Source of the DNA: an uncultured Candidatus Saccharibacteria bacterium
Lineage (GTDB): Bacteria > Patescibacteriota > Saccharimonadia > Saccharimonadales > UBA4665
Direction: 5' to 3'
Assembly (NCBI GenBank): GCA_964387505.1
Contig: CAYLWF010000021.1
Span: 12-64,011 of the forward strand
Length of the DNA stretch: 64,000 bases
Part shown: positions 1-64,000 of the stretch, piece after piece
Layout of the letters: every line of letters begins with the position of its first letter
How positions within the stretch are numbered: position 1 is the stretch's first letter
The notes under the pieces: model-generated
Database searches by the model: none
Told to the model about the DNA's origin: nothing
What the model saw: the letters and a program-made list of their open reading frames with translations, nothing else
Program-made: the position numbers and the translations under genes

Positions 1-1220
1 GGTGCCGACGGCCGGGTCAAGGATTTGGACGCGATGGGTCTGTACTGTCTTGGTCAGCCGGTCTTTGCGCTCGCCCGGCATACGCCACGGTTGGGTTTCA
101 ACCTCGCGTTCACATGTTTCTGCGCTGGCAATGCCGTCGGCTATGCCGAAATCTTCCTTTAGTATGCGGTCAACTTCGCGGATGATGAACTTAACCACTG
201 GCGTGGGTGTGTAGTACGCTCCCATGCTTTTGCGGAGCGCGGGGTCATATTCTTTCAAGAAATCTTCATAAAAGTGTATGAGCGGGTCGCGGTCGTTTTC
301 GACTTCAAAGAGGCGCAAATGTTTCTGAATGAGCGTATGGACATCGCTTACCGCAAAAACGGCACAGAGCTCGTCGACTATGTAGGCAAGGCGTTGGTCG
401 AACTCTATACCAGCAATGTGGTCAAAGAAGTGGCGCAAGAACGGGTTGCTGCGGGGAATGTTCGCCTGCGCCTCCTGACGAGTAAAATCGTCAAGTGAGG
501 TGTCGTTGTAGCGCCCCACGAACAACCCATACACTAGGGTTTGGGCATACATATCGGCAAATTTTTCTGGCGTGAGGTCATGGACGAGCAGCTGCTTCAT
601 TTTGGCGTACACGCCATCAAGCGAAGCGTTTTTATCTGTTTCGAGCGCTAGGAATTTGTCTATGCTATCTCGGACGCGCCTGGCGTAGCCGCCCATAATG
701 ACCGCTAGCCGCTTGCCAGAACGAATTTGCTCAGGCCGGCGCTCTAGAAACGCAGCGAGTTCGCGGTAGAGCTCTGAACCATTTTCCGGAGTTAGTTGCA
801 ACGAGTCATTTTTGATGGTACCGAGCGAGACGGTAGTAGTTTTCTCGCCATTACGAAAAAAGCGGAATTCCAGATAGTCGGTAAGAAACAGATTGTCGTA
901 CCCGCTGTAGCGTTCCATTTGGTTGGATTTCTCGACTTTGTCCAGGTTGATGGTGAGGTCTTTTGCCTCGGCGTAGCCTTGGAATATTCGCGGGTTCGAT
1001 TTTTTCAAAAATACAAAGTCAGGCGCGCCATGTTCACTGCGCTTAGGATCGTTTATGGCGTTGATACCGGAGAATGACTCAATTAACCTTTCGAGCGCGC
1101 CCCGGTACGCATGCTCTCTCGCTTGCCCCGAAGCAAACTTATCCTGAATTATGGTTAGGTACTCACTCACTGCATCCTGCATGTGTATAAGTATACGCTG
1201 AAACGGAGCATTTGCTGCCA
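1..1220 (-). CDS. Type IIG/IIL restriction-modification enzyme (MmeI/Eco57I-like), N-terminal part. The CDS runs off the left edge of the window.
   Basis: Absent from the ORF track because it has no stop in the window. The reverse frame from ATG (1220..1218) is open to position 1 (~406 codons). The translation MAANAPFQRILIHMQDAV... has a PD-(D/E)xK-like motif (GAPDFVF...GYAEAKD). N6-adenine methyltransferase motifs follow (HFYEDFLKEYDPALRKSMGAYYTP; VQILDPAVGT at the edge). Confidence 0.75.
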
Positions 1221-1664
1221 TGCTAATAATTTGTTACTAAAAAGTGTTTTCAAGCACCCCATCCTTCAGCATTGTTATAGTTTCTTTAAGTGGATTAGCA
1301 TGGTTGTTGTGAATAATCCGCGGTGAAAGGTACAGATGGAGATTTGCTGTCCCGGGTGAAAATGCGGAATTCTGTAATCTAGCTCTCAGACAAACATAAG
1401 GGTTATGGTGTATGGTAGGGGCAATGCGTTTGACTGACTTGCCGAAACGCTTCAAAAAACTAACATCGTGGAAAGGAACTCTCGCCCTATGAAACGATTA
1501 CCAACCATAAAGTCACTAAAACGTCTGCCGGTGCTCAACCGCCCCATTCGCGTAGCCGATGTGCAAAAGGAAATTGACACTGACGCCTACGCCGACACTT
1601 GGCTGCTGCATGCCGAGAAGCTCGAAACCAAACGCCTCCGCCGCTTCCGCCAACAACTCGCCAG

Positions 1665-2444
1665 CTAAAAAAGCTCCATTTGTAGATGGCCGTTCGTATT
1701 TTCAATGATTCCGAGCGAGCCAAGGAACTGCTCCATACTCAAGTCATACTTTTTGGTAAATTCCTGGCGATGCGCTAGTTTCGCTAGATTGAACTTGGCT
1801 GTATTTTCTAAAGATACAGCCAGACGATTCGGTAGAACATAGCCCAGTACTATTAAACACTCTCCCACTGCTTGACTAATTGGTATAGCTTGCTCAAGGT
1901 CTGTCATGGTGGGTGGACCACTCAACTGGTACGTGCCAAGTGACTTGTGAAGTCTGTCGAAGCATCGCTGGAAAACATAGAACGGATTGAGGTTTAGTGT
2001 CGTTGAGCCGCCTGCCTTATTTACTACGCCGAAAACATCTGCCACTTCTAGAGCAATCGATTCAATATCCTCTACCGTCCCTATGTGTTGCTCGGTACTA
2101 ATTTTGTGGTTCGACAATGCTTCTCTAACAGACGAAGTCAAGGTTGTTCCATTTCGGTTACTGATATCGGCTAGGAACCACAGCAGGTCCCCTGCTTCGT
2201 CGGCGGCTTTCAACTTTGCGTCATGCTTTGGTTGAAGGCTTGTTAACCCAGGGCTGGGCGGAAGCAGCGCTAGGGCAATATCACCGTGCTGGCAAAGAAA
2301 TTCAAGATGCTCATCAGCAACCAGTGGGCCGTACGTAGATTCCCAGCCATCTTGTTGTAAGGTTAGACCTCGACGGTATGCACAGACTGCTCCTTGAAAC
2401 TCCGTGAGATTCAGCTTTGTCTCAGGCAGATGTTCATAGTACAT
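1665..2444 (-). CDS. Tandem MazG-like (all-alpha NTP pyrophosphohydrolase-like) protein
   Basis: 259-aa ORF. It has two MazG-type helix pairs: KLKAADEAGDLLWFLADISNRNGTTL and AVGECLIVLGYV...NLAKLAHRQ. Confidence 0.5.
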   Translation of the reverse strand: MYYEHLPETKLNLTEFQGAVCAYRRGLTLQQDGWESTYGPLVADEHLEFLCQHGDIALALLPPSPGLTSLQPKHDAKLKAADEAGDLLWFLADISNRNGTTLTSSVREALSNHKISTEQHIGTVEDIESIALEVADVFGVVNKAGGSTTLNLNPFYVFQRCFDRLHKSLGTYQLSGPPTMTDLEQAIPISQAVGECLIVLGYVLPNRLAVSLENTAKFNLAKLAHRQEFTKKYDLSMEQFLGSLGIIENTNGHLQMELF

Positions 2445-2490
2445 TTAGCCATTGTAAAACATTTATGCAAAAATAAATAGTTTATATTCT

Positions 2491-3120
2491 TTAGTGTAAA
2501 ACGTCGATGACGAGGGGGGTGGAAAGGTTCCACTGGGTGTCTATGTAGAGCAGCGGCCGAGAAAGGTGCTTTTTTACTGCAAAGCTAATCTGTCCGCTCG
2601 CAGACTGCCCTGGCCTCAGGTCTGTTGCGCCTAGTGGATTTTTAATATGCGAACTTGCATGCATGGGTGCATAGTCTCCTTCATCACTTCGAACGTACAA
2701 CTGGGTCGAAGGGAATAGCTGTTGTGTTTGCTCTGTTCTGTTTGTGATGGCGATATCCATGATGAGCATTGTTTCGTTTTCAGCCAAGGGAAATGCGTGG
2801 TCAACAGCAGTATTTTCCCCGACATTGCTGACTCGGGCTTGCACGGCAAAGTTACGAGCTGTCTGAAGTGATGTACCGGTTTTTACAGAAACAACGGTGG
2901 CTGTATCTTGTTGGTCTTTTTTGTAACGATGGTTGGTGAACTGTACCCAAAACAATGTATTGACCACAAGGAGCGCAACAATTGCAGCGACAAAAACGCC
3001 CAGAAGCAAACTATTTTCATCACGGAATTTTTCAAACCGCTTGTACTCACGCTTTAGCTCTTTTGCTTGGTCTTCGACAACCTCCTCAAGCTTTTGAATT
3101 GGTGTCTCTCGTTTTTTCAT
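2491..3120 (-). CDS. Membrane-anchored DUF4352-like (Ig-fold) protein
   Basis: 209 aa. The charged N-terminus is followed by one TM helix (LLLGVFVAAIVALLVVNTLFWV). The beta-rich ectodomain has the DUF4352-like pattern (MDIAITNRT...LRPGQSASGQISFAV). It is a paralogue of 5657..6250. Confidence 0.6.
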   Translation of the reverse strand: MKKRETPIQKLEEVVEDQAKELKREYKRFEKFRDENSLLLGVFVAAIVALLVVNTLFWVQFTNHRYKKDQQDTATVVSVKTGTSLQTARNFAVQARVSNVGENTAVDHAFPLAENETMLIMDIAITNRTEQTQQLFPSTQLYVRSDEGDYAPMHASSHIKNPLGATDLRPGQSASGQISFAVKKHLSRPLLYIDTQWNLSTPLVIDVLH

Positions 3121-3153
3121 GTGCGCCTCCTACTCATCTAATTAACTCCTTTG

Positions 3154-5667
3154 TTATGGTTTCGCAGGATCGTAATAACCCAATTGGTATGCATTCATGC
3201 GATAATCAGTGTTTGTCAGAGTTGTTGATTTATGCACTCGGGTTCCCGAGACTCCTGGTATGCTTGAGCCATTTATGTATGCCGCAAAGTTTTTTGCTCC
3301 GCAAAGGGTGCTCACGGCACTCGACCCGGGCAGCAGGTCTACCCCCCTAACGCCGACATGATAGCTTCTGTTGAAGGTGGTTATGTTGTAGACGATCCTA
3401 TTGCTCGAGTCGGTGGTAGAAACGTTATACCCCCAACAATCTGCTGCGGTCGCGTGTGCGCTTAACTGGCTAGGACCGTAACACGGTGTCTTGCCGCCAC
3501 AGTAGACGGCTGCGTTCACGGTCACAGAAACCGTGTTGCTTGCGGTTGTGCCGCCCGCGTTTGTACAAGAAAGGGTAAATGTGTATGTCCCTGCTGTACC
3601 AAGTGTCACTGCCTGAGAGCCACCGCCAGTGGTTTTACTGCCGCTCCATCCGCTGCCGCCTGCTGTGCATGAGGTAGGGCTATTACTGGTCGTCCAGGTG
3701 ACTGTGGTGGTTCCGCCGCTCGTTATAGTGTTGGGCGCTATCGAAAGATTGACTGTAGGTGTTGCGATGGCAGTCACTGTAGTAGATTTTGTGTTGCTTC
3801 CTGCGCTGTTAGAACACAGTAGAGTAAAGGTTTTCGTGCCTGCTGACGTTGCCGTCACAACCTGGCTGCCACTTGCGCTCTTCGCTCCGCTCCAGTCGCC
3901 GCTAGCGGTGCATGAGGTAGGGCTATTCGCGGCGCTCCAACTGACAGTTACCCCACTCCCAACACCAACTGTCGTCGGTGTGGCGGATATGGAAACGACT
4001 GGTGCACTGACAGTGACGCCACTTGTAACGCTTACAGAGGTTTGTCCGGTCCCCGTACCACCGGCATTTGTGCAGTCAAGATAGTAGGTATATGTCTTTA
4101 CTGTCGTGAGAGCTCCAGTTGAAGCTGTTCCACCGGTTGTGAGTTTTGAACCACTCCAGTCGCCACGTGCAGTACATGACGAGGGATTGTTTGTCACTGT
4201 CCAGCTAAGGTTTGAGCTAGCTCCTGCTTTTATCGAGATGGGGTTGGAAGTGAGTGTAACAACGGGCTTTTGTGGATTAGCGACAGTAAGCATGACATTG
4301 TTTGCAGAGCCTGTACCACCGGCATTTGTGCAACTCAGGCTATACGGGTATGTTCCAGCGCTCATGATCCCGGTACTGACGGCGCCGCTGCTCCCACGAG
4401 ATCCATTCCAGCTGCCACTTGCTGTGCAGCTTGTTGGGTTGTTTGTAGCTGACCATGAAATGGTTGCTGATTGACCAGTAAGTATACTAACAGGGTTAAC
4501 CGTAAGTGATACGTTTGGAGCTTTTGGAATAACCTGTACAGTGACTCTGTCGGTCGTACCTCCAGCACTATTTGAGCATACTAGGTTAAATTGATAGGTT
4601 TTTATGCTCGTCATGTTGCTCATTGTTTGCGAACCGGCAGCCGGTCGGCTCCCAGACCAGTCACCACTCGCCGTACAACTCGTTGGACTATTTGTGGCGC
4701 TCCATTTGATGGTGGTTCCACCGCCCGGCTCGATAGGTCCAGCTGGGGTTGCGTCTATGGTAACGAGCGGGACATCTGGTGGTAGCGCCTGAACAGTTAG
4801 AAAGGCGCTCTTTGGGTCGGAAGAGCCACTTCCGTTTCGACAGATAATCGTGTATGTGTATTGTTTTGTAGTGGTCAGTGTTGCGGTACGTTCACTGCCA
4901 GACCCTGCCTTTGTGCCGGTCCAGCTACCGCTTGCCTCGCAAGAAGTCGGATTGTTGGTGGCCTCCCATCTAATTGTACTTGTTGTACCAGCGTAGATGA
5001 GTGCAGGGACAGCTGCGATTGTTACTACAGGCTTGCCCGTGCTGACTGCCGTAGGGCTATTGTTTGTTGTGGCTGTTTGAGTTGTTGAGGAATCGCCGGT
5101 GCTTATATCAGATGGTGTAGTGACACTGACGGGTACAGTTGCGAAACCAGTGCCGGTGTCTGTTTTGCAGGTTAAGGTAAAGAGGTAGTTCTGTAATTTT
5201 GTGAGAGTTTGAGTTGTCTCGTTACCGCCGGCAGTATCTTTGTTCCCACCCCAGTCATCACTTGCCACACAGCTATGAGGGTTATTTGTAACGGTCCACC
5301 GTAGAATTGCTGATTTCCCTTGGACTACGGTTGCCGGCTCTGCAGTAAGCGTAATGACGGGCGCGTCTGTTCCGGTTGTTCCTCCAATTCCAGTTGCAAG
5401 GTCTCCACCCGGAAGTGCAGATGGGTTTTTGCTAATACCAGTCGTTTGTGGAAGATTAGTATCGAGCCCATGTTTCTTACTGAACTCGGCATTATTGCTC
5501 TGTACGGTGAAAATAGCAAAGCTCACCATGCTGAGAATCATGATAGTCGACACAATGAAAATCATTATCTTTGTGCCGCGTGTACCAAATTTTGGCAATC
5601 GATCACGCCATCCACCCATTGGGGTCTGTGGAGTATTAAATTCAACAACGACTGGATTAAATTCCAT
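3154..5667 (-). CDS. Large surface protein: N-terminal TM anchor, 7 Ig-like repeats, C-terminal Cys-rich cytochrome-b5-like domain
   Basis: 837 aa. There are seven ~88-aa repeats, each with W..TNNPTSCTASG.WSG...Y.(F/L).C.N (two conserved Cys). The C-terminal 117 aa (VYCGGKTPCY...DCWGYN...VYNITTF...YH...VHK...LGYY) resemble a cytochrome b5-like fold but lack HPGG. Confidence 0.7.
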   Translation of the reverse strand: MEFNPVVVEFNTPQTPMGGWRDRLPKFGTRGTKIMIFIVSTIMILSMVSFAIFTVQSNNAEFSKKHGLDTNLPQTTGISKNPSALPGGDLATGIGGTTGTDAPVITLTAEPATVVQGKSAILRWTVTNNPHSCVASDDWGGNKDTAGGNETTQTLTKLQNYLFTLTCKTDTGTGFATVPVSVTTPSDISTGDSSTTQTATTNNSPTAVSTGKPVVTIAAVPALIYAGTTSTIRWEATNNPTSCEASGSWTGTKAGSGSERTATLTTTKQYTYTIICRNGSGSSDPKSAFLTVQALPPDVPLVTIDATPAGPIEPGGGTTIKWSATNSPTSCTASGDWSGSRPAAGSQTMSNMTSIKTYQFNLVCSNSAGGTTDRVTVQVIPKAPNVSLTVNPVSILTGQSATISWSATNNPTSCTASGSWNGSRGSSGAVSTGIMSAGTYPYSLSCTNAGGTGSANNVMLTVANPQKPVVTLTSNPISIKAGASSNLSWTVTNNPSSCTARGDWSGSKLTTGGTASTGALTTVKTYTYYLDCTNAGGTGTGQTSVSVTSGVTVSAPVVSISATPTTVGVGSGVTVSWSAANSPTSCTASGDWSGAKSASGSQVVTATSAGTKTFTLLCSNSAGSNTKSTTVTAIATPTVNLSIAPNTITSGGTTTVTWTTSNSPTSCTAGGSGWSGSKTTGGGSQAVTLGTAGTYTFTLSCTNAGGTTASNTVSVTVNAAVYCGGKTPCYGPSQLSAHATAADCWGYNVSTTDSSNRIVYNITTFNRSYHVGVRGVDLLPGSSAVSTLCGAKNFAAYINGSSIPGVSGTRVHKSTTLTNTDYRMNAYQLGYYDPAKP
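3508..5361 (-). repeat. Seven diverged tandem coding repeats (~264 bp each) encoding Ig-like modules
   Basis: The periodicity is seen directly in the translated protein (aa ~103-720 of the 837-aa ORF). The repeats are diverged at DNA level. Confidence 0.8.
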
Positions 5668-6250
5668 GTGTTATGTCTCGCTTATGGTTACGAACTGATT
5701 GTACCATGAATGGTATGATACCGCCGCTCCAACCTGCCTCTACGTAGAATTTATATGAACGTTGCTTTGGTACAAGATAGCTAAGCTCTCCCCGTGTCGA
5801 TTCTCCTGGAAGAATTAGGCCGCTATGAAACGGATTTGCGAGTTCGTACGGCGTAAGGTAACTTACCGTTCCGTCGACTGTTTTTACATATGTATCGGTG
5901 GTCGGAAACACATTGATGGGTTTTTCACTATTGTTTCTAACGTTGACGGTGAGAACAAGGTACTCATAACCGTCGGGTGCGAGAAATGAATGCGCCCCAG
6001 GTTTATACTGAATATTGTTGATTGTCACTGTAGAAACACCACTTGTTATTGGTTTTCCTGCTGCAATACCTGCAAAAGGTATGCGTGTACGCTCTGCGGC
6101 GATTGAGCGAGCCACGACCAGTATGGTCAACGACATAAGAAGTAACGCTATGCTAAAACCAAAGAGCCAACGCTCCCACGCTCGTGCAGGACTGGTTTTT
6201 TCATCTGAGTGTTTTACCTGGGATTGTTTTTTTCTTATCTCTTGATTCAT
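5657..6250 (-). CDS. Membrane-anchored DUF4352-like protein (paralogue of 2491..3120)
   Basis: The track ORF 5657..6298 overlaps the upstream gene by 32 nt. The internal ATG at 6250 (MNQEIRKKQS...) removes this overlap. It has one TM helix and an ectodomain with YLVLTVNVRNNSEKPINV...LPGESTRGELSYLVP. Confidence 0.6.
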   Translation of the reverse strand: MNQEIRKKQSQVKHSDEKTSPARAWERWLFGFSIALLLMSLTILVVARSIAAERTRIPFAGIAAGKPITSGVSTVTINNIQYKPGAHSFLAPDGYEYLVLTVNVRNNSEKPINVFPTTDTYVKTVDGTVSYLTPYELANPFHSGLILPGESTRGELSYLVPKQRSYKFYVEAGWSGGIIPFMVQSVRNHKRDITHGI

Positions 6251-6266
6251 ATTTCTCGATTCTTTT

Positions 6267-7076
6267 CTATGGTTTACTGCTGTCAAAATAGCCCACAAGG
6301 TACGGAATCATATTTCGGTCGGCATTGGCTTTAGTGGTTGCCTTGTGATCTTGTCCAGAGCCGCCAACTGCGACACTTCCCGAGAGTGAAGGCGCCAAGT
6401 CTTTACCGCAAACACCAGATACCTCAATACTTCCCCGTCCAGTTTTACTAAGATGATAGGCGGTATCAAACCCGGTGATGTTGATGACGCGGTCGCCATT
6501 CCATCCCCAGCAATCACCTGATCTTCCGTGAGCTGCGATCTCGCGGGGGCTATAACAAGGAGTTGCCCCCCCGCAATAGACAATGGCCGGTTTCGGTGCT
6601 GTCTGTGTCGGAGTAGTTGTTGTAGTTGGTGTTGTTGGGTTTGCTGTTTGCGCTGGTGCGGGTTTACTTGGAGATGGTGTGGCTATGGCTGGAGCGGGCC
6701 TGACGTTTACAGTTGCGATTGCTGGCTGACTCTTCCCTGCTTTGTTTTCGCACGTTAGAGAGTATGTCTTTGCGCCCTCAGAAGATAGTTTCCCGGTGCT
6801 TTCCCCTCCAAAAGGCGTCTTTTGACCGCCCCAGTCACCGCTTGCAGTGCAACTAGTGATGTTTCCGGTTGTTTCCCATCGAAGGGCGCTAAACATACCT
6901 ACCGTTGTTTCAGTAGGTTCGGCGGTCAACGTGACGGTCGGGGGCATAGCTGTTATCTGGCTTAACCCAAAGTCAGCCCTGCTCTTATCGGGTCCGAAAA
7001 ATCCCGCAAGTACTATAGCATTCATGCCAAGCAGGGTTATTAGCATACAAAGGCCAACGAGCTTTTTTAACCACAT
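6267..7076 (-). CDS. Secreted protein: signal/anchor, one Ig-like repeat, P/T-rich linker, cytochrome-b5-like Cys-rich domain
   Basis: 269 aa. It has the same repeat signature (LRWETTGNITSCTASGDWGG...YSLTCEN). A linker follows (PAPAQTANPTTPTTTTTPTQTAPKP). The C-terminal domain is homologous to that of the 837-aa protein (IVYCGGATPCYSP...GDCWGWNGDRVINITGF...YH...DHK...VGYF). Confidence 0.7.
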   Translation of the reverse strand: MWLKKLVGLCMLITLLGMNAIVLAGFFGPDKSRADFGLSQITAMPPTVTLTAEPTETTVGMFSALRWETTGNITSCTASGDWGGQKTPFGGESTGKLSSEGAKTYSLTCENKAGKSQPAIATVNVRPAPAIATPSPSKPAPAQTANPTTPTTTTTPTQTAPKPAIVYCGGATPCYSPREIAAHGRSGDCWGWNGDRVINITGFDTAYHLSKTGRGSIEVSGVCGKDLAPSLSGSVAVGGSGQDHKATTKANADRNMIPYLVGYFDSSKP

Positions 7077-7297
7077 TGCTGGCTCACTTTCGTTTTTGAA
7101 GGGAAGCTCTTCTCACTTCGGGTGCCCATGTGGCCTTGCTCATGAGTATCCCACGTCCACTCGGCCACTATGTGCGGTCGCCTGAGCTGTGCGCGGGTTT
7201 GCTTCGGAATTGCTGTCTGAAGGAAAGACAACATCAACGTGGTGCTCTGCCCTCTGTCTTCTGCTCTTGTCTCATAACTCATATCTCTTAACTCTCC

Positions 7298-8698
7298 TTA
7301 TGACATGCCGAATTCTTCACTGTGTATACTGGTGGCGGGTATACCTTTGGCGCGAAGCTGTTTGCGTAAACTTTGCATCATAGCTGGCGGCCCACAAAGA
7401 TAAAAATCTTTCCCATGTAAATCACCACTGTATGTTTCGATATAGTTTACGTCGAGATGTCCCGCCTGCCTATCACTGACGTGTGGAATAATACGAACAT
7501 TCTTGCGCGCATGTGCGTGTTCGGCGAGTTTATTTGGGTCGATAAACTCGCTTGCGGTCTTGACGGCATAATATAAATCAACAGAGCAGCCTTCAACCGG
7601 CAAATCTCTCAACATAGACATAAAAGGAGTGATGCCAATTCCGCCCGCAACCCAAATCTGGTTATTGTTACGGTAGTTCGTGTAACTAAAACGGCCATAT
7701 GCACCTTCGACATCGGCTGTTGCGCCCACCTGTAAGTTGACAAGATTGTCCGTATAATCCCCAAGGCCTTTTATGCTCAGCTCTAGTCCGGGATCTCTCG
7801 GGGAAGATGTGATGGAAAATGGGTGCCATTCGCGGCTAATATGCGGGCCGCCTTTCCGAAAACGGACGAACACAAATTGTCCCGGCTTATACTGAATAGG
7901 CGCAGCGAGCGGAGTAAGGAATATTTGTACGACATTCCTGGCCGTAACACGCATAGCGCTAACCTGGTAAGAGTATCTTCGTATAAATATGTTGCTCGCG
8001 AGTGTTTTATATATAAACGCTGCAATTCCTATTGCCACCATTGCAAGCATATAAATTTTCATAGCCATATCATTCGATGTGTCGCTACTAATGAAGAGGA
8101 TATGCAGACCGGCTATAAAGAACGCAACGCCAAGAAACTTATGGGTAAAGAGCCATAGACGATAAGGCAGTTTAATAAAAAACGTTACCAGCAAGAGACC
8201 CACCATCCCCCAGAACGCAATGCTGCCGAACATAGTCGCCCATTGCTGCAGGACAACTTCATGATATTCGTGCTTGGTGTCAAAGAGTGCCCCAAGTGGA
8301 ATGAGTCCATTTGGGACGAGCAGCAGTGCCGCCTGCTTTATGTTGGTTGTTACGAAACGAAGCGCCAAAAACAGCGGGTGGAACGAAAGCATGATGAGGG
8401 CCAGTCCGCCCAACAAATGGTGGGCGATATACACGCGGTTCAGTCCTCCAAACCAGTATTCCAGGAACTTTATACGGGTGGCATATACGAGGTTTAGCGC
8501 GTACATGACCGTTCCAACCAGCCCTGTTACACGACCAAGGTTCAGCATGGTTGGGATGAATCCGTCCACAGTATTCCATGGATGAATGCGCGCCCATAAC
8601 ACAACTGGCACAAGGCAAAGGGCTATGGTTACACCCCAACCAACCATATGTTCGGGGCGGAAACTTAGGACCACTTTTCGAGTGCCGTTTGGCTGCAC
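7298..8698 (-). CDS. NOX/ferric-reductase-like flavocytochrome (ferric reductase TM domain plus FAD/NAD(P)-binding domain)
   Basis: 466 aa with a GTG start. The N-terminal half is polytopic with TM histidines. The C-terminal half has FNR-type motifs: HPFSITS (FAD), GGIGITPF (NAD(P)H) and YLCGPP. Confidence 0.8.
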   Translation of the reverse strand: MQPNGTRKVVLSFRPEHMVGWGVTIALCLVPVVLWARIHPWNTVDGFIPTMLNLGRVTGLVGTVMYALNLVYATRIKFLEYWFGGLNRVYIAHHLLGGLALIMLSFHPLFLALRFVTTNIKQAALLLVPNGLIPLGALFDTKHEYHEVVLQQWATMFGSIAFWGMVGLLLVTFFIKLPYRLWLFTHKFLGVAFFIAGLHILFISSDTSNDMAMKIYMLAMVAIGIAAFIYKTLASNIFIRRYSYQVSAMRVTARNVVQIFLTPLAAPIQYKPGQFVFVRFRKGGPHISREWHPFSITSSPRDPGLELSIKGLGDYTDNLVNLQVGATADVEGAYGRFSYTNYRNNNQIWVAGGIGITPFMSMLRDLPVEGCSVDLYYAVKTASEFIDPNKLAEHAHARKNVRIIPHVSDRQAGHLDVNYIETYSGDLHGKDFYLCGPPAMMQSLRKQLRAKGIPATSIHSEEFGMS

Positions 8699-8794
8699 GT
8701 CGCTACTCCCTCAGGTGCTTATATATTCCTTACGTTTATTGTACACAATACGCACAGTAAACCAATAATATTCCTCCGTTGTATTCTTACGGAC

Positions 8795-8826
8795 TTTTTA
8801 GATTGTCCGGCCGGACAATCTAAAAA
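8795..8826. promoter_or_regulatory. 32-bp perfect palindrome in the divergent promoter region (candidate operator)
   Basis: TTTTTAGATTGTCCGGCCGGACAATCTAAAAA lies between the starts of the two ferric-reductase genes. Its core is repeated at 11884..11907. Confidence 0.55.
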
Positions 8827-8883
8827 GTAGTTTCCTTACCGTAGTGCGTGTTGCTCAGAAATTTTTCAGCCAGGCGGAGCACA

Positions 8884-10188
8884 ATGCTGAGCATGAAAGA
8901 ACATGTAAAACGAAGGGTGCTTGCCTGGTTGATTGTCGTATCTCTGTCTCCTATACCCTTCATGGTCAAGTCGCCAGAGTGGAGTATCGCGCACTCACTC
9001 TGGTTGTATAGTTCGGCTGTGGCGGGCTATACGGGCATTGTCTTGTTGTTATGGATGTATATATTAGGCACAAAGTCGGTGATGGGGCTGTATTTTCGCG
9101 ACTTAGCGCCAGTGCTGAGCATACACAAGTGGCTGGGCAAATACGGCACGCTGCTCATTTTTGTGCATCCGCTGGCAGTGGCTATTTCTTATGGTGTTGA
9201 AATAATCAACTATGTTATCGAGCCAAATGTTGGACTCAGTTTTGAACGAAGTGTCACCTGGGGGCGGTTTGCGCTGTACGCACTGGGACTTGTGTGGCTG
9301 ACATCGGCGCTTGTACGGGGGCGCATTGCGTTTCGGCCATGGAAATATATCCACTACCTTTCATATATTGCCCTGCCCTTGGCGCTTGTGCACATACCAA
9401 GCATCGGTACCTCGTACCGTTCGCTTGACCTGCCACGTGTGTATTTTATGAGTGTGTTATTTTTGCTAGCGCTCTTTAGCGTGCTGCGTCTTAGACACCT
9501 GTTTTCACTTGGACGCGCTCGGTTTACCGTGGTGTGTCATACTGAAATTTCACCTGGGGTGTGGCTGATTGCGCTCAAACCTGGAGGTAGAACAGTACAT
9601 GTGCGCCACGGCCAATACGTCTACTTGCAATGGTCGCTGCTGGGTGAGGAGCATCCGTTTACCCTCTTGCGGCACGATGAACAGACTGGCGAGCTAACTA
9701 TTGCGTACAAAGTACTCGGGGCTTGGACAAAAAAACTCTCAGCGCTGGAGGATGGTTCGACGGTGTATGTCGATGGCCCGTATGGGTCGTTCATGGAAGA
9801 AGCTACTGAAGCCAGCGAGCCGACGGTGTTTATAGCCGCGGGCATAGGTATTACGCCCTTTGTTGAACCTATTTTGCGCAGTGCCGCAGGGCATAACTGG
9901 CTGTTTTATGCGAACCGTACGACCGACTCGGCCGTCTTATCTTGTCAGCTGAAAACCAAGCTCGGCAACCATTATGTTTCTATTCTGAGTCGTGTCGACA
10001 CTTCGTCCTCTCTGTGTGACGAGCGCGGCCACATATGCAGCGAGATGCTTGCGAAATACCTGCCTGAGCCAAGCCGCTACCGCTACTATATCTGCGGTTC
10101 AGAAGCCTTCATGCAAACCGCCACCGCTTCCCTTGCCGCGCTCAAGGTTCCCGCTGCCCACATCCACACCGAAGCCTTCAGTTGGTAG
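8884..10188 (+). CDS. Second ferric-reductase/MsrQ-like TM plus FNR-like oxidoreductase
   Basis: The track ORF starts at GTG 8848. ATG 8884 (MLSMKEHV) follows GGCGGAG and is the more likely start. The TM domain has HKWLGKYG. The C-terminal half has HPFTLL, AAGIGITPF and YICGS. Confidence 0.75.
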   Translation: MLSMKEHVKRRVLAWLIVVSLSPIPFMVKSPEWSIAHSLWLYSSAVAGYTGIVLLLWMYILGTKSVMGLYFRDLAPVLSIHKWLGKYGTLLIFVHPLAVAISYGVEIINYVIEPNVGLSFERSVTWGRFALYALGLVWLTSALVRGRIAFRPWKYIHYLSYIALPLALVHIPSIGTSYRSLDLPRVYFMSVLFLLALFSVLRLRHLFSLGRARFTVVCHTEISPGVWLIALKPGGRTVHVRHGQYVYLQWSLLGEEHPFTLLRHDEQTGELTIAYKVLGAWTKKLSALEDGSTVYVDGPYGSFMEEATEASEPTVFIAAGIGITPFVEPILRSAAGHNWLFYANRTTDSAVLSCQLKTKLGNHYVSILSRVDTSSSLCDERGHICSEMLAKYLPEPSRYRYYICGSEAFMQTATASLAALKVPAAHIHTEAFSW

Positions 10189-10377
10189 GCTTGTAGCAGC
10201 TTCTGTGCCTATCCGTTGTCTGGTAGGGCTTTTGTCGTGGATTTTCGTTCATCTTTACGTGTAACTTTTTCTGCGGCTGGAATGTCGGACAAATGTTTAT
10301 GGCTCCGTCGTAGCTTGTTTTGGTAAAAGCCAGCGTGGTCGCCGCACTATTTTCGAAGTGCCAGTGATAACGGTAGA

Positions 10378-10989
10378 TTATTCATGGCACTGCTTTGTTG
10401 TCAGATTTTCACAAATAGCTTTTACGTAGAGCCGGTCTGCTACGTCGTGTCCTACGCCTGGTATTACGATCAGTTTGTTTTGCGCTAGTGTTTCATGCGC
10501 TAACTCTGCCTGAACTCGCATGATTGGAAATTTCTGAAACTCCTTTTCACCATAAAAGAGCAAGGTGGGACAGTCTATGTCTGCTGCGAGACCGCGAAAT
10601 GAAAGCTTCCGAAATTCATTTGTCCGCCGCAACCCATGATAACGAATCCACGATTTCTTCATGTATGGTGACGAATAATTCTCTGCAAAATACGGTGACA
10701 ATGAGAAGAGCCAGAGCTGCGCCGGGCAATGTTTGGCCGCTGCCATACACGCCGTAATGGCGCCAAACGAAAATCCTGCCAAAATTGTCATGTTTGGGTC
10801 ATGTCTAGCGTATACTTGCATTAGTTGATTTTGCCATTTCTGTGGCGTGGTGCGACTCCATGTTATTGGTACGAATTCGACATTGTAGCTTTTCGATTCA
10901 ATTGTGTTTAGTACTGATCTATAGTCTCTTGAGTTGATGTCTTCACCGCTGCCAGGTACAAAAAGAACAGTGTATTTTATATTTTGCAT
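10378..10989 (-). CDS. Alpha/beta hydrolase family protein
   Basis: 203 aa. It has a GxSxG nucleophile elbow (AGFSFGA) and a C-terminal GVGHD His motif. Confidence 0.6.
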   Translation of the reverse strand: MQNIKYTVLFVPGSGEDINSRDYRSVLNTIESKSYNVEFVPITWSRTTPQKWQNQLMQVYARHDPNMTILAGFSFGAITACMAAAKHCPAQLWLFSLSPYFAENYSSPYMKKSWIRYHGLRRTNEFRKLSFRGLAADIDCPTLLFYGEKEFQKFPIMRVQAELAHETLAQNKLIVIPGVGHDVADRLYVKAICENLTTKQCHE

Positions 10990-11110
10990 ATATACTCCTG
11001 GTGAGGGCTTTCGGGGTAGTTTACGGTGTCGAAAAGCACGAAGCTCTCGACACGTATACGGTAAAAGCGGTGCGGACGGTCAAGGTGTGCCATAAACTCT
11101 TTGACTTGCT

Positions 11111-11458
11111 TCAGGCTAAACACGCGGCCGACATAGTGTTTTGTAGCTTTGGGGCAATATCAGCGGGTTTTGTGAGAAGCTCGGCGGTACCCTCTAGCTG
11201 TAAACCGCGGGGTTTGTCGGCCGGCGTTTGCGGCAGACAGATCGCAGCGGCTACGTGCGGATTTTTCATGACTTCCTCTGAATGTCGCCTCGTTACTGAC
11301 GAAAACCAGTAAATATTAAGGTCTTTGTCGGCTGCAAACCAGACATTGCACGTCCAGGGTCGTCCGTCCCCTCCTACGGTTGCTAAGTGCATCATTTTAG
11401 CTTTCTCCAGGTAGTCAGTAATGAGCTTTTCTAGCCGTTTTTCCTCTGTTACTTGCAC
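11111..11458 (-). CDS. Pyridoxamine 5'-phosphate oxidase-like FMN-binding split-barrel protein
   Basis: 115 aa. The motif MHLATVGGDGRPWTCNVWFAADKDLNIYWFSSVTRRHSEEV is typical of the PNPOx-like family. Confidence 0.6.
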   Translation of the reverse strand: MQVTEEKRLEKLITDYLEKAKMMHLATVGGDGRPWTCNVWFAADKDLNIYWFSSVTRRHSEEVMKNPHVAAAICLPQTPADKPRGLQLEGTAELLTKPADIAPKLQNTMSAACLA

Positions 11459-11495
11459 TGCTTATAGCCCTTCTGTACTTGTTGTACAATCAAAA

Positions 11496-11840
11496 TCATA
11501 GTTTCACTCTTACGAATATAAACTCATTTTCTTGAGTGGTGGGGTTCGAGATTTTGTGGCGCACATTCGCCGGAAAGACGAAGATGTCGCCTGGCTCGTA
11601 TGGGTATTCGCCCTCTTCGTCGTGAACGAACCCTGTGCCTTTGATGCAGACCATTATTTCCTCTACGCCTGGGTGGTCGTGCCAATCATACATGCCACCA
11701 GCCGGCATAAAACCATGCGTCATCATCTCGAACGAGCTACTTTTTAGGTGGTCAGGAGAAGCATAGACTTTTCGTTTACCGCTCCCGCCATGCGCGTCTT
11801 CGAGCTGGATAGTATGTTTACTTCTCTTTATCACTTTCAT
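11496..11840 (-). CDS. Cupin domain protein
   Basis: 114 aa. Cupin motifs are WHDHPGVEEIMVCIKGTG ... GDIFVFPANVRHKISN. Confidence 0.65.
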   Translation of the reverse strand: MKVIKRSKHTIQLEDAHGGSGKRKVYASPDHLKSSSFEMMTHGFMPAGGMYDWHDHPGVEEIMVCIKGTGFVHDEEGEYPYEPGDIFVFPANVRHKISNPTTQENEFIFVRVKL

Positions 11841-11883
11841 ACGCCCATCCTATACCTATAACCGCAGGCACGCAATGTCAAAA

Positions 11884-11907
11884 TAGATTGTCCGGCCGGA
11901 CAATCTA
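11884..11907. promoter_or_regulatory. Second copy of the TAGATTGTCCGGCCGGACAATCTA palindrome
   Basis: This 24-bp perfect palindrome lies between the apbE stop (11921) and the cupin start (11840). It shares a 27-nt identical core with 8795..8826. Confidence 0.5.
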
Positions 11908-11920
11908 AAATAGACGTTTG

Positions 11921-12757
11921 CTAGGGTGAGAGTTGGTCGTGGCGGAGGAGGATAGTTTTGAGGCTGTACGCGTCGGTTAGTTTTGGTTCGAGATCGGGTG
12001 CTATGAGGAGGATGGTGGCGCAGGTGTCGGCGAGGAGTGCGGTTTCGGCTCGCACGTAGGTGCTGACGATGTCTGACTGGCTAGGTTTGCCAGTGCGCGG
12101 GTCAATGATGTGGTGGTGCGTTTTGCTTCCCTGTTTCCAACTTCGTTTCACGGTTGAGCTGACTGCAAGCGCGCCGCGCTGAATTTTTGTGCTGCCAATG
12201 CTTTTTGTCTGGTCGTACGGGTGTTCGAGTGCGAACTCTAGCGGTTCTGGCGCGTTCACGAATATATCGCCGCCGCCGTTTATGACATAGTAACTCACCC
12301 CTTTGCCTTCCAGCAGTTTGCCAAGTATGTCTATGAGCCAGCCTTTGCCGAACCCGCCAAAGTCGAGGCTTATTTCACTGGGGATGCATATTTCTTCAGG
12401 GGTGAGTTTTACGTCATTCCAAAAATCATGCGAGATTTTTCCCTGCGAGCTTGCCCTGCCATAGCCGAGCTCTTGTAGTTTTCCGCCAACCGAAATATTG
12501 AAGACTCCGTCACTGGCGCGGCACATATCCCTGGCATACTCAAGCATGGTGAGCATGTCAGTTGGCGGGTTTGAGAGGCGCTTGTGTTGGTTGAGCTGAC
12601 CCAGGAGTGAGCTGTCCGAAAAGCGAGTGTATGTTTGCTCAAAATCTTGGACGTAGTTTCGGATTCTTTCTTGCAGTTCGGTACTGAGCGCCTCTTCAAG
12701 TGACTCAATCCACCAGTGTGTTCCGAGGGCGTCAAATTCGAAGATTTGTTTTTTCAT
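11921..12757 (-). CDS. apbE: FAD:protein FMN transferase (ApbE family)
   Basis: 278 aa. It has the ApbE signature SLDFGGFGKGWLID and the overall ApbE length and pattern. Confidence 0.8.
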   Translation of the reverse strand: MKKQIFEFDALGTHWWIESLEEALSTELQERIRNYVQDFEQTYTRFSDSSLLGQLNQHKRLSNPPTDMLTMLEYARDMCRASDGVFNISVGGKLQELGYGRASSQGKISHDFWNDVKLTPEEICIPSEISLDFGGFGKGWLIDILGKLLEGKGVSYYVINGGGDIFVNAPEPLEFALEHPYDQTKSIGSTKIQRGALAVSSTVKRSWKQGSKTHHHIIDPRTGKPSQSDIVSTYVRAETALLADTCATILLIAPDLEPKLTDAYSLKTILLRHDQLSP

Positions 12758-12775
12758 ACTGCAAGATGTATGTTT

Positions 12776-13315
12776 TTACGCCTTTGCCTGGTTTGCAATG
12801 GTCGAGAGAGCGTCCTCAAAACCGTAGGTTGTCAGTGAGGCTCCGCCGACACGGCTGAGCGAAATATCGCCAAGCGATTTTCCTACGACCGCCGACTCAA
12901 TACGTGAATCAAATGAGTCTATGTACATACCAGACTCACGGTCGTTGTAGTTGTGAGAGGTTTTTACTGAGCTGACAACACCGTTCTTTACAGTGAGAGA
13001 TACCTGTATGCTGTTATTGCCTCGTGGTACCGAGTAGTTGCCGCTGGCCGAGTAGGTACCGTCTTTATAGCCGCTGGTGTTTGCAGCGGTTGCAGATGCA
13101 TTTGCGTTTGAACTTGTTGTAGCGGGCGTTGTGTTTACTGCGGTTTCTGTGGTTTGGCTGGTCGTTTCTTTGGTAGCTGTTTGACTTGATGCAGTTAATG
13201 CAAGCGACGTGCTAGTCGGGTTGCTTTGGGTGGCGACAAAGAGCGCTGCGCCAACGATGCTGGCGATTGCCAGTGCACCAACGATGACGGGAGTAGAGCT
13301 ATTGGTTGTTTTCAT
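12776..13315 (-). CDS. Membrane-anchored FMN-binding domain protein (likely ApbE substrate)
   Basis: 179 aa. It has an N-terminal TM/signal, an S/T-rich linker and an FMN_bind-like domain. A flavinylation-type motif (LSRVGGASLTT) lies near the C-terminus. Confidence 0.7.
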   Translation of the reverse strand: MKTTNSSTPVIVGALAIASIVGAALFVATQSNPTSTSLALTASSQTATKETTSQTTETAVNTTPATTSSNANASATAANTSGYKDGTYSASGNYSVPRGNNSIQVSLTVKNGVVSSVKTSHNYNDRESGMYIDSFDSRIESAVVGKSLGDISLSRVGGASLTTYGFEDALSTIANQAKA

Positions 13316-13400
13316 GGTATTTATTGTGCTTGCAGAATCTGAACTCTACCTGAGAGTCGGATATGTTTGTTTTATATCTGACCTGGCGTAGTATAGGTAC

Positions 13401-14690
13401 ATGAAGTTTGTGAGTTTGGGAAACCCGGAAGATGTTGTTTCCTTCGAAGAAGCGCTGCGACGCGGTATTCCGGCCGACGGTAGTTTGTACTTTCCGGTTG
13501 CAATTCCACGGTTGACCGATGAACAAATCGCTTCCTTACCTACGCTGGACACAAAAGCGATTGACCGGTTGATTTTATCTGCTTGGCTGGGGGATGAAAT
13601 CCCTGCCGAAGACCTAGCGCACATTGTCGATACGGCGGCATCATTTGAGACGCCCTGTGTGCCGGTTGCAGATAAGCATGTGCTTGAGATTTTTCATGGA
13701 CCAACCATGGCGTTTAAGGATGTAGCAGCGCGCTACCTTGCCGCGCTTATGGGGTATTTCAACGCCAAAACTGGCCGTACTTCTACCGTACTGGTTGCGA
13801 CCAGCGGTGATACGGGCGGGGCGATCGCGCATGGCTTTGGCGGCGTGGCTGGCACTCGCGTGGTGGTGCTCTATCCCAAAGGCCGAGTCAGCCAGCTCCA
13901 GCAGGAGCAGCTGCGCCGGGTGGCGGACAATGTGCACACGCTGGAAGTTGACGGTGATTTCGATGCCTGCCAGGCGCTGGTGAAGCAGGCTCTGGGCGAC
14001 AAAGAGCTTGTCGACGCTGTTGGTCTCACCTCGGCAAATTCTATTACGGTCGGGCGGCTTTTGCCGCAGACACTGTACTACGCAAGAGCGTTTGCCCAGC
14101 TGGGTGGTCGGAAAGATTTGCGCTTTGTGGTGCCTAGCGGCAACCTCGGTAACATTACGGGCGGTGTGCTTGCACAGCAGATGGGTATACCAATTGCATC
14201 GTTCTTTGCGGCAAACAACGCCAATAACGCCATAGACCGCTACGCCCGCGAAGGCAGCTTCACACCGTTTGAGGCCGTGCCAACCATGTCAAATGCCATG
14301 GACATTGGTGCGCCGAACAACCTACCCCGCCTCCAGCGAATTTTCGGCCAGGATATTTCAGCTTTTCGGGCAGACATTCAGACGGCCCAGGTCAGTGATG
14401 AAGACACGGTGGCAACTATCAAAAAAGTGTACGAAGCAACTGGCTACTTGCTCGACCCGCACACGGCCGTGGCGTGGTACGCGAGCGAAAATAACCCTGG
14501 TGAAGGTGTGCATGACGTCATTGTTTCCACGGCCGCACCGGAGAAATTTGCCGAGGAAATTACAGCCGCAACAGGCATAGCCGTCGATAACACCGCCGAG
14601 CTCTCTAAACTGCGTTCAATCACTGAACGCTACACCGAGATTTCAAATTCACTGGACGAACTGCGCTCATTCATAATTCATAATTCATAA
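13401..14690 (+). CDS. thrC: Threonine synthase
   Basis: 429 aa. It has the PLP-lysine motif FHGPTMAFKD and SGDTGGA, with an overall ThrC pattern. Confidence 0.9.
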   Translation: MKFVSLGNPEDVVSFEEALRRGIPADGSLYFPVAIPRLTDEQIASLPTLDTKAIDRLILSAWLGDEIPAEDLAHIVDTAASFETPCVPVADKHVLEIFHGPTMAFKDVAARYLAALMGYFNAKTGRTSTVLVATSGDTGGAIAHGFGGVAGTRVVVLYPKGRVSQLQQEQLRRVADNVHTLEVDGDFDACQALVKQALGDKELVDAVGLTSANSITVGRLLPQTLYYARAFAQLGGRKDLRFVVPSGNLGNITGGVLAQQMGIPIASFFAANNANNAIDRYAREGSFTPFEAVPTMSNAMDIGAPNNLPRLQRIFGQDISAFRADIQTAQVSDEDTVATIKKVYEATGYLLDPHTAVAWYASENNPGEGVHDVIVSTAAPEKFAEEITAATGIAVDNTAELSKLRSITERYTEISNSLDELRSFIIHNS

Positions 14691-14701
14691 TTCACTCCAT
14701 C

Positions 14702-15538
14702 ATGGACCACCCAATAAACCCTCGCCAACCCATTCGTATCGCCGTTATGGGCCTCAGTGGTGTAGGCAAGACAACCTTAGCGCGATGCTTGCCCGACAGT
14801 CGCTGGTTTCACTACAGTGTCGACTATCGTATATGGACACATTACCTTGGTGACGAGCTGAACGACTACCTGAAACAGCTCGCCATGTCCCATCCGCTCC
14901 TGCGCGACATGCTGAAACGCGATGCCATAACGATCGAACACCGTGTGCATTTTGATAACTTGCTCGCAACGTCACTCTATATGGGCATGCTCGGCAACCC
15001 GAAAAAGCACGGCTCTACCCTGCCCGATTTCACGGCTCGCATGGCGCGGCACGCTGAAAGCGAAATTGCGGCTATGCTCGACTTGCCAAAGTTTATTCAG
15101 CGTGCAGAAGATTTGTACGGCTACCCGAACTTTCTGGCCGATCTTTCCGGTAGCTTGTGTGAAGTCGTGGAGCCAAGTTCAGACAGAGACCCGGTGCTAC
15201 GCATGATGGACGAAACCGTGACGCTTATATACATTCGTGCTACTAAGGCACACGAGAAAGTGCTCATAGAACGCAACATTGCCGACCCGAAACCAATCTA
15301 CTACCGGCCGGATTTTGTTGCCGCGGAGCTGCCTGGGCTGCTCGAAAAATTTCACGCGGCTGATGTGACTGAAATAGACCCGCACAAAGTCGGTGCGTAC
15401 CTATATCCTCGCCTACTTGCGCACCGTGTCGAGCGCTATGAGGCCATTGCCGCCAAACACGCACTGACGCTCACCATGGAAGAGGCGGCTGCTATTCGCA
15501 GTGAAGCAGATTTGCTTGCGCGCTTGGCGCAGAGCTAG
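14702..15538 (+). CDS. P-loop NTPase/kinase-like protein of unknown function
   Basis: 278 aa. Walker A is MGLSGVGKTTLARCL. It starts 12 nt after the thrC stop. Confidence 0.5.
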   Translation: MDHPINPRQPIRIAVMGLSGVGKTTLARCLPDSRWFHYSVDYRIWTHYLGDELNDYLKQLAMSHPLLRDMLKRDAITIEHRVHFDNLLATSLYMGMLGNPKKHGSTLPDFTARMARHAESEIAAMLDLPKFIQRAEDLYGYPNFLADLSGSLCEVVEPSSDRDPVLRMMDETVTLIYIRATKAHEKVLIERNIADPKPIYYRPDFVAAELPGLLEKFHAADVTEIDPHKVGAYLYPRLLAHRVERYEAIAAKHALTLTMEEAAAIRSEADLLARLAQS

Positions 15539-16098
15539 TCTTTTGTTTGGGTTTGCAGGGTGATTTTGTAGATTGAGTAGAGCAAGAGCAGACTGCCAAT
15601 GACGCTAAACGTGGCGCCTATGTTGTGGACTGCAGTGAGCGATGTTGCGCCAAAGGTTGCGAGGAGCGGGCCGAGCAGCGATGTCCCGCAGGCCGCGCAG
15701 CCGCTACTCAGTATGCCAAGCGTGGCAGCAAGTCCGCTGGTACCGGTTGCTCGGGCAGACGCAGTTTTGCGCCGCAGTGAGTACACCAAAACGGCTAGGT
15801 TTATTCCGAACAAAAACGACAATGAGATGACGCTGACAGAGAGAAAACTGTCAAATGAGGTGAAAAGTGCTTCGTAGCCATAGCTAAAAAACCGTAGTTT
15901 TTGTGCCACTGACATGTCGGGATTCGTGATGATATAGCCTACTAGTTCATAGTTGAGTGACCAAATGATGATGGTCAGCATGAGGAACGCGCAGACAAGC
16001 GCAAAAAGCGCATAGAGCGGTTTTTTGAGCACAATTCTGGCAGTGTTTGTCGTAGCGAGCCTCAGCTTTGTTTTGAGCGGTAGCTTGAGGGAACTCAT
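15535..16098 (-). CDS. Polytopic membrane protein with an intramembrane CxxC (GCAACGTSLL). The family is not recognised.
   Basis: 187 aa with ~4-5 predicted TM helices. An ATGA overlap links it to the upstream DsbA-like gene. It is a clear paralogue of 57473..58153. Confidence 0.6.
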   Translation of the reverse strand: MSSLKLPLKTKLRLATTNTARIVLKKPLYALFALVCAFLMLTIIIWSLNYELVGYIITNPDMSVAQKLRFFSYGYEALFTSFDSFLSVSVISLSFLFGINLAVLVYSLRRKTASARATGTSGLAATLGILSSGCAACGTSLLGPLLATFGATSLTAVHNIGATFSVIGSLLLLYSIYKITLQTQTKD

Positions 16099-16793
16099 TG
16101 TACTTGCAGGAGTGCCTTATAGACATTGTATGGCTGCGGGCCGACAATCTTTTGGCCGCCGATGAGGAGTGTGGGTGTGCCCTGCACCGAATCTCCCGCA
16201 GCCTTGTCGACGGCTGCGTTGTACGCGTCTGCGTGCGTGCGGCCGGCTGCGCAGGTTGTGAAAGTCGTCCTATCAAGACCAGCCTCGCCCGCGAGTTCAC
16301 CGAGTTTTTCTGGGCTAAAGAGCTTCTGAGTTGTGGCGTCGAAATTACCCTTGCTGAAGTAGTTGCTCCACATAAAGCTGAACATTTTGTCGTGATAGGC
16401 AGTGAATTTGCTCTGTTCTGCAGCGCAAAACGATGCGTAGAGCGCGAGTCCGGAGTCTTCGCCAAACAGTGGGTATGGGCGGTAAACAATCTTTGCCTTG
16501 CCGGTGTCTACCCATTCGCGCCGAATGTCTTTGCCTGCTTTTTCATGAAACTCGTTACATTTTGGACATTTGTAGTCACCGTATTCGACAATGGTGATTG
16601 GCGCGCTTTCCTTGCCAATAACTAGTTCGGTCGGCATGCTGCTCTGGCTTGTGTCTTTTGCATGCGTCTCATTATCTTTGGCTTGTGTTTGGGCATTTTG
16701 TTTGGGTTTTTCGGTGTCATTTTTGCCAAATACAACAAACAGTCCGCCGCCTATAACGGTAAGTGCGAGAAAGAATATGGCAAATCGTTTCAT
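16095..16793 (-). CDS. DsbA-family thioredoxin-fold thiol:disulfide oxidoreductase (secreted/anchored)
   Basis: 232 aa. It has an N-terminal signal/TM, an active-site motif GDYKCPKCNEFH and a DsbA-like C-terminus (GTPTLLIGG). Confidence 0.8.
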   Translation of the reverse strand: MKRFAIFFLALTVIGGGLFVVFGKNDTEKPKQNAQTQAKDNETHAKDTSQSSMPTELVIGKESAPITIVEYGDYKCPKCNEFHEKAGKDIRREWVDTGKAKIVYRPYPLFGEDSGLALYASFCAAEQSKFTAYHDKMFSFMWSNYFSKGNFDATTQKLFSPEKLGELAGEAGLDRTTFTTCAAGRTHADAYNAAVDKAAGDSVQGTPTLLIGGQKIVGPQPYNVYKALLQVQ

Positions 16794-16869
16794 GTGTACA
16801 GTATAGCACTTACCCTAAAACACCTCAGTTGCCTGAGATGTTTTAGGATGCCTAGAGAGAGGAGAACGG

Positions 16870-17796
16870 CTAGTCGTTGTCGCTGCCGCCAGAGCCCGAA
16901 CCAGAGCCAGAGCCAGAGCCAGAGCTGCCTGACCCAGAGTCATCAGAGCCTGAACTTCCAGAGTCAGAATTGCTGCTGCCAGAGCCAGATCCGGAATCGT
17001 CACCACTGTCATTTGCGTCGCTGTCTGAGGAAGAGCTGTCGTCGGTTGCGTCGTTGCTGTCGCTCGACTGTGTCCGCGTTTCTTCCGCGCTTCGAACGCG
17101 TACAACGGAGCCGCTCGTGGCATTTACATCCACGCGCCCGCCGTCACTAAACCGTACGCTGTACACGACCACGTTGTTTTCGGTTTCGAGTTCGATTTTG
17201 GTAATTGTTTTGCCGGGTCGCTGGGCTTGAGCGATATCTCGTGCTTGTTGCACGGTAACACTTGCCACAAAGCCTGCTGGGACCGACTCGTCTTGTTCGT
17301 TTTCATCATCGGAAGGTTTCACTACCGCTAGGCCTGTCGTGGCGTTGTAGTAGCGGACAGTACCGTCGCTAAAGCGGACTTTGTAGACAAGCGTACCTTC
17401 CTCTTTTTCAAGCTCTATACCGGTGATTGTGCCGTTTGGTACGTCTTTGAGCGCAGCTTCACGAATGTCTGCTACCCCAAGTACGTTGGCGAGGTCAGTT
17501 GGGAGCGCAACTTTTTTCTCTGAGTTTACGCGCTGACGATTTGCCCCGACAAATGCTGACATGCCGCCCACCACGATGAGCACCGCCAGTACCGCCAGTC
17601 CGGTCGCGGTCGATAGTTGTTTGAAGGCTCCGCGAACAAAACCTATAAAAGATTGTTTCGTCTTCTGTTTTTTAGCCATAGTTTCTCCTTGCGTTACGCT
17701 AAATAATTGTTTTTTTAACTGTTTCTTAAAGTTTGTATCTATACGCAGCTGCCTGCTATCGACGCGGTGTCGCAAGTCTTTTGGCAACTTTGTCAT
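16870..17796 (-). CDS. Membrane protein with two PepSY domains and an acidic S/G/D low-complexity tail. It is a candidate anti-sigma partner.
   Basis: 308 aa. Its start overlaps the stop of the ECF sigma gene by 4 nt. It has one TM helix and two PepSY-like units (GTITGIELEKEEGTLVYKVRFSDG; KTITKIELETENNVVVYSVRFSDG). Confidence 0.65.
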   Translation of the reverse strand: MTKLPKDLRHRVDSRQLRIDTNFKKQLKKQLFSVTQGETMAKKQKTKQSFIGFVRGAFKQLSTATGLAVLAVLIVVGGMSAFVGANRQRVNSEKKVALPTDLANVLGVADIREAALKDVPNGTITGIELEKEEGTLVYKVRFSDGTVRYYNATTGLAVVKPSDDENEQDESVPAGFVASVTVQQARDIAQAQRPGKTITKIELETENNVVVYSVRFSDGGRVDVNATSGSVVRVRSAEETRTQSSDSNDATDDSSSSDSDANDSGDDSGSGSGSSNSDSGSSGSDDSGSGSSGSGSGSGSGSGGSDND

Positions 17797-18308
17797 ACGG
17801 TCTCCTTTCTTTCGGTGAGTGGGTTATCGAGTATATTGCGCAGCCGGCGCAGCGCTCTGGCGTAGGTGGTCTTTACATAGTTGGCGTCTTTGCCCAGTGT
17901 ATAGGCGGTGTCTTTGACGCTCATATTTTGAAACACGCGTAGCATCACGACGGTACGTTGTTTTTCGGGAAGGCTCTGTACGTAGGGCATCAGTCGCGTG
18001 ACTGGCTCTTCAGTTTGTTCAAACTCTTCTATAGTTTCGTCGGCATATGCCGCAAAATCCTCTATGTTCTCGACTCGCACCACCTGCTCTTGGTACTTTT
18101 CGCGCAAATGCGTTGTCCAGACGTTACGCATAATGCCGTACAAATATTTTTTATGGTCTTGGATGTCGGTGTCCTCTGCCTGGCGGATAAACGCGGTAAA
18201 GGTGTCTGCCGTCAGGTCTTCGGCAGTGTGCCGGTTTAAACATTTTATGTAGAAGAATTTGTAGACAGTGTCGACGTATGCATCATAGACTGCTTCGAGA
18301 TTCATCAT
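17793..18308 (-). CDS. ECF-type sigma-70 family RNA polymerase sigma factor
   Basis: 171 aa. It has a region 2-like segment (VYKFFYIKCLNRHTAEDLTADTF) and a region 4 HTH (MSVKDTAYTLGKDANYVKTTYARALRRLR). Confidence 0.8.
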   Translation of the reverse strand: MMNLEAVYDAYVDTVYKFFYIKCLNRHTAEDLTADTFTAFIRQAEDTDIQDHKKYLYGIMRNVWTTHLREKYQEQVVRVENIEDFAAYADETIEEFEQTEEPVTRLMPYVQSLPEKQRTVVMLRVFQNMSVKDTAYTLGKDANYVKTTYARALRRLRNILDNPLTERKETV

Positions 18309-18345
18309 TGCCCTCCACTATACATGTAGAAAGCGGTGTACATAA

Positions 18346-20124
18346 CTAATTTTGAGAAAGAAGGAGGGCGGCGTAGGGTGGAAGGTTGAGTGTGGCGAGC
18401 CGAGATTCGTCTACTATGACCTTTTCTATGTTGACCTGGTGAAAGTCGGGGCTGTAGCCTTTCCAGGTGCTGTTGAAGCTGACGTGCCACGCGCCGGGTA
18501 GTGGCAGACGTAACTGATAGCCGTCGTGTGCAGCCTCGCCAAAGTTTGCAATGATGAGGACATCATCGCCCGCACCGCCATTTTCCCAGCGGTGGTAGCC
18601 TATAACGCCGTTGTTATCGTCTTGGTGAAAGACAGCGGTGTGCTGCCCGAGGAGTCCTGCGGTATTGCCCTGGCGGTTCAGACGCAAGTCTATAAGATGT
18701 TTGTGGGCGAGAACCATGCCGCTGTACGTTTCGGCCTTGTCCCACTCTAGTTCTTGCCAGTCGTTGAAACTGCCCTCCTGTAAAAACTCTTGGCCCTGCA
18801 GGAGCATGGGTATACCTGGCGCCGTGAGCATGATGGCGTTTGCGAGGAGCGATTTTTCGCGGGCGTTTTTGTCGGCAGCGTCACCTTTGCTGGCGGCTTC
18901 GTTTAGCCGCACGGATCCATTTGCTGCGGTGTCGTGCGAGTCACTGAAGACTACTTTTTCAAATGCATTGCCGTTATAGCTGCGCTCGAGTTCATAACGT
19001 ACTCCGGCTAACGTGCGGCCTCCGCGCAGCCCCAGTCCATCGCGAAGCGCGTGTGGAAAGCCAAGCTCCCACTGCGCATCAAAGGCGCAGCCGCTTTCGC
19101 TTCGGGGCTTTGTAAGGTAAGCGCTGTTCGCACAATCTTCCGCTATCATGATTGCCCCAGGTTTGATTTTATGCGCCAGTTCCACGATGTCCTGCAGTAA
19201 GTACCACGCGTGTGAAATATCGTGTGCTGGGTCATTGTCACGCCCTTCGGTGTTGCGCATGTAAATGGTACTATCGACGCGCAGCCCGTCGAGGTGGTAT
19301 TCGGTGAGCCACATAGCGACATTGTCGAGTATGAACTGGCGTACTTCCGGCCGCCCGTAGTCGGGCCGACCGCCCCAGGGCGTGTCGCCGCGCACGTCGT
19401 TGTAAAAATATATGCCGCCGCGGCCGTTTTCACTCCATCCGTCAAATTGCCAGAGGTCAGTTTCACCCGAGAAGTGGTTGTAGACGACGTCTAAAATGAC
19501 CGCAACGCCTTTTTTATGACATTCGCGTACAAACGTGAGAAGGCCGTGCCGCCCGCCGTAGGAGTTTTCAACAGAGTATATATGGTTTGGCGCGTAACCC
19601 CAGCCAAAACTATGTGCCATAGAGGTAATGGGCATTAGTTCTATGACGTTCACACCAAGGTCAATGAGGTAATCGAGCTTTTCGAGCGCATCGTCAAAGG
19701 TGCCGATGGTAGCGGCATCTGGCCGGTTGAATGTGCCAAGGTGCAGTTCGTATATAACCTGTTTTTCGAGGGGTATAGGGGTGAAGTTGTCTTCCTGCCA
19801 GTCAAATTCTGGGTCTATAATAACCGAAGCGCCGTTGTCAGACGTGGTGAGCTGCTGAGCACGCGGGTCGTTACGCGTGAGCACGGTGCCGTCTGCTGTG
19901 CTTATGAGATAGACATAGTTTTGTCCAGGTTCGATGCCTTTCAAACTCACTGACCAATAGCCGTCGCCTTCGTTTTCCATAGCAACTTGTTTGTCGCTGG
20001 TGACGGTACCGGTCAACGCAACACTGGCAGCAAATGGCGCCCACACGCGAAACTCTGTGTTTTCGCCGTGACGTGTCACGCCCAAGTTTTTCTTTATCTG
20101 ATGCTGCACCCTACCAGTATGCAA
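18346..20124 (-). CDS. GH13 alpha-glucan branching-enzyme-like glycoside hydrolase
   Basis: 592 aa. GH13 conserved regions are present: AVILDVVYNHF, LDGLRVDSTIYM, MIAEDC and FSDSHD. The N-terminal E-set motif is FRVWAP. Confidence 0.7.
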   Translation of the reverse strand: MHTGRVQHQIKKNLGVTRHGENTEFRVWAPFAASVALTGTVTSDKQVAMENEGDGYWSVSLKGIEPGQNYVYLISTADGTVLTRNDPRAQQLTTSDNGASVIIDPEFDWQEDNFTPIPLEKQVIYELHLGTFNRPDAATIGTFDDALEKLDYLIDLGVNVIELMPITSMAHSFGWGYAPNHIYSVENSYGGRHGLLTFVRECHKKGVAVILDVVYNHFSGETDLWQFDGWSENGRGGIYFYNDVRGDTPWGGRPDYGRPEVRQFILDNVAMWLTEYHLDGLRVDSTIYMRNTEGRDNDPAHDISHAWYLLQDIVELAHKIKPGAIMIAEDCANSAYLTKPRSESGCAFDAQWELGFPHALRDGLGLRGGRTLAGVRYELERSYNGNAFEKVVFSDSHDTAANGSVRLNEAASKGDAADKNAREKSLLANAIMLTAPGIPMLLQGQEFLQEGSFNDWQELEWDKAETYSGMVLAHKHLIDLRLNRQGNTAGLLGQHTAVFHQDDNNGVIGYHRWENGGAGDDVLIIANFGEAAHDGYQLRLPLPGAWHVSFNSTWKGYSPDFHQVNIEKVIVDESRLATLNLPPYAALLLSQN

Positions 20125-20170
20125 GCATAAGCTTATTTATGCAACAGAGATAGGATTTTAATATATGTCA

Positions 20171-20192
20171 AAAGCACCCCGAAGAGTGCTTT
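20171..20192 (-). terminator. Possible intrinsic terminator after the DUF3800 gene
   Basis: Hairpin AAAGCAC-n8-GTGCTTT. On the minus strand a TTTT run formed by the 3' arm and one flanking T ends the hairpin. Confidence 0.35.
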
Positions 20193-20282
20193 ATCGTTGC
20201 GCGCGTATCGGCGAAAAATCGCAAACAACGCTCGGCTTACACGTCAGCAGTATACACTATATTGTCAATAATTGCAATACCA

Positions 20283-20921
20283 CTATTTGCCAAACTTGCC
20301 AATCGGGAATTCAATTACTGTTTCAATCCTAGGTTGGACTATATTATAGAGATGAACGTGTTGATTCTTATACTTCCGGTAAGTTATATGTGCTATTACA
20401 TCAGCAGCCTGCAGGTTGTACATTGTGTGCGACTCTCTTCTAAGTACCGTAAGATTGTGCTTAAACCCCCAGTCCATTTTGGCCTTAATACCCAGGTAGT
20501 CTGCCGTAGATGTCAGTGAAGTTGCCTTAACATCTCTGGAGTCAAATGTAATTCGTACGTCGTCATTGTATTTCTTAAGAATCTGTTTGATAAGTATGCC
20601 GCTAAGGTGCATATAATTTAAATTATTATCGAGATCTGGTTTATGATGTTTCTTCTCGACAACCAAAAGAAATATCTCATTATCTGGCCTAAGGGCAATC
20701 TTAGTAAGGATGCTTTGGAGTTTTACAAAATCATGTTCACTCCCCTTTATCTCCTTTAGCGGAGAATCAGGTGCTCCATATTTTAAGCATGCTTTCTTGA
20801 AAATGCGCTTTAATCTTTCCTTCGAATGGTTATCCTGACATACTACAGCAGCAATAATGAAATACTTTCCTGCAGTACCTAAATTTCCAGACTCATCGAT
20901 AAATACCTCAATCATATGCAT
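20283..20921 (-). CDS. DUF3800 domain protein
   Basis: 212 aa. The N-terminal IEVFIDESGNLG motif is typical of DUF3800. The gene is AT-rich relative to its neighbours. Confidence 0.65.
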   Translation of the reverse strand: MHMIEVFIDESGNLGTAGKYFIIAAVVCQDNHSKERLKRIFKKACLKYGAPDSPLKEIKGSEHDFVKLQSILTKIALRPDNEIFLLVVEKKHHKPDLDNNLNYMHLSGILIKQILKKYNDDVRITFDSRDVKATSLTSTADYLGIKAKMDWGFKHNLTVLRRESHTMYNLQAADVIAHITYRKYKNQHVHLYNIVQPRIETVIEFPIGKFGK

Positions 20922-20968
20922 ATTATACCATTAAATACCAGCTTTCACGTTCGGTATAGCACCGGTTT

Positions 20969-22600
20969 TTAGTGGCCGAAGAAGCCGCGGCCGAGTTTAT
21001 CGGGGAGCATGGCTACCGAGACGTTTTTGTCAGTGAGTACTTCGACAACCTCAGGGTCTTTCACGGAACCAGATGAGGTCAAAATAGCGGTGATGCCGGC
21101 ATCCGCCAGTACGAGGGGGCCATCAGGAAACGGGAAGAAACTGTCGCTGTAGGCGGCTGCACCCTGTACGTCGTGATCGCGACTGGTGGCGCGCGACACG
21201 GCAAGCTTGGCTGCGCCTACCCTGTCCTGCTGGCCGACGCCGTTCCCGAGGAGCTGACAGTCTTTCACGATGGTGATGGTATTGCTATTGCTGGTAGAGC
21301 CAACCGCCCACGCGAGCACGAGGTCTTTTTTGGCTTGCTCGCTGAGCTCACCGTGCTGCTCCATATAGTCAGCGGCAAAGTCGAGTACAAATGTGTAGTT
21401 TGGCTGCACGAGCATACCGCCGCGTACGTTACGGTAAATGGGTGCTGTTTCTAGTGTGTCTTTCGTGAGTCCGGCGAGCGCTGGGTTGGTGACGATGCGC
21501 AGCTTGGCGCGGCCAAGGATCTCCATGGCTTCTGGCGTGACGCTACTCCCCACGACGCCATCGAGCAAACGGTTTTGCCCCTCCGGCATGTGGTGGGTCA
21601 TGAGTGCCGTAGCGACTTCGGCATCTATCGGTCCGTTGATTATGACGACACCACCAAAGATAGCGATTTCGTCGCCTTCCAGCATCCGCTTCACGGCCTC
21701 GACTGCTGTTTTGCCGGTGCCAGCACCACAGGCGTTGCCATGCTTCACGCCCACGGCTATCGCAGGGACTTTGCCGAAGTTGGTTTCGTAGCCAGCGGCA
21801 ATGTGCGTGACGGTCATAAGCAAGCGGTGCATGTCGGTTTCGTTTATGTAGCTCAGTTCCCAGCCTTTTTGGTGCGTGAACTGGTCAAGCCCGAGTGGGT
21901 CTGTAGCGACGCGGTTATCGGCGTAGAGTCCGGCCGGTGTTTGCCAGGGGTTTTCGCCGTACTTCGTGGGGGCTACGCGTCTGCCTATCCACCCGGCTAC
22001 GTTTTCCCCGCCGTGGTAACGAGCACTGATCATGATGTATCGGGCGCACTCGTACTCGGCTACGGCGCACAATTTGTCGCGGAATGATTTTTCATCTTGT
22101 TTTCCATCTGTTAGCCACTGCAGCACTTCACTTCGTTGGTCGGCACGAGAGAGCACAATTCGTCGGGCTTTTGCACCCGCTCTCAGCATGGTTGGGCCAC
22201 CGATGTCGGTTTTTTCTATCACGCTTTGCAGAGTGGCTTGCCCGCTCGCGATCTCTTCTTCGAGTGGATACATATCTACTGCGACGAGATCGATAAATGG
22301 AATGCCTCGGTCTTTCAACTCTTGCAAATCCTCTAGCTTATCCGCATCCGCCAGGAGGCCGCTATGAATTTCGCGAGAAAGTGTTACGACCCGGTGGCCG
22401 AGTATGGCCTCGCCGCCAACGAGTTCTGCGACGTCCGTAACGGGTACGCCGGCTTCTGCTACGACCTTGGCTGTGCCGCCAGATGAAATGATGTTCCAAC
22501 CCAGCTTATGTAGGCCCTTCGCAAACTCGGCAATACCTGTTTTGTCGTAAACCGAAAGCAACGCGTTGTTTTGAGTTTTTAGTAAGTGGTCGATGGACAT
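20969..22600 (-). CDS. purH: Bifunctional AICAR transformylase / IMP cyclohydrolase
   Basis: 543 aa. It has an N-terminal MGS-like domain (ALLSVYDKTGI) and a C-terminal AICARFT domain (GVKHGNACG, SDSFFPF). Confidence 0.9.
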   Translation of the reverse strand: MSIDHLLKTQNNALLSVYDKTGIAEFAKGLHKLGWNIISSGGTAKVVAEAGVPVTDVAELVGGEAILGHRVVTLSREIHSGLLADADKLEDLQELKDRGIPFIDLVAVDMYPLEEEIASGQATLQSVIEKTDIGGPTMLRAGAKARRIVLSRADQRSEVLQWLTDGKQDEKSFRDKLCAVAEYECARYIMISARYHGGENVAGWIGRRVAPTKYGENPWQTPAGLYADNRVATDPLGLDQFTHQKGWELSYINETDMHRLLMTVTHIAAGYETNFGKVPAIAVGVKHGNACGAGTGKTAVEAVKRMLEGDEIAIFGGVVIINGPIDAEVATALMTHHMPEGQNRLLDGVVGSSVTPEAMEILGRAKLRIVTNPALAGLTKDTLETAPIYRNVRGGMLVQPNYTFVLDFAADYMEQHGELSEQAKKDLVLAWAVGSTSNSNTITIVKDCQLLGNGVGQQDRVGAAKLAVSRATSRDHDVQGAAAYSDSFFPFPDGPLVLADAGITAILTSSGSVKDPEVVEVLTDKNVSVAMLPDKLGRGFFGH

Positions 22601-22633
22601 TTATGCTCCTTTCATTGAATCATGTGGCATGAA

Positions 22634-23035
22634 TCATGAATTATGTAATTTAGTGTGCTGTTTGGTGGATTTAAGTAAACCGGTCAGTAATTTATGGGTA
22701 ATGACAGATTGTTCGGCAAGATTTTCAAAATTATCACAAGATATATAGCCGACATCCCTGCTTACAAGAAGTTGATTTTGAACTTCTGTCAATGAACCGT
22801 GTGCCATAGTGAAAAAATGCGCCTTGTCGGCGTAAGATAATCTCGAAAAACCCTCGGCAATATTCGAAGTTATTGAAACAGCCGCACGTCTAATTTGACT
22901 CGTCAATCCAAACTGCTCATCACTCGGAAAAGTTTTCGTTATTCGATATATGCTAACGACTAACTTGTGCCCTTCCTTCCATGTATCTAAATCGGTAAAG
23001 CTTCGTATGCTTTTTTTACCAGATTCATGATTCAT
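22634..23035 (-). CDS. Four-helix-bundle protein (23S rRNA intervening-sequence protein family)
   Basis: 133 aa. It has family-typical motifs: [39 protein letters not shown] and [10 protein letters not shown]. It is AT-rich and sits between purL and purH. Confidence 0.75.
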
Positions 23036-26000
23036 GATTCATGATTCCTTTCAACTGTCCAATTGTACGCATTACTAAACATCTGGAGCCAGGGGGAGTC
23101 GGCAGGCCAGTCAGCAGGGTGCCAGCTAAGTTGGCGGGTCATGAAGCCGCGCTCTGGGTGCGGCATCATGATGGTGGCGCGGCCGTCTGGCGTGGTAAGT
23201 GCGGTGATGCCCTCTGGTGAGCCATTTGGGTTGGCTGGATAACTTTCGGTTGGCGCATGATTTCCGTTCACGAACTGAGCGGCAATGAGGCCGGATTTCA
23301 CCGCGGATTGTTTTTCTGCCTCTGATGCAAACGCCGCGTAACCCTCGCCATGCGCAACGGGTATCGGCAGTACAGATCCTTCCATGCCAGTGAAAAAGAT
23401 AGACGGTGTTTTATTGAGACGTACCTGCGGTAGGCGTGCTTCAAAGCGTTCGCTCTTGTTCTGGAGGAACTGTGGCCACGTCTCTGCGCCAGGGATAAGC
23501 TCTTTTAGCTGCGATAGCATTTGACAGCCGTTGCAGACGCCGAGGCTGAACGTATCGGGCCGTTCAAAAAAGGCTTTGAACTGCGCCCGAAGCTTTTTGT
23601 CGAGCAAAACTGTTTTTGCCCAGCCGCCGCCAGCCCCTAGCACGTCCCCGTAACTGAAGCCGCCGCAGGCGACGAGGCCGCTGAAGTCTTCGAGTTTCGC
23701 AGTGCCTTGCAACAGGTCGTTCAGGTGTACATCTATAGCAGTGAAGCCTGCGCGTGTGAAGCCTGCGGCCATCTCTATCTGGCCATTGACACCCTGCTCT
23801 CGTAGTATGGCAATTTTGGGCTTGTCTTTAGCAGCTCCATCTTCTCTAAGAGGGGCTCGCCCCTCTTGAGGTGCTTTCGTTGCTTCGCTCGAAAGCAGCC
23901 TCCACTCCCCCGCTCGCTGTTCGCTCGCGCTCGCGCTGTGCGCTCGTTCGGCCGCTTGCGCGGCCTCAATACGGTAAGATTGTGGAAGCTTGGGGGTCAG
24001 GCCGGGGTCGGCGTCGTCAAGAATCAGCGCGTATTCTTGGTCGGCGCAGGCGGGGTTATCGCGGAGTTTTTGTATGCGGTAGCTTGTTTCGGCCCACCAT
24101 TGTTCAAGCTGGCCGCGGGTATTTTGGTAGACGGTTTTACCGTTTTCTTTGAATGTAATCGTCTGTTTTGCCGCTGGTTCACCGAGGGCATATACATTGT
24201 CGCCAATCACCTGGGATACATATTTTTCATCTGATGATTTCACTTGGATGATGACGCCGAGTTCTTCGTTGAAGAGTTTTGCGAGGGTCACGGCACTGTC
24301 ATTCCGAGCTTGTCGAGGAATCCTGTTGGTGGCTGTCTGACGGGATCTTTCGACTTCGCCTGCGGCTTCGCTCAAGATGACAGATGTGGGAAGTTCTGTA
24401 AGGTCGATGTCGAGGCCACAGCGACTCGCGAAGGCTATTTCGCATAGAGCGGTAAAGAGGCCGCCGTCTGAACGGTCGTGATAGGCCATGATCTTCCCCT
24501 CTGACTTGAGCTTTGTAAATGCAGTAAAGAACGATTGCAAGATATCTGGGTCAGCGTCTGGCGTGTCTCCACCGGTCTTGCTGTACACTTGCGACAGTGC
24601 GGAACCGCCGAGGCGAGTATGTCCGTCAGAAAGGTCGACGAAGAGTAGTACAGAATCGACTGACATGTCGAGCTGTGGCGTGAGTGTTTTTGAGACGTCG
24701 CCGACTGGGCTGAAGCCGGTGATGATAAGGCTGAGCGGCGAGGTAACAGACTTGGCTTCTCCGCCATCTTGCCAGGTTGAGCGCATACTGAGCGAATCTT
24801 TGCCGACGGGTATGGTGAGACCGAGGGCTGGGCAAAACTCTTCACCCACGGTGTGCACGGTGTCGTAGAGCGCTTGGTCTTCGGTACCGACTCCGGCGGC
24901 GGCCATCCAGTTGGCGGAAAGCTTTATGTCGCTGAGTTTTTTGATGTCCGCGGCCAGCATGTTCGTGACGGCTTCGGCTATTGCCATTCGACCTGAGGCA
25001 GGTGCGTTTGTAACGGCCAGCGGCGTACGTTCGCCCATGGCCATGGCTTCGCCCGCCTCGGTGTCGAACGCAGCGGCAGTCACGGCGACATCACTCACAG
25101 GCACCTGCCACGGGCCGACCATTTGGTCGCGGGTGACGAGGCCAGTTATGCTGCGATCGCCAATAGTGATGAGGAATTTCTTGCTCCCCACAGATGGCAC
25201 GTGCAGAACACGTTTAACCGCTTCCTCGATATCAATCCCCGAGGCGTCAAAGGCTGTATCTTTCGCTGCTGCCCTGCTGAACTCTCGGGTTATTTTGGGC
25301 GGCTTGCCAAAAAGCGTGCTCATGGGGAGATCGACGGTGTTATTGCCAAGTAAACTGTCGTGTACGACCAGACGATCTTCGGCCGTAGCTGTGCCGATAA
25401 CACTATATGGGCAGCGTTCTCTTTCGCACATAGTGGCGAATTGCTCGACATCTGCCTCGCGGAGGCCGATCACATAGCGTTCCTGGGCTTCATTACACCA
25501 GATTTCCATAGGTGACATACCGAGGTCAGCGTTTATGATGTCTCGTAGCTCGACAGTTGCGCCGAGTCCGGCATCGTGTACGAGCTCTGGCACGGCATTG
25601 CAGTAGCCGCCTGCCCCGATATCGTGGATCATGACGATCGGATTATCGTCTCCGCTCGCCCAGCACGCATCGATGACTTCTTGGCAGCGGCGCTCCATCT
25701 CTGCATTGCCGCGCTGTACTGATGCGAAGTCCAGGTCGGCGTGGCTTGCCCCGCTCTGCATACTACTGGCGGCACCACCACCGAGGCCGATCAGCATGGC
25801 TGGGCCGCCGAGGATGATAATTTTATCGCCAGGCTGGAGTTTGCCTTTCTGAACATGCTGGTCGCGGATGTTGCCAAGGCCGCCTGCGATCATAATCGGT
25901 TTGTGGTAGCCGCGAACATGTTCACCGTCGTGTTGTTCATATGTACGGAAATAGCCGGTGAGATTTGGACGGCCGAACTCATTTGCGAAAGCCGCACCCC

Positions 26001-27093
26001 CGAGTGGGGCGTCTATCATGATGTCGAGTGGCGAGGTGATCCGGTCTGGTTTGCCGTATGGCTTTTCCCAGGGCTGTGGCGCGTCAGGCAAGTTGAGGTT
26101 TGAGACGCTGAAGCCGGCTAGTCCCATCTTGGGCTTGGCGCCTCGGCCTGTTGCTCCCTCGTCACGAATCTCGCCGCCTGTGCCAGTGGCTGCGCCAGGG
26201 AATGGTGCGATGGCTGTAGGGTGATTGTGCGTCTCGACCTTTATGACGCTATGGATGGGCTCGCGGTGAAAGTCGTATCTGTGGGTGGTGGGGTCCGGGA
26301 AGAAACGGCCAGCTTCTGGCCCGCGTAGCACGGCCGCATTGTCGCTGTACGCGCTCAGCACATCTTCGCCACTCAATTCAAACGTGTTGCGAATCATTTT
26401 GAATAAACTTTTTGGCTGCTTCTGGCCGTCTACCACCCAATCTGCGTTGAAGATTTTGTGCCGGCAGTGTTCGCTATTTACCTGGCCAAACATCATGAGC
26501 TCCGCATCAGAGGGGTTGCGACCCAAGCCTGTATATGCGTCTACGAGATAATCAATTTCATCTGCGCTGAGCGCGAGCCCTTGCGTGCTATTGGCCTTTT
26601 CGAGTGCCACTTTGCCGCCTTTGAGTACATCAACGATGACGAGCGGTTTTGGCTCGGGATGGCTAAAGAGTACTTCTGCCGCTTTGATCGAGTCGAGTAC
26701 ACTCTCGGTCATGCGATCATGTAGTAGCGGTGCAATGTCTTTCCACTTGTTCGAGTCAATATAATACGCGATACCACGTTCGATGCGCACAATGCTCGTG
26801 AGGCCTGCATTGTGAGCGATATCTGTTGCCTTCGATGACCATGGTGATATGGTGCCCGGGCGCGGCACGACCAAATATAACTCGCCCGTTCGCTGACTTA
26901 GGTATGGTGTGTCGTATTTTAGTAGCGTCGTGAGCTTTGTAGTATCTGTGCTAGAAAGCGGCTTTTTTGTATCAACAAAGTGAACAAATTCTGCGCTGAC
27001 GTTGTTTATTGACCCATCGACTGACTGCAATTTTTTGAGCAAATTTTTTGCCCGAGAGTCGGACAGTGCATTTATCCCGTCATAGATTTTCAC
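23032..27093 (-). CDS. purL: Phosphoribosylformylglycinamidine synthase, large single-chain form
   Basis: 1353 aa. It has the full FGAM-synthetase body and a C-terminal glutaminase domain ([21 protein letters not shown]). It carries two extra in-frame segments (see findings). Confidence 0.92.
24296..24383. mobile_element. MITE-like palindromic element inserted in frame within purL
   Basis: Terminal inverted repeats are CTGTCAT...ATGACAG, with an internal ATTCC(n11)GGAAT hairpin. It encodes ...[31 protein letters not shown]... . A related element lies at 50211..50287. Confidence 0.6.
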
Positions 27094-28199
27094 TACCGTA
27101 CCTCCAAAGTCTCTGCGGTAAATGTCAGGTTTTTCGGTTTTATGACAACTTGTTTTTCGCCTCGTTTGACGGTTCCGCCCCTGATAGCTTTCACTCCATT
27201 TTTATTTGCAAGCTCGATCACTTTGGTTGCCCCTGACTCCGGTACAAACAGCGCAAAGCCCACGCCCATGTTAAAGTTTCCGTACATCTCTGCGTCGTCG
27301 ACGCCCGATTCTTGTTGCATGAGTGCAAATTCTGGTTGTGGTTCGAGAATTGTGTCAATCTCGTAAGTGAATGCTGCATTTGCCCGCATGAGTTTTCGCC
27401 AGCCGTGACCGGTTACATTTACCATGTAGTGCGGCACGATCCCTGCCTCTAGCACGTCACGTACGAGTGAGACGTACAGGTGAGTTGGTGTTAAAATGGC
27501 CTCACCAAATAGTCGACCATTTGGTAATTTTATCTCATATAATTCCGTGTTTTTCTCGTACAAATGCCGTACAAAGGAAATGCCATTTGCGTGTATGCCA
27601 CTACTTTCTACCAGTATGATCGCATCGCCTTCAGTAAGCTTATCTCCCAGTACCAGTCGCTCTTTTGGGTTGATGATACCGACTGCCGATCCGCCGAGAT
27701 CAATTGTGTCTGGGTTGATGATGCCTTTGAGCGCTGGCGTTTCGCCGCCACCCCAGGTTGCACCGATAGTCTGGCAGGCCTGCGCCCAGCCGTTTACAAG
27801 ATCTGTTGCCCTCTCGCGGTCATTCATCCACGCACCGTCACCGAGCGCAAAGTAAGCATTGACGACTTGCGGAAGCGCTCCGACGACGATGAGATCGTTC
27901 ACGATCATGGCGACCGTATCTTGTGCGAGCGAGTCATAGTACGTCTTGCCGGTGACTGTTCGCATGGCATCGGCAACGAGATTTTTTGTGCCGAGTCCCT
28001 CTACGACGAGCGCGCGGTAAGCATCGGCTTCCTCCCAGACGTACGCAGATTCGCCCCGGCTTGCACTCAGTTCGCTCGCCCCGAAATAGTTCAAATTCGG
28101 TGCAGTTGATATTGCAGCCTTCTGTGCGAGGACTTTCACCGGATCCATCGCACTATAATCAACGCCCGTTTGCGCGTAGGTCGGTGTGGCTTTGCTCAT
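27093..28199 (-). CDS. purM: Phosphoribosylformylglycinamidine cyclo-ligase (AIR synthase)
   Basis: 368 aa with an AIRS N/C domain pattern. It lies between purE and purL, and its stop overlaps the purL start by 1 nt. Confidence 0.8.
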
Positions 28200-28717
28200 G
28201 AGGTTTTCTCCTGTAAGTATGTTTCCCAGCCTTGGGCGTGGAGTTTAGTGTCGGCGGTAAGGACAGCGTCGTGCTGGCGGGTGCGGAAGGCCGCGTACTT
28301 TTGTGTGAGTTCTGGGTTTAGGAGCGAGAGGATTTCTATGGCCAGAAGTGCGCCGTTGCGGGCGCCATTTTCGGGCATGGTTGCGAGTGGTACACCGGGC
28401 GGCATTTTTATATTGCTCCAAAAGGCTTCGTGGCCGTGGTGGTCGCGCTTGATGGGTATGGCTATAACGGGCAGTACCGTGCTGCTAGCTGTCATGCCAG
28501 GCAAATGCGCTGAACCGCCTGCCCCGGCGATGATAACCTTGAGCCCCCTCTCGGTTGCGGTTCGTGCGTACTCCTCCATGACATCTGGCGTGCGATGTGC
28601 TGAAATGACCCTCGTTTCGTAGGCCACGCCAAACTCGTCGAGCACTTTTGCAGCTTCGCTCATAACATCGAGATCGCTATCTGACCCCATTATTATTCCT
28701 ACTAACGGATTACTCAT
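28196..28717 (-). CDS. purE: N5-carboxyaminoimidazole ribonucleotide mutase
   Basis: 173 aa. Motifs are VGIIMGSDSDL and AGGSAHLPGM. Confidence 0.9.
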   Translation of the reverse strand: MSNPLVGIIMGSDSDLDVMSEAAKVLDEFGVAYETRVISAHRTPDVMEEYARTATERGLKVIIAGAGGSAHLPGMTASSTVLPVIAIPIKRDHHGHEAFWSNIKMPPGVPLATMPENGARNGALLAIEILSLLNPELTQKYAAFRTRQHDAVLTADTKLHAQGWETYLQEKTS

Positions 28718-29382
28718 GCCAGCTCCTCCAGTATGGTTAAAACTTGTTTTAAAGACGAAATAAGATGGTCGGGCTTGGTGGCAACGAGTCGGGTTCGCGA
28801 GCTAAAGCCCCCAGTTATTGCAATGGTGTGCAGACCAAGGCTGCTGCCGATAGACACTTCTTCGGCAGTGTCGCCAACGATTACTACCTCGTGTGGGGAA
28901 TAGTCACTGTCCTGCAAAAACGCCTCTAGCCGGTGTTTTTTGCCACTGTGATGTACTTGCTCTTTGTCACCATTGGCGAGTACTTCATCAAATAACTCGC
29001 TTATGTTCAATCGGCCAAGTTGGAGGTAAATGCCTTCTAAGGTGTGGTTGCTCAAAATAATAGACGATATGCCAGACTCCTTTAGGGATACAAGGAGTTT
29101 TTGCGCTCCTTCTCGTAGATGCGCATGTGCTGCAAGCGGCTCATAATGGCTGTGAAATGCATGGCTTATCTGTTCGCTTTTTTCCAGAAACTCTTCTTTA
29201 CTGACGCCCATGTTTATGTAGTTGTTGACGATAGGCACTTCAAAGACTTCACGGTATTCATCAAGGCTGACAGGGCTAAGATTTAGTAGAGGTAAAACAG
29301 CTGTATTTACGGCGTCGACGGTGATTTGAGCGTCGTCAAGCAGGGTGCCGTTCCAGTCCCAGACAACGAGCTTAATGCTCAT
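28714..29382 (-). CDS. HAD-superfamily hydrolase
   Basis: 222 aa. Motif I is VVWDWNGTLLDD (the second Asp is replaced by Asn). Motif II is ILSN and motif IV is VGDTAEE. It has 4-nt overlaps with both purK and purE. Confidence 0.7.
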   Translation of the reverse strand: MSIKLVVWDWNGTLLDDAQITVDAVNTAVLPLLNLSPVSLDEYREVFEVPIVNNYINMGVSKEEFLEKSEQISHAFHSHYEPLAAHAHLREGAQKLLVSLKESGISSIILSNHTLEGIYLQLGRLNISELFDEVLANGDKEQVHHSGKKHRLEAFLQDSDYSPHEVVIVGDTAEEVSIGSSLGLHTIAITGGFSSRTRLVATKPDHLISSLKQVLTILEELA

Positions 29383-30545
29383 ATGTCGAGGGCCTTTCGG
29401 GCGCGGCGAGCGAGTTTTTGGGCTTCTTCGACGCTGTCTGCGGTGACCGTTATATGGCCCATTTTACGGTCTACTTTGGTCGGGCTTTTGCCGTACAGGT
29501 GCAGACTTGCACCCGGGATGGCCAAAACATCAGAGGTGCCTTTTACTTTGGTTGGGCCATCGCGCTCGCCAAGAATGTTTATCATGACGGCAGCGGGTAC
29601 AACGAGACTTGTGTCTCCTAGGGGTAAACTGGCTATAGCGCGAATATGTTGTTCAAACTGACCCACTCGGCAGGCCTCAGTGGTGTAGTGACCGCTATTG
29701 TGGACGCGTGGAGCGATTTCATTCACCAGAACGTCGCCAGACTTTGTCAGGAATAGTTCTATGCCAAAGGTGCCGGCGCCGCTCAGAAGTTCAGCGACCT
29801 GCTGGGCGACGGTTTCGGCCTTTTGGATTATTTCGGCGGAAACGGGTGCTGGCACGAGCACCTCGGTGCAAATATTACGTTCGTGGACTGTCTGGACAAT
29901 GGGGTATAGAGCAACATTGCCTTGCATGTCGCGTGCGACCATAACGGCGAGCTCCCGCTCGAAATCTATGAGACCTTCAGCATAGAGTGCCTTACCGTCA
30001 AACTTTTGGAGGGCATCTGCCAGCTCCTTTTCGCTACGTACAACCATATTGCCGCGACCGTCGTAGGCGCCATGCCGTGTCTTTACTATCATCCGTCCGC
30101 CAAAATGCTGGAGGGCATCCCGGGCGGAACTCTCCCCTGTTATTTCGGCAAATGGGGCTAAGGGTACACCCCTTTCATGCAAAAATTGTTTCTGGGCGAA
30201 CTTGTCCTGAATGAGGCGGATGGTGGCTGGAGATGGGTTGATGACTGCCCCGCTCTGCTCTAGTTTGCCGAGGGCTTCGGCGTCGAGGTGTTCAATCTCT
30301 ACGGTTATGTAGTCTGCTTCTGCGGCGAGTTGTTTGAGGGCTCCTTCGTCATAAAGGTTTGCGACTATTTGGCGGGCGCCGACTTGTTCGGCTGGGCAGT
30401 GTTCGCCGGGGTCAATGACGGTGACGTTGAAGCCGAGGGGTTTGGCGGCGAGGGTGAGCATGCGGCCGAGCTGGCCGCCGCCGACAATACCAATCACAGG
30501 TGTCTTCGCCTCTCCCTGTTGCATACGTGTAATTGTACCGTACAT
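29379..30545 (-). CDS. purK: N5-carboxyaminoimidazole ribonucleotide synthase (ATP-grasp)
   Basis: 388 aa. It has IGIVGGGQLGRM and an ATP-grasp body (NEIAPRVHNSGH). Confidence 0.88.
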   Translation of the reverse strand: MYGTITRMQQGEAKTPVIGIVGGGQLGRMLTLAAKPLGFNVTVIDPGEHCPAEQVGARQIVANLYDEGALKQLAAEADYITVEIEHLDAEALGKLEQSGAVINPSPATIRLIQDKFAQKQFLHERGVPLAPFAEITGESSARDALQHFGGRMIVKTRHGAYDGRGNMVVRSEKELADALQKFDGKALYAEGLIDFERELAVMVARDMQGNVALYPIVQTVHERNICTEVLVPAPVSAEIIQKAETVAQQVAELLSGAGTFGIELFLTKSGDVLVNEIAPRVHNSGHYTTEACRVGQFEQHIRAIASLPLGDTSLVVPAAVMINILGERDGPTKVKGTSDVLAIPGASLHLYGKSPTKVDRKMGHITVTADSVEEAQKLARRARKALDI

Positions 30546-30702
30546 ATGTCCAAATTCCCATAGTATTCCATGCGTATCGCATGTTAAGCAAAAGACAAAT
30601 TGTACCTTATTAAGGACAGTGAAACCCTCGTTGAAAGCATTGTCTTAAGAGCGAGTGGCAAAAACCCTTAACTCTTGTTACGCAACTCTGTATACTGAGG
30701 GT

Positions 30703-31662
30703 ATGAGTGGAAAAATTCTTGAGGGAACGGATTTTGTGTTGCCTGATCAGCAGGCGGTGTATCACGGTAAGGTGCGCGACGTGTATGACTTTAGTGACAG
30801 GCTTGCGCTTGTTGCGAGCGACCGCTATAGCGCGTTTGACCGCATATTGGCAACGATACCAAACAAAGGAGCGTTGCTGACGGCGCTGAGTCGCTGGTGG
30901 TTTGAGCAGACGGCGTCAATCGTGCCAAACCATATCATTTCCTATCCCGACCCAAATGTCATGTTATGTCGCAAGCTGGAGCGCGTGCCCCTGGAGATGG
31001 TGGTGCGGGGGTACATAACAGGCGTGACAAACACGTCGCTGTGGCACACCTATAGTGAAGGTCAGCGCAACTACGGCACGTTTACCCTGCCCGAAGGACT
31101 GAAAAAGAACGACAAGTTGCCCGAACCAGTCCTTACCCCAACCACGAAGTTTGAAAAACATGACCGCAACCTCACCCCAGACGAAGCCGTAGCCGAAGGC
31201 CTGCTTGCCCGCGAAACGTGGGAGCAAGTGAGCAACATTGCGCTCGAACTCTTTCGTTTTGGCCAAAAAACTGCCGAAGCAAAGGGGTTGTTGCTGGTCG
31301 ACACGAAGTACGAGTTTGGGGTAGATAGCGATGGAACCATTATCCTGATAGATGAAATTCACACCCAAGATTCGTCTCGTTACTGGTTTGGTGAAACGTA
31401 TGCCGAGCGGATTGCCGCGGGTGAAGAACCGGAAAATTATGACAAAGAGTTTTTGCGCCTCTGGTACAAAGAACGCTTTGACCCGTACGCAGAAGATAGC
31501 GCCGCTCCGCCTGTGCCGGCCGAGGTGATTGCCGAGCTTGAGCGCCGCTACCGCTACGTGTACGAAACACTGAGTGGCCAGACGTTTGTGCCACTAGATA
31601 ATGGAGACATTGCGGGCAGGATTGAGAAGAATGTGTCCGAAGTTCTGAAGGAGCCAAAGTGA
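30703..31662 (+). CDS. purC: SAICAR synthase (long form)
   Basis: The track ORF starts at GTG 30655. ATG 30703 follows a GAGGG RBS. SAICAR synthase motifs are YHGKVRDVY, SDRYSAFD and LVDTKYEFG. Confidence 0.88.
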   Translation: MSGKILEGTDFVLPDQQAVYHGKVRDVYDFSDRLALVASDRYSAFDRILATIPNKGALLTALSRWWFEQTASIVPNHIISYPDPNVMLCRKLERVPLEMVVRGYITGVTNTSLWHTYSEGQRNYGTFTLPEGLKKNDKLPEPVLTPTTKFEKHDRNLTPDEAVAEGLLARETWEQVSNIALELFRFGQKTAEAKGLLLVDTKYEFGVDSDGTIILIDEIHTQDSSRYWFGETYAERIAAGEEPENYDKEFLRLWYKERFDPYAEDSAAPPVPAEVIAELERRYRYVYETLSGQTFVPLDNGDIAGRIEKNVSEVLKEPK

Positions 31663-31667
31663 GACCA

Positions 31668-31766
31668 GCTAGTGTGCAAGGTCAGACCTCGCACAAAGAA
31701 ATTATGATTTTTGCAAATCTCAAGATTTATAAAACCTTTGTGCGAGGTCTGACCTTGCACACTAGC
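31668..31766. repeat. 31-bp perfect inverted repeat with a 37-nt AT-rich spacer between purC and purB
   Basis: The arms are 31668..31698 (GCTAGTGTGCAAGGTCAGACCTCGCACAAAG) and 31736..31766 (its exact reverse complement). Confidence 0.9.
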
Positions 31767-31789
31767 ACCCCGCTGAAAGGAGTCACTCA

Positions 31790-33175
31790 ATGAGCTTGCA
31801 GCCACTTAATCTACCGGAACCAACAGAAGATAACCGCTTCAACAGTATTGACCCGCTCGACGGGCGCTACTATGACCCGGAAATTGCGCGGTACCTTTCG
31901 GAGCGCACGCGCATACTGACGCAGGCGCATGTGGAGGCAGCGCTTGCCTACGGCCTGGCAGAGTTTGGGCTGTGCAGTCAGGAAGTTGCCCAGCAGATTG
32001 ATGCGGCCAGTCGAAAAATCCGCGTCGAAGATGTGGCAGAAGAGGAGAAAACTACTCGCCACGATGTCAAAGCTATCGTGAACACCATTAAAAAAGAACT
32101 GCCCGAAACCGCCCAGCCGTATGTGCATTTTGGCGCCACGTCGTATGACATTGTGTCGACGGCCATGAGCCTGCAGCTGCGCCAGGCGGTGCGCGAGCTA
32201 GTGCTGCCCCGTCTGCAAATGCTCCAAAAAACCCTTGTTGAGCTAGCTGAACGCTACGCCGAAACAGTGCAGATTGGCCGCACGCATGGCCAGCACGCCG
32301 TACCAATCACGTTTGGCTACATGTTGGCAACGTATGTGCAGCGTCTCGGCGACAGTATGCAGCATCTCGACACGCTGGCTGGCGAACTGAAGGGCAAGTT
32401 TTCGGGTGCGGTTGGGACGTACAATGCTATTTCGGTGTTTGTGGATGACCCGCTGGCGTTCGAGAAAACAGTGCTTGGGTACGTGGGGCTCGAGCCCGCA
32501 CCTGCGGCGACGCAAATTGTCCCGGCCGAAGGCTACATACGCCTGCTCGACGAGCTGGCTATCACGGCGGGCGTCATGGCAAACCTCTCGCACGACATGC
32601 GCAACCTCCAGCGTAGCGAAATAGGCGAAGTGCGCGAACGCTTTGAACCCGGTCAGACTGGTTCCAGTACCATGGCGCACAAACGAAACCCCTGGAACTT
32701 CGAAAACATCATCGGCATGTGGAAGCAAGTGACAGCTCAAGTGGTAAATGCAAATCTGAACATATCCAGCGAGCACCAGCGCGACCTCACCGACTCTTCT
32801 TCCGCCCGTTTTTACACCATCCCCTTTGCGTCCGTCGCTGCTATGGCAAAACGCCTGAATGATGTTATGAGCAAAATAGAAGTTGACGAAGAAGCCATGC
32901 AGCGCAACTTGTACCTCACGAAAGGCGCCATTGCCGCCGAACCGCTATACCTCCTGCTCGAAAAATACGGGCACACCACCGCGCACGAAGCCTCAAAGGC
33001 ACTGGCGCACGAGGCAATGGAACGAAACGTACCCCTGTACGAAGTGGCATCCCAGGCGGAAGCCATCGCCACCTACTGGGCAAAATTCACCGACCACGAA
33101 AAAGAACTCATTCGCTCACCCGAAACCACCTACACCGGCCTCGCCGCCAAGAAAACGCGTACCATAGTGCAGTAA
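31790..33175 (+). CDS. purB: Adenylosuccinate lyase
   Basis: 461 aa. It has the fumarate-lyase signature GSSTMAHKRNP, and an AAAGGAG RBS lies upstream. Confidence 0.92.
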   Translation: MSLQPLNLPEPTEDNRFNSIDPLDGRYYDPEIARYLSERTRILTQAHVEAALAYGLAEFGLCSQEVAQQIDAASRKIRVEDVAEEEKTTRHDVKAIVNTIKKELPETAQPYVHFGATSYDIVSTAMSLQLRQAVRELVLPRLQMLQKTLVELAERYAETVQIGRTHGQHAVPITFGYMLATYVQRLGDSMQHLDTLAGELKGKFSGAVGTYNAISVFVDDPLAFEKTVLGYVGLEPAPAATQIVPAEGYIRLLDELAITAGVMANLSHDMRNLQRSEIGEVRERFEPGQTGSSTMAHKRNPWNFENIIGMWKQVTAQVVNANLNISSEHQRDLTDSSSARFYTIPFASVAAMAKRLNDVMSKIEVDEEAMQRNLYLTKGAIAAEPLYLLLEKYGHTTAHEASKALAHEAMERNVPLYEVASQAEAIATYWAKFTDHEKELIRSPETTYTGLAAKKTRTIVQ

Positions 33176-33185
33176 CGTTTAACTT

Positions 33186-34097
33186 TCAATCCTTTCGCTC
33201 TTTCGTGTCTCTCGTGATTCCATAGGTAGTTATTAGGAGTGTGAGGGCGCCGAGGGCTTGGGTGGGGGTGAGGCCTTGGTGGAGGAAGATCCAGCCGATC
33301 ACCACAGCGCTGAGTGGCCAGGCGAGTTCCAGGATGGCGGCGCGACTGGCGGCGACTCGCTGGAGGCCGTAGTAGTAAATGAGCAGTGCGACGAGCCCAG
33401 TGCTAAAGGTTATTGCGAGGAGATAGAAAAATTGCGTTTGGCTTAGCTGAGATACTGCGGCGGCAGAGCCAGAACCAAGTACGAAAAACAGCGAAATGAC
33501 TGCTGTGAGGCCAAACCGTGCAGCGGTGACATGTGGGTAAGATGTGCCTTTGAGGGCATATTTGGAAAAGGCGGTGCCCACACCCCAACTAGCAGCAGCA
33601 CCAGCAGCGTACAGGGCGGTGACCAGTGTGCCCTTCCCTGTGTCGAGATTCACGGTCATGTCGGGAAAACTAACGAGGTATGCGCCCGCAAGTGCCACGG
33701 CGCTCAGGCCCAAAAAGCGCGGACTTAGTTTTTCACGCAGCAGAACGGCCGCGGTCGCGATAGCAAAGATCGGGTTTAGCTGTTGCAAAAGTACAACAAC
33801 TGAAAAGTTTATGAAGTTAATCTGCCCCAGTGCGGCAGTATAGAGGATGGTACCGAGCGCGCCAGATAGCAGTGCCACGAGCGCCATAGCCCACCATTGT
33901 TTGCGCGTGAGCTCGCGAAACTTCGAGCGTGTAGACCACAGAAATGGCACTAGAAACACGAGTCCCAGCATGTGCTCCCAAAAAACGATTACGGATGGCG
34001 GAAGACTGTATAGGTTGCGCCGCAGCAGCCCGTCCACGCTCCATAGTAAAGCCGCGATGACTACAGCCAAAGCCCCCGCATGCGCGATTTTTTTCAT
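33186..34097 (-). CDS. EamA/DMT-family transporter
   Basis: 303 aa with ~10 TM helices and two EamA-like halves. Confidence 0.7.
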   Translation of the reverse strand: MKKIAHAGALAVVIAALLWSVDGLLRRNLYSLPPSVIVFWEHMLGLVFLVPFLWSTRSKFRELTRKQWWAMALVALLSGALGTILYTAALGQINFINFSVVVLLQQLNPIFAIATAAVLLREKLSPRFLGLSAVALAGAYLVSFPDMTVNLDTGKGTLVTALYAAGAAASWGVGTAFSKYALKGTSYPHVTAARFGLTAVISLFFVLGSGSAAAVSQLSQTQFFYLLAITFSTGLVALLIYYYGLQRVAASRAAILELAWPLSAVVIGWIFLHQGLTPTQALGALTLLITTYGITRDTKERKD

Positions 34098-34341
34098 AGA
34101 TTTCCCTTTCTACTGCCACTGGCAGTAACTCGATTGCTCGAGCTCCCGACTATACGGTCGGTGCATGAGTTTCACATGCTCATCCCGCTGGCTAGCGAGT
34201 CGACGACTATCACGTCCGATTGGCGAATTTCACGCCACCCTGGTTAGTTTGTTTACCTCTATATACTACCATATTCTGCCTGACGGCTCCGCCAGAGGGT
34301 TTATTGTAAAAAATACAAATTCTGCTATACTATTGCAAATA

Positions 34342-35508
34342 ATGCAAGCGGAGCAAATGGAACAGGTCTGTAGGCCAGAAACGGCACCCTTAGCAGAGGT
34401 GTTTCATGAGTTTTATGACCCAAACGCGTATTTTCATGGTAATGAAACTGCGCTCTTGGGCTGGCTGTACGAAAGAAGACATGATAAGCCAGTTGTCGTG
34501 CAATCGGCTGAAGGTGAACGAAGCTTGAGGGTGCGCGAGCAGTTGGCTGTCGAGCTTGGACATATGTGCTTGCTTCGTGAAGATAATCTAGGCGAATGGA
34601 CCGGACTTGGGCTTCGTGAAGAAGAGCTTCAAGCTACTCTCAGGATTGCAGAGTTTGGAGTTGCGTCTACGGTCAAAAGTGTGCTGCTGGCAGCCGCAAA
34701 CATTAAAAGGCTAAGGGGTATTAATTCTCGCATTCGAGAGCTACAAGAGCAAAAAGAGGCTGATGGTGTAGACATTATTCTGGCTGGTGCTGTTGTGGCA
34801 GCAAATGCACACAAGGATCAAAAAAGGCTGAACGGCGCCTCATTCTACACACACCCTGTTTCGGTGGCCACACTAGTGTCGATTGCCACTAGGGACGCCC
34901 CCGGCTGGAAGAAAAAAATAGGGGTTCTCAAAACGAGGCTACGGCAATACGGTGCGCTGACGCATGACGCAACGGAAGATCTGATTCCGGATGAGTTTGA
35001 AAACTGTGGTACTTCGTTTTTGCAGACGCCAAACTTGCTCGCAACACCCTTGCTGCATAAACGACTACTACAGTCCTACAGGGCATCAGAAGACGATGCT
35101 AACAATGCTGCTCGGGTAGCATATGTATTGACAAAACCTGCGGGTATAGATGGTAGGATGGAAAATACGCGGTACATGGCCCGCTTCGTAGGTGAAATTG
35201 ATGCTATTCTCATTAAACTTGCAGACATTACACATAACCTAACAATAGATCCTAAAGAAATGCCAATTGGAGATTATGACAAAATACAGATTTGGCGAAA
35301 CAAACGGAAGACGTACGAAAATAACATCACATATCTCAAGAAGCTGGTTGTGGAGGATGAGGACTCAACAAAACAAGACGTATATATTGCGTGTCAGGTT
35401 ACGGAAATACCTAAAAGAAGGCTAATATCTGTACGTTTGCGAAGAATACTAAGCCAAGTGACGAGCGAAATCGCGGTTGCTGCGTACGAAAAAGCACTCG
35501 CTGCCTAG
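34342..35508 (+). CDS. HD-domain protein with a RelA/SpoT-type (p)ppGpp-hydrolase-like domain and an unknown N-terminal region
   Basis: The track ORF starts at 34165. The AT-rich stretch 34260..34340 looks like a promoter, so ATG 34342 (MQAEQMEQV) is the likelier start. HD motifs are FYTHPVSVA, ALTHDATED and ILIKLADITHNL. No synthetase domain is present. Confidence 0.6.
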   Translation: MQAEQMEQVCRPETAPLAEVFHEFYDPNAYFHGNETALLGWLYERRHDKPVVVQSAEGERSLRVREQLAVELGHMCLLREDNLGEWTGLGLREEELQATLRIAEFGVASTVKSVLLAAANIKRLRGINSRIRELQEQKEADGVDIILAGAVVAANAHKDQKRLNGASFYTHPVSVATLVSIATRDAPGWKKKIGVLKTRLRQYGALTHDATEDLIPDEFENCGTSFLQTPNLLATPLLHKRLLQSYRASEDDANNAARVAYVLTKPAGIDGRMENTRYMARFVGEIDAILIKLADITHNLTIDPKEMPIGDYDKIQIWRNKRKTYENNITYLKKLVVEDEDSTKQDVYIACQVTEIPKRRLISVRLRRILSQVTSEIAVAAYEKALAA

Positions 35509-35560
35509 AAATCCACATCCAATTGCTCTAGACTGTAGGGAGTAACTGGAGGGAGCCTGG

Positions 35561-36376
35561 GTGAACTTTATAGAGAAGCTTGAGGCGGCTGTGGCAAAGA
35601 GCGAGTCTTTGGTATGCGTGGGGCTGGATAGTGATGTGGCGAAACTACCGGCCGGTGTTGACCAGCTGGCGTTCAATAAGGCGATGGTCGACGCGACGCA
35701 TGACCTGGTCGCGGCGTACAAACCAAACACCGCGTTTTATGAAGCAGCGGGAGCTGAAGGTGTACAAGTGCTCAAAGATACGTGCGATTACATTCGCGCA
35801 AAGGCACCGGGCGTACTTATCATCTTAGACGCAAAGCGGGCAGACATAGGCAATACAAATAGCGGCTATGTACAGTTCGCGTACGACTACCTCGAGGCTG
35901 ATGCGATTACCTTACATCCGTACTTAGGCGGCGAGGCGCTGGAGCCGTTTCTGGCTCGTGAAGACAAGGGTGCTATCGTACTATGTCGCACATCAAATGA
36001 CGGTGCGGCAGAGTTTCAGGACCAAATAGTAGGTACGAAAAAAGTGTTCGAATATGTGGCCGAAACTGTGGCGCGTGACTGGAATAAGAATAAAAATTGT
36101 ATGCTAGTGGTCGGCGCGACCTACCCCGAAGAAGCCCAGGCAATCCGTGAAGCGGTGGGTGATGATATGTGGTTTTTGGTACCAGGCGTGGGAGCACAAG
36201 GCGGCGATGTTGCGAAACTCATGGCGGCGGCGCAGAATAGTCGCGGCACTGGCCTGCTGATAAACTCATCTCGTGGCGTCATTTTTGCGAGCAATGGCCC
36301 CGACTTTGCCGAAGATGCCCGCAAAGCAACCGAAACACTCCGAAGTGAAATTAACAGCTACAGAAAGGGCAAATGA
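35561..36376 (+). CDS. pyrF: Orotidine 5'-phosphate decarboxylase (type 2)
   Basis: 271 aa with a GTG start. Motifs are VCVGLDSD and ILDAKRADIGNT. Confidence 0.88.
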   Translation: MNFIEKLEAAVAKSESLVCVGLDSDVAKLPAGVDQLAFNKAMVDATHDLVAAYKPNTAFYEAAGAEGVQVLKDTCDYIRAKAPGVLIILDAKRADIGNTNSGYVQFAYDYLEADAITLHPYLGGEALEPFLAREDKGAIVLCRTSNDGAAEFQDQIVGTKKVFEYVAETVARDWNKNKNCMLVVGATYPEEAQAIREAVGDDMWFLVPGVGAQGGDVAKLMAAAQNSRGTGLLINSSRGVIFASNGPDFAEDARKATETLRSEINSYRKGK

Positions 36377-36377
36377 G

Positions 36378-37013
36378 GTGAATGTATTAGGTGAATTAGA
36401 GAAAATTGGTGCTGTTTTTACTGATAAACATTTCGTGTACACCAGCGGCAAACACGGTAGCGGCTATATAAACATGGATATGATGTTTCCGCACACTGCT
36501 CTTGTTGCAGAGCTGTGTAAAGAACTCGCTGCGCCTTTTGCAGGTGAATTTGACACGGTTGTGGCACCTGCCACGGGTGGTATTGTTCTTGCCGTGTTAA
36601 CTGCTCGTGAAACGGGTACAAAAGGAGTGTGGGCCGACAAAGGCGGTGAGAGTGGGTTTATATTTGAACGAGCAGGCTTTGTGCAGCAAATTGCTGGAAA
36701 GCGTGTACTGGTAGTGGAAGATTTGCTTACAACCGGCGGGTCGGTAGAAAAGGTTTGTCGAGAAGTTGAAAAAGTTGGCGGTATTGTAGTTGGTGCAAGT
36801 GTGGTCTGCAATCGCGGTGGTGTTTCGGCTGAAGGCCTCAAGGTGCCACGGCTTGAAGCCTTGGCATCAGTGTCATTCGCTGCATTTGATCCTAGTGAAT
36901 GTGAGTCTTGCAAAGCGGCAGTGCCAATAGTTGAAGACATGGGCCATGGTGACGATTACAAAAAGGAGCATCCGGACTACGCCGGAGGTTATGTAAAGCT
37001 GCAGGAGGCTTGA
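36378..37013 (+). CDS. pyrE: Orotate phosphoribosyltransferase
   Basis: The track ORF 36273.. overlaps pyrF. The in-frame GTG at 36378, just after the pyrF stop, gives VNVLGELEKIGAVF... . The PRPP-binding loop is VLVVEDLLTTGGS. Confidence 0.8.
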   Translation: MNVLGELEKIGAVFTDKHFVYTSGKHGSGYINMDMMFPHTALVAELCKELAAPFAGEFDTVVAPATGGIVLAVLTARETGTKGVWADKGGESGFIFERAGFVQQIAGKRVLVVEDLLTTGGSVEKVCREVEKVGGIVVGASVVCNRGGVSAEGLKVPRLEALASVSFAAFDPSECESCKAAVPIVEDMGHGDDYKKEHPDYAGGYVKLQEA

Positions 37014-37016
37014 AAG

Positions 37017-38081
37017 GTGCTGTACGATCCGAGTAAGACGTTTGCGGAAAATGTGGCGGAGGGGCCGTTCGGTATTGATCCAAAAGACTACCGCGACCCG
37101 AGCGCTGAGCCAAAGTATACGTTCCTCGGTTTTCCCATACAGTTCCCTTTTGGGATTGCCGCCGGTTCCCTGCCCACTTCGCGCCACACGAGTGCAGCGT
37201 TTCGACTCGGTTACGACGTGGTTGTCTATAAAACGCAGCGGGCGCACGAGTTTCCGTGCAACCCGTATCCAAACGTTTTGCCGCTACAGATTGAGGGAGA
37301 TTTAACACCCGAAAAGCTACAGGAGCCGCTGGTCGTGGCAAGCGAATACTCAAGTGACCTTTCAAAGCTGAACATCACAAATTCGTTTGGCGTTCCTTCT
37401 CCCGACCCTAGTGTTTGGACGGCGGATTTGCCTAGTGCAGTTGCCGGTGCTGGCAAGGGTCAGCTGCTCATCATGAGCGTGGTTGGGACTATACGGGAAG
37501 GGTCTGGGCCAGAAGAATACTATGACGATTTTGCAACGTCTGCTTGGCTTGCCAAAGGTGCCGGTGCGCAGGTAGTTGAGATAAACCTGTCTTGTCCAAA
37601 CGTGGCAAGCGAGGGCGTGATTTGCTACAGCCATGATGCCGTAGTCGAAATATGCAAACGTACGAAAGCGGCTTTAGGCGACACGCCGCTGGTTATAAAA
37701 ATAGGGTACTACACTCAGGATCAACAAACAACTCTCGAGGAAATCGTGGGTGATGTCGCACCCTATGTTGCGGCCATCAGTGCCATAAATACCTTGCAGG
37801 GCACCATTATTAACGAGAATGGTGAGCAAGCGCTACCCGGCAAAGGTCGGCTGAAAAGCGGTGTGTGCGGTGCGGGCATAAAATGGGCGGGGCTGGATAT
37901 GGTGCGGCGACTCGATGCTCTGCGTAAAAAAGAAGGCTACAACTACGAAATCATCGGCGTGGGCGGTGTGATGACGCCGAGTGACTTTGCCGAGTACCGT
38001 GCGGCTGGTGCGGACGTGGTGCAGGCTGTAACGGCACCGATGTGGAACGCGCTTTTAGCGCAGGAAATTAAACAAGCTTGA
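37017..38081 (+). CDS. pyrD: Dihydroorotate dehydrogenase-like flavoenzyme (class 1-type, active-site Cys)
   Basis: 354 aa with a GTG start. It has VEINLSCPNV and a C-terminal IIGVGGV FMN-binding motif. It lies in the pyrF-pyrE context. Confidence 0.7.
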   Translation: MLYDPSKTFAENVAEGPFGIDPKDYRDPSAEPKYTFLGFPIQFPFGIAAGSLPTSRHTSAAFRLGYDVVVYKTQRAHEFPCNPYPNVLPLQIEGDLTPEKLQEPLVVASEYSSDLSKLNITNSFGVPSPDPSVWTADLPSAVAGAGKGQLLIMSVVGTIREGSGPEEYYDDFATSAWLAKGAGAQVVEINLSCPNVASEGVICYSHDAVVEICKRTKAALGDTPLVIKIGYYTQDQQTTLEEIVGDVAPYVAAISAINTLQGTIINENGEQALPGKGRLKSGVCGAGIKWAGLDMVRRLDALRKKEGYNYEIIGVGGVMTPSDFAEYRAAGADVVQAVTAPMWNALLAQEIKQA

Positions 38082-38108
38082 TGGTGTCGGATTTCGCCCA
38101 ACAGGCGA

Positions 38109-38135
38109 CTTCCTTTTTTGCCAGAAAAAAGGAAG
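38109..38135 (+). terminator. Hairpin after pyrD (possible terminator)
   Basis: CTTCCTTTTTT-GCCAG-AAAAAAGGAAG is an 11-bp stem lying 28 nt after the pyrD stop. It has no separate U-tail, so the call is uncertain. Confidence 0.4.
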
Positions 38136-38414
38136 CGAAAAACCTCGGCCAAAGGCTCCAGCTCTTGGTGAAATGTTGCTCAGTTTTACAACCGTCTGGC
38201 ACAATCGTTTCGCTAAGTACCAGCCAACCCTATCGGGTGAGTCGTAAAAGCTGACAACATTTCAGCCACGAGCTTACGCATGGCCATTCAAGCTATATCG
38301 CTAACGCGATTGATTATTAGCGGCTGGCGGCCGCATTCGAACATCGAACATCAAATGTGTATTTCACCTGGGATGGTAGCGCAACAGAGGAAAGTTTTAC
38401 CTTATCTCCTAAAT

Positions 38415-39263
38415 TTATCGGAATTTGCGGAGGCGGGCGATGCGGGCTGCCGTGCTGGGATGGGTGGAAAAGAGACTGGAAAGTCCCTGCATGCTAAACA
38501 TGTTGGTGAACATGAGGTGGGCAGCGGCTTGGTCGTTGGGGCGCGGTTGCAGGCCAGCCATGTTTGGTTTGAAGTCCTCTAGTTTTTGTAGGGCACTGGC
38601 GAGGTCGTTGCCGTGGCCAATGAGATGCGCGCCGTGTTCGTCTGCACCAAACTCGCGGCTGCGAGACACTGCCATCTGGATAACCATTGCCGCAAAGGGC
38701 GCGAGTATGAGCATGGCGATGCCACCTATGGGATTGTTGCCGTCTTCGTCATTGCCACCAAAAAGTGAGCCGCCCCAGAAAGCCATTTCGGCCAATATGG
38801 ATATAGCGCCACCGACTGCCGCGGCAATGGTGGAAACGAGCATGTCGTAGTTTTTGACGTGCCCAAGTTCATGGGCGAGAACAGCGCGTAGCTCTCGCTC
38901 GTTGAGGATTTCCGTTATCCCGCGAGTTACCGCTACAACAGCGTTTTTGTGATTGCGGCCTGTGGCGAAGGCATTGGGAATGGGTGTGTCCACAAAATAG
39001 AGCTTTGGCATGGGCAAATTGTCTTTGGTGGTGAGTTCACGGACGGCTTTTTCAACGTGCGGATATTCTTTGGTGTCGAGCGGCATGGCGCGCTGCATTT
39101 TTAGTACCATGCTGCCGCTGAACCAGTACATGCCAAAGTTCATGACTGTCGCCATGAGCAGCGCGACGATTGCCCCGCCCCGCCCGCCAAGCATATAGCC
39201 GATTGCCAAGAATAGTCCGGTCAGTGCACCCAGTAGTAACGTTGTCTTTGCGAATGACTTCAT
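38415..39263 (-). CDS. htpX: M48-family zinc metalloprotease HtpX
   Basis: 282 aa. It has the HELGHVKN zinc motif, 4 TM helices and an HtpX-like C-terminus (HPSTAARI). Confidence 0.88.
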   Translation of the reverse strand: MKSFAKTTLLLGALTGLFLAIGYMLGGRGGAIVALLMATVMNFGMYWFSGSMVLKMQRAMPLDTKEYPHVEKAVRELTTKDNLPMPKLYFVDTPIPNAFATGRNHKNAVVAVTRGITEILNERELRAVLAHELGHVKNYDMLVSTIAAAVGGAISILAEMAFWGGSLFGGNDEDGNNPIGGIAMLILAPFAAMVIQMAVSRSREFGADEHGAHLIGHGNDLASALQKLEDFKPNMAGLQPRPNDQAAAHLMFTNMFSMQGLSSLFSTHPSTAARIARLRKFR

Positions 39264-39367
39264 AGTGTATTCCTCCTTACGGCCGTAGCGGGTATTACCT
39301 TATATTTTCTCACAGGTTGGTTGAAACTTCCAGAATTGAAATCCACAAGGTAGTCCTGTACCATACC

Positions 39368-40663
39368 ATGGTGAAAATAATCGGTGTATTTGGGCAGCAG
39401 CGTGGCGACGAGGGCAAGGGCCGCGTGGTTGATATGCTCGCAGAATCCTGTCAGTTAGTTGCCCGTTTCAATGGCGGTAGCAATGCTGGCCATACAGTTG
39501 TCTTGCCCGATGGCCGCGAACTCGCACTGCACATTGTGCCGTCTGGGATTGCACACGAAGGTGTTGTCAATGTGGTTGGCAATGGTGCCATCATGGACCC
39601 GATCCGGTTTGCCGAGGAGATTGCCGATATCGAAAAGCTTGGTATAGCCGTGACGCCAGAAAACCTAAAAGTTAGTTCTTCTGCTCATTTGGTGCTGCCT
39701 CACTACAAACAGCTCGAGGAAATTCGCGAGCTTGGGCGCGGGTCACAGGGCACCACGAAGGCCGGTATAGCCGACACTTATGCTTCGAAGGCGGCGCGTA
39801 CGGGCGTGCGCGTAGAGCGTGTACTTGGGAGCCATGATTCGCTCTTGCAGGTAGTACGTGAGGGTCTTGAGGCTGTGCAAATGGAGCGAAAAAAGCACGA
39901 CTTGCCATCTGTAGATGTAGAAAATGAAGTAAAACTGTATGCAGAGGCTATGAAAAAACTGCAACCGTTTGTGACTGACACGTCTGTGTATATGAACGAG
40001 CGGCTGGCGGCTGGCGATGCTATGCTTGCCGAAGGCGCACAGGCCTTTTTGCTGGACATTGACCACGGTATGTACCCGTACGTAACGTCTTCAAATACGA
40101 CCGCAGGTGGTGTGGCGACCGGGCTTGGGATTGCGCCCGTGACGCTTGAGCGCTCGATTGGCATTGTGAAAGCCGTGCAGTCTCATGTGGGTGGCGGGCC
40201 GTTCGTCACAGAGATTCACGATGAAAAGGTGCTTTCAGTGCTTCACGGTGACATGTCCACTATAGATGCCGAAAAAGGCACAACCACCGGGCGAGTGCGT
40301 CGGCTTGGTTACTTGGACATCACTGGCATACGCCGGGCGAACATGGTCAATGGTACGACAGAGCTTGCTATCACTAAGCTGGACTGGGTTCCTCGCTATG
40401 GCCGCAGTATTAAAGTCTGCACTTCCTACGAATATCGCGGCGAAACGCTTACTATGGCGCCAGATTCGGCTTGGGCGCTTGAGAAATGCGAACCAGTGTA
40501 CGAAGAGCTTTCAGCTTGGGACGAAGATATTACAGAGGTGCGTTCCTTCGCGGATCTACCGCAGGCCGCCCAAGACTACATAACAGCCATAGAAACCTGG
40601 ACAGGCCTACCGGTCACGTACATAGGCGTTGGTCCTCGCCGCGACCAAGTCATTGTCCGCTAA
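39368..40663 (+). CDS. purA: Adenylosuccinate synthase
   Basis: The track ORF starts at 39317 (TTG). ATG 39368 gives MVKIIGVFGQQRGDEGKGRVVD (P-loop GDEGKG). Further motifs are GTTKAGI and TTGR. Confidence 0.88.
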   Translation: MVKIIGVFGQQRGDEGKGRVVDMLAESCQLVARFNGGSNAGHTVVLPDGRELALHIVPSGIAHEGVVNVVGNGAIMDPIRFAEEIADIEKLGIAVTPENLKVSSSAHLVLPHYKQLEEIRELGRGSQGTTKAGIADTYASKAARTGVRVERVLGSHDSLLQVVREGLEAVQMERKKHDLPSVDVENEVKLYAEAMKKLQPFVTDTSVYMNERLAAGDAMLAEGAQAFLLDIDHGMYPYVTSSNTTAGGVATGLGIAPVTLERSIGIVKAVQSHVGGGPFVTEIHDEKVLSVLHGDMSTIDAEKGTTTGRVRRLGYLDITGIRRANMVNGTTELAITKLDWVPRYGRSIKVCTSYEYRGETLTMAPDSAWALEKCEPVYEELSAWDEDITEVRSFADLPQAAQDYITAIETWTGLPVTYIGVGPRRDQVIVR

Positions 40664-40666
40664 TTG

Positions 40667-43600
40667 CTATATACCAAGTACTTTTGCGAGTGCCGGTCCG
40701 CCGAACTGTTTTGCGACTGTCATTGCATCTGATGGAGCAACGCCATCTGCAAGTTGGTGAGTGAAACGGACTTCCCTTTTTTCATTTTTCTCGGTTTTGA
40801 AGTGTCTGAACGATATCTCTACTGTCGTACGAGCATCATTTTTTGCTTCTTCTAGTCTTTTGACGGCACCATGGTGGTGGGTAGCGAGAACGACACGGTG
40901 CCCGCGCTTGGCAAGCCATTCAAGCGATGCAAGGAGAAAAGCCTCCTGGTAGTAGGATGGGATTGTGGAAAATGGTTCGTCCACGACGACAAGTGATGGT
41001 GCGGCATAACGTAGTTTTTCGGTGATGGTTTTCCAGTACTCCATTTCCATACCGAATGACCCAAGACCTTTGCTAGTATCGTGCTTAGGACGGTCTGCGA
41101 AGATAATGTGCTGATATAGTGGCGAAGACATGGAACTGCTTGGAGAGAAGCCTGTTGCTTGAATAAGCGCGTGGTTGGCAAAAAGTGTCCGAAGTAGCGT
41201 TGTCTTGCCGCTCATATTTGCACCGGATAATACGTCTATGCCGCCCTGTTGATATGTGACGTTGTTTGCAGTGTGATTGCGGTGACTTACATTGCGTGTT
41301 TGTGTGATTGTAGTATAATCTGCTTCTTCCCATGGAGCGTACGCATGCTCTTTCATGAAGGTAGCTATATCAAGCAGCCTCATGAGTAATATTGCTTCTG
41401 AGTAGGGTGTAACGGGTAGTTTGCCTGCAAAATCCCACCTATTACGAGACACATTTCCGATAGGGAGATTTGGGTAGTCTTCCTGCGTCTGTAGTTGTTG
41501 GGAAACCCACTTGCCATACAAACTGCCACTTGCTTTGCTGGCAAAAAATAGCCGAGTATTCGTATCGTAATAGTGAGCTAAGTCTTGGGCGATTGTACCG
41601 TCTATAGCCTCGAGATGGGTTATGATGGCGTCGATAGGCTTGTGGTCATCTGCAACAAAACGTAGGATCGATAGCGTACGAACGACGGGAGTTTTTCCAC
41701 CGGCTTGTTCTACAGTCACCGCTGCGCGATAGAGTGCATCAATTTCACTCACAAAGTTTGGCAGGCCGTTAAGCTGCAGGCCTGATTTTTTAATGATTTT
41801 TTGTAGTTTTTCTGGCACGCCTTTGTGGTGAGGCATAAAAAGATCGTGCAGTCGATAGATAGAGGTATAGGTAAGTTGAGTGCTTTCATGCCTTATCAAT
41901 TCGTTATTCTCCGGGTCGTATGAAGTGGGATAGAAAATATCATCTAACTTCTCCAAAAAGTTTTTTTGACTCCAACCATCTTTCTTAAAATGTGCTTTGC
42001 CAAACGCGTATAGCTTATCGCGGAGTTCAATATCGACAGGCTGTCGGTGGGCAACGCGTTTTTCGTATGCATTATCGCTCGTACTATATTCAAGCCATGC
42101 TTTCAGGGGACGGTACATATTCTGAATTTCTTCAAGAAGACTGATGTAATCTGCGATAAACGTTTGAGGTTTCTCGTCTGTGGGGTTGAGCATGGCTTGA
42201 ATTGTTCTCAGCAGCTGAAGTGCGTAGGCGTCTTTTGTATCAAGCAAGTGAGAGAACTCCTCTTCTGTCATGCTATGATACGGGTCAATTTCAACTTCTA
42301 TTTTCTTGAGCAGTGTTGTAAACGTTTGTGCTACGTTGGCGAGCGGGTTGTATAGTTCCGGCTCAAGCGGGTCTTCGCCGAAGCGGTATCGGTCTCGTGA
42401 GAGGGCAAAAACAAGACGCCGGAAATCATCAAGGTCTGTTCGAAGGTCATCCTTTTGGCCGTACTCGGTAATACGCACGAAAAAGTCCTGACGTGCCCGT
42501 AAGACATCTATTGAGGATGTGCTTCCCTCTTGCAGTAATGTATGTAGTACTGAAAGGGGGTATTCATAGTGGTTGAAGATACTATCGCTACCAAGAATGA
42601 GTGCGGCATTGTACATCGGGGCTGCTTTCGGTACCGTGCCATCACGGGCTTTAGTGATTCTCGTGTAGTTGTAGTCATCATCCATTTGGCTTGGGCATGC
42701 GGGTTTTGTGTTCCCAAACCACATAAAGCCAGCTGGCCCACCTTGCGACTTGAACCATGCGATCGGATCCTCGGGGTTAAGTTGTCGCGTCTCTGTCTCT
42801 GTCAGGTCAAGTGGGGCACCTTTTGCAATTGCTTCAGCGCGGGCAAGTACCTCTTCTGCAAACTGACAGTTACGCGCCTCAGTAAAAGCATCGCTATGTG
42901 CGATGCCAGGCTCAAGTAAGTGTTCACCTTTATCCTTCGACGCTCTGTATGCGACCACTGCGCCCGCTTCTACTGGGGCAGACATGTCGTCATGTGTTGT
43001 GACGAGAGCCATGATGCCAAGACGACGCAGACCGTCTAGGTAGCGTATAAGGAGCTCTTGTCTTTCGTCTGGGTCAGTACCTGAAAATGGCTCGTCACCG
43101 ATGTAGAGAGTGATTGCGTCTGGGTTTTGTGCGAGCAGTGTTTCGACAGTCGTTACCAGTTTACCAAGCTTAACAACTTCTTCACCAAAGGCACTGAGTT
43201 CGCCACCACTCTCTGGTCGTGCAACCTCCTGTAGTAAGCGCACAGGAGGTACTACTGCACTTTCGGCTGCTACATGCCCAGTCGAAAGGCCATTCCTTAT
43301 GGCCGCTGCAATAGCTTCAGTTGCAAAGGTCTTTCCCGATCCTGGACTGCCGGTGATAATGACTGGCCTGTCACTGATTGTTATGGAATGGCGAGACTGA
43401 GCGGCAGGATTGAAACGTGGGTGGAAAAAATTATCGAGTGTAATCTCGCGGGCGCCTGAAACGTGTGCGGGCTTGGCGGGCAGCGTAGAGACAAACGAAG
43501 CGAGAGCCAGTGTGTTGGTAGTATGCCGATACATTTTGGCTGAATCATCGAGTACTCGTTGCTGAGCACTATTTAGCTCTTTGCCGCTATTCTGGATGTA

Positions 43601-44221
43601 TACTGAGACACAGAGAGATCTGGATGCTTTAGTTTTGGTATACGATCCTTGCTGCTCTGCAAGACGTGCAAGGTGGGGGTAGTCTTGAGCGTAATGATTA
43701 TTGAATGCTGCAGCCGCCTTTCTTTCTCCATGGAGTTTAGTGGGTAGCTGCCATACCGGAAAGTCATCTGGCCTGTACTGGACCTGCTCAGAATCGGACG
43801 CTTTACGAGAGGCACTATCGCGTCTGTACTGTTCTATGCGGGGGGTGTATATGGGCTGTTCTTTTGTGCTGAGTTTCGGGTCAAACACGCTGCTAGTGAG
43901 CCAATCGTGCAACTCGCCGGCTGCAAAACAGTCTCGAAATAGTCCATGAGCAGTCTCATCGGCTGCGAGCTTTTGCAGTTCGCTAAGGATTTGCTGTCTT
44001 TGCTTCACGGCGTCAGGGTCACTACTCGCTTCGTTGAGTATGTAATCTAGTGGATTGAAACCATAAAATGTCTTGGGTTCTCCCATGAGGGCTGGGTTGA
44101 GCGGAAGGCTGCCTTTTTTCAGTGGTCTGCGCAAGGAGCTTGGATCTATACTATTCGCAATAAGCGGCGCCGGATTGCAAAAAACAGCACCAAGGACTCC
44201 TTGCTCTACAACAGAATTCAT
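40667..44221 (-). CDS. Tandem MutS-type (domain V-like) ABC ATPase protein. No mismatch-binding or nuclease domain was recognised.
   Basis: 1184 aa. Half 1 has VIITGSPGSGKT, LYIGDEPFSGTDPDE and LVTTHDD. Half 2 has VLSGANMSGKTTLLRTL, LVVVDEPFS and VLATHHHG. Confidence 0.6.
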   Translation of the reverse strand: MNSVVEQGVLGAVFCNPAPLIANSIDPSSLRRPLKKGSLPLNPALMGEPKTFYGFNPLDYILNEASSDPDAVKQRQQILSELQKLAADETAHGLFRDCFAAGELHDWLTSSVFDPKLSTKEQPIYTPRIEQYRRDSASRKASDSEQVQYRPDDFPVWQLPTKLHGERKAAAAFNNHYAQDYPHLARLAEQQGSYTKTKASRSLCVSVYIQNSGKELNSAQQRVLDDSAKMYRHTTNTLALASFVSTLPAKPAHVSGAREITLDNFFHPRFNPAAQSRHSITISDRPVIITGSPGSGKTFATEAIAAAIRNGLSTGHVAAESAVVPPVRLLQEVARPESGGELSAFGEEVVKLGKLVTTVETLLAQNPDAITLYIGDEPFSGTDPDERQELLIRYLDGLRRLGIMALVTTHDDMSAPVEAGAVVAYRASKDKGEHLLEPGIAHSDAFTEARNCQFAEEVLARAEAIAKGAPLDLTETETRQLNPEDPIAWFKSQGGPAGFMWFGNTKPACPSQMDDDYNYTRITKARDGTVPKAAPMYNAALILGSDSIFNHYEYPLSVLHTLLQEGSTSSIDVLRARQDFFVRITEYGQKDDLRTDLDDFRRLVFALSRDRYRFGEDPLEPELYNPLANVAQTFTTLLKKIEVEIDPYHSMTEEEFSHLLDTKDAYALQLLRTIQAMLNPTDEKPQTFIADYISLLEEIQNMYRPLKAWLEYSTSDNAYEKRVAHRQPVDIELRDKLYAFGKAHFKKDGWSQKNFLEKLDDIFYPTSYDPENNELIRHESTQLTYTSIYRLHDLFMPHHKGVPEKLQKIIKKSGLQLNGLPNFVSEIDALYRAAVTVEQAGGKTPVVRTLSILRFVADDHKPIDAIITHLEAIDGTIAQDLAHYYDTNTRLFFASKASGSLYGKWVSQQLQTQEDYPNLPIGNVSRNRWDFAGKLPVTPYSEAILLMRLLDIATFMKEHAYAPWEEADYTTITQTRNVSHRNHTANNVTYQQGGIDVLSGANMSGKTTLLRTLFANHALIQATGFSPSSSMSSPLYQHIIFADRPKHDTSKGLGSFGMEMEYWKTITEKLRYAAPSLVVVDEPFSTIPSYYQEAFLLASLEWLAKRGHRVVLATHHHGAVKRLEEAKNDARTTVEISFRHFKTEKNEKREVRFTHQLADGVAPSDAMTVAKQFGGPALAKVLGI

Positions 44222-44317
44222 TTGAATATACTATAGTATTTATTTATAAAATATACAAATAAATTTCGCTTCAGTCTTTCAGCTTTTCAAGCTATAACTT
44301 GGCCGTCTGCTCTACGA

Positions 44318-45124
44318 TTAGTAGGTGTTGTTGAACGTCTTCATGAGCGTATGCAAAACATCTGGATATGACTCATAGCTATGGGTATTCACAGAGTGGA
44401 TGGGGAGGATTTTGGCGGAGGTGCTGGTGAGGAAGGCGGCGTCGTAGTCGGCGAGTGAGCTGAGTGGGATTGGTTGTTCTAACACTGCAAACCTCTGCTC
44501 TTTCGCAAGTTTTAGGACATGGTCGCGGGTGACGCCGAGGAGAATGTCTGATTCTGGTGGTGAGAAAATAGTCTTGCCTTTGAGCGTGAAAAAGTTACTA
44601 CGCGTACCTTCGGTGATTTCGCCGCGGTGGTTTATGAGGAGCGCGTCGTGTGCTCCAGCTTTTTGCGCTTCGCGGTATGCAATGTAACTTGGCAGCATAT
44701 TGAGTGTTTTTGCATGCGGGTACATGCGTTCGTACCCGTAGGTAGTGCAGTGGCAGCCGGTTTTGTAGAGTTTGCGGTCGACAAAATACGGTGCGAGACA
44801 GATGATGTATAGGTCAACATCTTCTGCAGTTTTCCCGCCTATGAGTAGGACTTTCACGTTGCACGTTTCAACTTCATTTGCTTTCACTAACTCTGTTATA
44901 TGCTGTCCAATTTCACTTGGTTTGTAGGAGTGCTCAAGCCCAATGGTGCTGGCTGAGGTTTGCAAACGCATGCAGTGTTCTTCGAGAAATCGTACTTTCC
45001 CGCCAGAAACACGGATAGTTTCATAGACGCCAAAGCCGTAGCTGTACTCGATGCTCGCGAGCGACACAACCGCTTGTTCGACTGGAAGTACTTCGCCGTT
45101 TTGTGAAAAGTACGAAAATATCAT
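44318..45124 (-). CDS. Class IV (D-amino-acid/branched-chain) aminotransferase
   Basis: The Arg-rich N-terminus of the track ORF (to 45325) overlaps dapF. ATG 45124 (MIFSYFSQNG) gives an ATGA overlap with the dapF stop. Motifs are YPHAKTLNML (PLP Lys) and EGTRSNFF. Confidence 0.75.
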   Translation of the reverse strand: MIFSYFSQNGEVLPVEQAVVSLASIEYSYGFGVYETIRVSGGKVRFLEEHCMRLQTSASTIGLEHSYKPSEIGQHITELVKANEVETCNVKVLLIGGKTAEDVDLYIICLAPYFVDRKLYKTGCHCTTYGYERMYPHAKTLNMLPSYIAYREAQKAGAHDALLINHRGEITEGTRSNFFTLKGKTIFSPPESDILLGVTRDHVLKLAKEQRFAVLEQPIPLSSLADYDAAFLTSTSAKILPIHSVNTHSYESYPDVLHTLMKTFNNTY

Positions 45125-45894
45125 ATGTCTACCATTCCTTTCTGAGTTGTTTCGACGGGAGCAAGCAAGCGGGCGTAACCGGCGCCATCTAACCAGACGC
45201 GCGCTTCCCCGCCCGGCACGGTAACGGTGGCGGGCAGCTGCGTTTCTTTGCGCTGCGCGGCAGTGATGGCGGTGGCGACCATGCCGGTGCCGCAGGCTTG
45301 GGTTTCGCCGACGCCGCGTTCCCATATGCGCAGCCGAATGTGCGTTGGGCTGACGATTTCGGCGAATTCCACGTTTGTTTTGTGTGGAAAATGAGGATCG
45401 TGCTCTATGAGTGGGCCGAGCGTCGTGACGGGAGCTTTAGTAACGTCTTTGACAAATGTGATAGCGTGCGGATTGCCGACGGAAGCGGTGTAGAAATCCT
45501 TACCATCCAGCACTAGCGGCTTAGGGTCGACCTTGACTGTGCCAATCTGGGCTTCAATGGGGCTGGAAGTGTCCTCTGGGCAGATAACTTCGAGCGAACC
45601 GACGGGGGTTTCGACGGTAAAATTACCAGCCCTAACCATGCTGTTTTCGACGGCAAAACGCGCTGTGCAGCGCAAGCCGTTGCCGCACATTTCGGCCGCC
45701 GAACCATCTGCGTTCCAGTACTGAATACGCACACGGTTATCTGGCAACGGGCTGACGATAAGTACGCCGTCTGCGCCAAGTCCAGTACGGCGGTCGCAGA
45801 GCGATGCGATGGTTTGGGCATGTAAAGCCAGCGGCCCGGAAAAGACAATAAAGTCGTTGCCGAGGCCATTCATATGAGTGTAGGGGACGCGCAT
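45121..45894 (-). CDS. dapF: Diaminopimelate epimerase
   Basis: 257 aa. Motifs are MNGLGNDFIVF, CGNGLRC and ACGTG (the two catalytic Cys motifs). Confidence 0.9.
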   Translation of the reverse strand: MRVPYTHMNGLGNDFIVFSGPLALHAQTIASLCDRRTGLGADGVLIVSPLPDNRVRIQYWNADGSAAEMCGNGLRCTARFAVENSMVRAGNFTVETPVGSLEVICPEDTSSPIEAQIGTVKVDPKPLVLDGKDFYTASVGNPHAITFVKDVTKAPVTTLGPLIEHDPHFPHKTNVEFAEIVSPTHIRLRIWERGVGETQACGTGMVATAITAAQRKETQLPATVTVPGGEARVWLDGAGYARLLAPVETTQKGMVDI

Positions 45895-45926
45895 GTAGAT
45901 ATGATACCAGAGGAGCGCCTAGGAGA

Positions 45927-46175
45927 TTACCTGCGGCGTGTTTTGAGGCGGAGGTTGGAGAGGTATTGTTCGGGTGTGACGGTGGGGTGAGCGCAGAGGT
46001 AGGCAATATGCTTGTCGACGAAAGAGATGCTGTGGTCTCCGCTGGCTTCTGCGAGCGGACTGTAGGACGCTGTGGTGGTGTAGGCTTCATCGTGTAGCAT
46101 AGCTTGAAGTTTTTCGCGGAACGCCTGGCCTTCGCTGGTTGCAAGAAATGCGCTGGGAGTAATGTGTTTTGCCAT
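45927..46175 (-). CDS. Small hypothetical protein (82 aa)
   Basis: The internal ATG at 46175 is preceded by a GAGGA RBS. The longer track ORF would overlap the helicase 3' end. No motif was recognised. Confidence 0.4.
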   Translation of the reverse strand: MAKHITPSAFLATSEGQAFREKLQAMLHDEAYTTTASYSPLAEASGDHSISFVDKHIAYLCAHPTVTPEQYLSNLRLKTRRR

Positions 46176-46206
46176 GATAATCCTCGTTATGGGTGATGAT
46201 ATGCAA

Positions 46207-47403
46207 CTATTTTTCGACGAACGTGTAGGCGTAGCCGACGCGCCCTGCCCTGCCTGCTCGACCGATACGGTGAATGTAATCGTCGTAGCTCTGGGGTTGG
46301 GCGTAGTTGATGACGTGGGTGATGTCACGCACATCGAGGCCGCGAGCGGCAATGTCTGTGGCTACCAAAATATTCACCGTGTTTTCTTTGAAACTATTGA
46401 GTGCACGTGTGCGTTGGGCTTGGCTCTTGCCGCCGTGTATACTCGCGACCGTGAAACCGCGGACGACGAGGGCTTCTTCCAGCCGCTCGACACTACGCTG
46501 CGTGGTTTCAAAAATGATGGCTTTCGACGTGTCGCTATGAATGAGTAAGTCGTGAAGTTTTTCCTGTTTGTCCGACTTGCCGCTGTAGTACACCACGTCT
46601 TGGTGGACGTTGTCGCTCGTGTCGCTCGCCTTCACTGTAACGAGTTCTGCCTCTGGCGAGAAGGTGCGGATGAGTGCACTGACGCGTGCGTCCATGGTTG
46701 CAGAAAAGTAGTACGACTGTCGGTCTTCGGCAAGTTTGCCGAGGAGCAACCGCACGTCATTTACGAAGCCCATGTCGAGCATGCGGTCAACTTCGTCGAG
46801 TACGACGATGTTGAAACTATCGAGCCGCAACGCACCTTGTTCTATGTGGTCTTTTATACGCCCGGGTGTGCCGATGACGAGCCGCGGCTTGCTGCGCAGG
46901 TCGCGAAGCTGCGGCCCGTAGGACATACCGCCGAGCAGTAGCGCTCCGGTAAAACCGCCGCCCTTGCCCATGGCGCGGCACTCTGACTCTATTTGCTGAG
47001 CAAGTTCGCGGGTGGGTGCAACAACGAGGGCCTTACTGTGTTGCTCTGACATTAGGCGGTGCAAAATGGGCAACGCGAACGCAGCCGTTTTGCCCGTACC
47101 AGTGCTAGCAATGCCGATAACGTCTTTACCGGCCATGCCGAGTGCGATGGTCTTATCCTGTATGGGCGTGGGTGTCACAAAGCCTTTGGCGGCAATGTTT
47201 GCGTACAGTCGCGCGTCAAATGCAAAGTCTGCAAAGACGTGGTGTGCTTCGTAGGTTTCGATAGCGACGGGTGAGGCTACTTTGATAAAACGTTCGGGGT
47301 TGATGTACTGACCAGCTCCACGCGGTTTGCGTTGGGGTTTTGGTTTTGCGTAGGGCGAACGACTGCTTTTGTAGGCGTAGCCGCGCCGGGTTGGTGTGGA
47401 CAT
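46207..47403 (-). CDS. DEAD-box ATP-dependent RNA helicase (DEVD variant) with a basic N-terminal extension
   Basis: The start is taken at ATG 47403 (MSTPTRRGYAYKS). Motifs are Q-motif/GFVTPTPIQ, ASTGTGKT, DEVD, SAT, ARGLD and HRIGRAGRAG. Confidence 0.85.
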   Translation of the reverse strand: MSTPTRRGYAYKSSRSPYAKPKPQRKPRGAGQYINPERFIKVASPVAIETYEAHHVFADFAFDARLYANIAAKGFVTPTPIQDKTIALGMAGKDVIGIASTGTGKTAAFALPILHRLMSEQHSKALVVAPTRELAQQIESECRAMGKGGGFTGALLLGGMSYGPQLRDLRSKPRLVIGTPGRIKDHIEQGALRLDSFNIVVLDEVDRMLDMGFVNDVRLLLGKLAEDRQSYYFSATMDARVSALIRTFSPEAELVTVKASDTSDNVHQDVVYYSGKSDKQEKLHDLLIHSDTSKAIIFETTQRSVERLEEALVVRGFTVASIHGGKSQAQRTRALNSFKENTVNILVATDIAARGLDVRDITHVINYAQPQSYDDYIHRIGRAGRAGRVGYAYTFVEK

Positions 47404-47650
47404 GGGTGTGGTTCCTTTCGAGGAAATAATTGGTGTTGCATGTACGCAAATAAACAGACACGTACAAGATTGCCTGCATGACACCGAAGTAACAACCTTC
47501 CAACTCTGGAATCACAAAAACAATTACTCTTATTCTATCATTGATACGGCGTTTTTCCTAGCCTACCGGGCCGTAACTGATCCTGTAAGATTTTTTACTC
47601 AAGGTAAATGCACCGTTTGGTATGATACGTGTATAAAATAGGAGGTTCTT

Positions 47651-48289
47651 ATGAAATTTAAAGTAGCTGCACTGGTTATTTCGCTTGCTGTTGTCGGCGG
47701 AGGATTTTATCTTGCCACAAAGAATAAAGACGATACAAAAACTTCACAGACAAACACGACGACAGCGACATCAGAAAAAAGAGCGGCCGCACCAGATGCG
47801 CCGAAGCTGTTGGCACAGACGGTTGGCAAGGATGCTGATTGCTCGATGTATACGTTTGCTGATCTTACGAAAGTGTGGGGCGTGCCTTTTGTCGACACAG
47901 ACATTAACAAGGTTTCAGAGCTTTCTACCGCTGGCGGCAAGCAGTATTCGTGTGGATATAATCAAACTGATTCTGGGTTGGGCGTAACAGTTACTATCGA
48001 ATACCGAGAGCACCCCGATGTGGCAAGTGCGAAACAAAGCATGAATGACACGCGTAGTACTGAAAAATACGGCGACACTGTGTACTATCTGAAGCAAGAT
48101 GTCACTGATGTGGGCGACGAAGCATTTTTGTGGTCGAAAAATCGGACAGCTGGCTCCAAAGAGCTCAATCAGCAACTGTATGTTCGTAACGGCAGCGTGG
48201 TGTTTCTGCTTTCTAGCGTCAACTTGGATGGTGTGGATGAAAGCTATAAAGATAAACTTGTCGCAACCTATAAACTTCATTTCGAGTAG
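47651..48289 (+). CDS. Secreted/anchored hypothetical protein
   Basis: 212 aa with a strong RBS (AGGAGG). It has an N-terminal TM/signal (VAALVISLAVVGGGFYL). No known motif was recognised. Confidence 0.5.
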   Translation: MKFKVAALVISLAVVGGGFYLATKNKDDTKTSQTNTTTATSEKRAAAPDAPKLLAQTVGKDADCSMYTFADLTKVWGVPFVDTDINKVSELSTAGGKQYSCGYNQTDSGLGVTVTIEYREHPDVASAKQSMNDTRSTEKYGDTVYYLKQDVTDVGDEAFLWSKNRTAGSKELNQQLYVRNGSVVFLLSSVNLDGVDESYKDKLVATYKLHFE

Positions 48290-48300
48290 GAGGACGCACT

Positions 48301-48714
48301 ATGGCTGAACTAAAGACAAAAACGACAGATGTGAGTCCAGCAGATTTTGTGAACAGCGTAGCAAATACCACGCGTCGAGCCGATGGTGAACGCCTACTAC
48401 AAATTTTCGATGAAGAAACGGGCGTGAAACCACTGATGTGGGGTGGAAGTATGGTTGGCTACGGTAGCTATCACTACAAAGGTAAGTCATGTGAGGGAGA
48501 TTGGTTTCGGGTGGGGTTCTCGCCCCGCTCCACTGCTCTTGTGCTGTATGGCCTGGTTTTTTACGACGAAAATGAAGCGAATAATAAACTCTTGAGCAAG
48601 CTCGGGGAACATACGCGCGGAAAAGGCTGTTTGTACGTAAAGTCACTCGCGGACATAGACGAGACAGTGCTCCGCCAGATGATACGAAACGCCTACACTC
48701 ATGACAGTCGATAA
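48301..48714 (+). CDS. DUF1801 (YdhG-like) domain protein
   Basis: 137 aa with an RBS AGGAGG. The pattern PADFVNSV...RRADGERLLQIF...PLMWGGSMVGYGSYHYK is typical of DUF1801. Confidence 0.6.
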   Translation: MAELKTKTTDVSPADFVNSVANTTRRADGERLLQIFDEETGVKPLMWGGSMVGYGSYHYKGKSCEGDWFRVGFSPRSTALVLYGLVFYDENEANNKLLSKLGEHTRGKGCLYVKSLADIDETVLRQMIRNAYTHDSR

Positions 48715-48921
48715 GTATATCTCCTAGCTTCCCAGATGAAAGTTATACAGTGCTATAAGGCTATCGTAAAACGCACGATTTGCATCAGGTTTAGAAGAAG
48801 CCCATTACGGCTACTTTGCAGTTGGCGGTTGCTTCTGGCGCGAGTTTTTCTAGCTGCCGCGTTCGTCATGTCCGAAACGCTGGCGAGTAGCCCTCTATTT
48901 GCCCTGGCTTAGCATGCGTCA

Positions 48922-50070
48922 TTAGCTCTTCTCTATTTCAGTTTTCGCAATGACAAGTTTCTTTGGTTCCATGTGGCCTTTTCGCTCTATCAACTCTAGC
49001 AAACGGTAGTTTACATAGTAAATATGTCTGCCCTTACGCGAGCTTTTCAGGAGTCCTGCCGTTTCCAGTTTTTTCAGGTACTTACTGGTTGTGACATAGT
49101 GCAGACCAGTGTCTTTTGCGAGCCGAACGGGTGTTTGAACGGGCCTGGCAAAAAGCGCATTGAGTAGTTCGTGGCTGTATATATTTGGCAGACTGCCTTT
49201 AACTTCGTCTTTGAACTCACGCTGCAAATCTTGTATGCGTTGCAGTAGTGCGAAGCTATGATTTGCTTGCGTCGTGAAAGCCTTTAGCATAAAACGTATA
49301 AAATCCTCAAGCTTACCGGCCGAGGTTACCTCGCGCAGCAACCGATAGTAGCGTGATTTGTTGACATTTATGTACTGGCTTATGTGTACGACGGGAATAT
49401 CGAGCAAGCCCGCATGTATGAGCTGCAGATTTATGAGCATTCTGCCAGTGCGGCCATTGCCGTCCTCAAATGGGTGTATGGCCTCAAACTGATAGTGGGC
49501 GGCTGCTGTTACGATGAGCGGGTCGACATCATTTTTGGCGTTGACTAGTTTTTCCCAGTCACTGATAAGCATAGGAATATTGGCAGCATTTGGAGGAGTG
49601 TAGTGTATTTTACCCCTGCCATCACCTATTACTACTGGGAGACGGCGATACCCTTCTGCTCCAGTCGGAATCAAACGGTGCTGAATGCCTGTGATGAGAC
49701 GTGAAATCAGTCCGTACTGCCCGACATGGTTAAACCCCCATAGCGAAGCTACCGTGTAGTTTATGACCAGTTGGCTGCTTGATTTACTGTCGGCATCTGG
49801 AGCGACCTGGCGCTGCATAACCTCTAGAAGCGTGGTGTTGATATTTTCGATTTCTGAACTCTCAACCGCTTCTTTGACAAAAATAGGATTCATGAGCGAC
49901 ACGCCGCTTTGTGGCAGCCCTCGCAAGTAGCCCTTTATCTGCGCCAGTGCAATGTTTGCCTCAGTGAGTTCGCGCGACAAACTTGCTTCAGCTGCCTGCA
50001 GCTGGGCAGTGGTGATAGGGGGTACTATGTAGGGTTTTTTTGCGTCAAAACTCATGCCAGTAGTATACAC
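48922..50070 (-). CDS. Fic-family protein (AMPylase-type) with an intrinsic inhibitory motif and a C-terminal wHTH-like region
   Basis: 382 aa. The Fic active site is HPFEDGNGRTGR. The N-terminal SSEIEN fits the (S/T)xxxE(G/N) inhibitory helix. Confidence 0.85.
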   Translation of the reverse strand: MYTTGMSFDAKKPYIVPPITTAQLQAAEASLSRELTEANIALAQIKGYLRGLPQSGVSLMNPIFVKEAVESSEIENINTTLLEVMQRQVAPDADSKSSSQLVINYTVASLWGFNHVGQYGLISRLITGIQHRLIPTGAEGYRRLPVVIGDGRGKIHYTPPNAANIPMLISDWEKLVNAKNDVDPLIVTAAAHYQFEAIHPFEDGNGRTGRMLINLQLIHAGLLDIPVVHISQYINVNKSRYYRLLREVTSAGKLEDFIRFMLKAFTTQANHSFALLQRIQDLQREFKDEVKGSLPNIYSHELLNALFARPVQTPVRLAKDTGLHYVTTSKYLKKLETAGLLKSSRKGRHIYYVNYRLLELIERKGHMEPKKLVIAKTEIEKS

Positions 50071-50210
50071 CCATATATTAACAAATGAAAGAAATGTTTA
50101 TATATTGTACGAGATATGTGAATGGCATTTATATGTAGAGACGTATGTGTCAATAAAACAGCATGTAAGTGCTCATAGCTTGGGGTATTTACCAAACAGA
50201 CTCACCTCTG

Positions 50211-50287
50211 CTGTCATTCCCGCGAAGGCGGGAATCCAGTCAATAAGAAATCTCAATTCTGGATCCCAGTCTTCGCTGGGATAACAG
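50211..50287. mobile_element. Intergenic MITE-like palindromic element
   Basis: It reads CTGTCATTCCCGCGAAGGCGGGAATCC...CCCAGTCTTCGCTGGGATAACAG. It has terminal inverted repeats and two internal hairpins. The architecture matches the purL insert. Confidence 0.6.
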
Positions 50288-50583
50288 GGGTAGATGGAGA
50301 GTTTTACCCCAGGTTGTGAGCAGACACAACAGCGTTACGTTCATAGGAGAGTGCTGTTGAATGGCGAAATGAATATCAAAAAGACGTACTATCTCTGGAG
50401 CACTCTCTGCGGCTTGCTGAGCTGGTACTCCAACTCGCTCCAAATTGCACAGGAGGGTATACCGCTGGTTATCACGGCTATTATGTCAGGCTCATGTATT
50501 CCGACTTAGGCTAGAAGTAACAGATCGGAGGTCGTTGCCAGCAGAGGTTTGCTTCTGTCTGCAGGGCAAGGGATAATGAGCCC

Positions 50584-51168
50584 ATGGACATAAAACAACT
50601 GCTCGCTGGGGTTGCAGCCGTACTAGCGCTGCTGGTGTATATGCCTTACCTACACGCGCTTATCAAGAAAAAGATTCAACCTCACCCCTACACCTGGCTG
50701 CTTTGGTCAATCGTGACCGGCACAACACTGGCTGGCCAACTGGTGAGCGGCGCGGGTGTGGGAATGCTGCCAACGGTTGTGTCGGAGATGATGACGGTGT
50801 GTATTTTTGTGTTTGCGCTGCGGTTTGGGTTTCGGCACATTGTGAAGGTGGACAACTACTACCTGGCGGCTGCTCTGCTCGGGCTTATCCCGTGGGCGAT
50901 TACGCGTAATCCGACTATATCGGTTATCATCGCGGTAGGGATTGACCTCGTGGCGTTTGCGCCGACCGTTCGCAAAACCTGGCACAACCCGAAGTCAGAG
51001 GCGGCCACGCTCTACGCTGCAAATACCATCAAACATATCTTCGGGCTGCTGGCGCTCCAGTCGTACAATATCGCGACGGCGCTTCATCCTGCAGCAATGA
51101 TTCTGAGCAATGCTCCAATGGCTCTGATGATTTTGTTCAAAAAACCACCCCCCCAAGAAACCAGCTAA
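50584..51168 (+). CDS. Polytopic membrane protein, unknown function (weak PQ-loop/SWEET-like look)
   Basis: 194 aa with ~6 TM helices. The N-terminal helix followed by YMPYLHALIKKK resembles a PQ-loop motif with the Q replaced. Confidence 0.4.
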   Translation: MDIKQLLAGVAAVLALLVYMPYLHALIKKKIQPHPYTWLLWSIVTGTTLAGQLVSGAGVGMLPTVVSEMMTVCIFVFALRFGFRHIVKVDNYYLAAALLGLIPWAITRNPTISVIIAVGIDLVAFAPTVRKTWHNPKSEAATLYAANTIKHIFGLLALQSYNIATALHPAAMILSNAPMALMILFKKPPPQETS

Positions 51169-51419
51169 ACCCTGAGTGTTCGTCGGGCTAGCTTCTTTGC
51201 CTTATTCCAGGCCTACGATACTCCGGCCGTCAGTTCGGGAATGCAAGTCCCTCCGGAGTCGGCTCGCTCCAGAATATAGCTTTCCTCTACCAGAACCTTA
51301 GTTCGGACAGTATCACCGTAGAAGCTATATCTCTACTGGCTGTCTCGTAGGACTGCGCAGCATGGTGGGGAGCTTGTTTGGGCGGATGAAAACTCGTGCA
51401 GTCTTGTATAATCGTAGCT

Positions 51420-51725
51420 ATGGTCAAAATGGACATTTTAGGTGGGACAGTACATGAACTACCAGCCGATGTAAAGGAAATGTTGACAGCAAACCAAGCA
51501 GTGCTGGCGGCATGGCAGGATATCACGCCGTTAGCGAGAAATGAGTTCATATGCTGGGTGCTGGAGGCGAAAAAGCCCGAAACTCGCGCAAAGCGGATTT
51601 TGGTCGCCAAAGACAAACTCTCCCGCGGCGAACGCCGCCCCTGCTGCTGGATTGGCTGCATACACCGCCCCGACAAACCCCTGAGCCCGTCCGTCAAAGG
51701 CATCCTCGAAAAGCGTCGCAAATAA
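51420..51725 (+). CDS. YdeI/OmpD-associated family protein
   Basis: The pattern AWQDITPLARNEFICWVLEAKKPETRAKRI is typical of the YdeI family. The start is uncertain (GTG 51396, ATG 51420 or 51429). Confidence 0.6.
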   Translation: MVKMDILGGTVHELPADVKEMLTANQAVLAAWQDITPLARNEFICWVLEAKKPETRAKRILVAKDKLSRGERRPCCWIGCIHRPDKPLSPSVKGILEKRRK

Positions 51726-51800
51726 TTAATTTATACTTGCTCTTCACCTGGGGATAGAAATTAACAGAGAGTAGTTTCACTTGGTTTTTGCAAGAAGGCT

Positions 51801-52802
51801 TTACGCTTTTGGTTGCGGGGCTGGTGGATGAGGGTTTTTCAGCCACAACGAAGCGGCAATCCCGGCCGCGAGCAAGCCAAAAAGTATACCCAAACTGACC
51901 GCAATCGGTGGGTGGTAGCCGAGCGGCGCAGCAATCATCTTGAGCCCTATCCAGAGCAATATGCCTGCGAGCGCCCAGTTGATAGCCCAAAACTTGCCTG
52001 AAACTGCATCGTACACAAAGTAGAGTGAACGTAGCCCGAGGATGGCAAAGACATTGCTGGCGTAGGCAATGTAGGTGTCGGAGGTGACAGCCAGTACCGC
52101 CGGTACACTGTCGATGGCAAACATAATGTCGGTAAGTTCTATCATGAGTATGACGGCTGCCATCATGGTCAGCATGCGTTTGCCGTTGACGACGGTGGTG
52201 AGTTTGTTGCCGTCGAACTTGTGGTGAATGGGCAGCAGTCTGTCCAGCACTTTCCAGGTGCGGGTTTTCAGAATGTCGTCTGGGCTGGGGTGCTTGGCGC
52301 CGCGCGCGTGCTCAAACGCGTGCATGGCAGCCCTGAGCAGTATGAGCCCGAAAATAATGCTGACCCAGGAAAAACGCTGCAAAAGCTCTAAGCCTGCGAC
52401 AATAAACAGCAGTCGGAAAAAAATCGCGCCCACGATACCATAGTTCAAAATACGGCGGCGATACTTTTGTTCAACATGAAATGCTGCGAAGATGATGCCG
52501 AACACAAACAGATTGTCTAGGCTCAAAGACTTTTCGACCGCCCAAGCTGCGAGGTATTCGGCAGCAGCGCGTTGCTCAACAAAAAAGTAGATCGGTATGG
52601 CGAACAGTAGTGAAATAGATATGTAGAATACCGACCAGCGAACAGCTTCTTTGAAGCTCACGACGTGATCGCGGCGGCCATGAATGTACTCGATAATGGC
52701 GTACAGAACCAGCGCCGCACCTATCACAGCGTACATAAACCACGGCACATTGTAGGTGACCATTTCCTTCGCGGACGAGGCCGCAGCAAATAGATTTGTC
52801 AT
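51801..52802 (-). CDS. TerC-family integral membrane protein (Alx/MntP-like exporter family)
   Basis: 333 aa, polytopic. It has the TerC signature EKSLSLDNLFVF and a second-half repeat (ELTDIMFAIDSVPAV). Confidence 0.8.
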   Translation of the reverse strand: MTNLFAAASSAKEMVTYNVPWFMYAVIGAALVLYAIIEYIHGRRDHVVSFKEAVRWSVFYISISLLFAIPIYFFVEQRAAAEYLAAWAVEKSLSLDNLFVFGIIFAAFHVEQKYRRRILNYGIVGAIFFRLLFIVAGLELLQRFSWVSIIFGLILLRAAMHAFEHARGAKHPSPDDILKTRTWKVLDRLLPIHHKFDGNKLTTVVNGKRMLTMMAAVILMIELTDIMFAIDSVPAVLAVTSDTYIAYASNVFAILGLRSLYFVYDAVSGKFWAINWALAGILLWIGLKMIAAPLGYHPPIAVSLGILFGLLAAGIAASLWLKNPHPPAPQPKA

Positions 52803-52892
52803 TCACTCTATACTACCAGATTACTTGCCGATTCCGATGGCGTAATGCCTGAATATCAAGCAATGGGTTTACATAAGCGCTATACTGTAGCT

Positions 52893-53691
52893 ATGAAAGT
52901 ACAGAACAAAACAATTGTGGTGACGGGAGCTGGTGGGGGTATAGGTAGTGCGTTGGTGCGAGAACTGTTGCGCCGCGGAGCGCGGGTCGCAGCCGTCGAC
53001 TTACGTGAAGAAGGCTTACGAGCACTGAAAAAGCAGTCTTTCAGATGCCGAAAAACTGAGTCTGCATGCGCTGGATATTACTGACCGCGAAGCAGTTGCG
53101 GCGTTGCCGGCACAGGTTATTGCAGCACATCGGCAGGTGGACGGGCTTATCAACTGCGCGGGCATTATTCAGCCGTTTGTGAAGGCGCAAGACCTAGATT
53201 TTGTCGCTATAGAGCGGGTGATGAATATAAATTTTTACGGCACGCTCACTATGACTAAGGCGTTTTTGCCAGAACTGCTGAAGCGGCCAGAAGCGCACCT
53301 AGTGAATGTTTCAAGTATGGGCGGCTTTCTGCCAGTGCCAGGCCAGAGCGTGTATGGGGCGAGTAAGGCGGCCGTGAAGCTACTAAGTGAGGCGCTTTAT
53401 GCCGAGTTGCTGGCTACACCCGTTCACGTGAGCGTCGTGTTCCCGGGTGCCACGCAAACTGACATTACAAAAAATTCGGGTGTGAAAGCACCGGTTGCAC
53501 CCGGAGACATGAAAAACTATAAATCCCTCACTGCGGATGCCGCTGCGCGACTGATGTTGGACGGTGTAGAGCGCAACAAAGTGCAGATTTACACCGGCAG
53601 TGACTCGAAATTTATGCACCAGCTCTACCGCTTTGCACCGGTTTTTGCCACCCGCTTCATTGCCAAAAAAATGAAAAAACTCCTGCAATAG
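52893..53691 (+). pseudogene. Short-chain dehydrogenase/reductase, frameshifted copy of 62357..63154
   Basis: ORFs 52845..53084 and 53104..53691 together align with the intact paralogue. Removing one A from the A5 run at 53038..53042 restores ...ALKSSLSDAEKLSLHALDITD... in frame. Confidence 0.7.
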
Positions 53692-53693
53692 GT

Positions 53694-55037
53694 TTATATT
53701 TCTGACGCTGCTCGTTTGCCTGAAAGATACGCTCCGTGCGTAGTAGACGGATATGTGCTGTGCGTATGCTCGCCTGCAAAGTGAATATGCCCGTATGGTT
53801 TTGCAATGTCATCATACATGCTGAGTGATGCGCCCGGCGGAACGTAAGAGTAGCTGCCGAGGGTAAACGGGTCGGCGTACCATTTGCTAGTGACAGTAGT
53901 TATGGGCGGTTTTGCCTGCGGGTAAGCGCTTTTCAGTACTTCATATGCTCGCTGGCCAATGGCTGCCTCGCTGAGTCCCTCAAGGCTTGTCGCATCTGTA
54001 CCACCATGGAGGGCGAGCAGAGTTGGTTTGCCGGTTGCTGGCATGAGATTTATGAACTCACCCCATTTTGTACCGTTGCTGCGCATAATACCAATAGTTG
54101 TTACATTGTCCCAAAACGGTGTGTCGAAAGTAAGGAACGTTTTGTGAAGATTGCCCATTTTTAGGTGTTGCACAGCCTGCTGTTTGGCTGTGGGTAAAGT
54201 CGGCTCAAACGTTATACTGCCCTTTTGTAGCACCCCAAGCGGTACGGTTACGATAACGTCATCGCCGACAAATGTTTTGCCATCTTTGCAGGTAACAATT
54301 ACGTTTTTGCCAGTATCCTGTATGCTGCTAACTATATGGCTGAGACGAATGTCTAGGCCAGCGGCAAGGTTTTTTATGACACTGCTATAGTCTCCTGTTA
54401 CTAGGTAATCGCCGCCTTTGAGTTCTCCCTCCTCCCAATATTGCTGAGTAGAAATGTTTGCCAAGTCAGTGCCTATCTCTGTTTGGTTGTCGATCTGCAG
54501 ACGGTAGAGTAATTCGTTTGCCTTGGGCGAGCGAGAGGCTTTGTATGATTGCCAGGTTGTGAGCAACGATTGGTCTTTTGCGAGTCTGTCTTTTTGCGTT
54601 TCCACGAAGCTGAAAAATGGATCTAGATCGTCATTAATCTCTGTCTGTTTGCCGTCTTTATACACAACGATATCATCAAAATCAACCTTCGCTAGAATAA
54701 CACCTTCACTTTCCAGGATGCTTGCCACCGGATTTTGCTGGTTGCCATGTATGAAGGAAGCGCCGAGTTCATATCGCTGGCCGCCGACCTGAGTTGACTG
54801 AATCCGCCCACCTATAACATCTTTCGCTTCCAGCACGGTTGCCTGGTGACCTTTGTCGTGTAAGTCACGCGCTGCAGACAGCCCAGATATACCTGCCCCA
54901 ACGACAATTACTTTTTTTGGTGCGGGCCGCGTGTACGACAAGGTCATAGTAAGTCCTCCTATAAGCAGCGCTCCGAGTGCAATAACTTGTACGCCACGAC
55001 GGGCTGTATATGTGTGATAAGGTAATTTCTGACGCAT
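53694..55037 (-). CDS. Flavin-containing amine oxidase family protein with an N-terminal membrane anchor/signal
   Basis: 447 aa. It has a dinucleotide fold (VIVVGAGISGLSAARDL) and a C-terminal amine-oxidase motif (HFAGEHT). Confidence 0.75.
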   Translation of the reverse strand: MRQKLPYHTYTARRGVQVIALGALLIGGLTMTLSYTRPAPKKVIVVGAGISGLSAARDLHDKGHQATVLEAKDVIGGRIQSTQVGGQRYELGASFIHGNQQNPVASILESEGVILAKVDFDDIVVYKDGKQTEINDDLDPFFSFVETQKDRLAKDQSLLTTWQSYKASRSPKANELLYRLQIDNQTEIGTDLANISTQQYWEEGELKGGDYLVTGDYSSVIKNLAAGLDIRLSHIVSSIQDTGKNVIVTCKDGKTFVGDDVIVTVPLGVLQKGSITFEPTLPTAKQQAVQHLKMGNLHKTFLTFDTPFWDNVTTIGIMRSNGTKWGEFINLMPATGKPTLLALHGGTDATSLEGLSEAAIGQRAYEVLKSAYPQAKPPITTVTSKWYADPFTLGSYSYVPPGASLSMYDDIAKPYGHIHFAGEHTHSTYPSTTHGAYLSGKRAASEI

Positions 55038-55182
55038 AGATTGTTCTGCGGTTATTGTGCGCCAAAATCAGGTGTCTGTCTATGGGGTTTGTCATATGTT
55101 GACTGCGTACATGTTCTATCACTTATTTTTGAAATATTTTTGAAGCGAACGTTGTAGTACATAGGTAAAAGGAGAACAACGT

Positions 55183-55848
55183 ATGAATCTAAAAAAACTT
55201 CAAACCCACTGGAAAGTACTTTTGCTAGTACTTTTAGTTGTCGCGCTGAGCGGTACAACGGTGTGGGCGCTTCAGGAAAAGAACCGAGCCAACGAACTGA
55301 GTCAGCAACGGAGCGGTCAGGGGCAAAACTGGTCGAACAGCCAGGCAACCGACACGACTGCTCATTTGGAGGAGCATGGTATTACGCCGCAAAACGCGGA
55401 GGAAGCAAGCAACAGTGCCGCTACGGCTGATGAACTCACCTATCTTATTGAGGAAGAAAAATTAGCGCACGATGTCTACCAAGCAATGTATGACAAATGG
55501 GGCGCGCGGGTGTTTGGCAACATCAAAAACAGTGAAACCATGCACCAAAACATGGTGTGGGCGGTGATGGAAAGCCGCGGCCTTGCCGACTCTCGAACTG
55601 CAACCGCCGGCACTTTTAAAAACGCAGATTTGCAGGCGCTGTACGACAGGCTGATTGCGCAGGGCAACCAAAGTGTGCAGGAGGCCTACAAAGTCGGTGT
55701 AGTTGTCGAAGAAACCGACATTGCCGACCTGAAAAAGACGCTTGCAAACCTTGACCCGAAAGATGCGGACGTAAAAGCGGTTTTGGAAAATCTGCTGCAC
55801 GCGTCTGAGAATCATCTTCGGGCATTTAGCCGCCAGGCGAATAGATAG
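55183..55848 (+). CDS. DUF2202 (ferritin-like) domain protein, secreted/anchored
   Basis: 221 aa. It has an N-terminal TM helix, and LTYLIEEEKLAHDVYQAMYDKWGARVFGNIKNSETMHQ is typical of DUF2202. Confidence 0.65.
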   Translation: MNLKKLQTHWKVLLLVLLVVALSGTTVWALQEKNRANELSQQRSGQGQNWSNSQATDTTAHLEEHGITPQNAEEASNSAATADELTYLIEEEKLAHDVYQAMYDKWGARVFGNIKNSETMHQNMVWAVMESRGLADSRTATAGTFKNADLQALYDRLIAQGNQSVQEAYKVGVVVEETDIADLKKTLANLDPKDADVKAVLENLLHASENHLRAFSRQANR

Positions 55849-55864
55849 CATATACTATCTTTAC

Positions 55865-56434
55865 ATGACAACTCAGTCCGATGAGCCAGATGAAGCAATT
55901 GTCGCGCGTGTTACGGGCGGTGATAGCGACGCCTATGCCGAACTCATGGCGCGGTACGAACCGAAACTGCACCGCTACGCAACCTACCTCATTCATGACC
56001 CAGCGGCTGCGCACGATGTGATGCAGGAAACATTCATCAAGGCGTACCAACACTTGCAGAGCTATAAGCCGACGTACAAGTTTTCATCGTGGTTGTACCG
56101 CATAGCTCACAACGAGGCGATGAACGCGGTGAAAAAACGTGGGTCTACAGCCGCGGAAGATATTGAAACCCTACCAGAGCTTGGCTACGAGCCGCACCTT
56201 GACGAACAGCTCGACGCTGAGATGACAAAAGTGCAGGTGCACCGCTGTCTCGCAAAACTAGAACCCAAATATCGCGAGGTCGTGCAGCTGACGTACTTTG
56301 AGCACATGCAGTATGACGAAGTGAGCGATGTGCTCCGTGTTCCAACCTCGACCGTTGGCGTCTGGCTCATGCGGGCAAAAAAGCAGCTCCGGGCAATTTG
56401 TGAACGTGCGCAGCAGAAAGGAGGCAGACAATGA
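55865..56434 (+). CDS. ECF-type sigma-70 family sigma factor
   Basis: 189 aa. It has region 2 (FSSWLYRIAHNEAMN) and a region 4 HTH (MQYDEVSDVLRVPTSTVGVWLMRAKKQLR). Confidence 0.82.
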   Translation: MTTQSDEPDEAIVARVTGGDSDAYAELMARYEPKLHRYATYLIHDPAAAHDVMQETFIKAYQHLQSYKPTYKFSSWLYRIAHNEAMNAVKKRGSTAAEDIETLPELGYEPHLDEQLDAEMTKVQVHRCLAKLEPKYREVVQLTYFEHMQYDEVSDVLRVPTSTVGVWLMRAKKQLRAICERAQQKGGRQ

Positions 56435-56907
56435 AACAAAAACATTCTGTCAGCAACACTGTTATGGCGCAAATCAAAACCGGCCAGCTACAGATGAAAC
56501 CGAGGCGCTACTACACGCTACTCACACTTGTTTCGGTTATGTCCGTGGGCCTTGCATCTCTCGTGAGCGCATATCTGTTTAGTATGCTGTTTTACTGGGT
56601 ACGCATACACACTGCCGACACGCCGGCGTGGGGCGCGCGGGCGCGCCTGAGTGAATCACTTGCGTCATTTCCGTGGTGGGCGCTTGGTCTCGCGCTGCTA
56701 CTCGTAAGTTTTACGGTCTGGCTGGTACGCCGCCACGGCCGGATGTATCGCCACCGTACTGTGACGCTCGGACTCGCCATGCTCGCTCTTTCTCTGCTCT
56801 TTGGTTTTGTGCTGTCTTACCTCAACATTGGCCGGCCGCACACGCCGCTTCGTCAGAATCAGTCTGTTCAGCACGATCGGCCAAACGCAGGCTGGCACCG
56901 CTATTAG
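56431..56907 (+). CDS. Polytopic membrane protein, candidate anti-sigma factor
   Basis: 158 aa. Its start overlaps the stop of the sigma gene by 4 nt. It has ~4 TM helices and no recognised motif. Confidence 0.45.
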   Translation: MKQKHSVSNTVMAQIKTGQLQMKPRRYYTLLTLVSVMSVGLASLVSAYLFSMLFYWVRIHTADTPAWGARARLSESLASFPWWALGLALLLVSFTVWLVRRHGRMYRHRTVTLGLAMLALSLLFGFVLSYLNIGRPHTPLRQNQSVQHDRPNAGWHRY

Positions 56908-57064
56908 ACCGCTTCCCAAATAAATCCTCTGCCCATAACGTGCCATTTTTGCCCCAAACAAACTTTTTGCTTCGCATTGTAACAACGTTACAACTTGTCA
57001 CAAAAAGTCTCTTTGGAACAGAAATCATCACGTTCAGGGCTGGAGGATTTATTTGGGAAGAGGT

Positions 57065-57457
57065 CTATTGAACGAGTTTGCCGCCTATGGACTTGACGCG
57101 GGCAAGGCCGCCGAGATCAGTGACATTTGTGTAACCGGCGTTTTTGAGCAGTCCGGCGGCTTGCGAGGAGCGGCTGCCGCTTTCACAGTAGAGGTAGATT
57201 TTTGCATCTTTTGCGGTGTCTGGTAGTTTCCCAGCTGTTATGTCTTGCAGCGGCCAGTTGATGGCGTTTTCGTAGTGGCCGAGCTTGAATTCTTCTGGTG
57301 TGCGTACATCGTACAGTTTGCCGCCTGCGGCGACATCTTTTTGCACTGTGGCAAATGTCAGTGAGGGCGCGCTGGTTTTTTCGCCCTGCTTACTAAAAAC
57401 CAGCCAGCCAAACATGACCACTAGTACTGCGACGAGCACTGCAAACCCTTTATTCAT
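57065..57457 (-). CDS. Rhodanese-domain sulfurtransferase with an N-terminal anchor
   Basis: The start is taken at ATG 57457 (MNKGFAVLVAVL..., GGAGGG RBS). The active-site loop is YCESGSRS. The longer track ORF (to 57754) is unsupported. Confidence 0.75.
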   Translation of the reverse strand: MNKGFAVLVAVLVVMFGWLVFSKQGEKTSAPSLTFATVQKDVAAGGKLYDVRTPEEFKLGHYENAINWPLQDITAGKLPDTAKDAKIYLYCESGSRSSQAAGLLKNAGYTNVTDLGGLARVKSIGGKLVQ

Positions 57458-57472
57458 ATTCCCTCCACTTGT

Positions 57473-58153
57473 GTGCGTTATTTGCTGCGTTACCTTATAA
57501 TTATACACGTGGTAAAAAGTCAGCGCTGGAATTTTCTGGTCGCAAAACTGAAGGTCTCTGCAAATGCACTTGTATGGCTCTTTAGTCACCTGCGCTACAC
57601 AGTTGCAGCCGTGCTGGCGGCGCTGTTCTTTTTTGAGTTGGTCTACTGGATGCTGAAACTGCCGGTTTTTTGGACACTCATGACTAGCCCGCATCTTTCG
57701 CTGGCAGACAAACTGCATCAGTTCGTCGGGCCGTTTACGTACCTTACTGCGCAAAACGGCTATTTCATCGCGAGCCCCATGGTCTTACTTGCCGTCATAC
57801 AGGGCGTTTCACTTACGGCGGTGGTGTATGCGGTGCGGCACCAGCCCAAACTAGACGAATCGCTGCTAGGCGAAAGTGCTGTTATAAGTTTCATTGCGCT
57901 CATAGGTTTGGGTTGTCCGGCCTGCGGCACCTCGCTCATAACGCCCATTGTCGCCCTCTTTGTGTCCGGCTCGGCGGTTGCCGTCTCGCAGGTGATTGCC
58001 CGCATACTCCTACCGCTGGCCGTCCTCATCGGTCTCTATGGTCTGTACGTCGTGGGCTTACGCGTCGCAAGCATCCGTGCCCACCACGGCCCCACCCACC
58101 TCCGCACCCACCCCCTCTCCTCCCGTTTCAAACGAACAAAAAAGAGCCGCTAA
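57473..58153 (+). CDS. Paralogue of the CxxC membrane protein 15535..16098 (GCPACGTSLI)
   Basis: It aligns with 15535..16098 at three segments: TSPHLSLADKL/TNPDMSVAQKL, GVSLTAVVYAVRHQ/GINLAVLVYSLRRK and GLGCPACGTSLITP/SSGCAACGTSLLGP. The start codon is uncertain. Confidence 0.55.
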   Translation: MRYLLRYLIIIHVVKSQRWNFLVAKLKVSANALVWLFSHLRYTVAAVLAALFFFELVYWMLKLPVFWTLMTSPHLSLADKLHQFVGPFTYLTAQNGYFIASPMVLLAVIQGVSLTAVVYAVRHQPKLDESLLGESAVISFIALIGLGCPACGTSLITPIVALFVSGSAVAVSQVIARILLPLAVLIGLYGLYVVGLRVASIRAHHGPTHLRTHPLSSRFKRTKKSR

Positions 58154-58337
58154 GGCGTGGTTTCACTTGGGATGTAATGTTTTTCCCTGTTGTTTTTACT
58201 TGGTTTCTAAAAATATTTGTCGAGTAGCAGAAAGGCTATGGGGATAATGAACTACCTCTAGTGACTTGGAAGATTTGTTGCATTCATTCAACTAGCGATG
58301 TATTGAAAAGCAAAGTTTCGTAGTCTATGTAGTACTG

Positions 58338-61175
58338 TTACTTCTTTTGCATATACTCCAGTAGCTGTCTTGAGTTAAGTTTTGAATTACCAGATTCTAA
58401 TCGTATATAAAAATCATCTGCATAGTATATAGCTTTGGTTGACTTCATGACCTCTATCACTAATAAAGTCTTTTGTAGATACTTTTCAATTTTGACAGTA
58501 AAGTATCCTGAATACTGGGCGCCTACTTTTGATTTGAAGAGGTTGTCAATCTCTTTTTTGATAGTGTCAATGCGCTGTGCTTCATTTTTATTATCGTGAA
58601 TAAGGTAATCACTTTGTTCTAGCCCGGATATCTCGTGGTTATCTTGAACACCTATTATAATATGGCCGCCCTCTGTATTCATTAATGCCGAAATAGTTTC
58701 GATGATTTTTTCTGAGATACTTTTATCCTTCGCTTTAGTCTTAAGATTGTACGACCAGCTTGCTTTCAGTTCGGTTCTTTTGTTCTCACCCACATTTATC
58801 ATGTCGGCCACATATTGAGTAAAACCCAGCTCGTTCTCCTCTTGAAAATCTGAAATAGAAACATTGGTCGTGGTTTCTGTAACCATACTAAGGTAGTATG
58901 TCTTCAGAAGACGAAATGTATCTGGGACCGTAATCAGGTTTACGTTGTATAACTTTAGTATAGCAGCAGGGGTTGAGTTTGTGTCTGCCAGCACATTTTC
59001 GTCCACTTTGTCACCAAGGATATAACTAAGGCCGGCAGATAGCTCACGTAAGTGAACTCGCGCGGTGGATAGTTCAGGTAATGTTGACATAAAATAGGAC
59101 TCGTCGGCATCGATATACGTATAACCGTACGCTTTTCGTATTTCTTCCCTTAGTAACGGTATTTGATGGGGTTCATTGTCGGTTGTCTCAGCATGAGTGA
59201 GGATTTTGAGCCAGCTTAGATATACTCTAAAACGTGCTGAGTTTCTTTTAGATGACGAACCGACAAGACGATAATTTTGTACGATTAGCTCAGTAATCTC
59301 CAGTTTGTCGCTAAGGGTAGTAGCTAGGTTTAGTCCATGTATGAGAGATTTTGCAGCATTTAAAGCTAAAGTTTTTCTTGCAGCCCAGGTAAAGTTGCGC
59401 TCGTCTGCAAACGATATGTACTCATGGGATATCGACTCTTGCTCATCGTAATTATCCCAAAAAGCCTTTAGGGAGGATGAGCTAATAGTTTTCCACATAA
59501 GATATTCAGTATAGTCCTCGTAGTATTTTTCGTTTGGTTTACCTCCATTGCTTCGTTTGGCCGATTTTGCAAGCTGCAAATTCAGAGCCGCCTTATCTTT
59601 GCTCGTAGTCAGCGGACTTCGAATTTTTTGAATGATGTATCTGTGCAAAAGGTATTCTTGACGTGATTTGGATATATGTAGATTCTTTCTTGCTAGAAAG
59701 TACTCTAAGCTCTCGTCTTCGAAAGTATGACCTTCGAGCATAAGTAGTAATATTGCCTCTTCAATCGCGGCATAATAATCATACTGGTTAAGTCGGCGGT
59801 TGAGTTTGCCTTTTTTCCGTAGATGCTCTTGTATATCTTTAACACGGGTCATGTATCTCGTTGGCCACTGGGACATGATGGAGCTTGCCATGTATCCACT
59901 CAACCGCTGAGAATAATAAGGTTTTAGTCCGTCTAGGCGATTTTTCTGCAAATGCAAATTGGTTTTCGTAAGGATAATTTCATAATCTTTTTCAGTCGAA
60001 GTTAATGATGCAGAGTAAAGCTCCATGGCCTCATGGTAGTGGCGTAACTTAAATGCGGCTTTTGCTTGGTGTGTGAGGAGTTTAGATTGAACGATATTAG
60101 TCCGTGGATCATTGCTTGCTTTTAAACGCTCGTACTCCGCCTGTAGCCTTTTTTCAATGTCATTCGGGTTGTCGAATGGTTTATTGTTGATGCGTTCCAA
60201 GAAGTTTGCTTCGATGTTTTTGCGAATAAGTTTATCTTTGACTAGTTTTGATAGCAGGGTTTTGAGAATAGTCTGGCTAGGCCGGATTTTGATGCTGGAT
60301 TTATTTTCTGCTTCAACAAATATTTCAAAAAGAACGTTCCATCTGTCAACAATATCCATTGAGTCGATTTGAGTAATAGTGTATTTGTCGAAGATTGTTT
60401 GAACATTGTTTTCTGTAACCTTTTGTACATAATCGAACGTTCGAAGACCGGCGGTGAGAGCGCCTGATTCTGCAAGTTCATAAAGTGCGTCGTCCCACCA
60501 ATCTCCTGCCAGTATTTTTCCCATTTCGGAAGCCACTCTTTCTTCTGGTAGGATGTAAAGATTGTTTATGTTTTCTTTTATCGCTTCAAGTGTTTCGGGC
60601 TCTATGTTGAACCCGAGTTGACTTACAAACCTGTATGCTCGAATGATTCTAAGTGGGTCTTCTCTAAATTTGATGTTTGCGTCACCGACTATTCTGATAA
60701 TTTTTGACCGTAAATCTTTAGTTCCTTCGTATGGATCAACGAATTCATCTCTAGATAAAGCCATGGCATTTATTGTGAAGTCACGCCTTGAGAGGTCACC
60801 GTCTATGTCGGCTACGGCCTGAACCTTTGGCTTTCTTGAGCCAGAACTATAACTTTCTGATCGGTAACTTGTAATCTGTATGTCATATGCGCCTATTTTT
60901 GCAGCAATCGTCCCGAACTTTTTTCCTATCGTAAGAGGTTTGATGTTGTTCTCTGAAAGTTTTTTTTCGATTGACTCAACGTTTTCAGGGGTAGCAAAAT
61001 CAAAGTCGATAGTTTTTATGCCGAGAAGGGCGTTGCGTACCGCGCCGCCGACAAGGTAAACTTCGTCAAAAAGAGTGTCGATCAGAAGGAGCACGGGCTT
61101 CTCTTTGGAGATATCACTTAGCCTTGAGATACTTCTGTGTATCGTATTTGAGCTAGTATTTTTGTCCCCGATCAC
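58338..61175 (-). CDS. Fusion protein: CCA-adding/poly(A)-polymerase-type nucleotidyltransferase, ~550-aa helical region, C-terminal AlbA_2/Schlafen-type domain
   Basis: 945 aa with a GTG start after an AAAGGAG RBS. N-terminal motifs are VGGAVRNALLG, IDFDFAT, RRDFTINAMA and EDPLRIIRAYRF. The C-terminus has RTELKASW...ALMNTEGGHIIIGVQDN. It is strongly AT-rich. Confidence 0.7.
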   Translation of the reverse strand: MIGDKNTSSNTIHRSISRLSDISKEKPVLLLIDTLFDEVYLVGGAVRNALLGIKTIDFDFATPENVESIEKKLSENNIKPLTIGKKFGTIAAKIGAYDIQITSYRSESYSSGSRKPKVQAVADIDGDLSRRDFTINAMALSRDEFVDPYEGTKDLRSKIIRIVGDANIKFREDPLRIIRAYRFVSQLGFNIEPETLEAIKENINNLYILPEERVASEMGKILAGDWWDDALYELAESGALTAGLRTFDYVQKVTENNVQTIFDKYTITQIDSMDIVDRWNVLFEIFVEAENKSSIKIRPSQTILKTLLSKLVKDKLIRKNIEANFLERINNKPFDNPNDIEKRLQAEYERLKASNDPRTNIVQSKLLTHQAKAAFKLRHYHEAMELYSASLTSTEKDYEIILTKTNLHLQKNRLDGLKPYYSQRLSGYMASSIMSQWPTRYMTRVKDIQEHLRKKGKLNRRLNQYDYYAAIEEAILLLMLEGHTFEDESLEYFLARKNLHISKSRQEYLLHRYIIQKIRSPLTTSKDKAALNLQLAKSAKRSNGGKPNEKYYEDYTEYLMWKTISSSSLKAFWDNYDEQESISHEYISFADERNFTWAARKTLALNAAKSLIHGLNLATTLSDKLEITELIVQNYRLVGSSSKRNSARFRVYLSWLKILTHAETTDNEPHQIPLLREEIRKAYGYTYIDADESYFMSTLPELSTARVHLRELSAGLSYILGDKVDENVLADTNSTPAAILKLYNVNLITVPDTFRLLKTYYLSMVTETTTNVSISDFQEENELGFTQYVADMINVGENKRTELKASWSYNLKTKAKDKSISEKIIETISALMNTEGGHIIIGVQDNHEISGLEQSDYLIHDNKNEAQRIDTIKKEIDNLFKSKVGAQYSGYFTVKIEKYLQKTLLVIEVMKSTKAIYYADDFYIRLESGNSKLNSRQLLEYMQKK

Positions 61176-61179
61176 TCCT

Positions 61180-62265
61180 TTATCTCTCTTCTCGCCAGAT
61201 TATCGATCGGTTTTTCTGTGACGTATGTCTTGGCTCCATGCGTTTGAGGAGCTTGTCGAAGTCGCTTTCAAATACTCTGTCTTGGATGATTCGATAGCGT
61301 TCAAACTGGGTTTCGGCATGTAGTTTGGCCTGTTCGTGACTGATTTTTCCTGCACCCACGAGTATTTCACGGTCGTTGAATTCTATGAATGTATCGAGCC
61401 TGTTTGCCCAATCTTCCATGGTCATGGGTATGTTACGTTCGGCCTGAAGTTCTGCATAGTCGAGGTACATGCTGACGAGCCGGTTGAGAAAAGCAAGCTC
61501 CTCACTATTCAGATAATTCTTTGCGATGGCGACATCGTATTTTTGAATTTTCCCGTCCGGTGCCGCTTCCCATGTGGTGAGCCCCATATGTTCAATAGCC
61601 GAGCTTGCACGCTCGACGATGACTTCGGCAGCGGTATGACGATGAACCGCGTAGTGCAGCTTGTTTTGGACGGTTTTGAAAAAGTTGAGGGTGGCTGCTG
61701 CCGTTTTATCATAGTCGACACTGGTTGCATAAATGTCAGTTACCTTTTGGTAAAACACGCGCTCGCTTGCGCGGATTTCGCGGATTTTCTCAAGTTGCCG
61801 TTCAAAAAACTTCTTGTCAAACTGGTAGGCTTGTTTTAGTCGTGCGTCATCCATTGCCCAGCCCTGGATGGTATAATCTTTCACGATCTGCCGCGCCCAT
61901 GTTCGAAACTGGACAGCTCTAGCGTTTTCTACCTTGAAACCGACTGATATGACTACCTGAAGGTTGTAGTGGTCGACCAGTCGTTTGACTTCCCTCATAC
62001 CCTCTTTTTGAACTATTAAGTACTGCTTAATAGTTGCCTGATCTAGTTCGCCATCTTCGGTCAGTGACCGTATATGCTGGTTGATTGCCGAAACGCTTAC
62101 GCCGTACAGTTCGGCTATCATCTTCTGTGTCAACCAAATGTTCTCGTCCTGATAGCGCATCTCTACGCCCTCCGCACTATCTCCCGTGGCCGCTACAAAC
62201 GTCAAATATTGCGCCGCCGAAGACGGTGTTTTTTTACTGGCTTTGTTTGTGTGGGGCGTACTCAT
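61180..62265 (-). CDS. RhuM-family protein
   Basis: 361 aa. It has ENIWLTQKMIAELYGVSVSAINQHIRSL (HTH-like) and the RhuM signature HYNLQVVISVGFKVENARAVQFRTWARQIVKDY. Confidence 0.8.
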   Translation of the reverse strand: MSTPHTNKASKKTPSSAAQYLTFVAATGDSAEGVEMRYQDENIWLTQKMIAELYGVSVSAINQHIRSLTEDGELDQATIKQYLIVQKEGMREVKRLVDHYNLQVVISVGFKVENARAVQFRTWARQIVKDYTIQGWAMDDARLKQAYQFDKKFFERQLEKIREIRASERVFYQKVTDIYATSVDYDKTAAATLNFFKTVQNKLHYAVHRHTAAEVIVERASSAIEHMGLTTWEAAPDGKIQKYDVAIAKNYLNSEELAFLNRLVSMYLDYAELQAERNIPMTMEDWANRLDTFIEFNDREILVGAGKISHEQAKLHAETQFERYRIIQDRVFESDFDKLLKRMEPRHTSQKNRSIIWREER

Positions 62266-62356
62266 ATCTGTCAGTATACCACTCGGCTGATGAGGGGGTA
62301 AGGAGTGGTGGAGCTGTGGTAGTGGTGGTTTTTCTCGTAAGCGCTATACTAGAAGT

Positions 62357-63154
62357 ATGAACGTACAAAACAAAGTTATTGTGGTGACGGGAGCTGGTGG
62401 AGGGATAGGTGGTGAGTTGGTGCGAGAACTACTGCGGCGGGGCGCACAGGTGGCGGCGGTTGATTTGCGGCAAGAAGGTTTGGACGCGTTGCAAGGTGCG
62501 GTTGGCGCGTCAGAAAAACTAAGCGCGCATGCACTAGATATTACTGACCGCGAAGCGGTTGCGGCGTTGCCGGCGCAGGTTATTGCGGCACATGGGCAGG
62601 TGGATGGGCTCATCAACTGCGCAGGCATTATTCAGCCGTTTGTGAAGGCGCAAGACCTGGACTTTGCCGCCATAGAGCGGGTGATGAATATAAATTTCTA
62701 CGGCACGCTCACTATGACCAAGGCGTTTTTGCCGGAGCTGCTCCAGCGGCCAGAAGCGCATCTTGTGAATGTTTCGAGTATGGGCGGTTTCCTGCCCGTG
62801 CCCGGCCAGAGCATATACGGCGCCAGTAAAGCGGCCGTAAAACTCATGACCGAGGCGTTGTATGCGGAATTGCTGGACACGCCAGTGCGTGTGAGTGTGG
62901 TCTTCCCTGGCGGCACACAAACAGACATTACAAAAAACTCTGGGGTACAAGCACCACATGTAGATGCGGGTGCAAAAGGCTACAAAATGCTCTCTGCGGC
63001 CGAAGCGGCTCGCCTGATGGTGAATGGTATGGAAGCAAACAAACCGCAGATATTCACTGGCAGCGATTCGCGCACCATGAACAAACTCTATCGCCTCTCC
63101 CCCACTTTCGCCACTCGCCTCATCGCCAAAAAGATGAAATCCCTCCTCGGGTAA
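62357..63154 (+). CDS. Short-chain dehydrogenase/reductase (intact copy)
   Basis: 265 aa. Motifs are TGAGGGIG, NCAG, the S...YGASK catalytic triad and PG.T.T. Confidence 0.85.
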   Translation: MNVQNKVIVVTGAGGGIGGELVRELLRRGAQVAAVDLRQEGLDALQGAVGASEKLSAHALDITDREAVAALPAQVIAAHGQVDGLINCAGIIQPFVKAQDLDFAAIERVMNINFYGTLTMTKAFLPELLQRPEAHLVNVSSMGGFLPVPGQSIYGASKAAVKLMTEALYAELLDTPVRVSVVFPGGTQTDITKNSGVQAPHVDAGAKGYKMLSAAEAARLMVNGMEANKPQIFTGSDSRTMNKLYRLSPTFATRLIAKKMKSLLG

Positions 63155-63248
63155 TGTATTTGTAGACTATTCACCCGGGGTACAAGAAAAAACAGAGGTC
63201 GGTTTTACTTGGACGGACTTCATGGTCGAGCGTGATGGCGGCGTTCGG

Positions 63249-63998
63249 CTATTCGCGCTCCAACAGCCGTGCAAAAACCAAGGTGAGACCGACGCAGCAA
63301 GGTATACATAGAAATGGCAGGAGATAGAGCATGGAAGGCACGGGTGTCGACATGGCGAGCATGTTGCTGTACATGACGACCGCATTGTTGACACTGTGCG
63401 TGATGATGGCCGCCAGCAACGAGCCGGTTTTTACGTAGACGAGCGCAGCAATGATGGCCATAAAGCTGTAGCCGAGCATATATGTTGCCGAGGCGCCTTC
63501 TGTCTGGTGAATAGTGATGAACGCGTAGACCGAACTGACAAGTGCAATTCCTACTGCGTAGCGAATAAGCCACCGGGCGAACTTGGGGTATTTTGCTTGC
63601 ACAAACTGCTGTGCAATATTCGCTACTCCATCACGTATGCCGCGAAACAGCATGCCGCGAAACAGCAATTCTTCAAACAAAGGCGCGACAACGGTTGTCG
63701 TTATGATAAAAACAAGGGCTGTTTTGATGCCGGTGTTGAGCTTGAGAAGTTCGGCTGTTTCTTCGGGCGATACATGGGGGAACCCAAAAAGTGCTTCGTA
63801 CAGGTATACGACTGCAAGGTGCGCGAGTCCGCCGCCCAGTCCCCACAGCACGGTTGAGCGCAGGTTTTTCGTGCCGAGTGAAAAGTAGCGCAGCATATTT
63901 TTCTTTTTGAAAAGCGAAACAACGCCCATGAACCCAAGTGTCACTAGGCCGTAAACCATAGGCTGCAGAAGCGGACCAAAGGTATGACCAGTCCCCAT
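63249..63998 (-). CDS. CPBP-family intramembrane glutamic endopeptidase (CAAX protease-like)
   Basis: 249 aa and polytopic. Motifs are APLFEELLFRG and ITHSVNN. The start at 63998 is 2 nt from the window edge, so the true N-terminus may lie outside. Confidence 0.7.
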   Translation of the reverse strand: MGTGHTFGPLLQPMVYGLVTLGFMGVVSLFKKKNMLRYFSLGTKNLRSTVLWGLGGGLAHLAVVYLYEALFGFPHVSPEETAELLKLNTGIKTALVFIITTTVVAPLFEELLFRGMLFRGIRDGVANIAQQFVQAKYPKFARWLIRYAVGIALVSSVYAFITIHQTEGASATYMLGYSFMAIIAALVYVKTGSLLAAIITHSVNNAVVMYSNMLAMSTPVPSMLYLLPFLCIPCCVGLTLVFARLLERE

Positions 63999-64000
63999 GA

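Follow-up and report, generated by a model that had tools for sequence, protein, structure and literature searches.

A conserved Saccharibacteria gene cluster encoding a NOX-type flavocytochrome, cytochrome b5-like proteins and DUF4352 partners

Described systems and the present locus

SpNOX of Streptococcus pneumoniae (PDB 8qt6, 8qq7) is a single-chain flavocytochrome with six-TM di-heme, FAD and NAD(P)H domains. The role and acceptor of bacterial NOX homologues are debated. The cryo-EM authors reported direct cytochrome c reduction by SpNOX and an unusually exposed outer heme (10.1101/2023.10.17.562464). They doubted O2 as the physiological acceptor, found no functional O2-reduction centre, and raised "a potential protein acceptor" (10.1101/2023.10.17.562464). 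In MsrQ-like systems an FRD membrane protein, often with a NAD-binding domain, passes electrons to an extracytoplasmic carrier encoded nearby (Meheust et al. 2021, eLife, PMC8238504).

The window, meaning the whole stretch of DNA analysed, was 64,000 nucleotides of contig CAYLWF010000021.1 from an uncultured Candidatus Saccharibacteria bacterium. CPR bacteria, Saccharibacteria included, are regarded as non-respiring fermenters without electron-transport chains. The window contained a five-gene operon on the minus strand, here called the b5 operon, and three genes and a palindrome that lay outside it.

7298-8698, minus strand: FRE1, 466 aa, first gene of the operon; Ferric_reduct, FAD_binding_8 and NAD_binding_1 above cut-offs
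6267-7076, minus strand: b5S, 269 aa, one Ig/PKD-like repeat and a C-terminal cytochrome-b5-like domain
5657-6298, minus strand: DUFb, 213 aa, Pfam DUF4352 (E 1.4e-13, 51.7 bits), paired with b5S
3154-5667, minus strand: b5L, 837 aa, seven Ig/PKD-like repeats and a C-terminal b5-like domain
2491-3120, minus strand: DUFa, 209 aa, Pfam DUF4352 (E 4e-7, 30.8 bits), paired with b5L
8848-10188, plus strand: FRE2, 446 aa, divergent paralogue with FRE1-like domain architecture (Pfam)
8793-8828, no strand: perfect 36-nt palindrome within the 149-nt control region that separates the divergent FRE1 and FRE2 genes
11921-12757, minus strand: ApbE, FAD:protein FMN transferase (Pfam ApbE, E 2e-39), accessory module
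12776-13315, minus strand: P179, predicted membrane-anchored and FMN-binding-domain-like, accessory module

The six ORFs that a sequence-only reading of this DNA had placed between 2491 and 10188 were all present at those positions. FRE1 was separated from b5S by a spacer of 221 nt. DUFb and b5L overlapped by 11 nt and the gap from b5L to DUFa was 33 nt. With a TTG start DUFb would overlap b5S by 32 nt; with the ATG at 6250, its likely true start, the two genes are separated by 16 nt. The tandem duplication of a b5-DUF4352 module, also proposed in that reading, was real. Pairwise alignment gave E 1e-30 for b5S and b5L, with the C-terminal domain included, E 6e-11 for DUFa and DUFb, and E 2e-23 at 23% identity for FRE1 and FRE2.

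FRE1 shared the single-chain domain plan of SpNOX. It differed in length (466 aa compared to 399 aa, ~65 aa longer) and in setting, as its operon co-encodes two b5 and two DUF4352 proteins whereas a partner protein is unreported for SpNOX. The best structural match to the b5 domain was cytochrome b558 of Ectothiorhodospira vacuolata (1cxy), a soluble bacterial b5. That cytochrome is a small free-standing protein, whereas the b5 domain of the operon is always the C-terminus of a multidomain protein with a predicted anchor. The operon's b5 family also has an additional Cys pair near the N-terminus of the domain (YCGGxTPCY) and ends invariantly in ...YDxxKP. The FRE2, ApbE and P179 genes fit the description of the MsrQ-like flavinylation systems and MsrQ-MsrP (PMC8238504), but the carrier of the b5 operon would be a heme b5 domain rather than a flavinylated FMN-binding protein or a molybdoenzyme.

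Two further systems were similar in plan. In Listeria FLEET (Ndh2, EetA/B, PplA, FmnB), a flavin-based extracellular electron transfer of Gram-positives, electrons are exported in the absence of an outer membrane and a surface-tethered carrier is used. It is not homologous to the b5 operon, depends on an NDH-2 that requires quinone and on PplA, a flavinylated lipoprotein, and contains no b5, FRD or DUF4352. The eukaryotic CYBDOM ferric reductases (b561 with a heme-b DOMON; PMC10784552) may be taken as an analogy only, with a route from a TM di-heme b cytochrome to an extracellular b-heme and on to external Fe(III). Their donor is ascorbate in place of NAD(P)H, the parts are fused in one chain, and the folds are unrelated (b561/DOMON compared to FRD/b5). 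Literature searches on b5 with ferric reductase and DUF4352, Saccharibacteria b5, SpNOX with b5, and DUF2231 returned no description of the b5 operon.

Proteins of the b5 operon and their conservation

A single N-terminal hydrophobic segment was found in each of b5S, b5L, DUFa and DUFb. In b5S it lies at aa 6-24 and may be a signal peptide or an anchor. It is followed by an Ig/PKD-like repeat (aa ~45-128, nt 6693-6944) and a Pro/Thr-rich linker. The predicted topology of b5L has a conserved cytoplasmic tail and a signal-anchor TM (aa 34-52, nt 5512-5568), and seven repeats with two Cys apiece follow (aa ~102-720, nt 3508-5364). The repeat unit is ~84 aa. In an alignment of the seven copies of b5L and the one of b5S, 13 columns were invariant, two of them Cys. 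Weak, sub-threshold matches point to an Ig/PKD nature (K319L-like PKD, 0.002; InlK_D3, 3.7e-5, for one repeat), as does a weak match to the KIAA0319L PKD in the PDB (0.0039). The one- and seven-repeat pair had been read as an expansion between paralogues. It is not a recent local one, as the arrangement is old and b5L orthologues in intact loci keep a length of 810-875 aa. A DsbA-like oxidoreductase is encoded ~6 kb from the operon, which fits disulfide-bonded surface proteins.

The C-terminal domain common to b5S (aa 161-269, nt 6270-6596) and b5L (aa 718-837, nt 3157-3516) is ~105 aa. Against Pfam Cyt-b5 (PF00173) the b5S domain scored below threshold (E 0.073, 13.5 bits, cut-off 23.7) and the b5L domain gave no match. 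A word-indexed homologue search found one relative of the domain by sequence and 24 by profile, and 121 relatives emerged when 1.84e9 representative proteins were searched exhaustively. The domain was C-terminal in every relative, ending GYYDxxKP. In the domain alignment of 37 sequences (A2), 23 members individually matched Pfam Cyt-b5 at E <= 0.01, the best at 2.3e-10. The only invariant columns of A2 were those of four Cys, two His and a single Asp. The sequence-only reading had noted that four Cys and two His are conserved and that HPGG is lacking, and all of these features were seen. In many relatives the first His is part of HPGG or HPNG, and the domains of this genome have YH(L/V) in its place. 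The invariant His are H48 and H84 of the domain, which are the two candidate heme ligands. The predicted disulfides are C8-C14 and C29-C63. A third His (H23, in "AAH") had been included in the conserved pattern, but it varies in A2 (n = 37) and is not among the candidate ligands.

Sequence search of the b5 domain against the PDB gave chance matches only. With the A2 profile the best ~50 PDB matches were essentially all cytochrome b5 domains, led by 4b8n (E 1.8e-6), flavocytochrome b2 (1.9e-6) and 1cxy (1.9e-5). The profile alignment placed H48 on the HPGG His and H84 on the second-ligand region of b5. The AlphaFold2 model of the domain had a pLDDT of 83.9 and a pTM of 0.77. The top 50 Foldseek matches to the model were b5 domains without exception (probability ~1.0; TM on the target 0.6-0.72). 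The best was again bacterial b558, 1cxy (E 1.6e-3, TM 0.68 on target). Profile matches and model thus agreed on the b5-like fold that the sequence-only reading had suspected. By this profile and model evidence the C-terminal domain is a divergent cytochrome b5 domain, and heme binding is predicted. The family is recognisable and unannotated, with predicted extracytoplasmic, disulfide-bonded C-terminal b5 domains and an obligate DUF4352 partner. Its C-terminal signature, YCGGxTPCY...CWGYN...H...CG.D...H...GYYDxxKP, is available to annotators.

DUFa and DUFb both exceeded the Pfam cut-off for DUF4352 (PF11611, 25.9 bits). DUFb is a DUF4352 beta-sandwich with one TM (aa 45-63) as its predicted N-terminal membrane anchor. 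The predicted N-terminal anchor of DUFa is at aa 38-56, with a conserved, charged N-terminus on the cytoplasmic side. Each b5 gene or b5 pair was followed by a DUF4352 gene without exception. DUFb came after b5S in all five-gene operons and DUFa came after b5L in all loci, which gives DUF4352 a testable context. Published DUF4352 work concerns the mycobacterial phage-resistance protein Mpr, and its bearing on the b5 operon is not obvious. DUF4352 was considered as a redox or metal cofactor binder, and this was rejected as no His, Cys or Met was conserved in 41 orthologues.

FRE1 was identified as a six-TM flavocytochrome of the ferric-reductase/NOX type (Pfam PF01794, 37.6 bits; PF08022, 47.3; PF00175, 47.3). 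SpNOX was the top PDB match for FRE1 and FRE2 alike, and its structure 8qt6 was the best solved relative of FRE1 (E 9e-36). The candidate heme ligands of FRE1 are H93/H107 and H186/H199 on two TM helices, with a spacing of 14/13. The heme-ligand His of SpNOX are H69/H83 and H129/H142, with the same spacing of 14/13 (10.1101/2023.10.17.562464). FRE1 contains HPFS (FAD) and GIGITPF (NAD(P)H). The HPFS/HPFT and GIGITPF motifs noted in the sequence-only reading were found in both reductases. With its domains and candidate ligands FRE1 has the full catalytic core of a NOX/FRE enzyme.

An association of b5 and ferric-reductase genes had been suggested from this locus, and it was conserved in related genomes. 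In 23 of the 25 contexts that could be evaluated, a FRE1 orthologue was in or beside the b5-DUF4352 cluster, and in all 19 evaluable species-representative genomes it was immediately upstream of b5. Twenty genome loci came from a narrower alignment (A3), which finds YCGGxTPCY members only, so that these loci are biased to Saccharibacteria. The five-gene form was found in about 15 Saccharimonadia genomes. A three-gene FRE-b5-DUF4352 operon with a 4-bp FRE/b5 overlap was found in a lineage whose b5 domain shares only 28% identity. Divergent three-gene operons were those of L003-5, L033 and L035. Other operon variants were also found. The upstream FRE was missing from L006. In the complete genome CP064993 (L001) FRE1 was deleted and b5S truncated while DUFb, b5L and DUFa were intact, so FRE1 is perhaps not strictly required by b5L.

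Proposed electron route and alternatives

The system is proposed to be a dedicated outward electron-transfer chain in a cell-wall-bearing CPR bacterium. FRE1 would oxidise NAD(P)H in the cytoplasm and carry the electrons across the membrane to its outer face by way of FAD and a stacked pair of b hemes. Its acceptor there would be a protein, instead of or besides O2, namely the bis-His heme of the disulfide-stabilised b5S domain. b5S would hold this domain near the membrane by one Ig-like domain and the Pro/Thr linker. The conserved stalk of b5L, with its seven Ig-like domains and an estimated length of some 25-30 nm, would bring the electron across the wall or past it to an oxidant outside, most plausibly Fe(III) or other extracellular oxidants. 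The outcome would be reductive iron uptake or the disposal of reducing equivalents. Each b5 protein would be made together with its own membrane-anchored DUF4352 partner, which has no conserved redox ligands and would probably dock or position the b5 domain at the reductase. A chain from FRE1 to b5S, b5L and an external acceptor, with DUF4352 as the docking partner, is considered moderately probable. The placing of b5S before b5L within it is purely inferred. The operon encoded neither a terminal acceptor nor a metal transporter or a substrate of the reductase.

A broader reading is a heme-b extracellular electron conduit in Saccharibacteria, and probably in other CPR bacteria, consisting of a NOX-type reductase and surface b5 acceptors, one of them on a stalk of ~25-30 nm. 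This is put forward tentatively, at somewhat below an even chance. If it is correct, reducing equivalents would reach the wall exterior, a mineral or the host cell surface. The operon supplies co-encoded candidate protein acceptors, and one of these would be the first physiological protein acceptor identified for a bacterial NOX homologue. It would also be the first b5-based extracellular electron transfer, as opposed to multiheme-c or flavin-based. A conserved surface redox apparatus would give a new view of redox balance, iron acquisition and host interaction in episymbionts.

Saccharibacteria are commonly regarded as incapable of heme synthesis. If this is true, the supply of cofactor would be host-dependent. 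Alternatively, the surface domains could be hemophore-like receptors with a role like that of the NEAT-domain Isd proteins, b5L capturing heme from the host or the environment and b5S relaying it inward, with FRE1 reducing heme iron or Fe(III) so that it can be released and taken up. The heme-binding fold with its invariant His, presented at two distances from the membrane, would suit such capture. The persistence of b5L without FRE1 in L001 is consistent with it, and so is an expected heme auxotrophy in a genome that nonetheless encodes the heme proteins FRE1 and FRE2. Heme capture is nevertheless considered unlikely, as no ABC/ECF or other transporter was present in ~27 contexts and bis-His six-coordinate b5 sites typify electron carriers, not exchangeable heme sites. 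Close coupling at the level of translation with a reductase driven by NAD(P)H also better fits a redox partnership. Electron transfer and superoxide production had both been offered as functions from the sequence, and superoxide is the less likely of the two. FRE1 would in that case be a true NADPH oxidase producing surface superoxide for host attack or signalling, and its regulation, or the scavenging or re-routing of electrons, would fall to the b5 and DUF4352 proteins. SpNOX, the nearest solved relative, does consume O2 in vitro. Its authors' doubts about O2 and the missing O2-reduction centre argue against this (10.1101/2023.10.17.562464), and two conserved, dedicated heme carriers would be needless for O2 reduction at the outer heme. 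It is given a smaller chance than heme capture.

A module with no redox role, serving as an adhesin or envelope structure, would require the b5-like fold to be a heme-free ligand-binding one, as in MAPR/steroid-binding proteins, and the reductase to be a mere syntenic neighbour. The sub-threshold Pfam Cyt-b5 scores and the loss of HPGG in this genome would agree with that, and a repeat stalk with a DUF4352 beta-sandwich is typical of Gram-positive surface proteins. However, both axial His are invariant in 37 divergent members, and heme-free b5-like proteins are not known to have the axial His. The link to the reductase also holds down to 28% domain identity, with the genes overlapping by 4 bp. 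This explanation is regarded as highly improbable, and an outward chain beginning at FRE1 is preferred.

Accessory module and control region

Both reductases had been tied to the b5 module in the sequence-only reading. This stood for FRE1, which is conserved and co-directional, but not for FRE2, which belongs to a separate accessory module. A role for both in serving the b5 proteins was rejected, as FRE2 is mostly absent and co-varies with ApbE and P179. Besides near-identical copies of the present locus (L027, L028), FRE2 was found only in L008 and L011. It was absent from L007 and most other loci. It was accompanied by ApbE and P179 at the present locus and in L008. ApbE is likewise outside the conserved core, being missing from L007 and most loci. 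FRE2 and ApbE are 1.7 kb apart here and are abutting genes in L008. The Pfam scores of FRE2 were all above cut-offs (43.0 for PF01794, 25.2 for PF08022, 34.7 for PF00175) and it matched SpNOX at E 3e-9. Its candidate heme His are H93/H107 and H169/H182, with a spacing of 14/13.

P179 had no match in Pfam. Its family profile gave a weak PDB match to the FMN-binding domain of 8p2a (E 0.005), with GGAS aligned to SGAT. GGAS, within "VGGASLTT", sits at the flavinylation motif. The model of the P179 domain had a pLDDT of ~90, with Foldseek matches to 3o6u and 8p2a (TM 0.74 for 8p2a). P179 homologues carry the JGI label "protein with FMN-binding domain". P179 is likely to be the ApbE substrate and the partner of FRE2. 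The clustering of a PF01794 gene (FRE2) with apbE is the arrangement by which MsrQ-like systems are recognised. FRE2, ApbE and P179 may form an optional second electron-export route with a covalently flavinylated acceptor.

No RNA element was found in the 221-nt spacer between FRE1 and b5S (folding z = -0.03). The window as a whole contained no Rfam match and no tRNA, and scans for promoters and terminators gave no more than expected from shuffled sequence. The 36-nt palindrome between the two reductase genes may be an operator or a hairpin. L008 has a different sequence at the palindrome position, and it is likewise perfectly palindromic.

Gene content and predicted topology of the locus

The window has a G+C content of about 50% and its relatives are all Candidatus Saccharibacteria/Saccharimonadales genomes. 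The ORF list contained five minus-strand genes and one plus-strand gene at 2491-10188.

8698-7298, minus strand: FRE1, ferric-reductase/NOX-type protein of 466 aa; first in transcription order
7076-6267, minus strand: b5S, putative Ig-repeat protein of 269 aa with a C-terminal b5-like domain; second
6298-5657, minus strand: DUFb, DUF4352 partner of b5S, 213 aa; third, with ATG at 6250 the likely true start
5667-3154, minus strand: b5L, putative Ig-repeat protein of 837 aa with the same C-terminal domain; fourth
3120-2491, minus strand: DUFa, DUF4352 partner of b5L, 209 aa; fifth
8848-10188, plus strand: FRE2, paralogue of FRE1, 446 aa; divergent from the five

The FRE1-b5S spacer was 221 nt and the downstream genes overlapped or were at most 33 nt apart. 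Pfam assigned DUF4352 to DUFa and DUFb, and Ferric_reduct, FAD_binding_8 and NAD_binding_1 to each reductase, all above curated cut-offs. Pairwise BLASTP confirmed the paralogy of b5S/b5L, DUFb/DUFa and FRE1/FRE2. Repeats of about 84 aa were present seven times in b5L and once in b5S, with 13 invariant columns including two Cys. The sequence-only reading had described a duplicated module of one- and seven-repeat b5-like proteins with DUF4352 partners beside two reductases, and it was correct in all its details because ORFs, Pfam, BLASTP and the repeat alignment agree. The repeats matched PKD/Ig-like families weakly, so an Ig-like stalk in b5L is no more than plausible.

One N-terminal hydrophobic segment was predicted in each of b5S, b5L, DUFa and DUFb. 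It was signal-peptide-like in b5S and signal-anchor-like, after a cytoplasmic tail of 30-45 aa, in the other three. The four invariant Cys of the b5-like domain, the Cys pairs of the repeats and a nearby DsbA-like gene with a membrane partner (15535-16793) fit the extracytoplasmic location that we infer for these proteins. The DsbA-like thioredoxin (16095-16793) lies about 6 kb away, and its gene shares 4 bp with that of a 187-aa multi-TM protein (15535-16098) which has a GCAACG motif and no Pfam match. The two may be a disulfide-forming pair for the Cys-rich surface proteins. A PepSY-domain protein (16870-17796) adjoins them and follows an ECF sigma factor in related contigs.

The C-terminal domain and its relatives

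Pfam Cyt-b5 matched one of the two C-terminal domains of the window at E 0.073 and did not match the other. A direct PDB sequence search gave noise only. A three-sequence profile, run exhaustively with HMMER against 1.84 billion representative proteins, found 121 relatives, in which the domain was always at the extreme C-terminus, ending ...GYYDxxKP. The invariant positions of a 37-sequence alignment were four Cys, two His and one Asp, and no others. Many relatives carried HPGG, HPNG or HSGG at the position of YH(L/V) in the window, and proteins built of tandem canonical b5 domains were among the weaker matches. Individually, 23 of the 37 family members matched Pfam Cyt-b5 (best 2.3e-10). Virtually all of the best 50 or so matches of the family profile to the PDB were cytochrome b5 domains, with a best E of 1.8e-6; bacterial b558 (1cxy) was among them. 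Of the two invariant His, the first aligned with that of HPGG and the second with the region of the second ligand. An AlphaFold2 model (pLDDT 83.9, pTM 0.77) returned only b5 folds in the Foldseek top 50, with 1cxy the best. The domain itself is below Pfam's own threshold; homology, fold and ligand positions agree, and profile and model comparisons identify it as a cytochrome b5, with heme binding predicted. This upheld the earlier suggestion of a b5-like fold. No family assignment for the domain in the window's proteins was found in Pfam or NCBIfam, and public records call close relatives "hypothetical protein".

All members end exactly at ...G(Y/F)(Y/F)DxxKP before the stop codon (3157-3180 and 6270-6293 in the window), with Asp invariant and Lys-Pro nearly so. 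An end point this constant suggests a signal for docking or processing. In locus L033 (5648-6280) two dockerin-like Ca-binding repeats, with a faint Pfam Dockerin_1 match, replace the Ig-like repeat upstream of the b5 domain; the b5 domain is therefore mountable on different tethers.

Three JGI metagenome contigs of 67% G+C (L030-L032) held a four-gene cluster of almost only secreted canonical cytochrome b5 domains. At 5512-10523 of L030 it encoded four b5 (368 aa), a DUF2231 membrane domain with two b5 (385 aa), seven b5 (673 aa) and one b5 (116 aa). There was no FRE gene, and each domain kept the CW...CG Cys pair. The cluster, for which no description was found in the literature, may serve a high-G+C bacterium as a b5-based "wire".

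Conservation of the operon and the FRE2 module

A back-translated pattern search, in which each species was represented by a single genome, returned 20 loci, all Saccharibacteria/Patescibacteria. The proteins of the window were mapped onto these and onto metagenomic contigs. In all 19 genome loci whose upstream sequence was long enough, a FRE1 orthologue was directly upstream on the same strand. The order FRE1-b5S-DUFb-b5L-DUFa recurred in about 15 genomes, with b5L at 810-862 aa throughout. Other arrangements were FRE-b5(154 aa)-DUF4352 in L003-L005, with a 4-bp FRE/b5 overlap and a b5 domain only 28% identical; FRE-b5(371-477 aa)-DUF4352 in L010, L024 and L026; FRE-b5-b5-DUF4352 in L033; and FRE-b5S-DUF4352 convergent with b5L(875 aa)-DUF4352 in L035. 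A DUF4352 gene followed every b5 gene or b5 pair. The proposed association of both reductases with the module held for FRE1, with a reductase adjacent in 23 of 25 evaluable contexts, but FRE2 was a separate system, absent from the otherwise collinear L007.

The exceptions were L006 and L001 (CP064993.1, a complete genome). The operon is decayed in some genomes. In L001, at 9850-10273, a deletion of everything from thrC to the last 90 codons of b5S removed FRE1, leaving a 90-aa b5S beside thrC with DUFb, b5L and DUFa intact. In L002 (contig_19427, 8446-10627) FRE1 (408 + 60 aa) and b5S (45 + 208 aa) were split by frameshifts. These could be true pseudogenes or long-read assembly errors.

Besides near-identical copies of the locus (L027, L028), FRE2 was confined to this window, L008 and L011. 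Here and in L008 it was accompanied by ApbE and P179, a 179-aa protein (12776-13315), and both of these were also missing from L007. ApbE abuts FRE2 in L008; three extra genes lie between them in the window's genome.

10378-10989: alpha/beta-hydrolase-like gene
11111-11458: PNPOx
11496-11840: cupin

P179 had no Pfam match. At E 0.005 its family profile matched 8p2a, an FMN-binding domain whose flavinylation motif SGAT lined up with GGAS of P179. The folded part of its model superposed on 8p2a with a TM of 0.74, and JGI labels its homologues FMN-binding. Profile and model point to an FMN-binding-domain protein. FRE2, ApbE and the membrane-anchored P179 (8848-13315) are predicted to be a second electron-export module. 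They match the definition of "MsrQ-like" flavinylation-associated clusters, in which PF01794, as a rule accompanied by an NAD-binding domain, occurs with apbE and an FMN-binding gene (Meheust et al. 2021, PMC8238504); P179 is the candidate for the last of these. The window thus holds two paralogous putative exporters side by side, one with predicted heme (b5) acceptors and one with a predicted flavin acceptor.

The 149-nt FRE1-FRE2 divergent region contains a perfect 36-nt palindrome (8793-8828; arms ACTTTTTAGATTGTCCGG and CCGGACAATCTAAAAAGT) 20 nt upstream of the FRE2 start. In L008 the same place carries another sequence, again a perfect palindrome (TAAATCGTACGG and CCGTACGATTTA); symmetry was therefore kept despite changes in both arms. 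The palindrome may act as an operator or form a hairpin in the 5' UTR.

Proposed electron export and alternatives

FRE1 has four TM His, spaced 14/13 as in SpNOX, the Streptococcus pneumoniae NOX homologue, and FAD and NAD(P)H motifs, so it should move electrons from cytoplasmic NAD(P)H to the outer heme. SpNOX reduces cytochrome c directly and anaerobically, its outer heme is unusually exposed and it has no validated O2-reduction centre; its authors explicitly suggest that O2 is perhaps not the acceptor under physiological conditions and that there may be a protein acceptor (cryo-EM study, 10.1101/2023.10.17.562464). A co-translated extracytoplasmic b5 would be a natural candidate for such an acceptor. 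The midpoint potentials of NOX hemes are much lower than those of b5 and transfer would thus be downhill. b5S and b5L differ mainly in reach, one repeat and a Pro/Thr linker versus a length-conserved seven-repeat stalk, a difference that suggests one station close to the membrane and one farther out. No conserved His, Cys or Met was found in the DUF4352 partners, which were accordingly given a putative docking or scaffolding role. Fe(III) reduction or disposal of reducing equivalents would be the most economical guess for the terminal step. Electron export as a whole is, with some reserve, the probable function of the operon; any specific terminal acceptor carries much less confidence.

Heme capture by surface b5 proteins is the most serious rival, and an unlikely one. 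Saccharibacteria probably do not synthesize heme, and one genome retains b5L despite the loss of FRE1; against this reading, none of the contexts encoded a transporter, and bis-His b5 sites resemble those of carriers. A superoxide-generating role is a still weaker prospect and leaves two dedicated heme carriers unexplained. A purely adhesive or structural role, the least likely of the three, accounts for neither the invariant His nor the coupling to a reductase.

Each part of the operon belongs to a known family, and its logic is similar to that of MsrQ-MsrP, MsrQ-like flavin systems and eukaryotic CYBDOM ferric reductases. In the literature searched, no paper described a NOX-type reductase together with surface b5 proteins and DUF4352 partners, nor the C-terminal disulfide-rich b5 subfamily. 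The operon is not categorically new, yet it is surprising for CPR biology and makes the bacterial NOX acceptor question directly testable.

Elsewhere, a low-G+C stretch (0.41-0.44 at 58-62 kb; 58338-62265) encodes a 945-aa protein in which a poly(A) polymerase/CCA-adding head domain is fused to a Schlafen AlbA_2 domain; a RhuM-family gene lies beside it. The window also encodes a Fic/DOC protein and a 1184-aa P-loop/MutS-domain-V protein. Together these genes, listed at 40667-44221, 48922-50070 and 58338-62265, may be mobile or defence-related.

Follow-up and report, generated by a model that had tools for sequence, protein, structure and literature searches.

PaaX, which acts as a repressor in E. 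coli and Pseudomonas and responds to phenylacetyl-CoA (PDB 8a39, 3l09; Pfam PaaX, PaaX_M, PaaX_C), carries a C-terminal domain, PaaX_C, that binds phenylacetyl-CoA. Metalloregulators of the DtxR, MntR and IdeR type act as dimers on palindromic operators. Genomes of Saccharibacteria and other Patescibacteria are tiny and hold few recognisable regulators, and we know of almost no regulons that have been mapped in Patescibacteria. The mode of action of PaaX is described: it binds inverted repeats and represses its own promoter by excluding RNA polymerase (PMC9493321).

Here we present a long palindrome from a Saccharibacteria genome which, with a probability of roughly two in three on the comparative evidence, is the operator of a self-regulating 193-aa repressor that we call mini-PaaX. 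In our literature searches we found no mention of PaaX in work on Saccharibacteria, Patescibacteria or CPR, no paper combining PaaX and Cas2, and no printed description of a family in which a PaaX_M gene lies between palindromes. The sequencing runs matching the window (the whole 64,000-nt stretch of DNA that was analysed) or the regulator locus included no RNA run; the DNA runs were wastewater and activated-sludge metagenomes.

The repeated palindrome is real. Its 24-nt core, TAGATTGTCCGGCCGGACAATCTA, is present in two exact copies in the window (Table 1), and the expectation for this core from 100 dinucleotide-preserving shuffles is none. An earlier note on this DNA had described a string of 27 nt shared by the two copies, a 32-bp perfect palindrome at 8795-8826 and a 24-bp perfect palindrome at 11884-11907. 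The repeat and the perfect symmetry of both copies stand, and the second palindrome was delimited correctly; the shared string is in fact 28 nt (the core plus AAAA) and the first palindrome extends to 36 bp.

Table 1. Positions of the palindromes, the flanking genes, the candidate regulator and the seven sites of the genome (window numbering for plain coordinates)
Feature	Position	Strand	Description
Palindrome copy 1	8793..8828	.	36-bp perfect palindrome, 24-nt core 8799-8822
Palindrome copy 2	11884..11907	.	24-bp perfect palindrome
NOX-like ferric reductase A (NOX-A), 466 aa	7298..8698	-	Pfam Ferric_reduct + FAD_binding_8 + NAD_binding_1; candidate target
NOX-like ferric reductase B (NOX-B), 446 aa as longest ORF	8848..10188	+	Pfam; candidate target
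PNPOx-like flavin-binding gene	11111..11458	-	Pfam PNPOx_N; downstream of and co-directional with cupin gene
Cupin gene	11496..11840	-	Pfam Cupin_2; first gene downstream of copy 2; candidate target
ApbE flavin transferase gene	11921..12757	-	Pfam ApbE; ends 13 nt from copy 2
Candidate regulator gene, 193 aa	G000:C26:71617-72198 (L003:7618-8199)		other contig, outside the window; bracketed by two palindrome copies
Site upstream of regulator gene	regulator contig		3 nt before ATG
Second regulator site	overlaps TAG stop of regulator gene		precedes PIF1/HRDC helicase gene
Site at NOX-A/NOX-B	between the two divergent starts
Site at cupin/PNPOx operon	next to apbE		upstream of cupin start
Site at guanylate-kinase-like gene with HAD hydrolase	upstream of start
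Site at MacB-type ABC exporter facing 158-aa gene	upstream of start
Site at 116-aa ORF with three ATP-grasp ligases	upstream of start

Pfam matches agree with the genes that had been proposed to flank the two copies, a divergent pair of NOX-like ferric reductases at copy 1 and ApbE, cupin and PNPOx-like genes at copy 2; only the 179-aa gene upstream of ApbE, previously called FMN-binding, has no Pfam match. Copy 1 lies in the divergent region between the two reductase genes, and at the orthologous position a site is kept, as the local motif variant, in four other genomes (G007, G023, G042, G015). NOX-A starts 100 nt downstream of it, with a site-to-start spacing of 100-126 nt in four genomes. 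The true start of NOX-B may be the ATG at 8885, and its orthologues in G007, G015 and G042 likewise adjoin a site. Copy 2 stands 13 nt past the apbE stop and 43 nt ahead of the cupin start. Sites also lie 8-68 nt ahead of the cupin orthologues of G007 and G016, and in other species the site precedes or brackets apbE, bracketing it in G002 and G007. A perfect TTGACA hexamer lies on the minus strand at 11881-11876, 2 nt from the core of copy 2 on its cupin side, and a search for an overlapping core promoter found no convincing -10 box to go with it. Around copy 1 the same search gave no overlapping core promoter; all that it found, a conserved TACAAT block, is the -10-like block of NOX-A and lies about 50 nt from the core. 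Because the site overlaps no recognisable core promoter at either window copy, repression at these two copies is something we infer.

The 1.07-Mb genome (G000) holds seven copies of the palindrome, two of them in the window; about 91 % of this sequence is coding, yet all seven are intergenic. Each half-site is 12 nt long, with the consensus TA[AG]A[TC][TC]GT[AC]CGG. Most operator sets vary more than this one: six of the seven copies are the same over 24-28 nt, which fits copying as well as selection. Four directly follow a co-directional stop codon, and none of the seven adjoins paa genes. Many copies scattered in unrelated places or inside genes had been named as the sign of a mere repeat element; the genome-wide scan returned no copy inside a gene, and in sister species the sites stand at orthologous promoters, beside the same genes and across motif variants. 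The candidate repressor most likely controls about seven loci in this genome. Their make-up corrects the idea of a regulon limited to flavin and heme redox functions: the regulon is not specifically redox, and includes the PIF1/HRDC helicase, the guanylate-kinase-like gene, the MacB-type exporter, the ATP-grasp cluster and the regulator itself. The wider proposal in the earlier note, a dimeric-repressor operator with a small regulon, is still the best fit to the comparative evidence once redox specificity is dropped, and it now has a candidate regulator bracketed by two copies.

The regulator candidate matches the Cas2-like Pfam family PaaX_M (PF20803) over residues 102-177 (E 6.6e-21). It has no Pfam match to PaaX_C, the protein ending at residue 193, and none to the PaaX N-terminal model. 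The AF2 model (pLDDT 87.7) is alone in supplying the N-terminal winged helix, predicted with helices at 39-46 and 50-66 and a wing at 70-80. E. coli PaaX (8a39) is its closest structural match, with Z 9.9 and 162 residues aligned across residues 1-186 of the model. For residues 1-96 the matches are DNA-bound wHTH repressors of the DtxR/MntR/CggR type (Z 8-9.7, rmsd about 2-2.5 Å), for residues 105-193 they are Cas2 structures (Z about 9), and these two domains account for the whole predicted fold. Sequence search against the PDB gave no match up to E 1, and PaaX was found by fold comparison only. The protein keeps the Cas2 signature with its conserved Asp. Pfam detected no transposase or recombinase domain, and no sensor or ligand domain is recognisable. 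The homodimer prediction scored 0.36 against a mark of 0.42, and counts neither way.

At the regulator gene, in 11 species, the upstream copy takes up both the spacer and the -10 box of a promoter, TTGnnn-17-TACAAT, 6-8 nt ahead of the ATG. This ATG is taken to be the true start because the first 12 residues of the orthologues are invariant. The -35 TTG occurs only in the orientation that has T at core position 16 (13 of 57 orientations, vs 0 of 81 with G). An operator so placed would imply leaderless autorepression, the promoter anatomy being conserved across these species. In the mechanism that we propose, a mini-PaaX dimer would read the two 12-nt half-sites in double-stranded DNA. Once bound at its own gene, it would keep RNA polymerase off the sigma-70-type promoter, leading to autorepression of an mRNA that would be leaderless and start from the operator-containing promoter. 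The second operator, at the regulator stop codon, would serve the PIF1/HRDC helicase gene that it precedes, and the five further operators upstream of gene starts may act on non-self targets. Binding, dimerisation, the sign of regulation at the non-self targets and the signal sensed are what we infer from this arrangement.

Across a genus of 28 genomes, with usable motif and orthologue data for 26, the palindrome co-occurs with the regulator gene. All 12 genomes with an orthologue and matching motif data carry the matching palindrome variant, type A or B, and 13 of the 14 genomes that have no orthologue have no motif, the exception being G024. Motif presence thus tracks the orthologue in 25 of 26 genomes, which are kin, and shared descent confounds this count. 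Motif A accompanies the orthologues that are at least 77 % identical. Motif B, TAAACCGTACGGCCGTACGGTTTA, accompanies the five orthologues of about 70 % identity, in 6-11 copies and in no other genome, and at about 58 % identity the half-sites are unchanged around a different 4-nt centre. The number of sites per genome ranges from 2 to 12 across species; a loose IUPAC site pattern gave a few false intragenic sites, removed by requiring TA..GT/AC..TA. The same targets keep the site across species and across motif variants: PIF1 in 10 genomes, the kinase-like gene in nine, ApbE in seven, NOX-A, NOX-B and the DsbA-like gene in four each, and cupin in three. In G024 the usual locus has lost the regulator gene by a clean deletion, yet 12 near-perfect sites remain, with just one distant PaaX_M gene left. 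The loss is recent, or else the sites serve some function independent of the mini-PaaX protein. A concerted change of the G024 motif after loss of the regulator was considered and rejected: position 9/16 (A/C, T/G) varies in all species.

The layout of gene and palindromes is not unique to this regulator. All five PaaX_M paralogues in the genome have their own motif, upstream and downstream, and when its 991 genes are ranked by the longest string shared between their flanks the paralogues come 3rd, 6th, 8th, 12th and 50th. Four genuine Y1-transposase (RAYT-like) genes of this genome, which have REP hairpins, also stand out by this flank metric. The gene-between-motifs layout recurs in two of three distant family members from other metagenomes. 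The family comprises 2955 clusters at 50 % identity and is often annotated as Cas2 by public pipelines.

It is a hallmark of REP/RAYT systems that a gene has its own dispersed palindrome on both flanks, and the palindromes here could be intergenic repeats maintained or spread by a PaaX/Cas2-fold protein in a selfish partnership, with any regulation secondary. The near-identity of six copies, the varying number of sites between species, the retained Cas2 Asp and the apparent loss of the G024 gene by recombination between its two bracketing copies all suit this explanation. However the protein has no transposase or recombinase domain and a repressor is its best structural match; copy number is low, and the sites are single palindromes at orthologous positions beside the same genes in up to 10 species. 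In addition, the upstream regulator sites are embedded in a conserved promoter, no copy is inside a gene in G000, and convergent intergenic regions are depleted of sites (4 of 63 classified sites, vs about 11 expected). We consider a purely selfish repeat unlikely. A related idea, doubtful but worth entertaining, is that the mini-PaaX genes propagate themselves together with their palindromes, in a partnership like that of REP/RAYT but built on a Cas2-fold DNA-binding protein, with operators copied to promoters. If so, the protein would bind its own palindrome and the regulon would grow by operator copying at promoters, while the two bracketing copies would allow the gene to be excised, as in G024. 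Every paralogue would then represent a separate lineage of protein and site, and the roughly 3000 clusters a natural library of orthogonal repressor/operator pairs.

Could the palindrome instead act as a hairpin in RNA or single-stranded DNA, that is as a terminator, an RNA-stability element or a 5′-UTR structure, and not as a duplex protein site? Strong stems are predicted for the window copies (-22.2 and -17.3 kcal/mol; z-scores -5.4 and -6.1). On the apbE strand the -17.3 kcal/mol hairpin of copy 2 is followed by UUUUGACAUU (UUUU), and it is reasonable, from the sequence, that this copy doubles as the apbE terminator, as the earlier note had suggested. Many copies in G007 and G016 have AAAA-core-TTTT flanks like those of bidirectional terminators, and the four copies just past co-directional stops are placed as terminators might be. 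Yet a U tract follows only one of four G000 copies behind a co-directional gene, the one on the apbE side, and most copies have an A-run after the palindrome on both strands. Divergent promoter regions hold 13 of the 63 classified sites, and the upstream copy at the regulator, placed between the -35 box and the ATG, would not be transcribed from that promoter. The sites are hardly more symmetric than half-sites paired at random would be: of 99 sites, 54 are symmetric vs 47.3 expected, and the other 45 carry uncompensated mismatches, with a C.T mismatch at pair 9/16 in 20 sites. Such near-independent combination of half-sites speaks for a dimer on duplex DNA more than for a hairpin. An Rfam scan of the whole window found no family at gathering score. 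As a general account of the palindrome, the hairpin is highly improbable.

It is about equally improbable that the palindrome is the operator of a different factor, the PaaX-like gene and the helicase being merely members of its regulon. G024, with its 12 intact sites and no PaaX-like orthologue, fits such a factor, and shared descent alone could give co-variation of motif and gene. Against this, a single foreign factor cannot explain the pattern at the five PaaX_M paralogues because each has a different flanking motif; the motif follows the orthologue in all but one genome, and no other DNA-binding gene recurs beside the sites. A lox- or dif-type recombination site was rejected, there being no recombinase nearby and synteny being stable.

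With mini-PaaX as the preferred regulator, the sequence gives a complete candidate circuit: the regulator, a putatively leaderless and autoregulated promoter, a half-site consensus and about seven target loci. This would be a rare readable set of regulator and targets in a poorly understood bacterial group. It also offers an annotation correction for a large family often labelled Cas2. If each paralogue reads its own long palindrome, the family would supply orthogonal repressor/operator pairs and serve as a natural data set on protein-DNA recognition.

Compared with known systems, the palindrome resembles an intrinsic, possibly bidirectional terminator in that a hairpin with a GC-rich centre can form and a U tract follows one window copy; it differs in the A-runs that replace this tract at most copies and in its placement, many sites being between divergent starts or inside a promoter and not at 3′ ends. 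The likeness to DtxR, MntR and IdeR concerns the N-terminal domain only, where residues 1-96 superpose on their DNA-binding domains. This resemblance is structural, with no sequence relationship detected in the PDB search; mini-PaaX has no metal-binding or SH3-like domain and would dimerise through the Cas2 fold. As in REP/RAYT (REPIN) systems, a single-copy gene has its own palindromic repeat on both flanks and dispersed through the genome, every paralogue comes with a repeat of its own, and genuine RAYT/REP sets coexist in the same genome. Unlike those systems, the bracketed gene is PaaX_M and not a Y1 HUH (IS200-like) transposase, the Y1_Tnp genes lying elsewhere with different hairpins; there are 2-12 copies vs tens to hundreds for REP, at conserved promoter-proximal positions beside orthologous genes, and they are perfect loop-less dyads whose half-sites assort independently. 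Mini-PaaX shares with PaaX a winged helix, here predicted, followed by a Cas2-like dimerisation domain (PF20803; Z 9.9 to 8a39). Its putative operator is likewise an inverted repeat, and own-promoter repression, documented for PaaX (PMC9493321), is suggested for mini-PaaX by promoter anatomy. It differs from PaaX in its length of 193 aa with no C-terminal ligand-binding domain, in having no paa genes nearby that it could control, and in its putative operator, a contiguous 24-36-bp palindrome vs the TGATTC-N27-GAATCA of PaaX. Its gene is bracketed by two putative operators and its mRNA is probably leaderless, and each genome holds several mini-PaaX paralogues, each with its own motif.

The 24-nt core TAGATTGTCCGGCCGGACAATCTA occurs twice in the window, where none is expected in shuffled sequence. 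The repeated palindrome that the earlier note described at two redox loci is therefore real, although its dimensions needed partial correction: copy 2 is indeed 24 bp, whereas copy 1 extends over 36 bp rather than 32 and the stretch common to both is 28 nt rather than 27. Copy 1 separates two divergent ferric-reductase/NOX-like genes (NOX-A and NOX-B); copy 2 lies 13 nt past the apbE stop and 43 nt ahead of the start of a cupin gene, itself followed by a PNPOx-like gene. A scan of the source genome G000 (1.07 Mb, 36 contigs with the window as C21, 49% GC, ~91% coding; Candidatus Saccharibacteria/Saccharimonadales by the database names of close homologues) returned seven copies, six exact and one with a single G-to-T change, all of them intergenic and with flanks that can lengthen the dyad to 34-36 bp. 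Whichever strand is read, most have a T-run before them and an A-run after them, which is not the orientation expected of an intrinsic terminator.

The neighbours of these sites are functionally mixed. Besides the two window loci, they comprise dnaJ opposite a 116-aa ORF and three ATP-grasp ligases, an alpha/beta hydrolase opposite a 245-aa guanylate-kinase-like gene and a HAD hydrolase, a 158-aa gene facing a MacB-type ABC exporter, and a PaaX_M gene (Cas2-like middle domain of PaaX) followed by a PIF1/HRDC helicase. With helicase, kinase-like, exporter and ligase genes included, the predicted regulon extends beyond redox functions rather than being redox-specific as proposed. The 116-aa ORF, which has no Pfam family, begins 15 nt beyond a palindrome copy; the ligase genes after it, two RimK-like and one LAL-type, may form a peptide-ligase cluster with it under the same predicted site.

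Two palindrome copies bracket a single 193-aa gene, the upstream copy ending 3 nt short of its ATG and the downstream copy beginning with its TAG stop codon. The best-supported reading of the palindrome, resting on comparative evidence, is that it is the predicted operator of this PaaX_M protein, so that the dimeric repressor proposed earlier now has a named candidate. At the two window copies a bound protein might repress, activate or act as a roadblock. Pfam recognises only the Cas2-like PaaX middle domain. The family (2955 clusters at E<=1e-3) consists mostly of ~190-aa proteins labelled 'PaaX' or 'Cas2' by annotation pipelines. The gene lies downstream of a KwaB-like (Kiwa defence) gene, and an NYN-domain gene follows the helicase; the neighbourhood may be a defence or DNA-maintenance region.

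Coordinates of the features discussed (L, loci; C, contigs; source genome G000 unless stated)
Feature	Position	Strand	Remark
Palindrome copy 1	window 8799-8822 (core); 8793-8828 (perfect dyad)		exact match to core
Palindrome copy 2	window 11884-11907 (perfect dyad)		exact match to core
Candidate regulator	L003:7618-8199; C26:71617-72198
Regulator start region (public call begins late)	L003:7618-7650		P0002, 183 aa
KwaB-like gene	L003:6277-7284
NYN-domain gene	L003:11051-11746
116-aa ORF/ligase locus	L001:5604-9182; C4:30603-34181
PaaX_M paralogue	L060; C26:45300-46600
PaaX_M paralogue	L061; C25:72200-73600
PaaX_M paralogue	L062; C4:17300-18600
PaaX_M paralogue	L063; C26:56600-57900
Additional paralogue-motif copies	C29:36664; C35:5568; C4:34669
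Y1_Tnp gene	L056:507-1127; C4	-
Y1_Tnp gene	L057:557-1180; C9	-
Y1_Tnp gene	L058:415-1086; C6	-
Y1_Tnp gene	L059:401-1018; C4	+
HD-domain (YfbR-like) gene	L002:5500-6350; C5:5622-6224
Single site without regulator	L025:2900-3200; G024:C15, ~389.7 kb
96-bp site pair	L020:2992/3088
96-bp site pair	L021:3017/3113
96-bp site pair	L023:2928/3024
96-bp site pair	L044:3097/3193
96-bp site pair	L083:2489/2585

Across 28 genomes of the genus, the motif follows the regulator. Seven genomes (G000, G002, G004, G007, G011, G016 and G018) with orthologues of at least 77% identity carry 2-12 copies of this form, motif A. Five (G003, G015, G021, G023 and G042; ~70% identity) carry 6-11 copies of the variant motif B, TAAACCGTACGGCCGTACGGTTTA, found in no other genome of the sample, and two (G014 and G017; ~58%) each have at least one copy in which the half-sites are A-like but the 4-nt centre differs. 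Of the 14 genomes that have no orthologue, 13 also lack the motif. Every orthologue is bracketed alike. As the earlier note had proposed checking, the site is kept at orthologous target genes, across species and across the A-to-B change: PIF1 (10 genomes), the kinase-like gene (9), ApbE (7), NOX-A (4, always 100-126 nt from the start), NOX-B (4), a DsbA-like gene (4) and the cupin (3), counts that overstate independence because the genomes are kin. When the NOX intergenic regions are aligned, only two blocks prove conserved, one of them the palindrome.

The exception is G024, which has no regulator orthologue but carries 12 sites; its only remaining PaaX_M gene is distant. Where the regulator gene normally sits, one site separates the upstream 74-aa gene from PIF1. 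To the right of this site the sequence matches the flank after the second bracketing site of G000 and G007, and to its left stands the -35 TTG. These flanks show a clean deletion of the gene between its two palindromes, leaving the regulator promoter facing PIF1. Recent loss is the simplest account of the persistence of intact sites.

In 11 species the upstream site has a common layout: TTGnnn, two bases, then the core, giving a 17-nt spacer and TACAAT at core positions 16-21, with 6-8 nt to the ATG. A consensus scan recovered the same promoter, whose spacer and -10 box are covered by the palindrome. Because the -10 box occupies these positions, T at position 16 is always present in the ATG-proximal half-site; a TTG at the -35 position accompanies 13 of 57 T-type orientations vs 0 of 81 G-type. 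Residues 1-12 are invariant and the upstream ATG conserved in all orthologues, which identifies this ATG as the real start; the public gene call begins 10 codons too late. Such promoter proximity, together with the lack of a Shine-Dalgarno sequence at the true start, suggests an mRNA that is leaderless or nearly so.

The palindrome could instead act as a hairpin or terminator. Its hairpins are stable (-22.2, -17.3 and -11.9 kcal/mol) and UUUU directly follows the apbE-side copy, making the suggested doubling as an apbE terminator plausible as a secondary role. However, among 99 sites from 15 genomes, 54 are symmetric vs 47.3 expected from random pairing of each genome's half-sites, pair 9/16 is an uncompensated C.T mismatch in 20, and hybrids of permitted half-site variants are common among motif B sites. 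Half-sites thus appear to be nearly independent units from TA[AG]A[TC][TC]GT[AC]CGG, as predicted for a dimer reading duplex DNA and not for selection on base pairing. Sites are also rarer in convergent regions (4/63 vs ~11 expected). Site pairs with a start-to-start distance of exactly 96 bp occur at five loci in three species, several of them in promoters. L020 and L021 have a duplicated spacer in common, those of L023 and L044 resemble neither it nor each other, and G023 and G024 have one conserved pair in common; the spacing hints at cooperative binding or looping.

All five PaaX_M paralogues of G000 have their own distinct motif upstream and downstream, the four further ones each a different long palindrome; three of these motifs have additional copies elsewhere, and a TGT(A/C)C element recurs close to the dyad in several. 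The same bracketing is seen in two of three distant members of the family, taken from other metagenomes. A literature search found no published description of a PaaX_M gene between palindromes. When 991 genes were ranked by the longest string common to 120 nt upstream and 120 nt downstream, the paralogues ranked 3, 6, 8, 12 and 50. The longest match, a 42-nt identical string at the YfbR-like gene, is unrelated to the studied palindrome. The remaining top genes are four Y1-transposase genes (IS200-like, RAYT-type; 205-223 aa), each with a REP-like hairpin family of its own on both flanks and elsewhere in G000; these look like genuine REP/RAYT systems, here in a Saccharibacteria genome of only 1 Mb. 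Since they rank near the top of the same list, bracketing by a dispersed palindrome of its own also marks a gene of a selfish repeat system, and the PaaX_M genes may belong to that kind; yet the palindrome copies are few, conserved in position and embedded in promoters, and the regulator has no transposase or recombinase domain.

The operator reading finds its closest parallel in PaaX, which combines a wHTH with a dimerisation motif, recognises inverted repeats and is a repressor of its own promoter through RNA polymerase exclusion (PMC9493321). The AF2 model of the regulator (76 sequences in the alignment, pLDDT 87.7) matches E. coli PaaX 8a39 best (Z 9.9, 162 residues, model residues 1-186); residues 1-96 match the DNA-bound winged-helix repressors DtxR, MntR, IdeR and CggR, and residues 105-193 match Cas2. 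Unlike PaaX, the 193-aa protein lacks the C-terminal ligand domain, and a dimer on the site over the spacer and -10 box would, as in PaaX, block the regulator's own promoter.

Follow-up and report, generated by a model that had tools for sequence, protein, structure and literature searches.

Gene content of the locus

The window (the whole stretch of DNA analysed, 64,000 nucleotides of a Candidatus Saccharibacteria genome) contains two copies of a CxxC-bearing membrane protein family, one encoded in an operon with a DsbA-like gene and the other beside a rhodanese gene:

15535..16098, reverse strand: four-TM CxxC membrane protein, 187 aa (ORF, AF2 model, homologues)
15685..15702, reverse strand: GCAACG motif, residues 133-138, outer end of TM3 (conserved across 145 sequences)
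16095..16098, reverse strand: ATGA overlap of the DsbA-like stop codon with the membrane-gene start codon (direct sequence reading)
16095..16793, reverse strand: predicted membrane-anchored, exported DsbA/MdbA-like oxidoreductase, 232 aa (Pfam Thioredoxin_4 7e-29, DSBA 2e-15)
16870..17796, reverse strand: membrane protein with two PepSY domains, probable anti-sigma or sensor (Pfam PepSY 6.6e-22)
17793..18308, reverse strand: ECF-type sigma factor, head of the operon (Pfam Sigma70_r2, Sigma70_r4_2, Sigma70_ECF)
55183..56907, forward strand: DUF2202 protein, second ECF sigma factor and an overlapping membrane protein, located upstream of both the rhodanese and the paralogue (Pfam)
57065..57457, reverse strand: membrane-anchored single-domain rhodanese, 130 aa, N-terminal anchor, likely extent (Pfam Rhodanese 2.7e-14)
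57509..58153, forward strand: CxxC paralogue (GCPACG), 214 aa from the GTG at 57509 (BLASTP; gene call P0219)

The operon runs in the order sigma factor, PepSY protein, DsbA-like protein, CxxC protein; the PepSY gene overlaps the upstream sigma-factor gene by 4 nt, and the DsbA-like stop codon overlaps the start of the 187-residue ORF (caATGAgt, 16095-16098). A first-pass annotation of this DNA had described a DsbA-like gene with a CPKC active site joined through ATGA to a 187-residue polytopic membrane gene, with a CxxC motif in a predicted TM helix. Rereading the ORFs and their overlap gave the same arrangement, and the motif reads GCAACGTSLLGP at residues 133-144, with GCAACG at the outer end of TM3. 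No glutaredoxin, thioredoxin or thioredoxin reductase (TrxR) gene adjoins the CxxC gene in the window, which counts against the cytoplasm-linked relay proposed below.

The partner gene is DsbA/MdbA-like by profile (Thioredoxin_4, PF13462, 101.5 bits against a cut-off of 23.2; DSBA, 57.2 bits), by its CPxC active site (CPKC, residues 76-79), by its cis-Pro loop (GTP) and by predicted export and membrane anchoring through an N-terminal hydrophobic segment. CPKC and GTP are kept in an alignment of 14 DsbA-like partners, which also reveals a second conserved Cys pair (C123, C181). A DsbA/MdbA architecture is the one usual for oxidases, and this too counts against a relay.

The paralogue, with the motif GCPACGTSLITP, shares 26% identity with the 187-residue protein over 159 residues (BLASTP, E = 6e-17). 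Its longest ORF starts at 57473 and gene callers start it at 57509. The earlier placement of a paralogue beside a rhodanese (57473..58153) is thereby upheld, the rhodanese being recognised by its Pfam match; the NCBIfam PspE-like match (1.9e-13) is under the cut-off. Rhodanese and paralogue are divergent, and the identical divergent pair recurs at two further loci (L114, L115). The gene order DUF2202/sigma/membrane protein is also identical in L114, and orthologues of the paralogue retain synteny.

Conservation and predicted topology of the CxxC family

Judged from its relatives, the 15535-16098 ORF is a real gene, because it has about 700 representative homologue clusters at 50% identity (E <= 1e-3) in which, across 145 representative sequences with an overall identity of about 25-30%, C134 is invariant and C137 is nearly so (144/145). 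G133, C137 and G138 are each conserved in at least 97% of these sequences, although the exact G-CxxC-G string is missing in 7 of the 145. Position 67 is K or R in 142/145 and position 49 is N in 134/145. There is no second conserved Cys pair among the 145 sequences; the remaining cysteines occur sporadically, apart from the C-terminal tail, where 55 representatives have a third Cys on the predicted cytoplasmic side.

An AF2 model of the 187-residue protein (pLDDT 88.7) consists of an N-terminal amphipathic helix followed by four long helices. The positive-inside rule places the N-terminus, loop 2 and the C-terminus on the cytoplasmic side, the N-terminus carrying a net charge of +3.8 and loop 1 a net charge of -0.2. 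Residues 122-153, around the CxxC, are uncharged throughout in all 145 sequences, and within this membrane stretch the CxxC is placed roughly two thirds of the distance from the cytoplasmic face to the outer one.

On the searches made here the family is undescribed, unnamed, large and unrelated to the known membrane partners of DsbA-like proteins. Neither copy in the window has a Pfam or NCBIfam match, and Pfam searches over the 145 members yield scattered noise, the commonest match being DUF7560 in 8 members at E >= 0.02. The 120 near-length matches listed are all 'hypothetical' and free of Pfam domains, a search for fused forms found no relatives of 397-2000 aa, and a family profile found no match among PDB sequences. 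Foldseek comparison of two AF2 models (pLDDT 79.6 and 88.7) with the PDB returned nothing at E <= 0.001; the best VIA-align Z values, 8.3 and 6.9, are to unrelated helical proteins and within the chance range for helical bundles, and the best Atlas match is an unannotated cluster (TM 0.54-0.60). No description of the family was found in the literature. The family had been called unrecognised from the letters alone, and these searches agree.

A complex prediction for the DsbA-like domain and the CxxC protein scored 0.43 (best control 0.00), with at least 68% of contacts in common between runs and a partner pLDDT of at least 66. Among solved complexes 58 of 80 attain the score mark, and among mismatched pairs 2 of 110 do so; values of 0.60 or less above that mark include just 7 of the 80 solved complexes together with both passing mismatches, so that the prediction weakly supports contact between the two proteins. 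Weak support of this kind, like the seven sequences without the exact motif, would suit a protein with redox-inactive cysteines that serves in structure, assembly or transport and is encoded next to DsbA through co-regulation alone. We regard that as very unlikely, given how strictly C134 and C137 are held at such low overall identity and how consistently the neighbours are thiol-active (DsbA-like, glutaredoxin, thioredoxin, TrxR, rhodanese).

Comparison with known membrane thiol and metal systems

The first-pass annotation had proposed profile-profile search and structure prediction, and neither gave a confident assignment to a known family. Its remark that the protein is not recognisable as DsbB, VKOR, CcdA/DsbD or MerT-like is sustained by hhalign probabilities that are all 1% or less: 0.06% for DsbB (two Patescibacteria sequences), 0.2% for VKOR (nine from Patescibacteria, one of them encoded in this genome), 0.9% for CcdA/DsbD and 0.3% for MerT. 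MauE is equally remote (0.4% against 13 Patescibacteria MauE). Pfam likewise gave no match to VKOR (PF07884), CcdA/DsbD_TM (PF02683) or MauE (PF07291), and for DsbB (PF02600) none at E <= 1 for either copy and none recurrent in the 145 members.

In the transmembrane conduits for reductant that are known, an inverted repeat supplies two cysteines, each on its own helix. The proposed role of the family resembles that of CcdA, DsbD-beta and ScsB in that a membrane Cys pair would join a cytoplasmic thioredoxin or glutaredoxin donor to an exported thioredoxin-fold client (DsbC, DsbG, ScsC and ResA in the known systems). The three-part gene logic of CcdA/DsbD is also similar (cytoplasmic glutaredoxin or thioredoxin, membrane protein, exported thioredoxin-fold protein), and one partner of the family bears an ScsC_N domain. 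CcdA/DsbD proteins differ in having six TM helices rather than four, and two single cysteines on symmetry-related helices rather than one CxxC on one helix. A relay through a lone CxxC, unlike the two-Cys conduits, would need that one motif to be accessible from either side of the membrane, a difficulty that counts against it.

DsbB/BdbC and VKOR resemble the family as four-helix membrane proteins that carry a CxxC close to the outer face and whose genes adjoin, or are fused to, that of a DsbA-like partner. Both, however, depend on a quinone site and on a further Cys pair in a loop, which in DsbB is the pair that contacts DsbA, whereas the CxxC family has no second conserved pair; in VKOR, moreover, the CxxC starts TM4, whereas in our model it ends TM3. 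MauE, which replaces DsbB in E. coli (bioRxiv 10.64898/2026.03.05.709764), has four TM helices, a conserved Lys and only two cysteines, which share a motif on the outer side, where TM3 connects to TM4 (10.64898/2026.03.05.709764). MauE resembles the family as a small four-TM protein whose essential cysteines are confined to a short motif after TM3, within a poorly ordered segment, and which has a conserved Lys, is frequently encoded with a thioredoxin-fold protein and occurs in Patescibacteria. The family differs in its motif (GCxxCG, against CxC followed by F/L-G in MauE); MauE activity, moreover, has been tested in E. coli, that of the CxxC family being putative.

The best profile-profile match to any known family is to MerC, at an hhalign probability of 24% (pairwise E = 8e-4, 49 columns, five MerC sequences), a value that is not evidence of homology. 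The alignment lays TM3-TM4 of the family on TM1-TM2 of MerC, including GCAAC...P.LA.FGA. In both, a membrane helix rich in glycine bears the GCAAC motif, with P-x-L-A-x-F-G-A and another helix after it, and the hairpin, as in MerC and MerT, is oriented in-out-in, with a CxxC partner outside (MerP there, the DsbA-like protein here), and MerC, like many family members, combines the membrane CAAC with C-terminal cytoplasmic cysteines (alignment A5). The similarity is nevertheless local, the hairpin occupies a different part of each protein, mer genes are absent near the CxxC genes, and a six-frame genome search with the Pfam MerC model (PF03203) matched neither window gene.

Conserved gene neighbours

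In a 301-genome phylum sample, 12 of 24 foreign loci have a DsbA-like gene next to the family gene and on its strand; in a 201-genome class sample, such a gene is adjacent in 22 of 25 new loci, the latter in both gene orders. The family is encoded with a DsbA-like enzyme in many other ultra-small bacteria, and the pairing extends outside CPR to L052, whose partner is of the ScsC_N type, and L054. Because this coupling is conserved, a redox partnership is the natural reading of the family. The L054 pair sits in a type IV pilus operon, ahead of the pilus genes, which suggests oxidative pilin folding and counts against a relay.

Cytoplasmic thiol genes recur around the family, although the adjacency cases are not all independent, some being from related lineages. 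In one case (P0105) a Pfam Glutaredoxin domain (31 bits) is fused to the N-terminus of the family protein, the end that charge bias puts in the cytoplasm. Signal-less glutaredoxin genes of 76-83 aa lie directly upstream of the family gene in L071 and L075, the two class loci without DsbA, and glutaredoxin genes of that size also flank DsbA-CxxC operons in L063/L111 and L061/L110. In L012/L100 the gene after the family gene is thioredoxin-reductase-like. L116 and L117 each have a TrxR-Fur-rhodanese-Grx operon facing rhodanese-(DsbA)-CxxC genes, and in L119 the DsbA-CxxC pair is faced by a thioredoxin gene. The glutaredoxin fusion and adjacency, with thioredoxin and TrxR genes nearby, favour a cytoplasm-linked relay no less than they do an oxidase of the DsbB/VKOR type.

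Rhodanese genes are repeated neighbours of the family, in the window and in L114, L116, L117 and L070, and their recurrence supports the alternative raised in the first-pass annotation, a thiol or sulfur-species transporter. A broader form of that idea is a Cys-ligand relay for thiophilic species (Cu(I), Hg(II), sulfane sulfur) running from a DsbA-like protein or rhodanese to the membrane CxxC and inward, in the manner of MerP, MerT and MerC. Besides the MerC-like hairpin and tail cysteines, it is favoured by P0105, which adjoins CsoR and a heavy-metal P-type ATPase gene, and by ArsR-type regulators, the commonest further neighbour (4 of 20 loci), and cupredoxins (2 of 20). We nonetheless think such a role improbable: the MerC match is no proof of homology, MerT is as distant as the other families, and no metal gene adjoins the CxxC gene in the window, where a copper-island context is absent. 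DsbA-fold partners are not known to act as metal shuttles, save for the Cu(I) binding reported for ScsC. Across the 20 tallied loci a copper-island context is not evident, and a third conserved operon partner was looked for without any being found.

Known re-oxidants in this and other genomes

A canonical VKOR is encoded on another contig of the same genome (C5; VKOR model, E = 3.9e-39), and the genome also carries a second DsbA-like gene and, on contig C16, a glutaredoxin-like gene; CcdA/DsbD was not found in this genome, and the MauE model gave nothing above its cut-off. The earlier remark that no DsbB or VKOR gene is visible therefore holds within the window and fails genome-wide, and with it goes the premise of a DsbA left without a re-oxidant. 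Because of this normal VKOR gene, the CxxC protein is not the genome's missing DsbA re-oxidant. A canonical VKOR together with an unconserved DsbA pairing had been named at the outset as grounds for abandoning the DsbB/VKOR-analogue proposal; the VKOR is present and the pairing is conserved, and only one half of that combination was found.

Among the 22 family-positive genomes, 13 have VKOR (against 94 of 301 overall), and 18 have VKOR, MauE or DsbB, MauE itself being present in 32 of the 301 Patescibacteria genomes. On this distribution the family was rejected as a replacement for VKOR, DsbB or MauE. CcdA occurs in 13 of the 22, and a simple replacement of CcdA was likewise rejected; the co-occurrence also counts against a relay.

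The main rival reading, which was that of the first-pass annotation, is that the protein is an oxidase for DsbA coupled to quinone or to some other acceptor, which would re-oxidise its own partner as DsbB, VKOR and MauE do but without homology to them. It draws on the MauE-like architecture (GCxxCG at the outer end of TM3, with the conserved K/R67 and N49), on the DsbA/MdbA-like partner, on the L054 pilus locus and on three genomes (G038, G245, G254) in which the DsbA-CxxC pair is present and VKOR, MauE and DsbB were not detected. We find it unlikely, if less so than the metal or sulfur relay, since it must contend with the known oxidants in this genome and in most family-positive genomes, with the lack of a DsbB/VKOR-type second shuttle Cys pair and with the negligible MauE, VKOR and DsbB alignments, and it leaves the cytoplasmic glutaredoxin fusion and adjacency and the cytoplasmic tail Cys unexplained. 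Of the original proposal, the unrecognised status of the family and its conserved coupling to DsbA are upheld, and the want of a re-oxidant is not.

A putative transmembrane thiol relay

The reading we favour is that the CxxC protein is a membrane thiol relay of a new kind. In its specific form, to which we give a probability of roughly 45%, it is a putative glutaredoxin-fed transmembrane relay to the co-encoded DsbA-like protein, acting as the dedicated membrane partner of that co-translated, anchored enzyme. Thioredoxin reductase would recharge a small cytoplasmic glutaredoxin-like protein, which would reduce the membrane CxxC, which would then reduce the exported DsbA-like protein. Once reduced, the latter could serve exported cysteines by reducing, isomerising or protecting them, perhaps among them the lone catalytic cysteine of the anchored rhodanese. 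The operon would be governed by ECF-sigma (envelope-stress) control. An unrelated protein would thereby carry out the job of CcdA/DsbD/ScsB (with DsbC/DsbG/ScsC), and the oxidising branch would fall to VKOR and the genome's second DsbA-like protein. It is from the genes, the motif conservation, the charge-bias topology, the gene pairing, the glutaredoxin fusion and adjacency, the lack of homology to known families and the presence of VKOR that we infer physical contact, the direction of electron flow and the substrates in this relay.

Somewhat more tentatively, the family may represent a third, evolutionarily independent transmembrane thiol-disulfide route, built on one CxxC in a four-helix protein, fed by glutaredoxin, serving exported DsbA-like proteins and perhaps anchored rhodaneses, and widespread in quinone-poor ultra-small CPR bacteria.

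Significance

Few membrane families are known to manage extracytoplasmic disulfides and thiols: DsbB, VKOR and DsbD/CcdA, to which MauE has just been added. Roughly one in five of the species surveyed lacks any known oxidant (10.64898/2026.03.05.709764), and further pathways are therefore expected. CPR bacteria are enriched in MdbA-like oxidoreductases that are thought to fold pilins (PMC6744442). The function of the CxxC family, once shown, would add a component to the Dsb toolkit and would help to explain envelope redox control in host-dependent Saccharibacteria.

Two copies of the family in the window

The first-pass annotation described a DsbA-like gene (CPKC) overlapping, through ATGA, the gene for a 187-aa membrane protein, and a paralogue of the latter beside a rhodanese; ORFs, Pfam matches and the sequence itself bear out both descriptions. 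The features are as follows.

16095-16793, minus: DsbA-like protein, 232 aa (Pfam Thioredoxin_4 7e-29, DSBA 2e-15; active site CPKC)
15535-16098, minus: CxxC membrane protein, 187 aa (GCAACGTSLLGP at residues 133-144)
57473-58153 (probable start 57509), plus: CxxC paralogue, GCPACG (26% identity to the 187-aa protein over 159 residues, E = 6e-17)
57065-57457, divergent from the paralogue: rhodanese (Pfam), 130 aa, N-terminal anchor

The DsbA-like stop codon and the start of the 187-aa ORF share the ATGA, and the DsbA-like protein starts with a hydrophobic anchor, which a low-complexity linker joins to a thioredoxin domain of DsbA type. The first operon runs sigma factor, PepSY membrane protein, DsbA-like protein, CxxC protein; the second runs DUF2202, sigma factor, membrane protein and then the rhodanese and paralogue pair, with ECF sigma factors (Pfam) upstream of both loci. 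At its stop (15535-15538) the minus-strand CxxC gene shares 4 nt with the end of a convergent P-loop kinase-like gene (14702-15538, plus) that comes after thrC, leaving no terminator space between the two. Because orthologues of the second copy either keep the window synteny (locus L114) or occur, in other lineages, in rhodanese-DsbA-family operons (L117), we regard the two window copies as variants of one system, in which the second copy may perhaps serve the anchored rhodanese directly.

Conservation, topology and comparison with known families

The close homologues come from Candidatus Saccharibacteria and are named 'hypothetical proteins'; when 1.8 billion representatives were searched exhaustively, 698 homologue clusters were recovered at E <= 1e-3; none of the 120 matches listed from the profile search carries a Pfam domain or informative name. 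Across 145 diverse members (24-84% identical to the window protein) C134 is invariant, C137, G133 and G138 are each at least 97% conserved, N49, K/R at position 67 and G98 are kept in 134, 142 and 137 members, respectively, and N100 and S175 are common. Charge bias in this alignment predicts a cytoplasmic N-terminus (net +3.8), TM2-TM3 loop (+3.4) and C-terminus (+1.1) and an outside TM1-TM2 loop (-0.2), while the CxxC-bearing residues 122-153 lack charged residues in all 145 sequences. An AF2 model from the same alignment (pLDDT 88.7, pTM 0.81) begins with an amphipathic helix at the N-terminus, continues through TM1, a pair of short helices on the outer side, a long TM2 and TM3, and finishes with a short helix and TM4; the CxxC, around which confidence is lowest, is at the end of TM3. 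We infer that the cysteine pair lies in the outer half of the bilayer. In 55/145 members, but not in the window copies, the C-terminal tail, which is predicted to be cytoplasmic, has a third cysteine. At two loci (L080, 1498-1818; L083, 1501-1815) family genes are reduced to an N-terminal half of 104-106 aa without the CxxC and still adjoin a DsbA-like gene; these may be decaying or split copies.

Neither Pfam nor NCBIfam matches the two window copies (and Pfam gives no recurrent match among the 145 members), a profile search of PDB sequences found no match, and we found no literature description of the family. Fold searches with two models returned generic helical matches only (best Z 8.3 and 6.9, within chance range). 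The family was also compared by hhalign with alignments built from Patescibacteria genomes or plasmids.

hhalign probability of a match to the CxxC family
DsbB: 0.06%
VKOR: 0.2%
MauE: 0.4%
CcdA: 0.9%
MerT: 0.3%
MerC: 24%

The initial view that this is an unrecognised family, distinct from DsbB, VKOR, CcdA and MerT, thus holds (0.06-0.9%). MauE has a very similar layout, with four TM helices, its sole two cysteines after TM3 and a conserved lysine. Several Patescibacteria MauE (L042, L046, L047, L048) carry an N-terminal extension with YTCPMHPE...PGxCPxCGM, resembling a zinc-ribbon-like domain that binds heavy metals, here joined to MauE. The match to MerC spans 49 columns, aligning family TM3-TM4 with MerC TM1-TM2 and including GCAAC...P.LA.FGA, and its 24% is a lead to possible homology, not evidence of it; the Pfam MerC model matches neither window gene. 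A MerC-like relay of thiophilic metal or sulfane sulfur would explain both this motif and the recurrent rhodaneses, and we consider it improbable.

Pairing with DsbA-like genes

The pairing is conserved. The family is present in 22 genomes of a 301-genome phylum sample, with an adjacent same-strand DsbA-like gene at 12/24 foreign loci, and in 36 genomes of a 201-genome class sample, with an adjacent DsbA-like gene at 22/25 newly fetched loci; most lineages place the DsbA-like gene first, others the family gene. It extends beyond CPR, on large contigs (L052, whose partner has a ScsC_N domain, and L054), and besides CPxC the partners have in common a cis-Pro loop and another conserved cysteine pair. 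Meheust et al. (PMC6744442) described an enrichment of MdbA-like oxidoreductases in CPR, where VKOR is only their third commonest neighbour. No conserved third gene was found among the three nearest genes per side at 20 loci, the commonest being an ArsR-type HTH (4 loci). Complex prediction for the DsbA-like domain and membrane protein scored 0.43 (best control 0.00; at least 68% of contacts in common between runs, partner pLDDT at least 66), which is weak support: 58/80 solved complexes and 2/110 mismatched pairs reach this mark, and only 7/80 solved complexes, along with both passing mismatches, do so at <= 0.60.

In genome G138 (L013/L101) DsbA-like genes flank the family gene, one of 271 aa (CPFC) upstream and one of 396 aa (CEAC) downstream. 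On contig C12 of G296 (L004/L058/L094) a DsbA-like gene, a distant member with CPVC and CGQC and a typical member stand in tandem, with a 135-aa VKOR gene ~1.7 kb downstream, beyond three opposite-strand genes.

A serious rival, albeit an unlikely one, is that the family is itself the DsbA oxidase. MauE, so alike in layout, was recently demonstrated to replace DsbB (10.64898/2026.03.05.709764), and the partner is of DsbA/MdbA type. One operon is also pilus-linked: on metagenomic contig L054 (4571-8197) the genes after the pair encode a response regulator, a type IV pilus ATPase (T2SSE), T2SSF and a prepilin-like protein, an order in keeping with the proposed role of DsbA-like enzymes in folding CPR pilins.

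Known oxidants

The CxxC protein had been proposed as the missing re-oxidant of DsbA, which does not stand in its simple sense: the window's genome (1.07 Mb, 97% complete) has a canonical VKOR gene on its contig C5 (237-aa ORF, CPYC; E = 3.9e-39), while DsbB, CcdA, MauE and DoxX gave nothing above cut-off there. A second, stand-alone DsbA-like gene on contig C25 (L031, 1423-2130, minus; 235 aa, CSAC, Thioredoxin_4 8e-21) is a candidate partner of VKOR. The VKOR gene converges with a small 90-aa-type rhodanese gene (L001, 933-1292, plus, and 1339-2052, minus), so that in this genome a rhodanese adjoins both VKOR and the CxxC paralogue.

Among the 22 family-positive genomes of the phylum sample, VKOR occurs in 13 (vs 94/301 overall), CcdA in 13 (vs 134/301), MauE in five and DsbB in two more, and the pair lacks any known oxidant only in three (G038, G245, G254). 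By distribution, the family therefore accompanies known systems and does not replace them.

Links to cytoplasmic thiol reductants

In one member (P0105) the N-terminus, which is the predicted cytoplasmic end, is fused to a Pfam Glutaredoxin domain. Signal-less 76-83-aa glutaredoxin genes lie directly upstream of the family gene at L071 and L075, two of the three class loci without DsbA; elsewhere a glutaredoxin gene lies directly upstream (L063/L111) or downstream (L061/L110) of the DsbA-family pair, and at L012/L100 the next gene after the family gene is thioredoxin-reductase-like. In the subfamily that includes the paralogue, L116 and L117 have rhodanese-(DsbA)-family facing an operon of TrxR, Fur, rhodanese and glutaredoxin, and L119 has DsbA-family facing a thioredoxin gene. 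A matching Grx-like gene is present in the window's genome, on contig C16.

Because this gene logic is that of the thioredoxin, DsbD/CcdA and DsbC/ResA systems, we tentatively favour, at a probability of roughly 0.45, a relay in which a cytoplasmic glutaredoxin would feed the membrane CxxC, which in turn would hold the DsbA-like protein in its reduced state. From sequence comparison we class the family as new and apparently unrelated to known ones, and as one that would do a known kind of job.

Follow-up and report, generated by a model that had tools for sequence, protein, structure and literature searches.

In-frame palindromic repeats have long been regarded as a curiosity of Rickettsia. 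Rickettsia palindromic elements (RPEs) are summarised in PMC10969869, after Ogata et al. (2000 and 2002), as palindromic elements that insert in coding genes and are tolerated there. A REPIN is defined as two inverted REP hairpin modules with a spacer between them (PMC3337134; for REPIN/RAYT see also PMC3116915). The NTS/SRM repeats were described in 2025 as hairpins flanking the genes of small single-domain GIY-YIG nucleases (SsnA, 94 aa, CAX49033.1); the Ssn enzymes cleave single-stranded DNA at these hairpins and affect transformation, and in Neisseria the NTS repeats modulate the integration of transforming DNA (PMC11893778). That paper lists Rickettsia among the SRM-rich genomes, so a real relationship between RPE and SRM is possible; it does not mention Patescibacteria, or copies located within coding sequences (PMC11893778). 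Our literature search found no paper linking REPIN/RAYT or palindromic coding elements to Saccharibacteria, and no paper text containing the arm sequence described below.

We analysed a palindromic repeat that lies in frame within the purL gene of a 1.07-Mb, 36-contig Saccharibacteria assembly from wastewater (the genome under study, G000). The window, a stretch of 64,000 nucleotides of contig C21, contains the following features, given in window positions.

23032 to 27093, minus strand: purL, the host gene, encoding a large single-chain FGAM synthase of 1353 codons (translation, AlphaFold model and dN/dS).
24296 to 24383, minus strand: the palindromic repeat element in purL, in frame; an imperfect palindrome of 88 nt, covering about residues 904 to 933.
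24296 to 24322, plus strand: the short-loop arm of this element, CTGTCAT + ATTCC-GAGC..CGAGG-AAT + C (nhmmer arm match at C21:24307-24333).
24323 to 24343, no strand: the spacer separating the two arms, which matches the spacer of an element flanking an ssn-like gene in the relative G016.
24344 to 24383, minus strand: the long-loop arm, which encodes 14 residues and whose loop has an additional segment of 12 nt (nhmmer arm match at C21:24394-24355).
23830 to 23964, minus strand: a further in-frame insert of purL, likewise derived from a repeat; it occupies the linker that precedes the glutaminase domain, at about residues 1044 to 1088.
50211 to 50287, no strand: an intergenic two-arm element of the NTS-type subfamily; its arm at 50212-50239 is one mismatch away from the NTS and also fits the SRM search pattern.

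The purL element begins with CTGTCAT at 24296 and ends with ATGACAG at 24383. An earlier note, made from the sequence alone, had reported this palindromic segment with inverted termini as being in frame in purL, and both the DNA and the translation of frame 23032-27093 agreed; the insert peptide quoted in the note was present in that translation. The segment folded into a single long imperfect hairpin, with −37.3 kcal/mol for the plus strand and −29.1 for the coding strand. The note had put the read-through at about 29 extra residues. The in-frame reading stood, but the net insertion relative to the empty orthologues was larger, at 93 nt or 31 codons. In an independent study of wastewater, contigs spanned the element with zero differences, and none of those examined skipped it, indicating that the element is not an assembly artefact. 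The description of the element as "MITE-like" was right about the inverted termini; however, a target-site duplication was visible neither at the purL site nor at the other copies, and a non-exhaustive search found no parent transposon, so the term describes a shape only. No Rfam family matched the window at the gathering score, two sub-threshold matches near the element being attributable to chance. A reading of the insert as an intron was rejected because an RNA-family signal was absent, and a reading as an intein because 31 residues is far below intein size.

To compare the site between species, we aligned twelve purL genes of the genus at the DNA level by codons. The site was filled at the same codon in four of them (G000, G016, G015 and G003) and cleanly empty in seven (G007, G004, G014, G017, G008, G009 and G018); in G002 it was occupied by a different palindrome of 24 nt. 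The net sizes at the occupied sites were 93, 78, 117, 93 and 24 nt, all multiples of three. In a purL tree, in which branch support was weak, the filled taxa all fell within one clade of eight taxa, and the four outgroup species were empty. The simplest reading of this distribution is one gain followed by two or three losses. Outside the genus, a search of 1.8 billion representative proteins gave HMMER alignments that, for most large PurLs, broke exactly at the insert site. The span from I896 to N942 was 14–19 residues in most of 101 diverse large PurLs, versus 47 here; a few had longer loops at the site, with spans of 29–57 residues. The segment is thus variably present among close relatives and is not conserved in distant orthologues.

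The insert appears to be compatible with the host fold. An AlphaFold model of PurL residues 170–1353, made from a 58-sequence alignment, had a mean pLDDT of 90.9 and resembled Salmonella PurL (1t3t) with a TM score of 0.90 and an rmsd of 2.1 Å. The pLDDT fell below 50 only at residues 908–928 and 1044–1088. Residues 908–928 lie inside the insert, between strand 893–897 and helix 927–941, and the model therefore places the insert in a predicted disordered loop between these two elements; the peptide of 31 residues would be read through at the surface. The purL gene was under strong purifying selection (dN/dS 0.07–0.09, dS 1.7–2.4), indicating that the gene carrying the insert is functional. The earlier note had called purL essential, a word that goes beyond these data: the gene is under such selection, but most genera of the order do not have it. 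The second low-pLDDT region coincides with the other in-frame insert (23830 to 23964). This insert was absent from diverse PurLs, its peptide matched inside other long ORFs of relatives, and its DNA matched on contigs C8 and C29.

Related copies on other contigs were found by short-word BLAST and two rounds of nhmmer. The unit of the family is an arm, consisting of a fixed (C/T)GTCAT, a hairpin with the stem halves ATYCY-GA-GC and YC-GA-RGRAT on either side of a loop, and then C. A full element is made of two inverted arms around a variable spacer, and measures 60–88 nt in G000. In the 1.07-Mb genome, the arm HMM identified 15 arms, distributed over 9 loci, and its E-values jumped from 0.002 to 3.5. 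We also used a 26-nt arm pattern with up to two mismatches, and the reversed pattern as the control. The pattern matched 8 times in G000 and was present in 20 of the 28 genus genomes (0–41 arms each) and in 77 of 401 sampled Patescibacteria genomes; it did not match in 23 genomes of the order that belong to other genera. With the reversed pattern, no genome searched gave a match. Among 33 distinct arms, the stem pairs 6-23, 7-22, 8-21 and 11-18 were maintained by double changes, for example ATTCC/GGAAT, ATCCT/AGGAT and ATCTT/AAGAT, or GAGC..TCGA versus GACC..TGGA. Copies related to the purL element therefore exist both in G000 and across the genus. A loose regular expression for two arms gave mostly false positives and was used solely for inspecting the flanks of copies already known, and a search of the genus with the 33-aa insert peptide was too insensitive for counting coding copies.

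Most of the 31 loci examined were intergenic. In G000, a second in-frame copy lies in a Y-family DNA polymerase gene, from which it is absent in G007, G037 and G038, and a third copy lies just upstream of glmM. Among the relatives, five species carry in-frame arms of the family at a second position in purL, near residue 610. Further in-frame arms occur in relatives in genes for a methyltransferase and an NAD(P)HX-dehydratase-like protein, and in the part of the ribosomal protein S5 gene that encodes the C-terminal tail. These properties closely follow what the summary in PMC10969869 gives for RPEs: short palindromic repeats present in multiple copies (9 loci in G000, and as many as 41 arms per genome in relatives), mostly intergenic, with a minority in frame inside unrelated housekeeping genes, where they are read as an extra peptide compatible with the fold, and with presence or absence differing between related species. 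Against the same summary, the elements studied here belong to another phylum and are shorter (60–100 nt versus about 100–150), and their conserved part is the DNA hairpin and not the peptide, as the frame in which a given arm is read differs. The purL element works like an RPE, as the note had proposed for an in-frame, tolerated insertion, and the orthologues, the additional copies and the loop model all bear this out. The likeness is one of behaviour, the known RPE families having been compared by description.

The earlier note had also compared the purL element with the intergenic element at 50211-50287, and this comparison led us to the Ssn nucleases. The intergenic element runs in the order CTGTCAT, hairpin, ATCC, spacer and inverted copy. 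The two elements do share a layout; however, the intergenic one belongs to a different subfamily and was undetected by the arm HMM, and closer relatives of the purL copy are located on other contigs. The left arm of the intergenic element (50212-50239), TGTCATTCCCGCGAAGGCGGGAATCCAG, differs from the Neisseria Transformation Sequence, CGTCATTCCCGCGMAVGCGGGAATCYRG, in a single base, the first. A segment on another contig (C12:8023-8050) likewise fits the NTS pattern with at most one mismatch, and the purL arms do not fit it at that threshold. The published degenerate SRM pattern fits only four NTS-type arms in G000 and none of the purL type; its raw matches numbered 6 in G000 versus 6 in the reversed genome used as the control.

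Several properties connect the purL-type arms with the NTS/SRM repeats. All arms begin with (C/T)GTCAT and continue into the stem, so that, as in NTS/SRM, a conserved non-palindromic 5' flank orients the repeat. The fixed 5' (C)GTCAT adjoins the hairpin in both, the ATTCC..GGAAT stem is followed by C in both, and copy number varies widely between related genomes in both. Unlike NTS/SRM, the purL-type arms carry an internal tandem G-A mismatch and fall outside the published SRM pattern.

Small GIY-YIG genes were present in 17 of the 28 genus genomes, with open frames of 76–162 residues. In G016, a GIY-YIG gene of 94 aa (L151:1602-1883) is immediately preceded by a full element and one additional arm, and a further arm overlaps the 3' end of the gene. 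Between the arms of the preceding element lies the spacer ATCCCGTCAGACAGACACCGACGAGATT, which matches that of the purL element, ATCCCGTCAGACAGCCACCAACAGGATT. A 94-aa single-domain GIY-YIG gene flanked by repeats recalls the NTS-ssnA-NTS layout. Arms were also found at most 100 nt from small GIY-YIG genes in G017, G037, G003 and the distant G346. Across the genus, the arm count correlated with the count of small GIY-YIG genes at a rho of 0.55, a value that overstates the link because the genomes are related and not independent. By the 26-nt pattern, only 0–3 arms were found in G018 and G014, although each of these genomes has five small GIY-YIG genes. The only GIY-YIG protein of G000 is UvrC, and neither an ssn-like gene nor a remnant of one was found in this genome; its copies therefore look like orphans. 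In this the genome differs from the NTS/ssnA systems. The small GIY-YIG genes of the relatives are candidate members of the Ssn clade (cd10448). These results indicated that the better molecular relatives of the purL element are the NTS/SRM repeats tied to Ssn GIY-YIG nucleases, which it resembles. The arms may be recognised by an Ssn-type nuclease, and the Ssn link is a candidate answer to the question of the enzyme, at least for the family of the purL element.

Taken as a whole, the evidence is probably best explained by a double-hairpin, NTS/SRM-like family with an ancestral in-frame copy in purL, which is read through as a loop in a genome whose copies are orphans. The family would consist of small repeats with two inverted arms, each with a fixed 5' GTCAT and a hairpin. 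One copy would have entered purL in the ancestor of a subclade of this Saccharibacteria genus, landing in an FGAM-synthetase domain loop where insertions and deletions are tolerated. It would have survived because its net length was a multiple of three and it had no stop codon in frame, and it would now be read through as a disordered surface loop. Sister species would have lost the copy or never had it, an order of gain and loss that we infer. G000 would no longer have an ssn-like gene, and its roughly nine copies would be orphans.

Between species, the identity of the arms was 38/40 (the orthologous long-loop arm of G015 versus G000), 35/40 and 27/29, whereas in the same species comparisons the flanking purL DNA was about 70% identical, and its third positions 42–50%. 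The arms are thus far better conserved than their flanks, which passive decay of a relic does not explain. In G016 the purL arm DNA is read in another frame, indicating that the DNA and not the peptide is conserved. No paralogue within G000 comes as close to the G000 purL arm as the orthologous arm of G015 does, which argues against homogenisation within the genome. A constraint at the nucleic-acid level and a recent exchange of the purL segment between species are the remaining candidates. The first of them could mean that the hairpin is not a neutral relic but is kept for a nucleic-acid-level role, as a binding or cleavage site in ssDNA that shapes recombination after uptake, or as a structure in the mRNA. 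We regard this as unlikely, although several observations would fit it: arms that are 93–95% identical where flanking third positions are 42–50%, the different reading frame in G016, stems that covary, and the effect of NTS on the integration of transforming DNA in Neisseria (PMC11893778). It is weakened by the lack of an ssn-like nuclease in G000, by the seven relatives that do well insert-free, and by the fact that the counts come from few sites and that a recent interspecies transfer of the purL segment would give the same pattern.

A single ancestral event is also not the only way to fill the same codon in several species. The purL site could be a target hot spot that received independent insertions, and the different 24-nt palindrome at this site in G002, which resembles a palindrome flanking a RAYT-like gene of G000, is suggestive in this respect. 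Across species, insertions recur at several sites both of purL, at about residues 344, 610, 905 and 1040, and of the polymerase gene; the high identity of the arms could mean recent arrival, and the weak branch support of the tree leaves room for such a history. However, G000, G015 and G003 have in common a derived extension of 12 nt in the loop of the left arm, G000 and G016 have in common the right arm and the junction, and the orthologous arm of G015 is nearer to the purL arm of G000 than any G000 paralogue. These shared features make repeated insertion doubtful.

The two inverted hairpin modules with a spacer meet the definition of a REPIN (PMC3337134), and on that definition the element could be a REP-hairpin doublet copied by a RAYT (Y1) transposase. 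Like REPINs, it is non-autonomous. Every genus genome has one to seven RAYT-like genes, and at least four of the five in G000 are flanked by palindromes; these are their own and differ from the arms. No GTCAT arm was found within about 1 kb of any of 25 RAYT-like genes (5 in G000 and 20 in arm-rich relatives). Moreover, G346, G114 and G348, the three arm-richest genomes outside the genus, gave no Y1 transposase match, and the ends of the canonical IS200 of G032 are unrelated to the arms. Unlike in REPIN systems, then, arms do not flank RAYT-like genes, and genomes can be rich in arms without Y1 transposases. A RAYT or IS200 enzyme as the mobiliser is therefore unsupported and was rejected, and we consider a REPIN very improbable. 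Finally, an ancestral PurL loop, for which only the few diverse PurLs with long spans could speak, is refuted by the absence of the segment from seven of the twelve genus orthologues and most of the 101 PurLs, and a chance palindrome unrelated to other copies by the matches of the element DNA to intergenic copies (nhmmer E-values down to 1e-17), so that there is practically no probability left for either.

The purL element is thus best placed with the RPE-like and NTS/SRM repeats, and not with REPIN/RAYT. RPE-like behaviour now extends to a Saccharibacterium, in whose genus a single gene is affected at several sites, and NTS-like repeats, which had been described as flanking genes, can also reside inside them. 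In these ultra-small bacteria, alignments of housekeeping genes are lengthened and broken up by such inserts, and pipelines for gene trees and annotation should recognise them. Because the repeat is tied to a candidate enzyme family, the Ssn GIY-YIG nucleases, there is a testable handle on what recognises or spreads coding palindromes. As a speculation to which we attach a low probability, the in-frame palindromes of Patescibacteria, and perhaps RPEs too, might be recognition hairpins of Ssn-type GIY-YIG nucleases, spread and maintained at the DNA level even in coding sequence because they control the fate of incoming ssDNA in naturally transformable, host-dependent bacteria. If that were true, a system operating at the level of DNA would produce the extra protein loops as a side effect.

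The second in-frame insert of purL, like the 88-nt palindromic repeat that is read through in the same gene (24296-24383), is repeat-derived. It is listed here with the operon to which the gene belongs and with a second gene of the same genome (G000) that carries a copy of the purL-type element.

Window 20969-32000: purine operon with purL, purH, purC and purB.
Window 23830-23964, within purL (minus strand): second in-frame insert, amino acids ~1044-1088, within the linker that precedes the glutaminase domain.
G000 contig C28:7148-8500 (L116/L117), outside the window: Y-family DNA polymerase with an in-frame copy of the purL-type element.

The second insert contains the hairpin CTTTCGAGCGAAGCAACGAAAG, whose core, GAGCGAAG, is common to the 24296-24383 element. 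Its peptide has matches within other long ORFs of four relatives (G007:C2, G016:C44, G012:C47 and G018:C109), and in the PurL model it forms the sole disordered segment besides the 24296-24383 insert. The copy in the polymerase reads CHSERSRGISSYPITDETLRQAQGSRKPD and is absent from the polymerase genes of G007, G037 and G038; different inserts were found in the Y-family polymerases of relatives, both at this site and at about amino acids 195-205.

Further in-frame inserts, made of heptamer-like repeats, were observed in the purL and polymerase genes of relatives (L002-L020, L118-L126). They translate as ...ESRVKSQELRV..., ...RDMSHETR... or ...RVLNLESR... and turn up repeatedly, both in the polymerase and at the linker of purL. 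These inserts look like a distinct repeat family to which the GATTCAT heptamers located at the stop of purL (window about 23022-23048) are related.

The arms, (C/T)GTCAT plus a hairpin, are arranged differently elsewhere. The genus has two-arm elements, whereas the distant, complete Patescibacteria genome G346 carries 57 nearly identical single arms in two clusters (C1:106000-120200 and 742800-842400), almost all in one orientation within each region and some in tandem with a period of 52 or 68 nt. In G016 and G032 (L127-L156), a high-copy subfamily forms a sharply bounded element of about 100 nt, in which sequence beyond the arms is also conserved (CACTTTTTGAT|GTCATCTT...GGAATGAC|AATGTGATAAAA); the purL copy at 24296-24383 lacks these outer ends.

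Five genes of G000 (205-257 aa) resemble RAYT, the Y1 transposase of REP/REPIN systems:

C6:13414-14085, RAYT-like gene.
C4:47306-47926, RAYT-like gene.
C4:62200-62817, RAYT-like gene.
C9:36556-37179, RAYT-like gene.
C25:15012-15785, RAYT-like gene.

The genes on C6, C4 (both) and C9 are flanked on both sides by a perfect palindrome, and no two of these genes have the same one. Every one of the 28 genomes in the genus encodes RAYT-like genes (1-7 per genome), and a literature search found no REP/RAYT systems in Patescibacteria. Separately, G032 has three near-identical copies (99.9-100%) of a 681-bp IS200-type element (L111, G032:C1:57000-61500), which lies 16 nt from CTGTCATTCCCGCGCAGGCGGGAATCC, an arm of the NTS (Neisseria Transformation Sequence) type.

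The large single-chain PurL shows ~60% identity to that of Gammaproteobacteria and, in the searched sample of the order, is confined to the genus of G000, with only distant matches in two other genera. These results suggest that a Saccharibacteria lineage gained the purine pathway through horizontal transfer.
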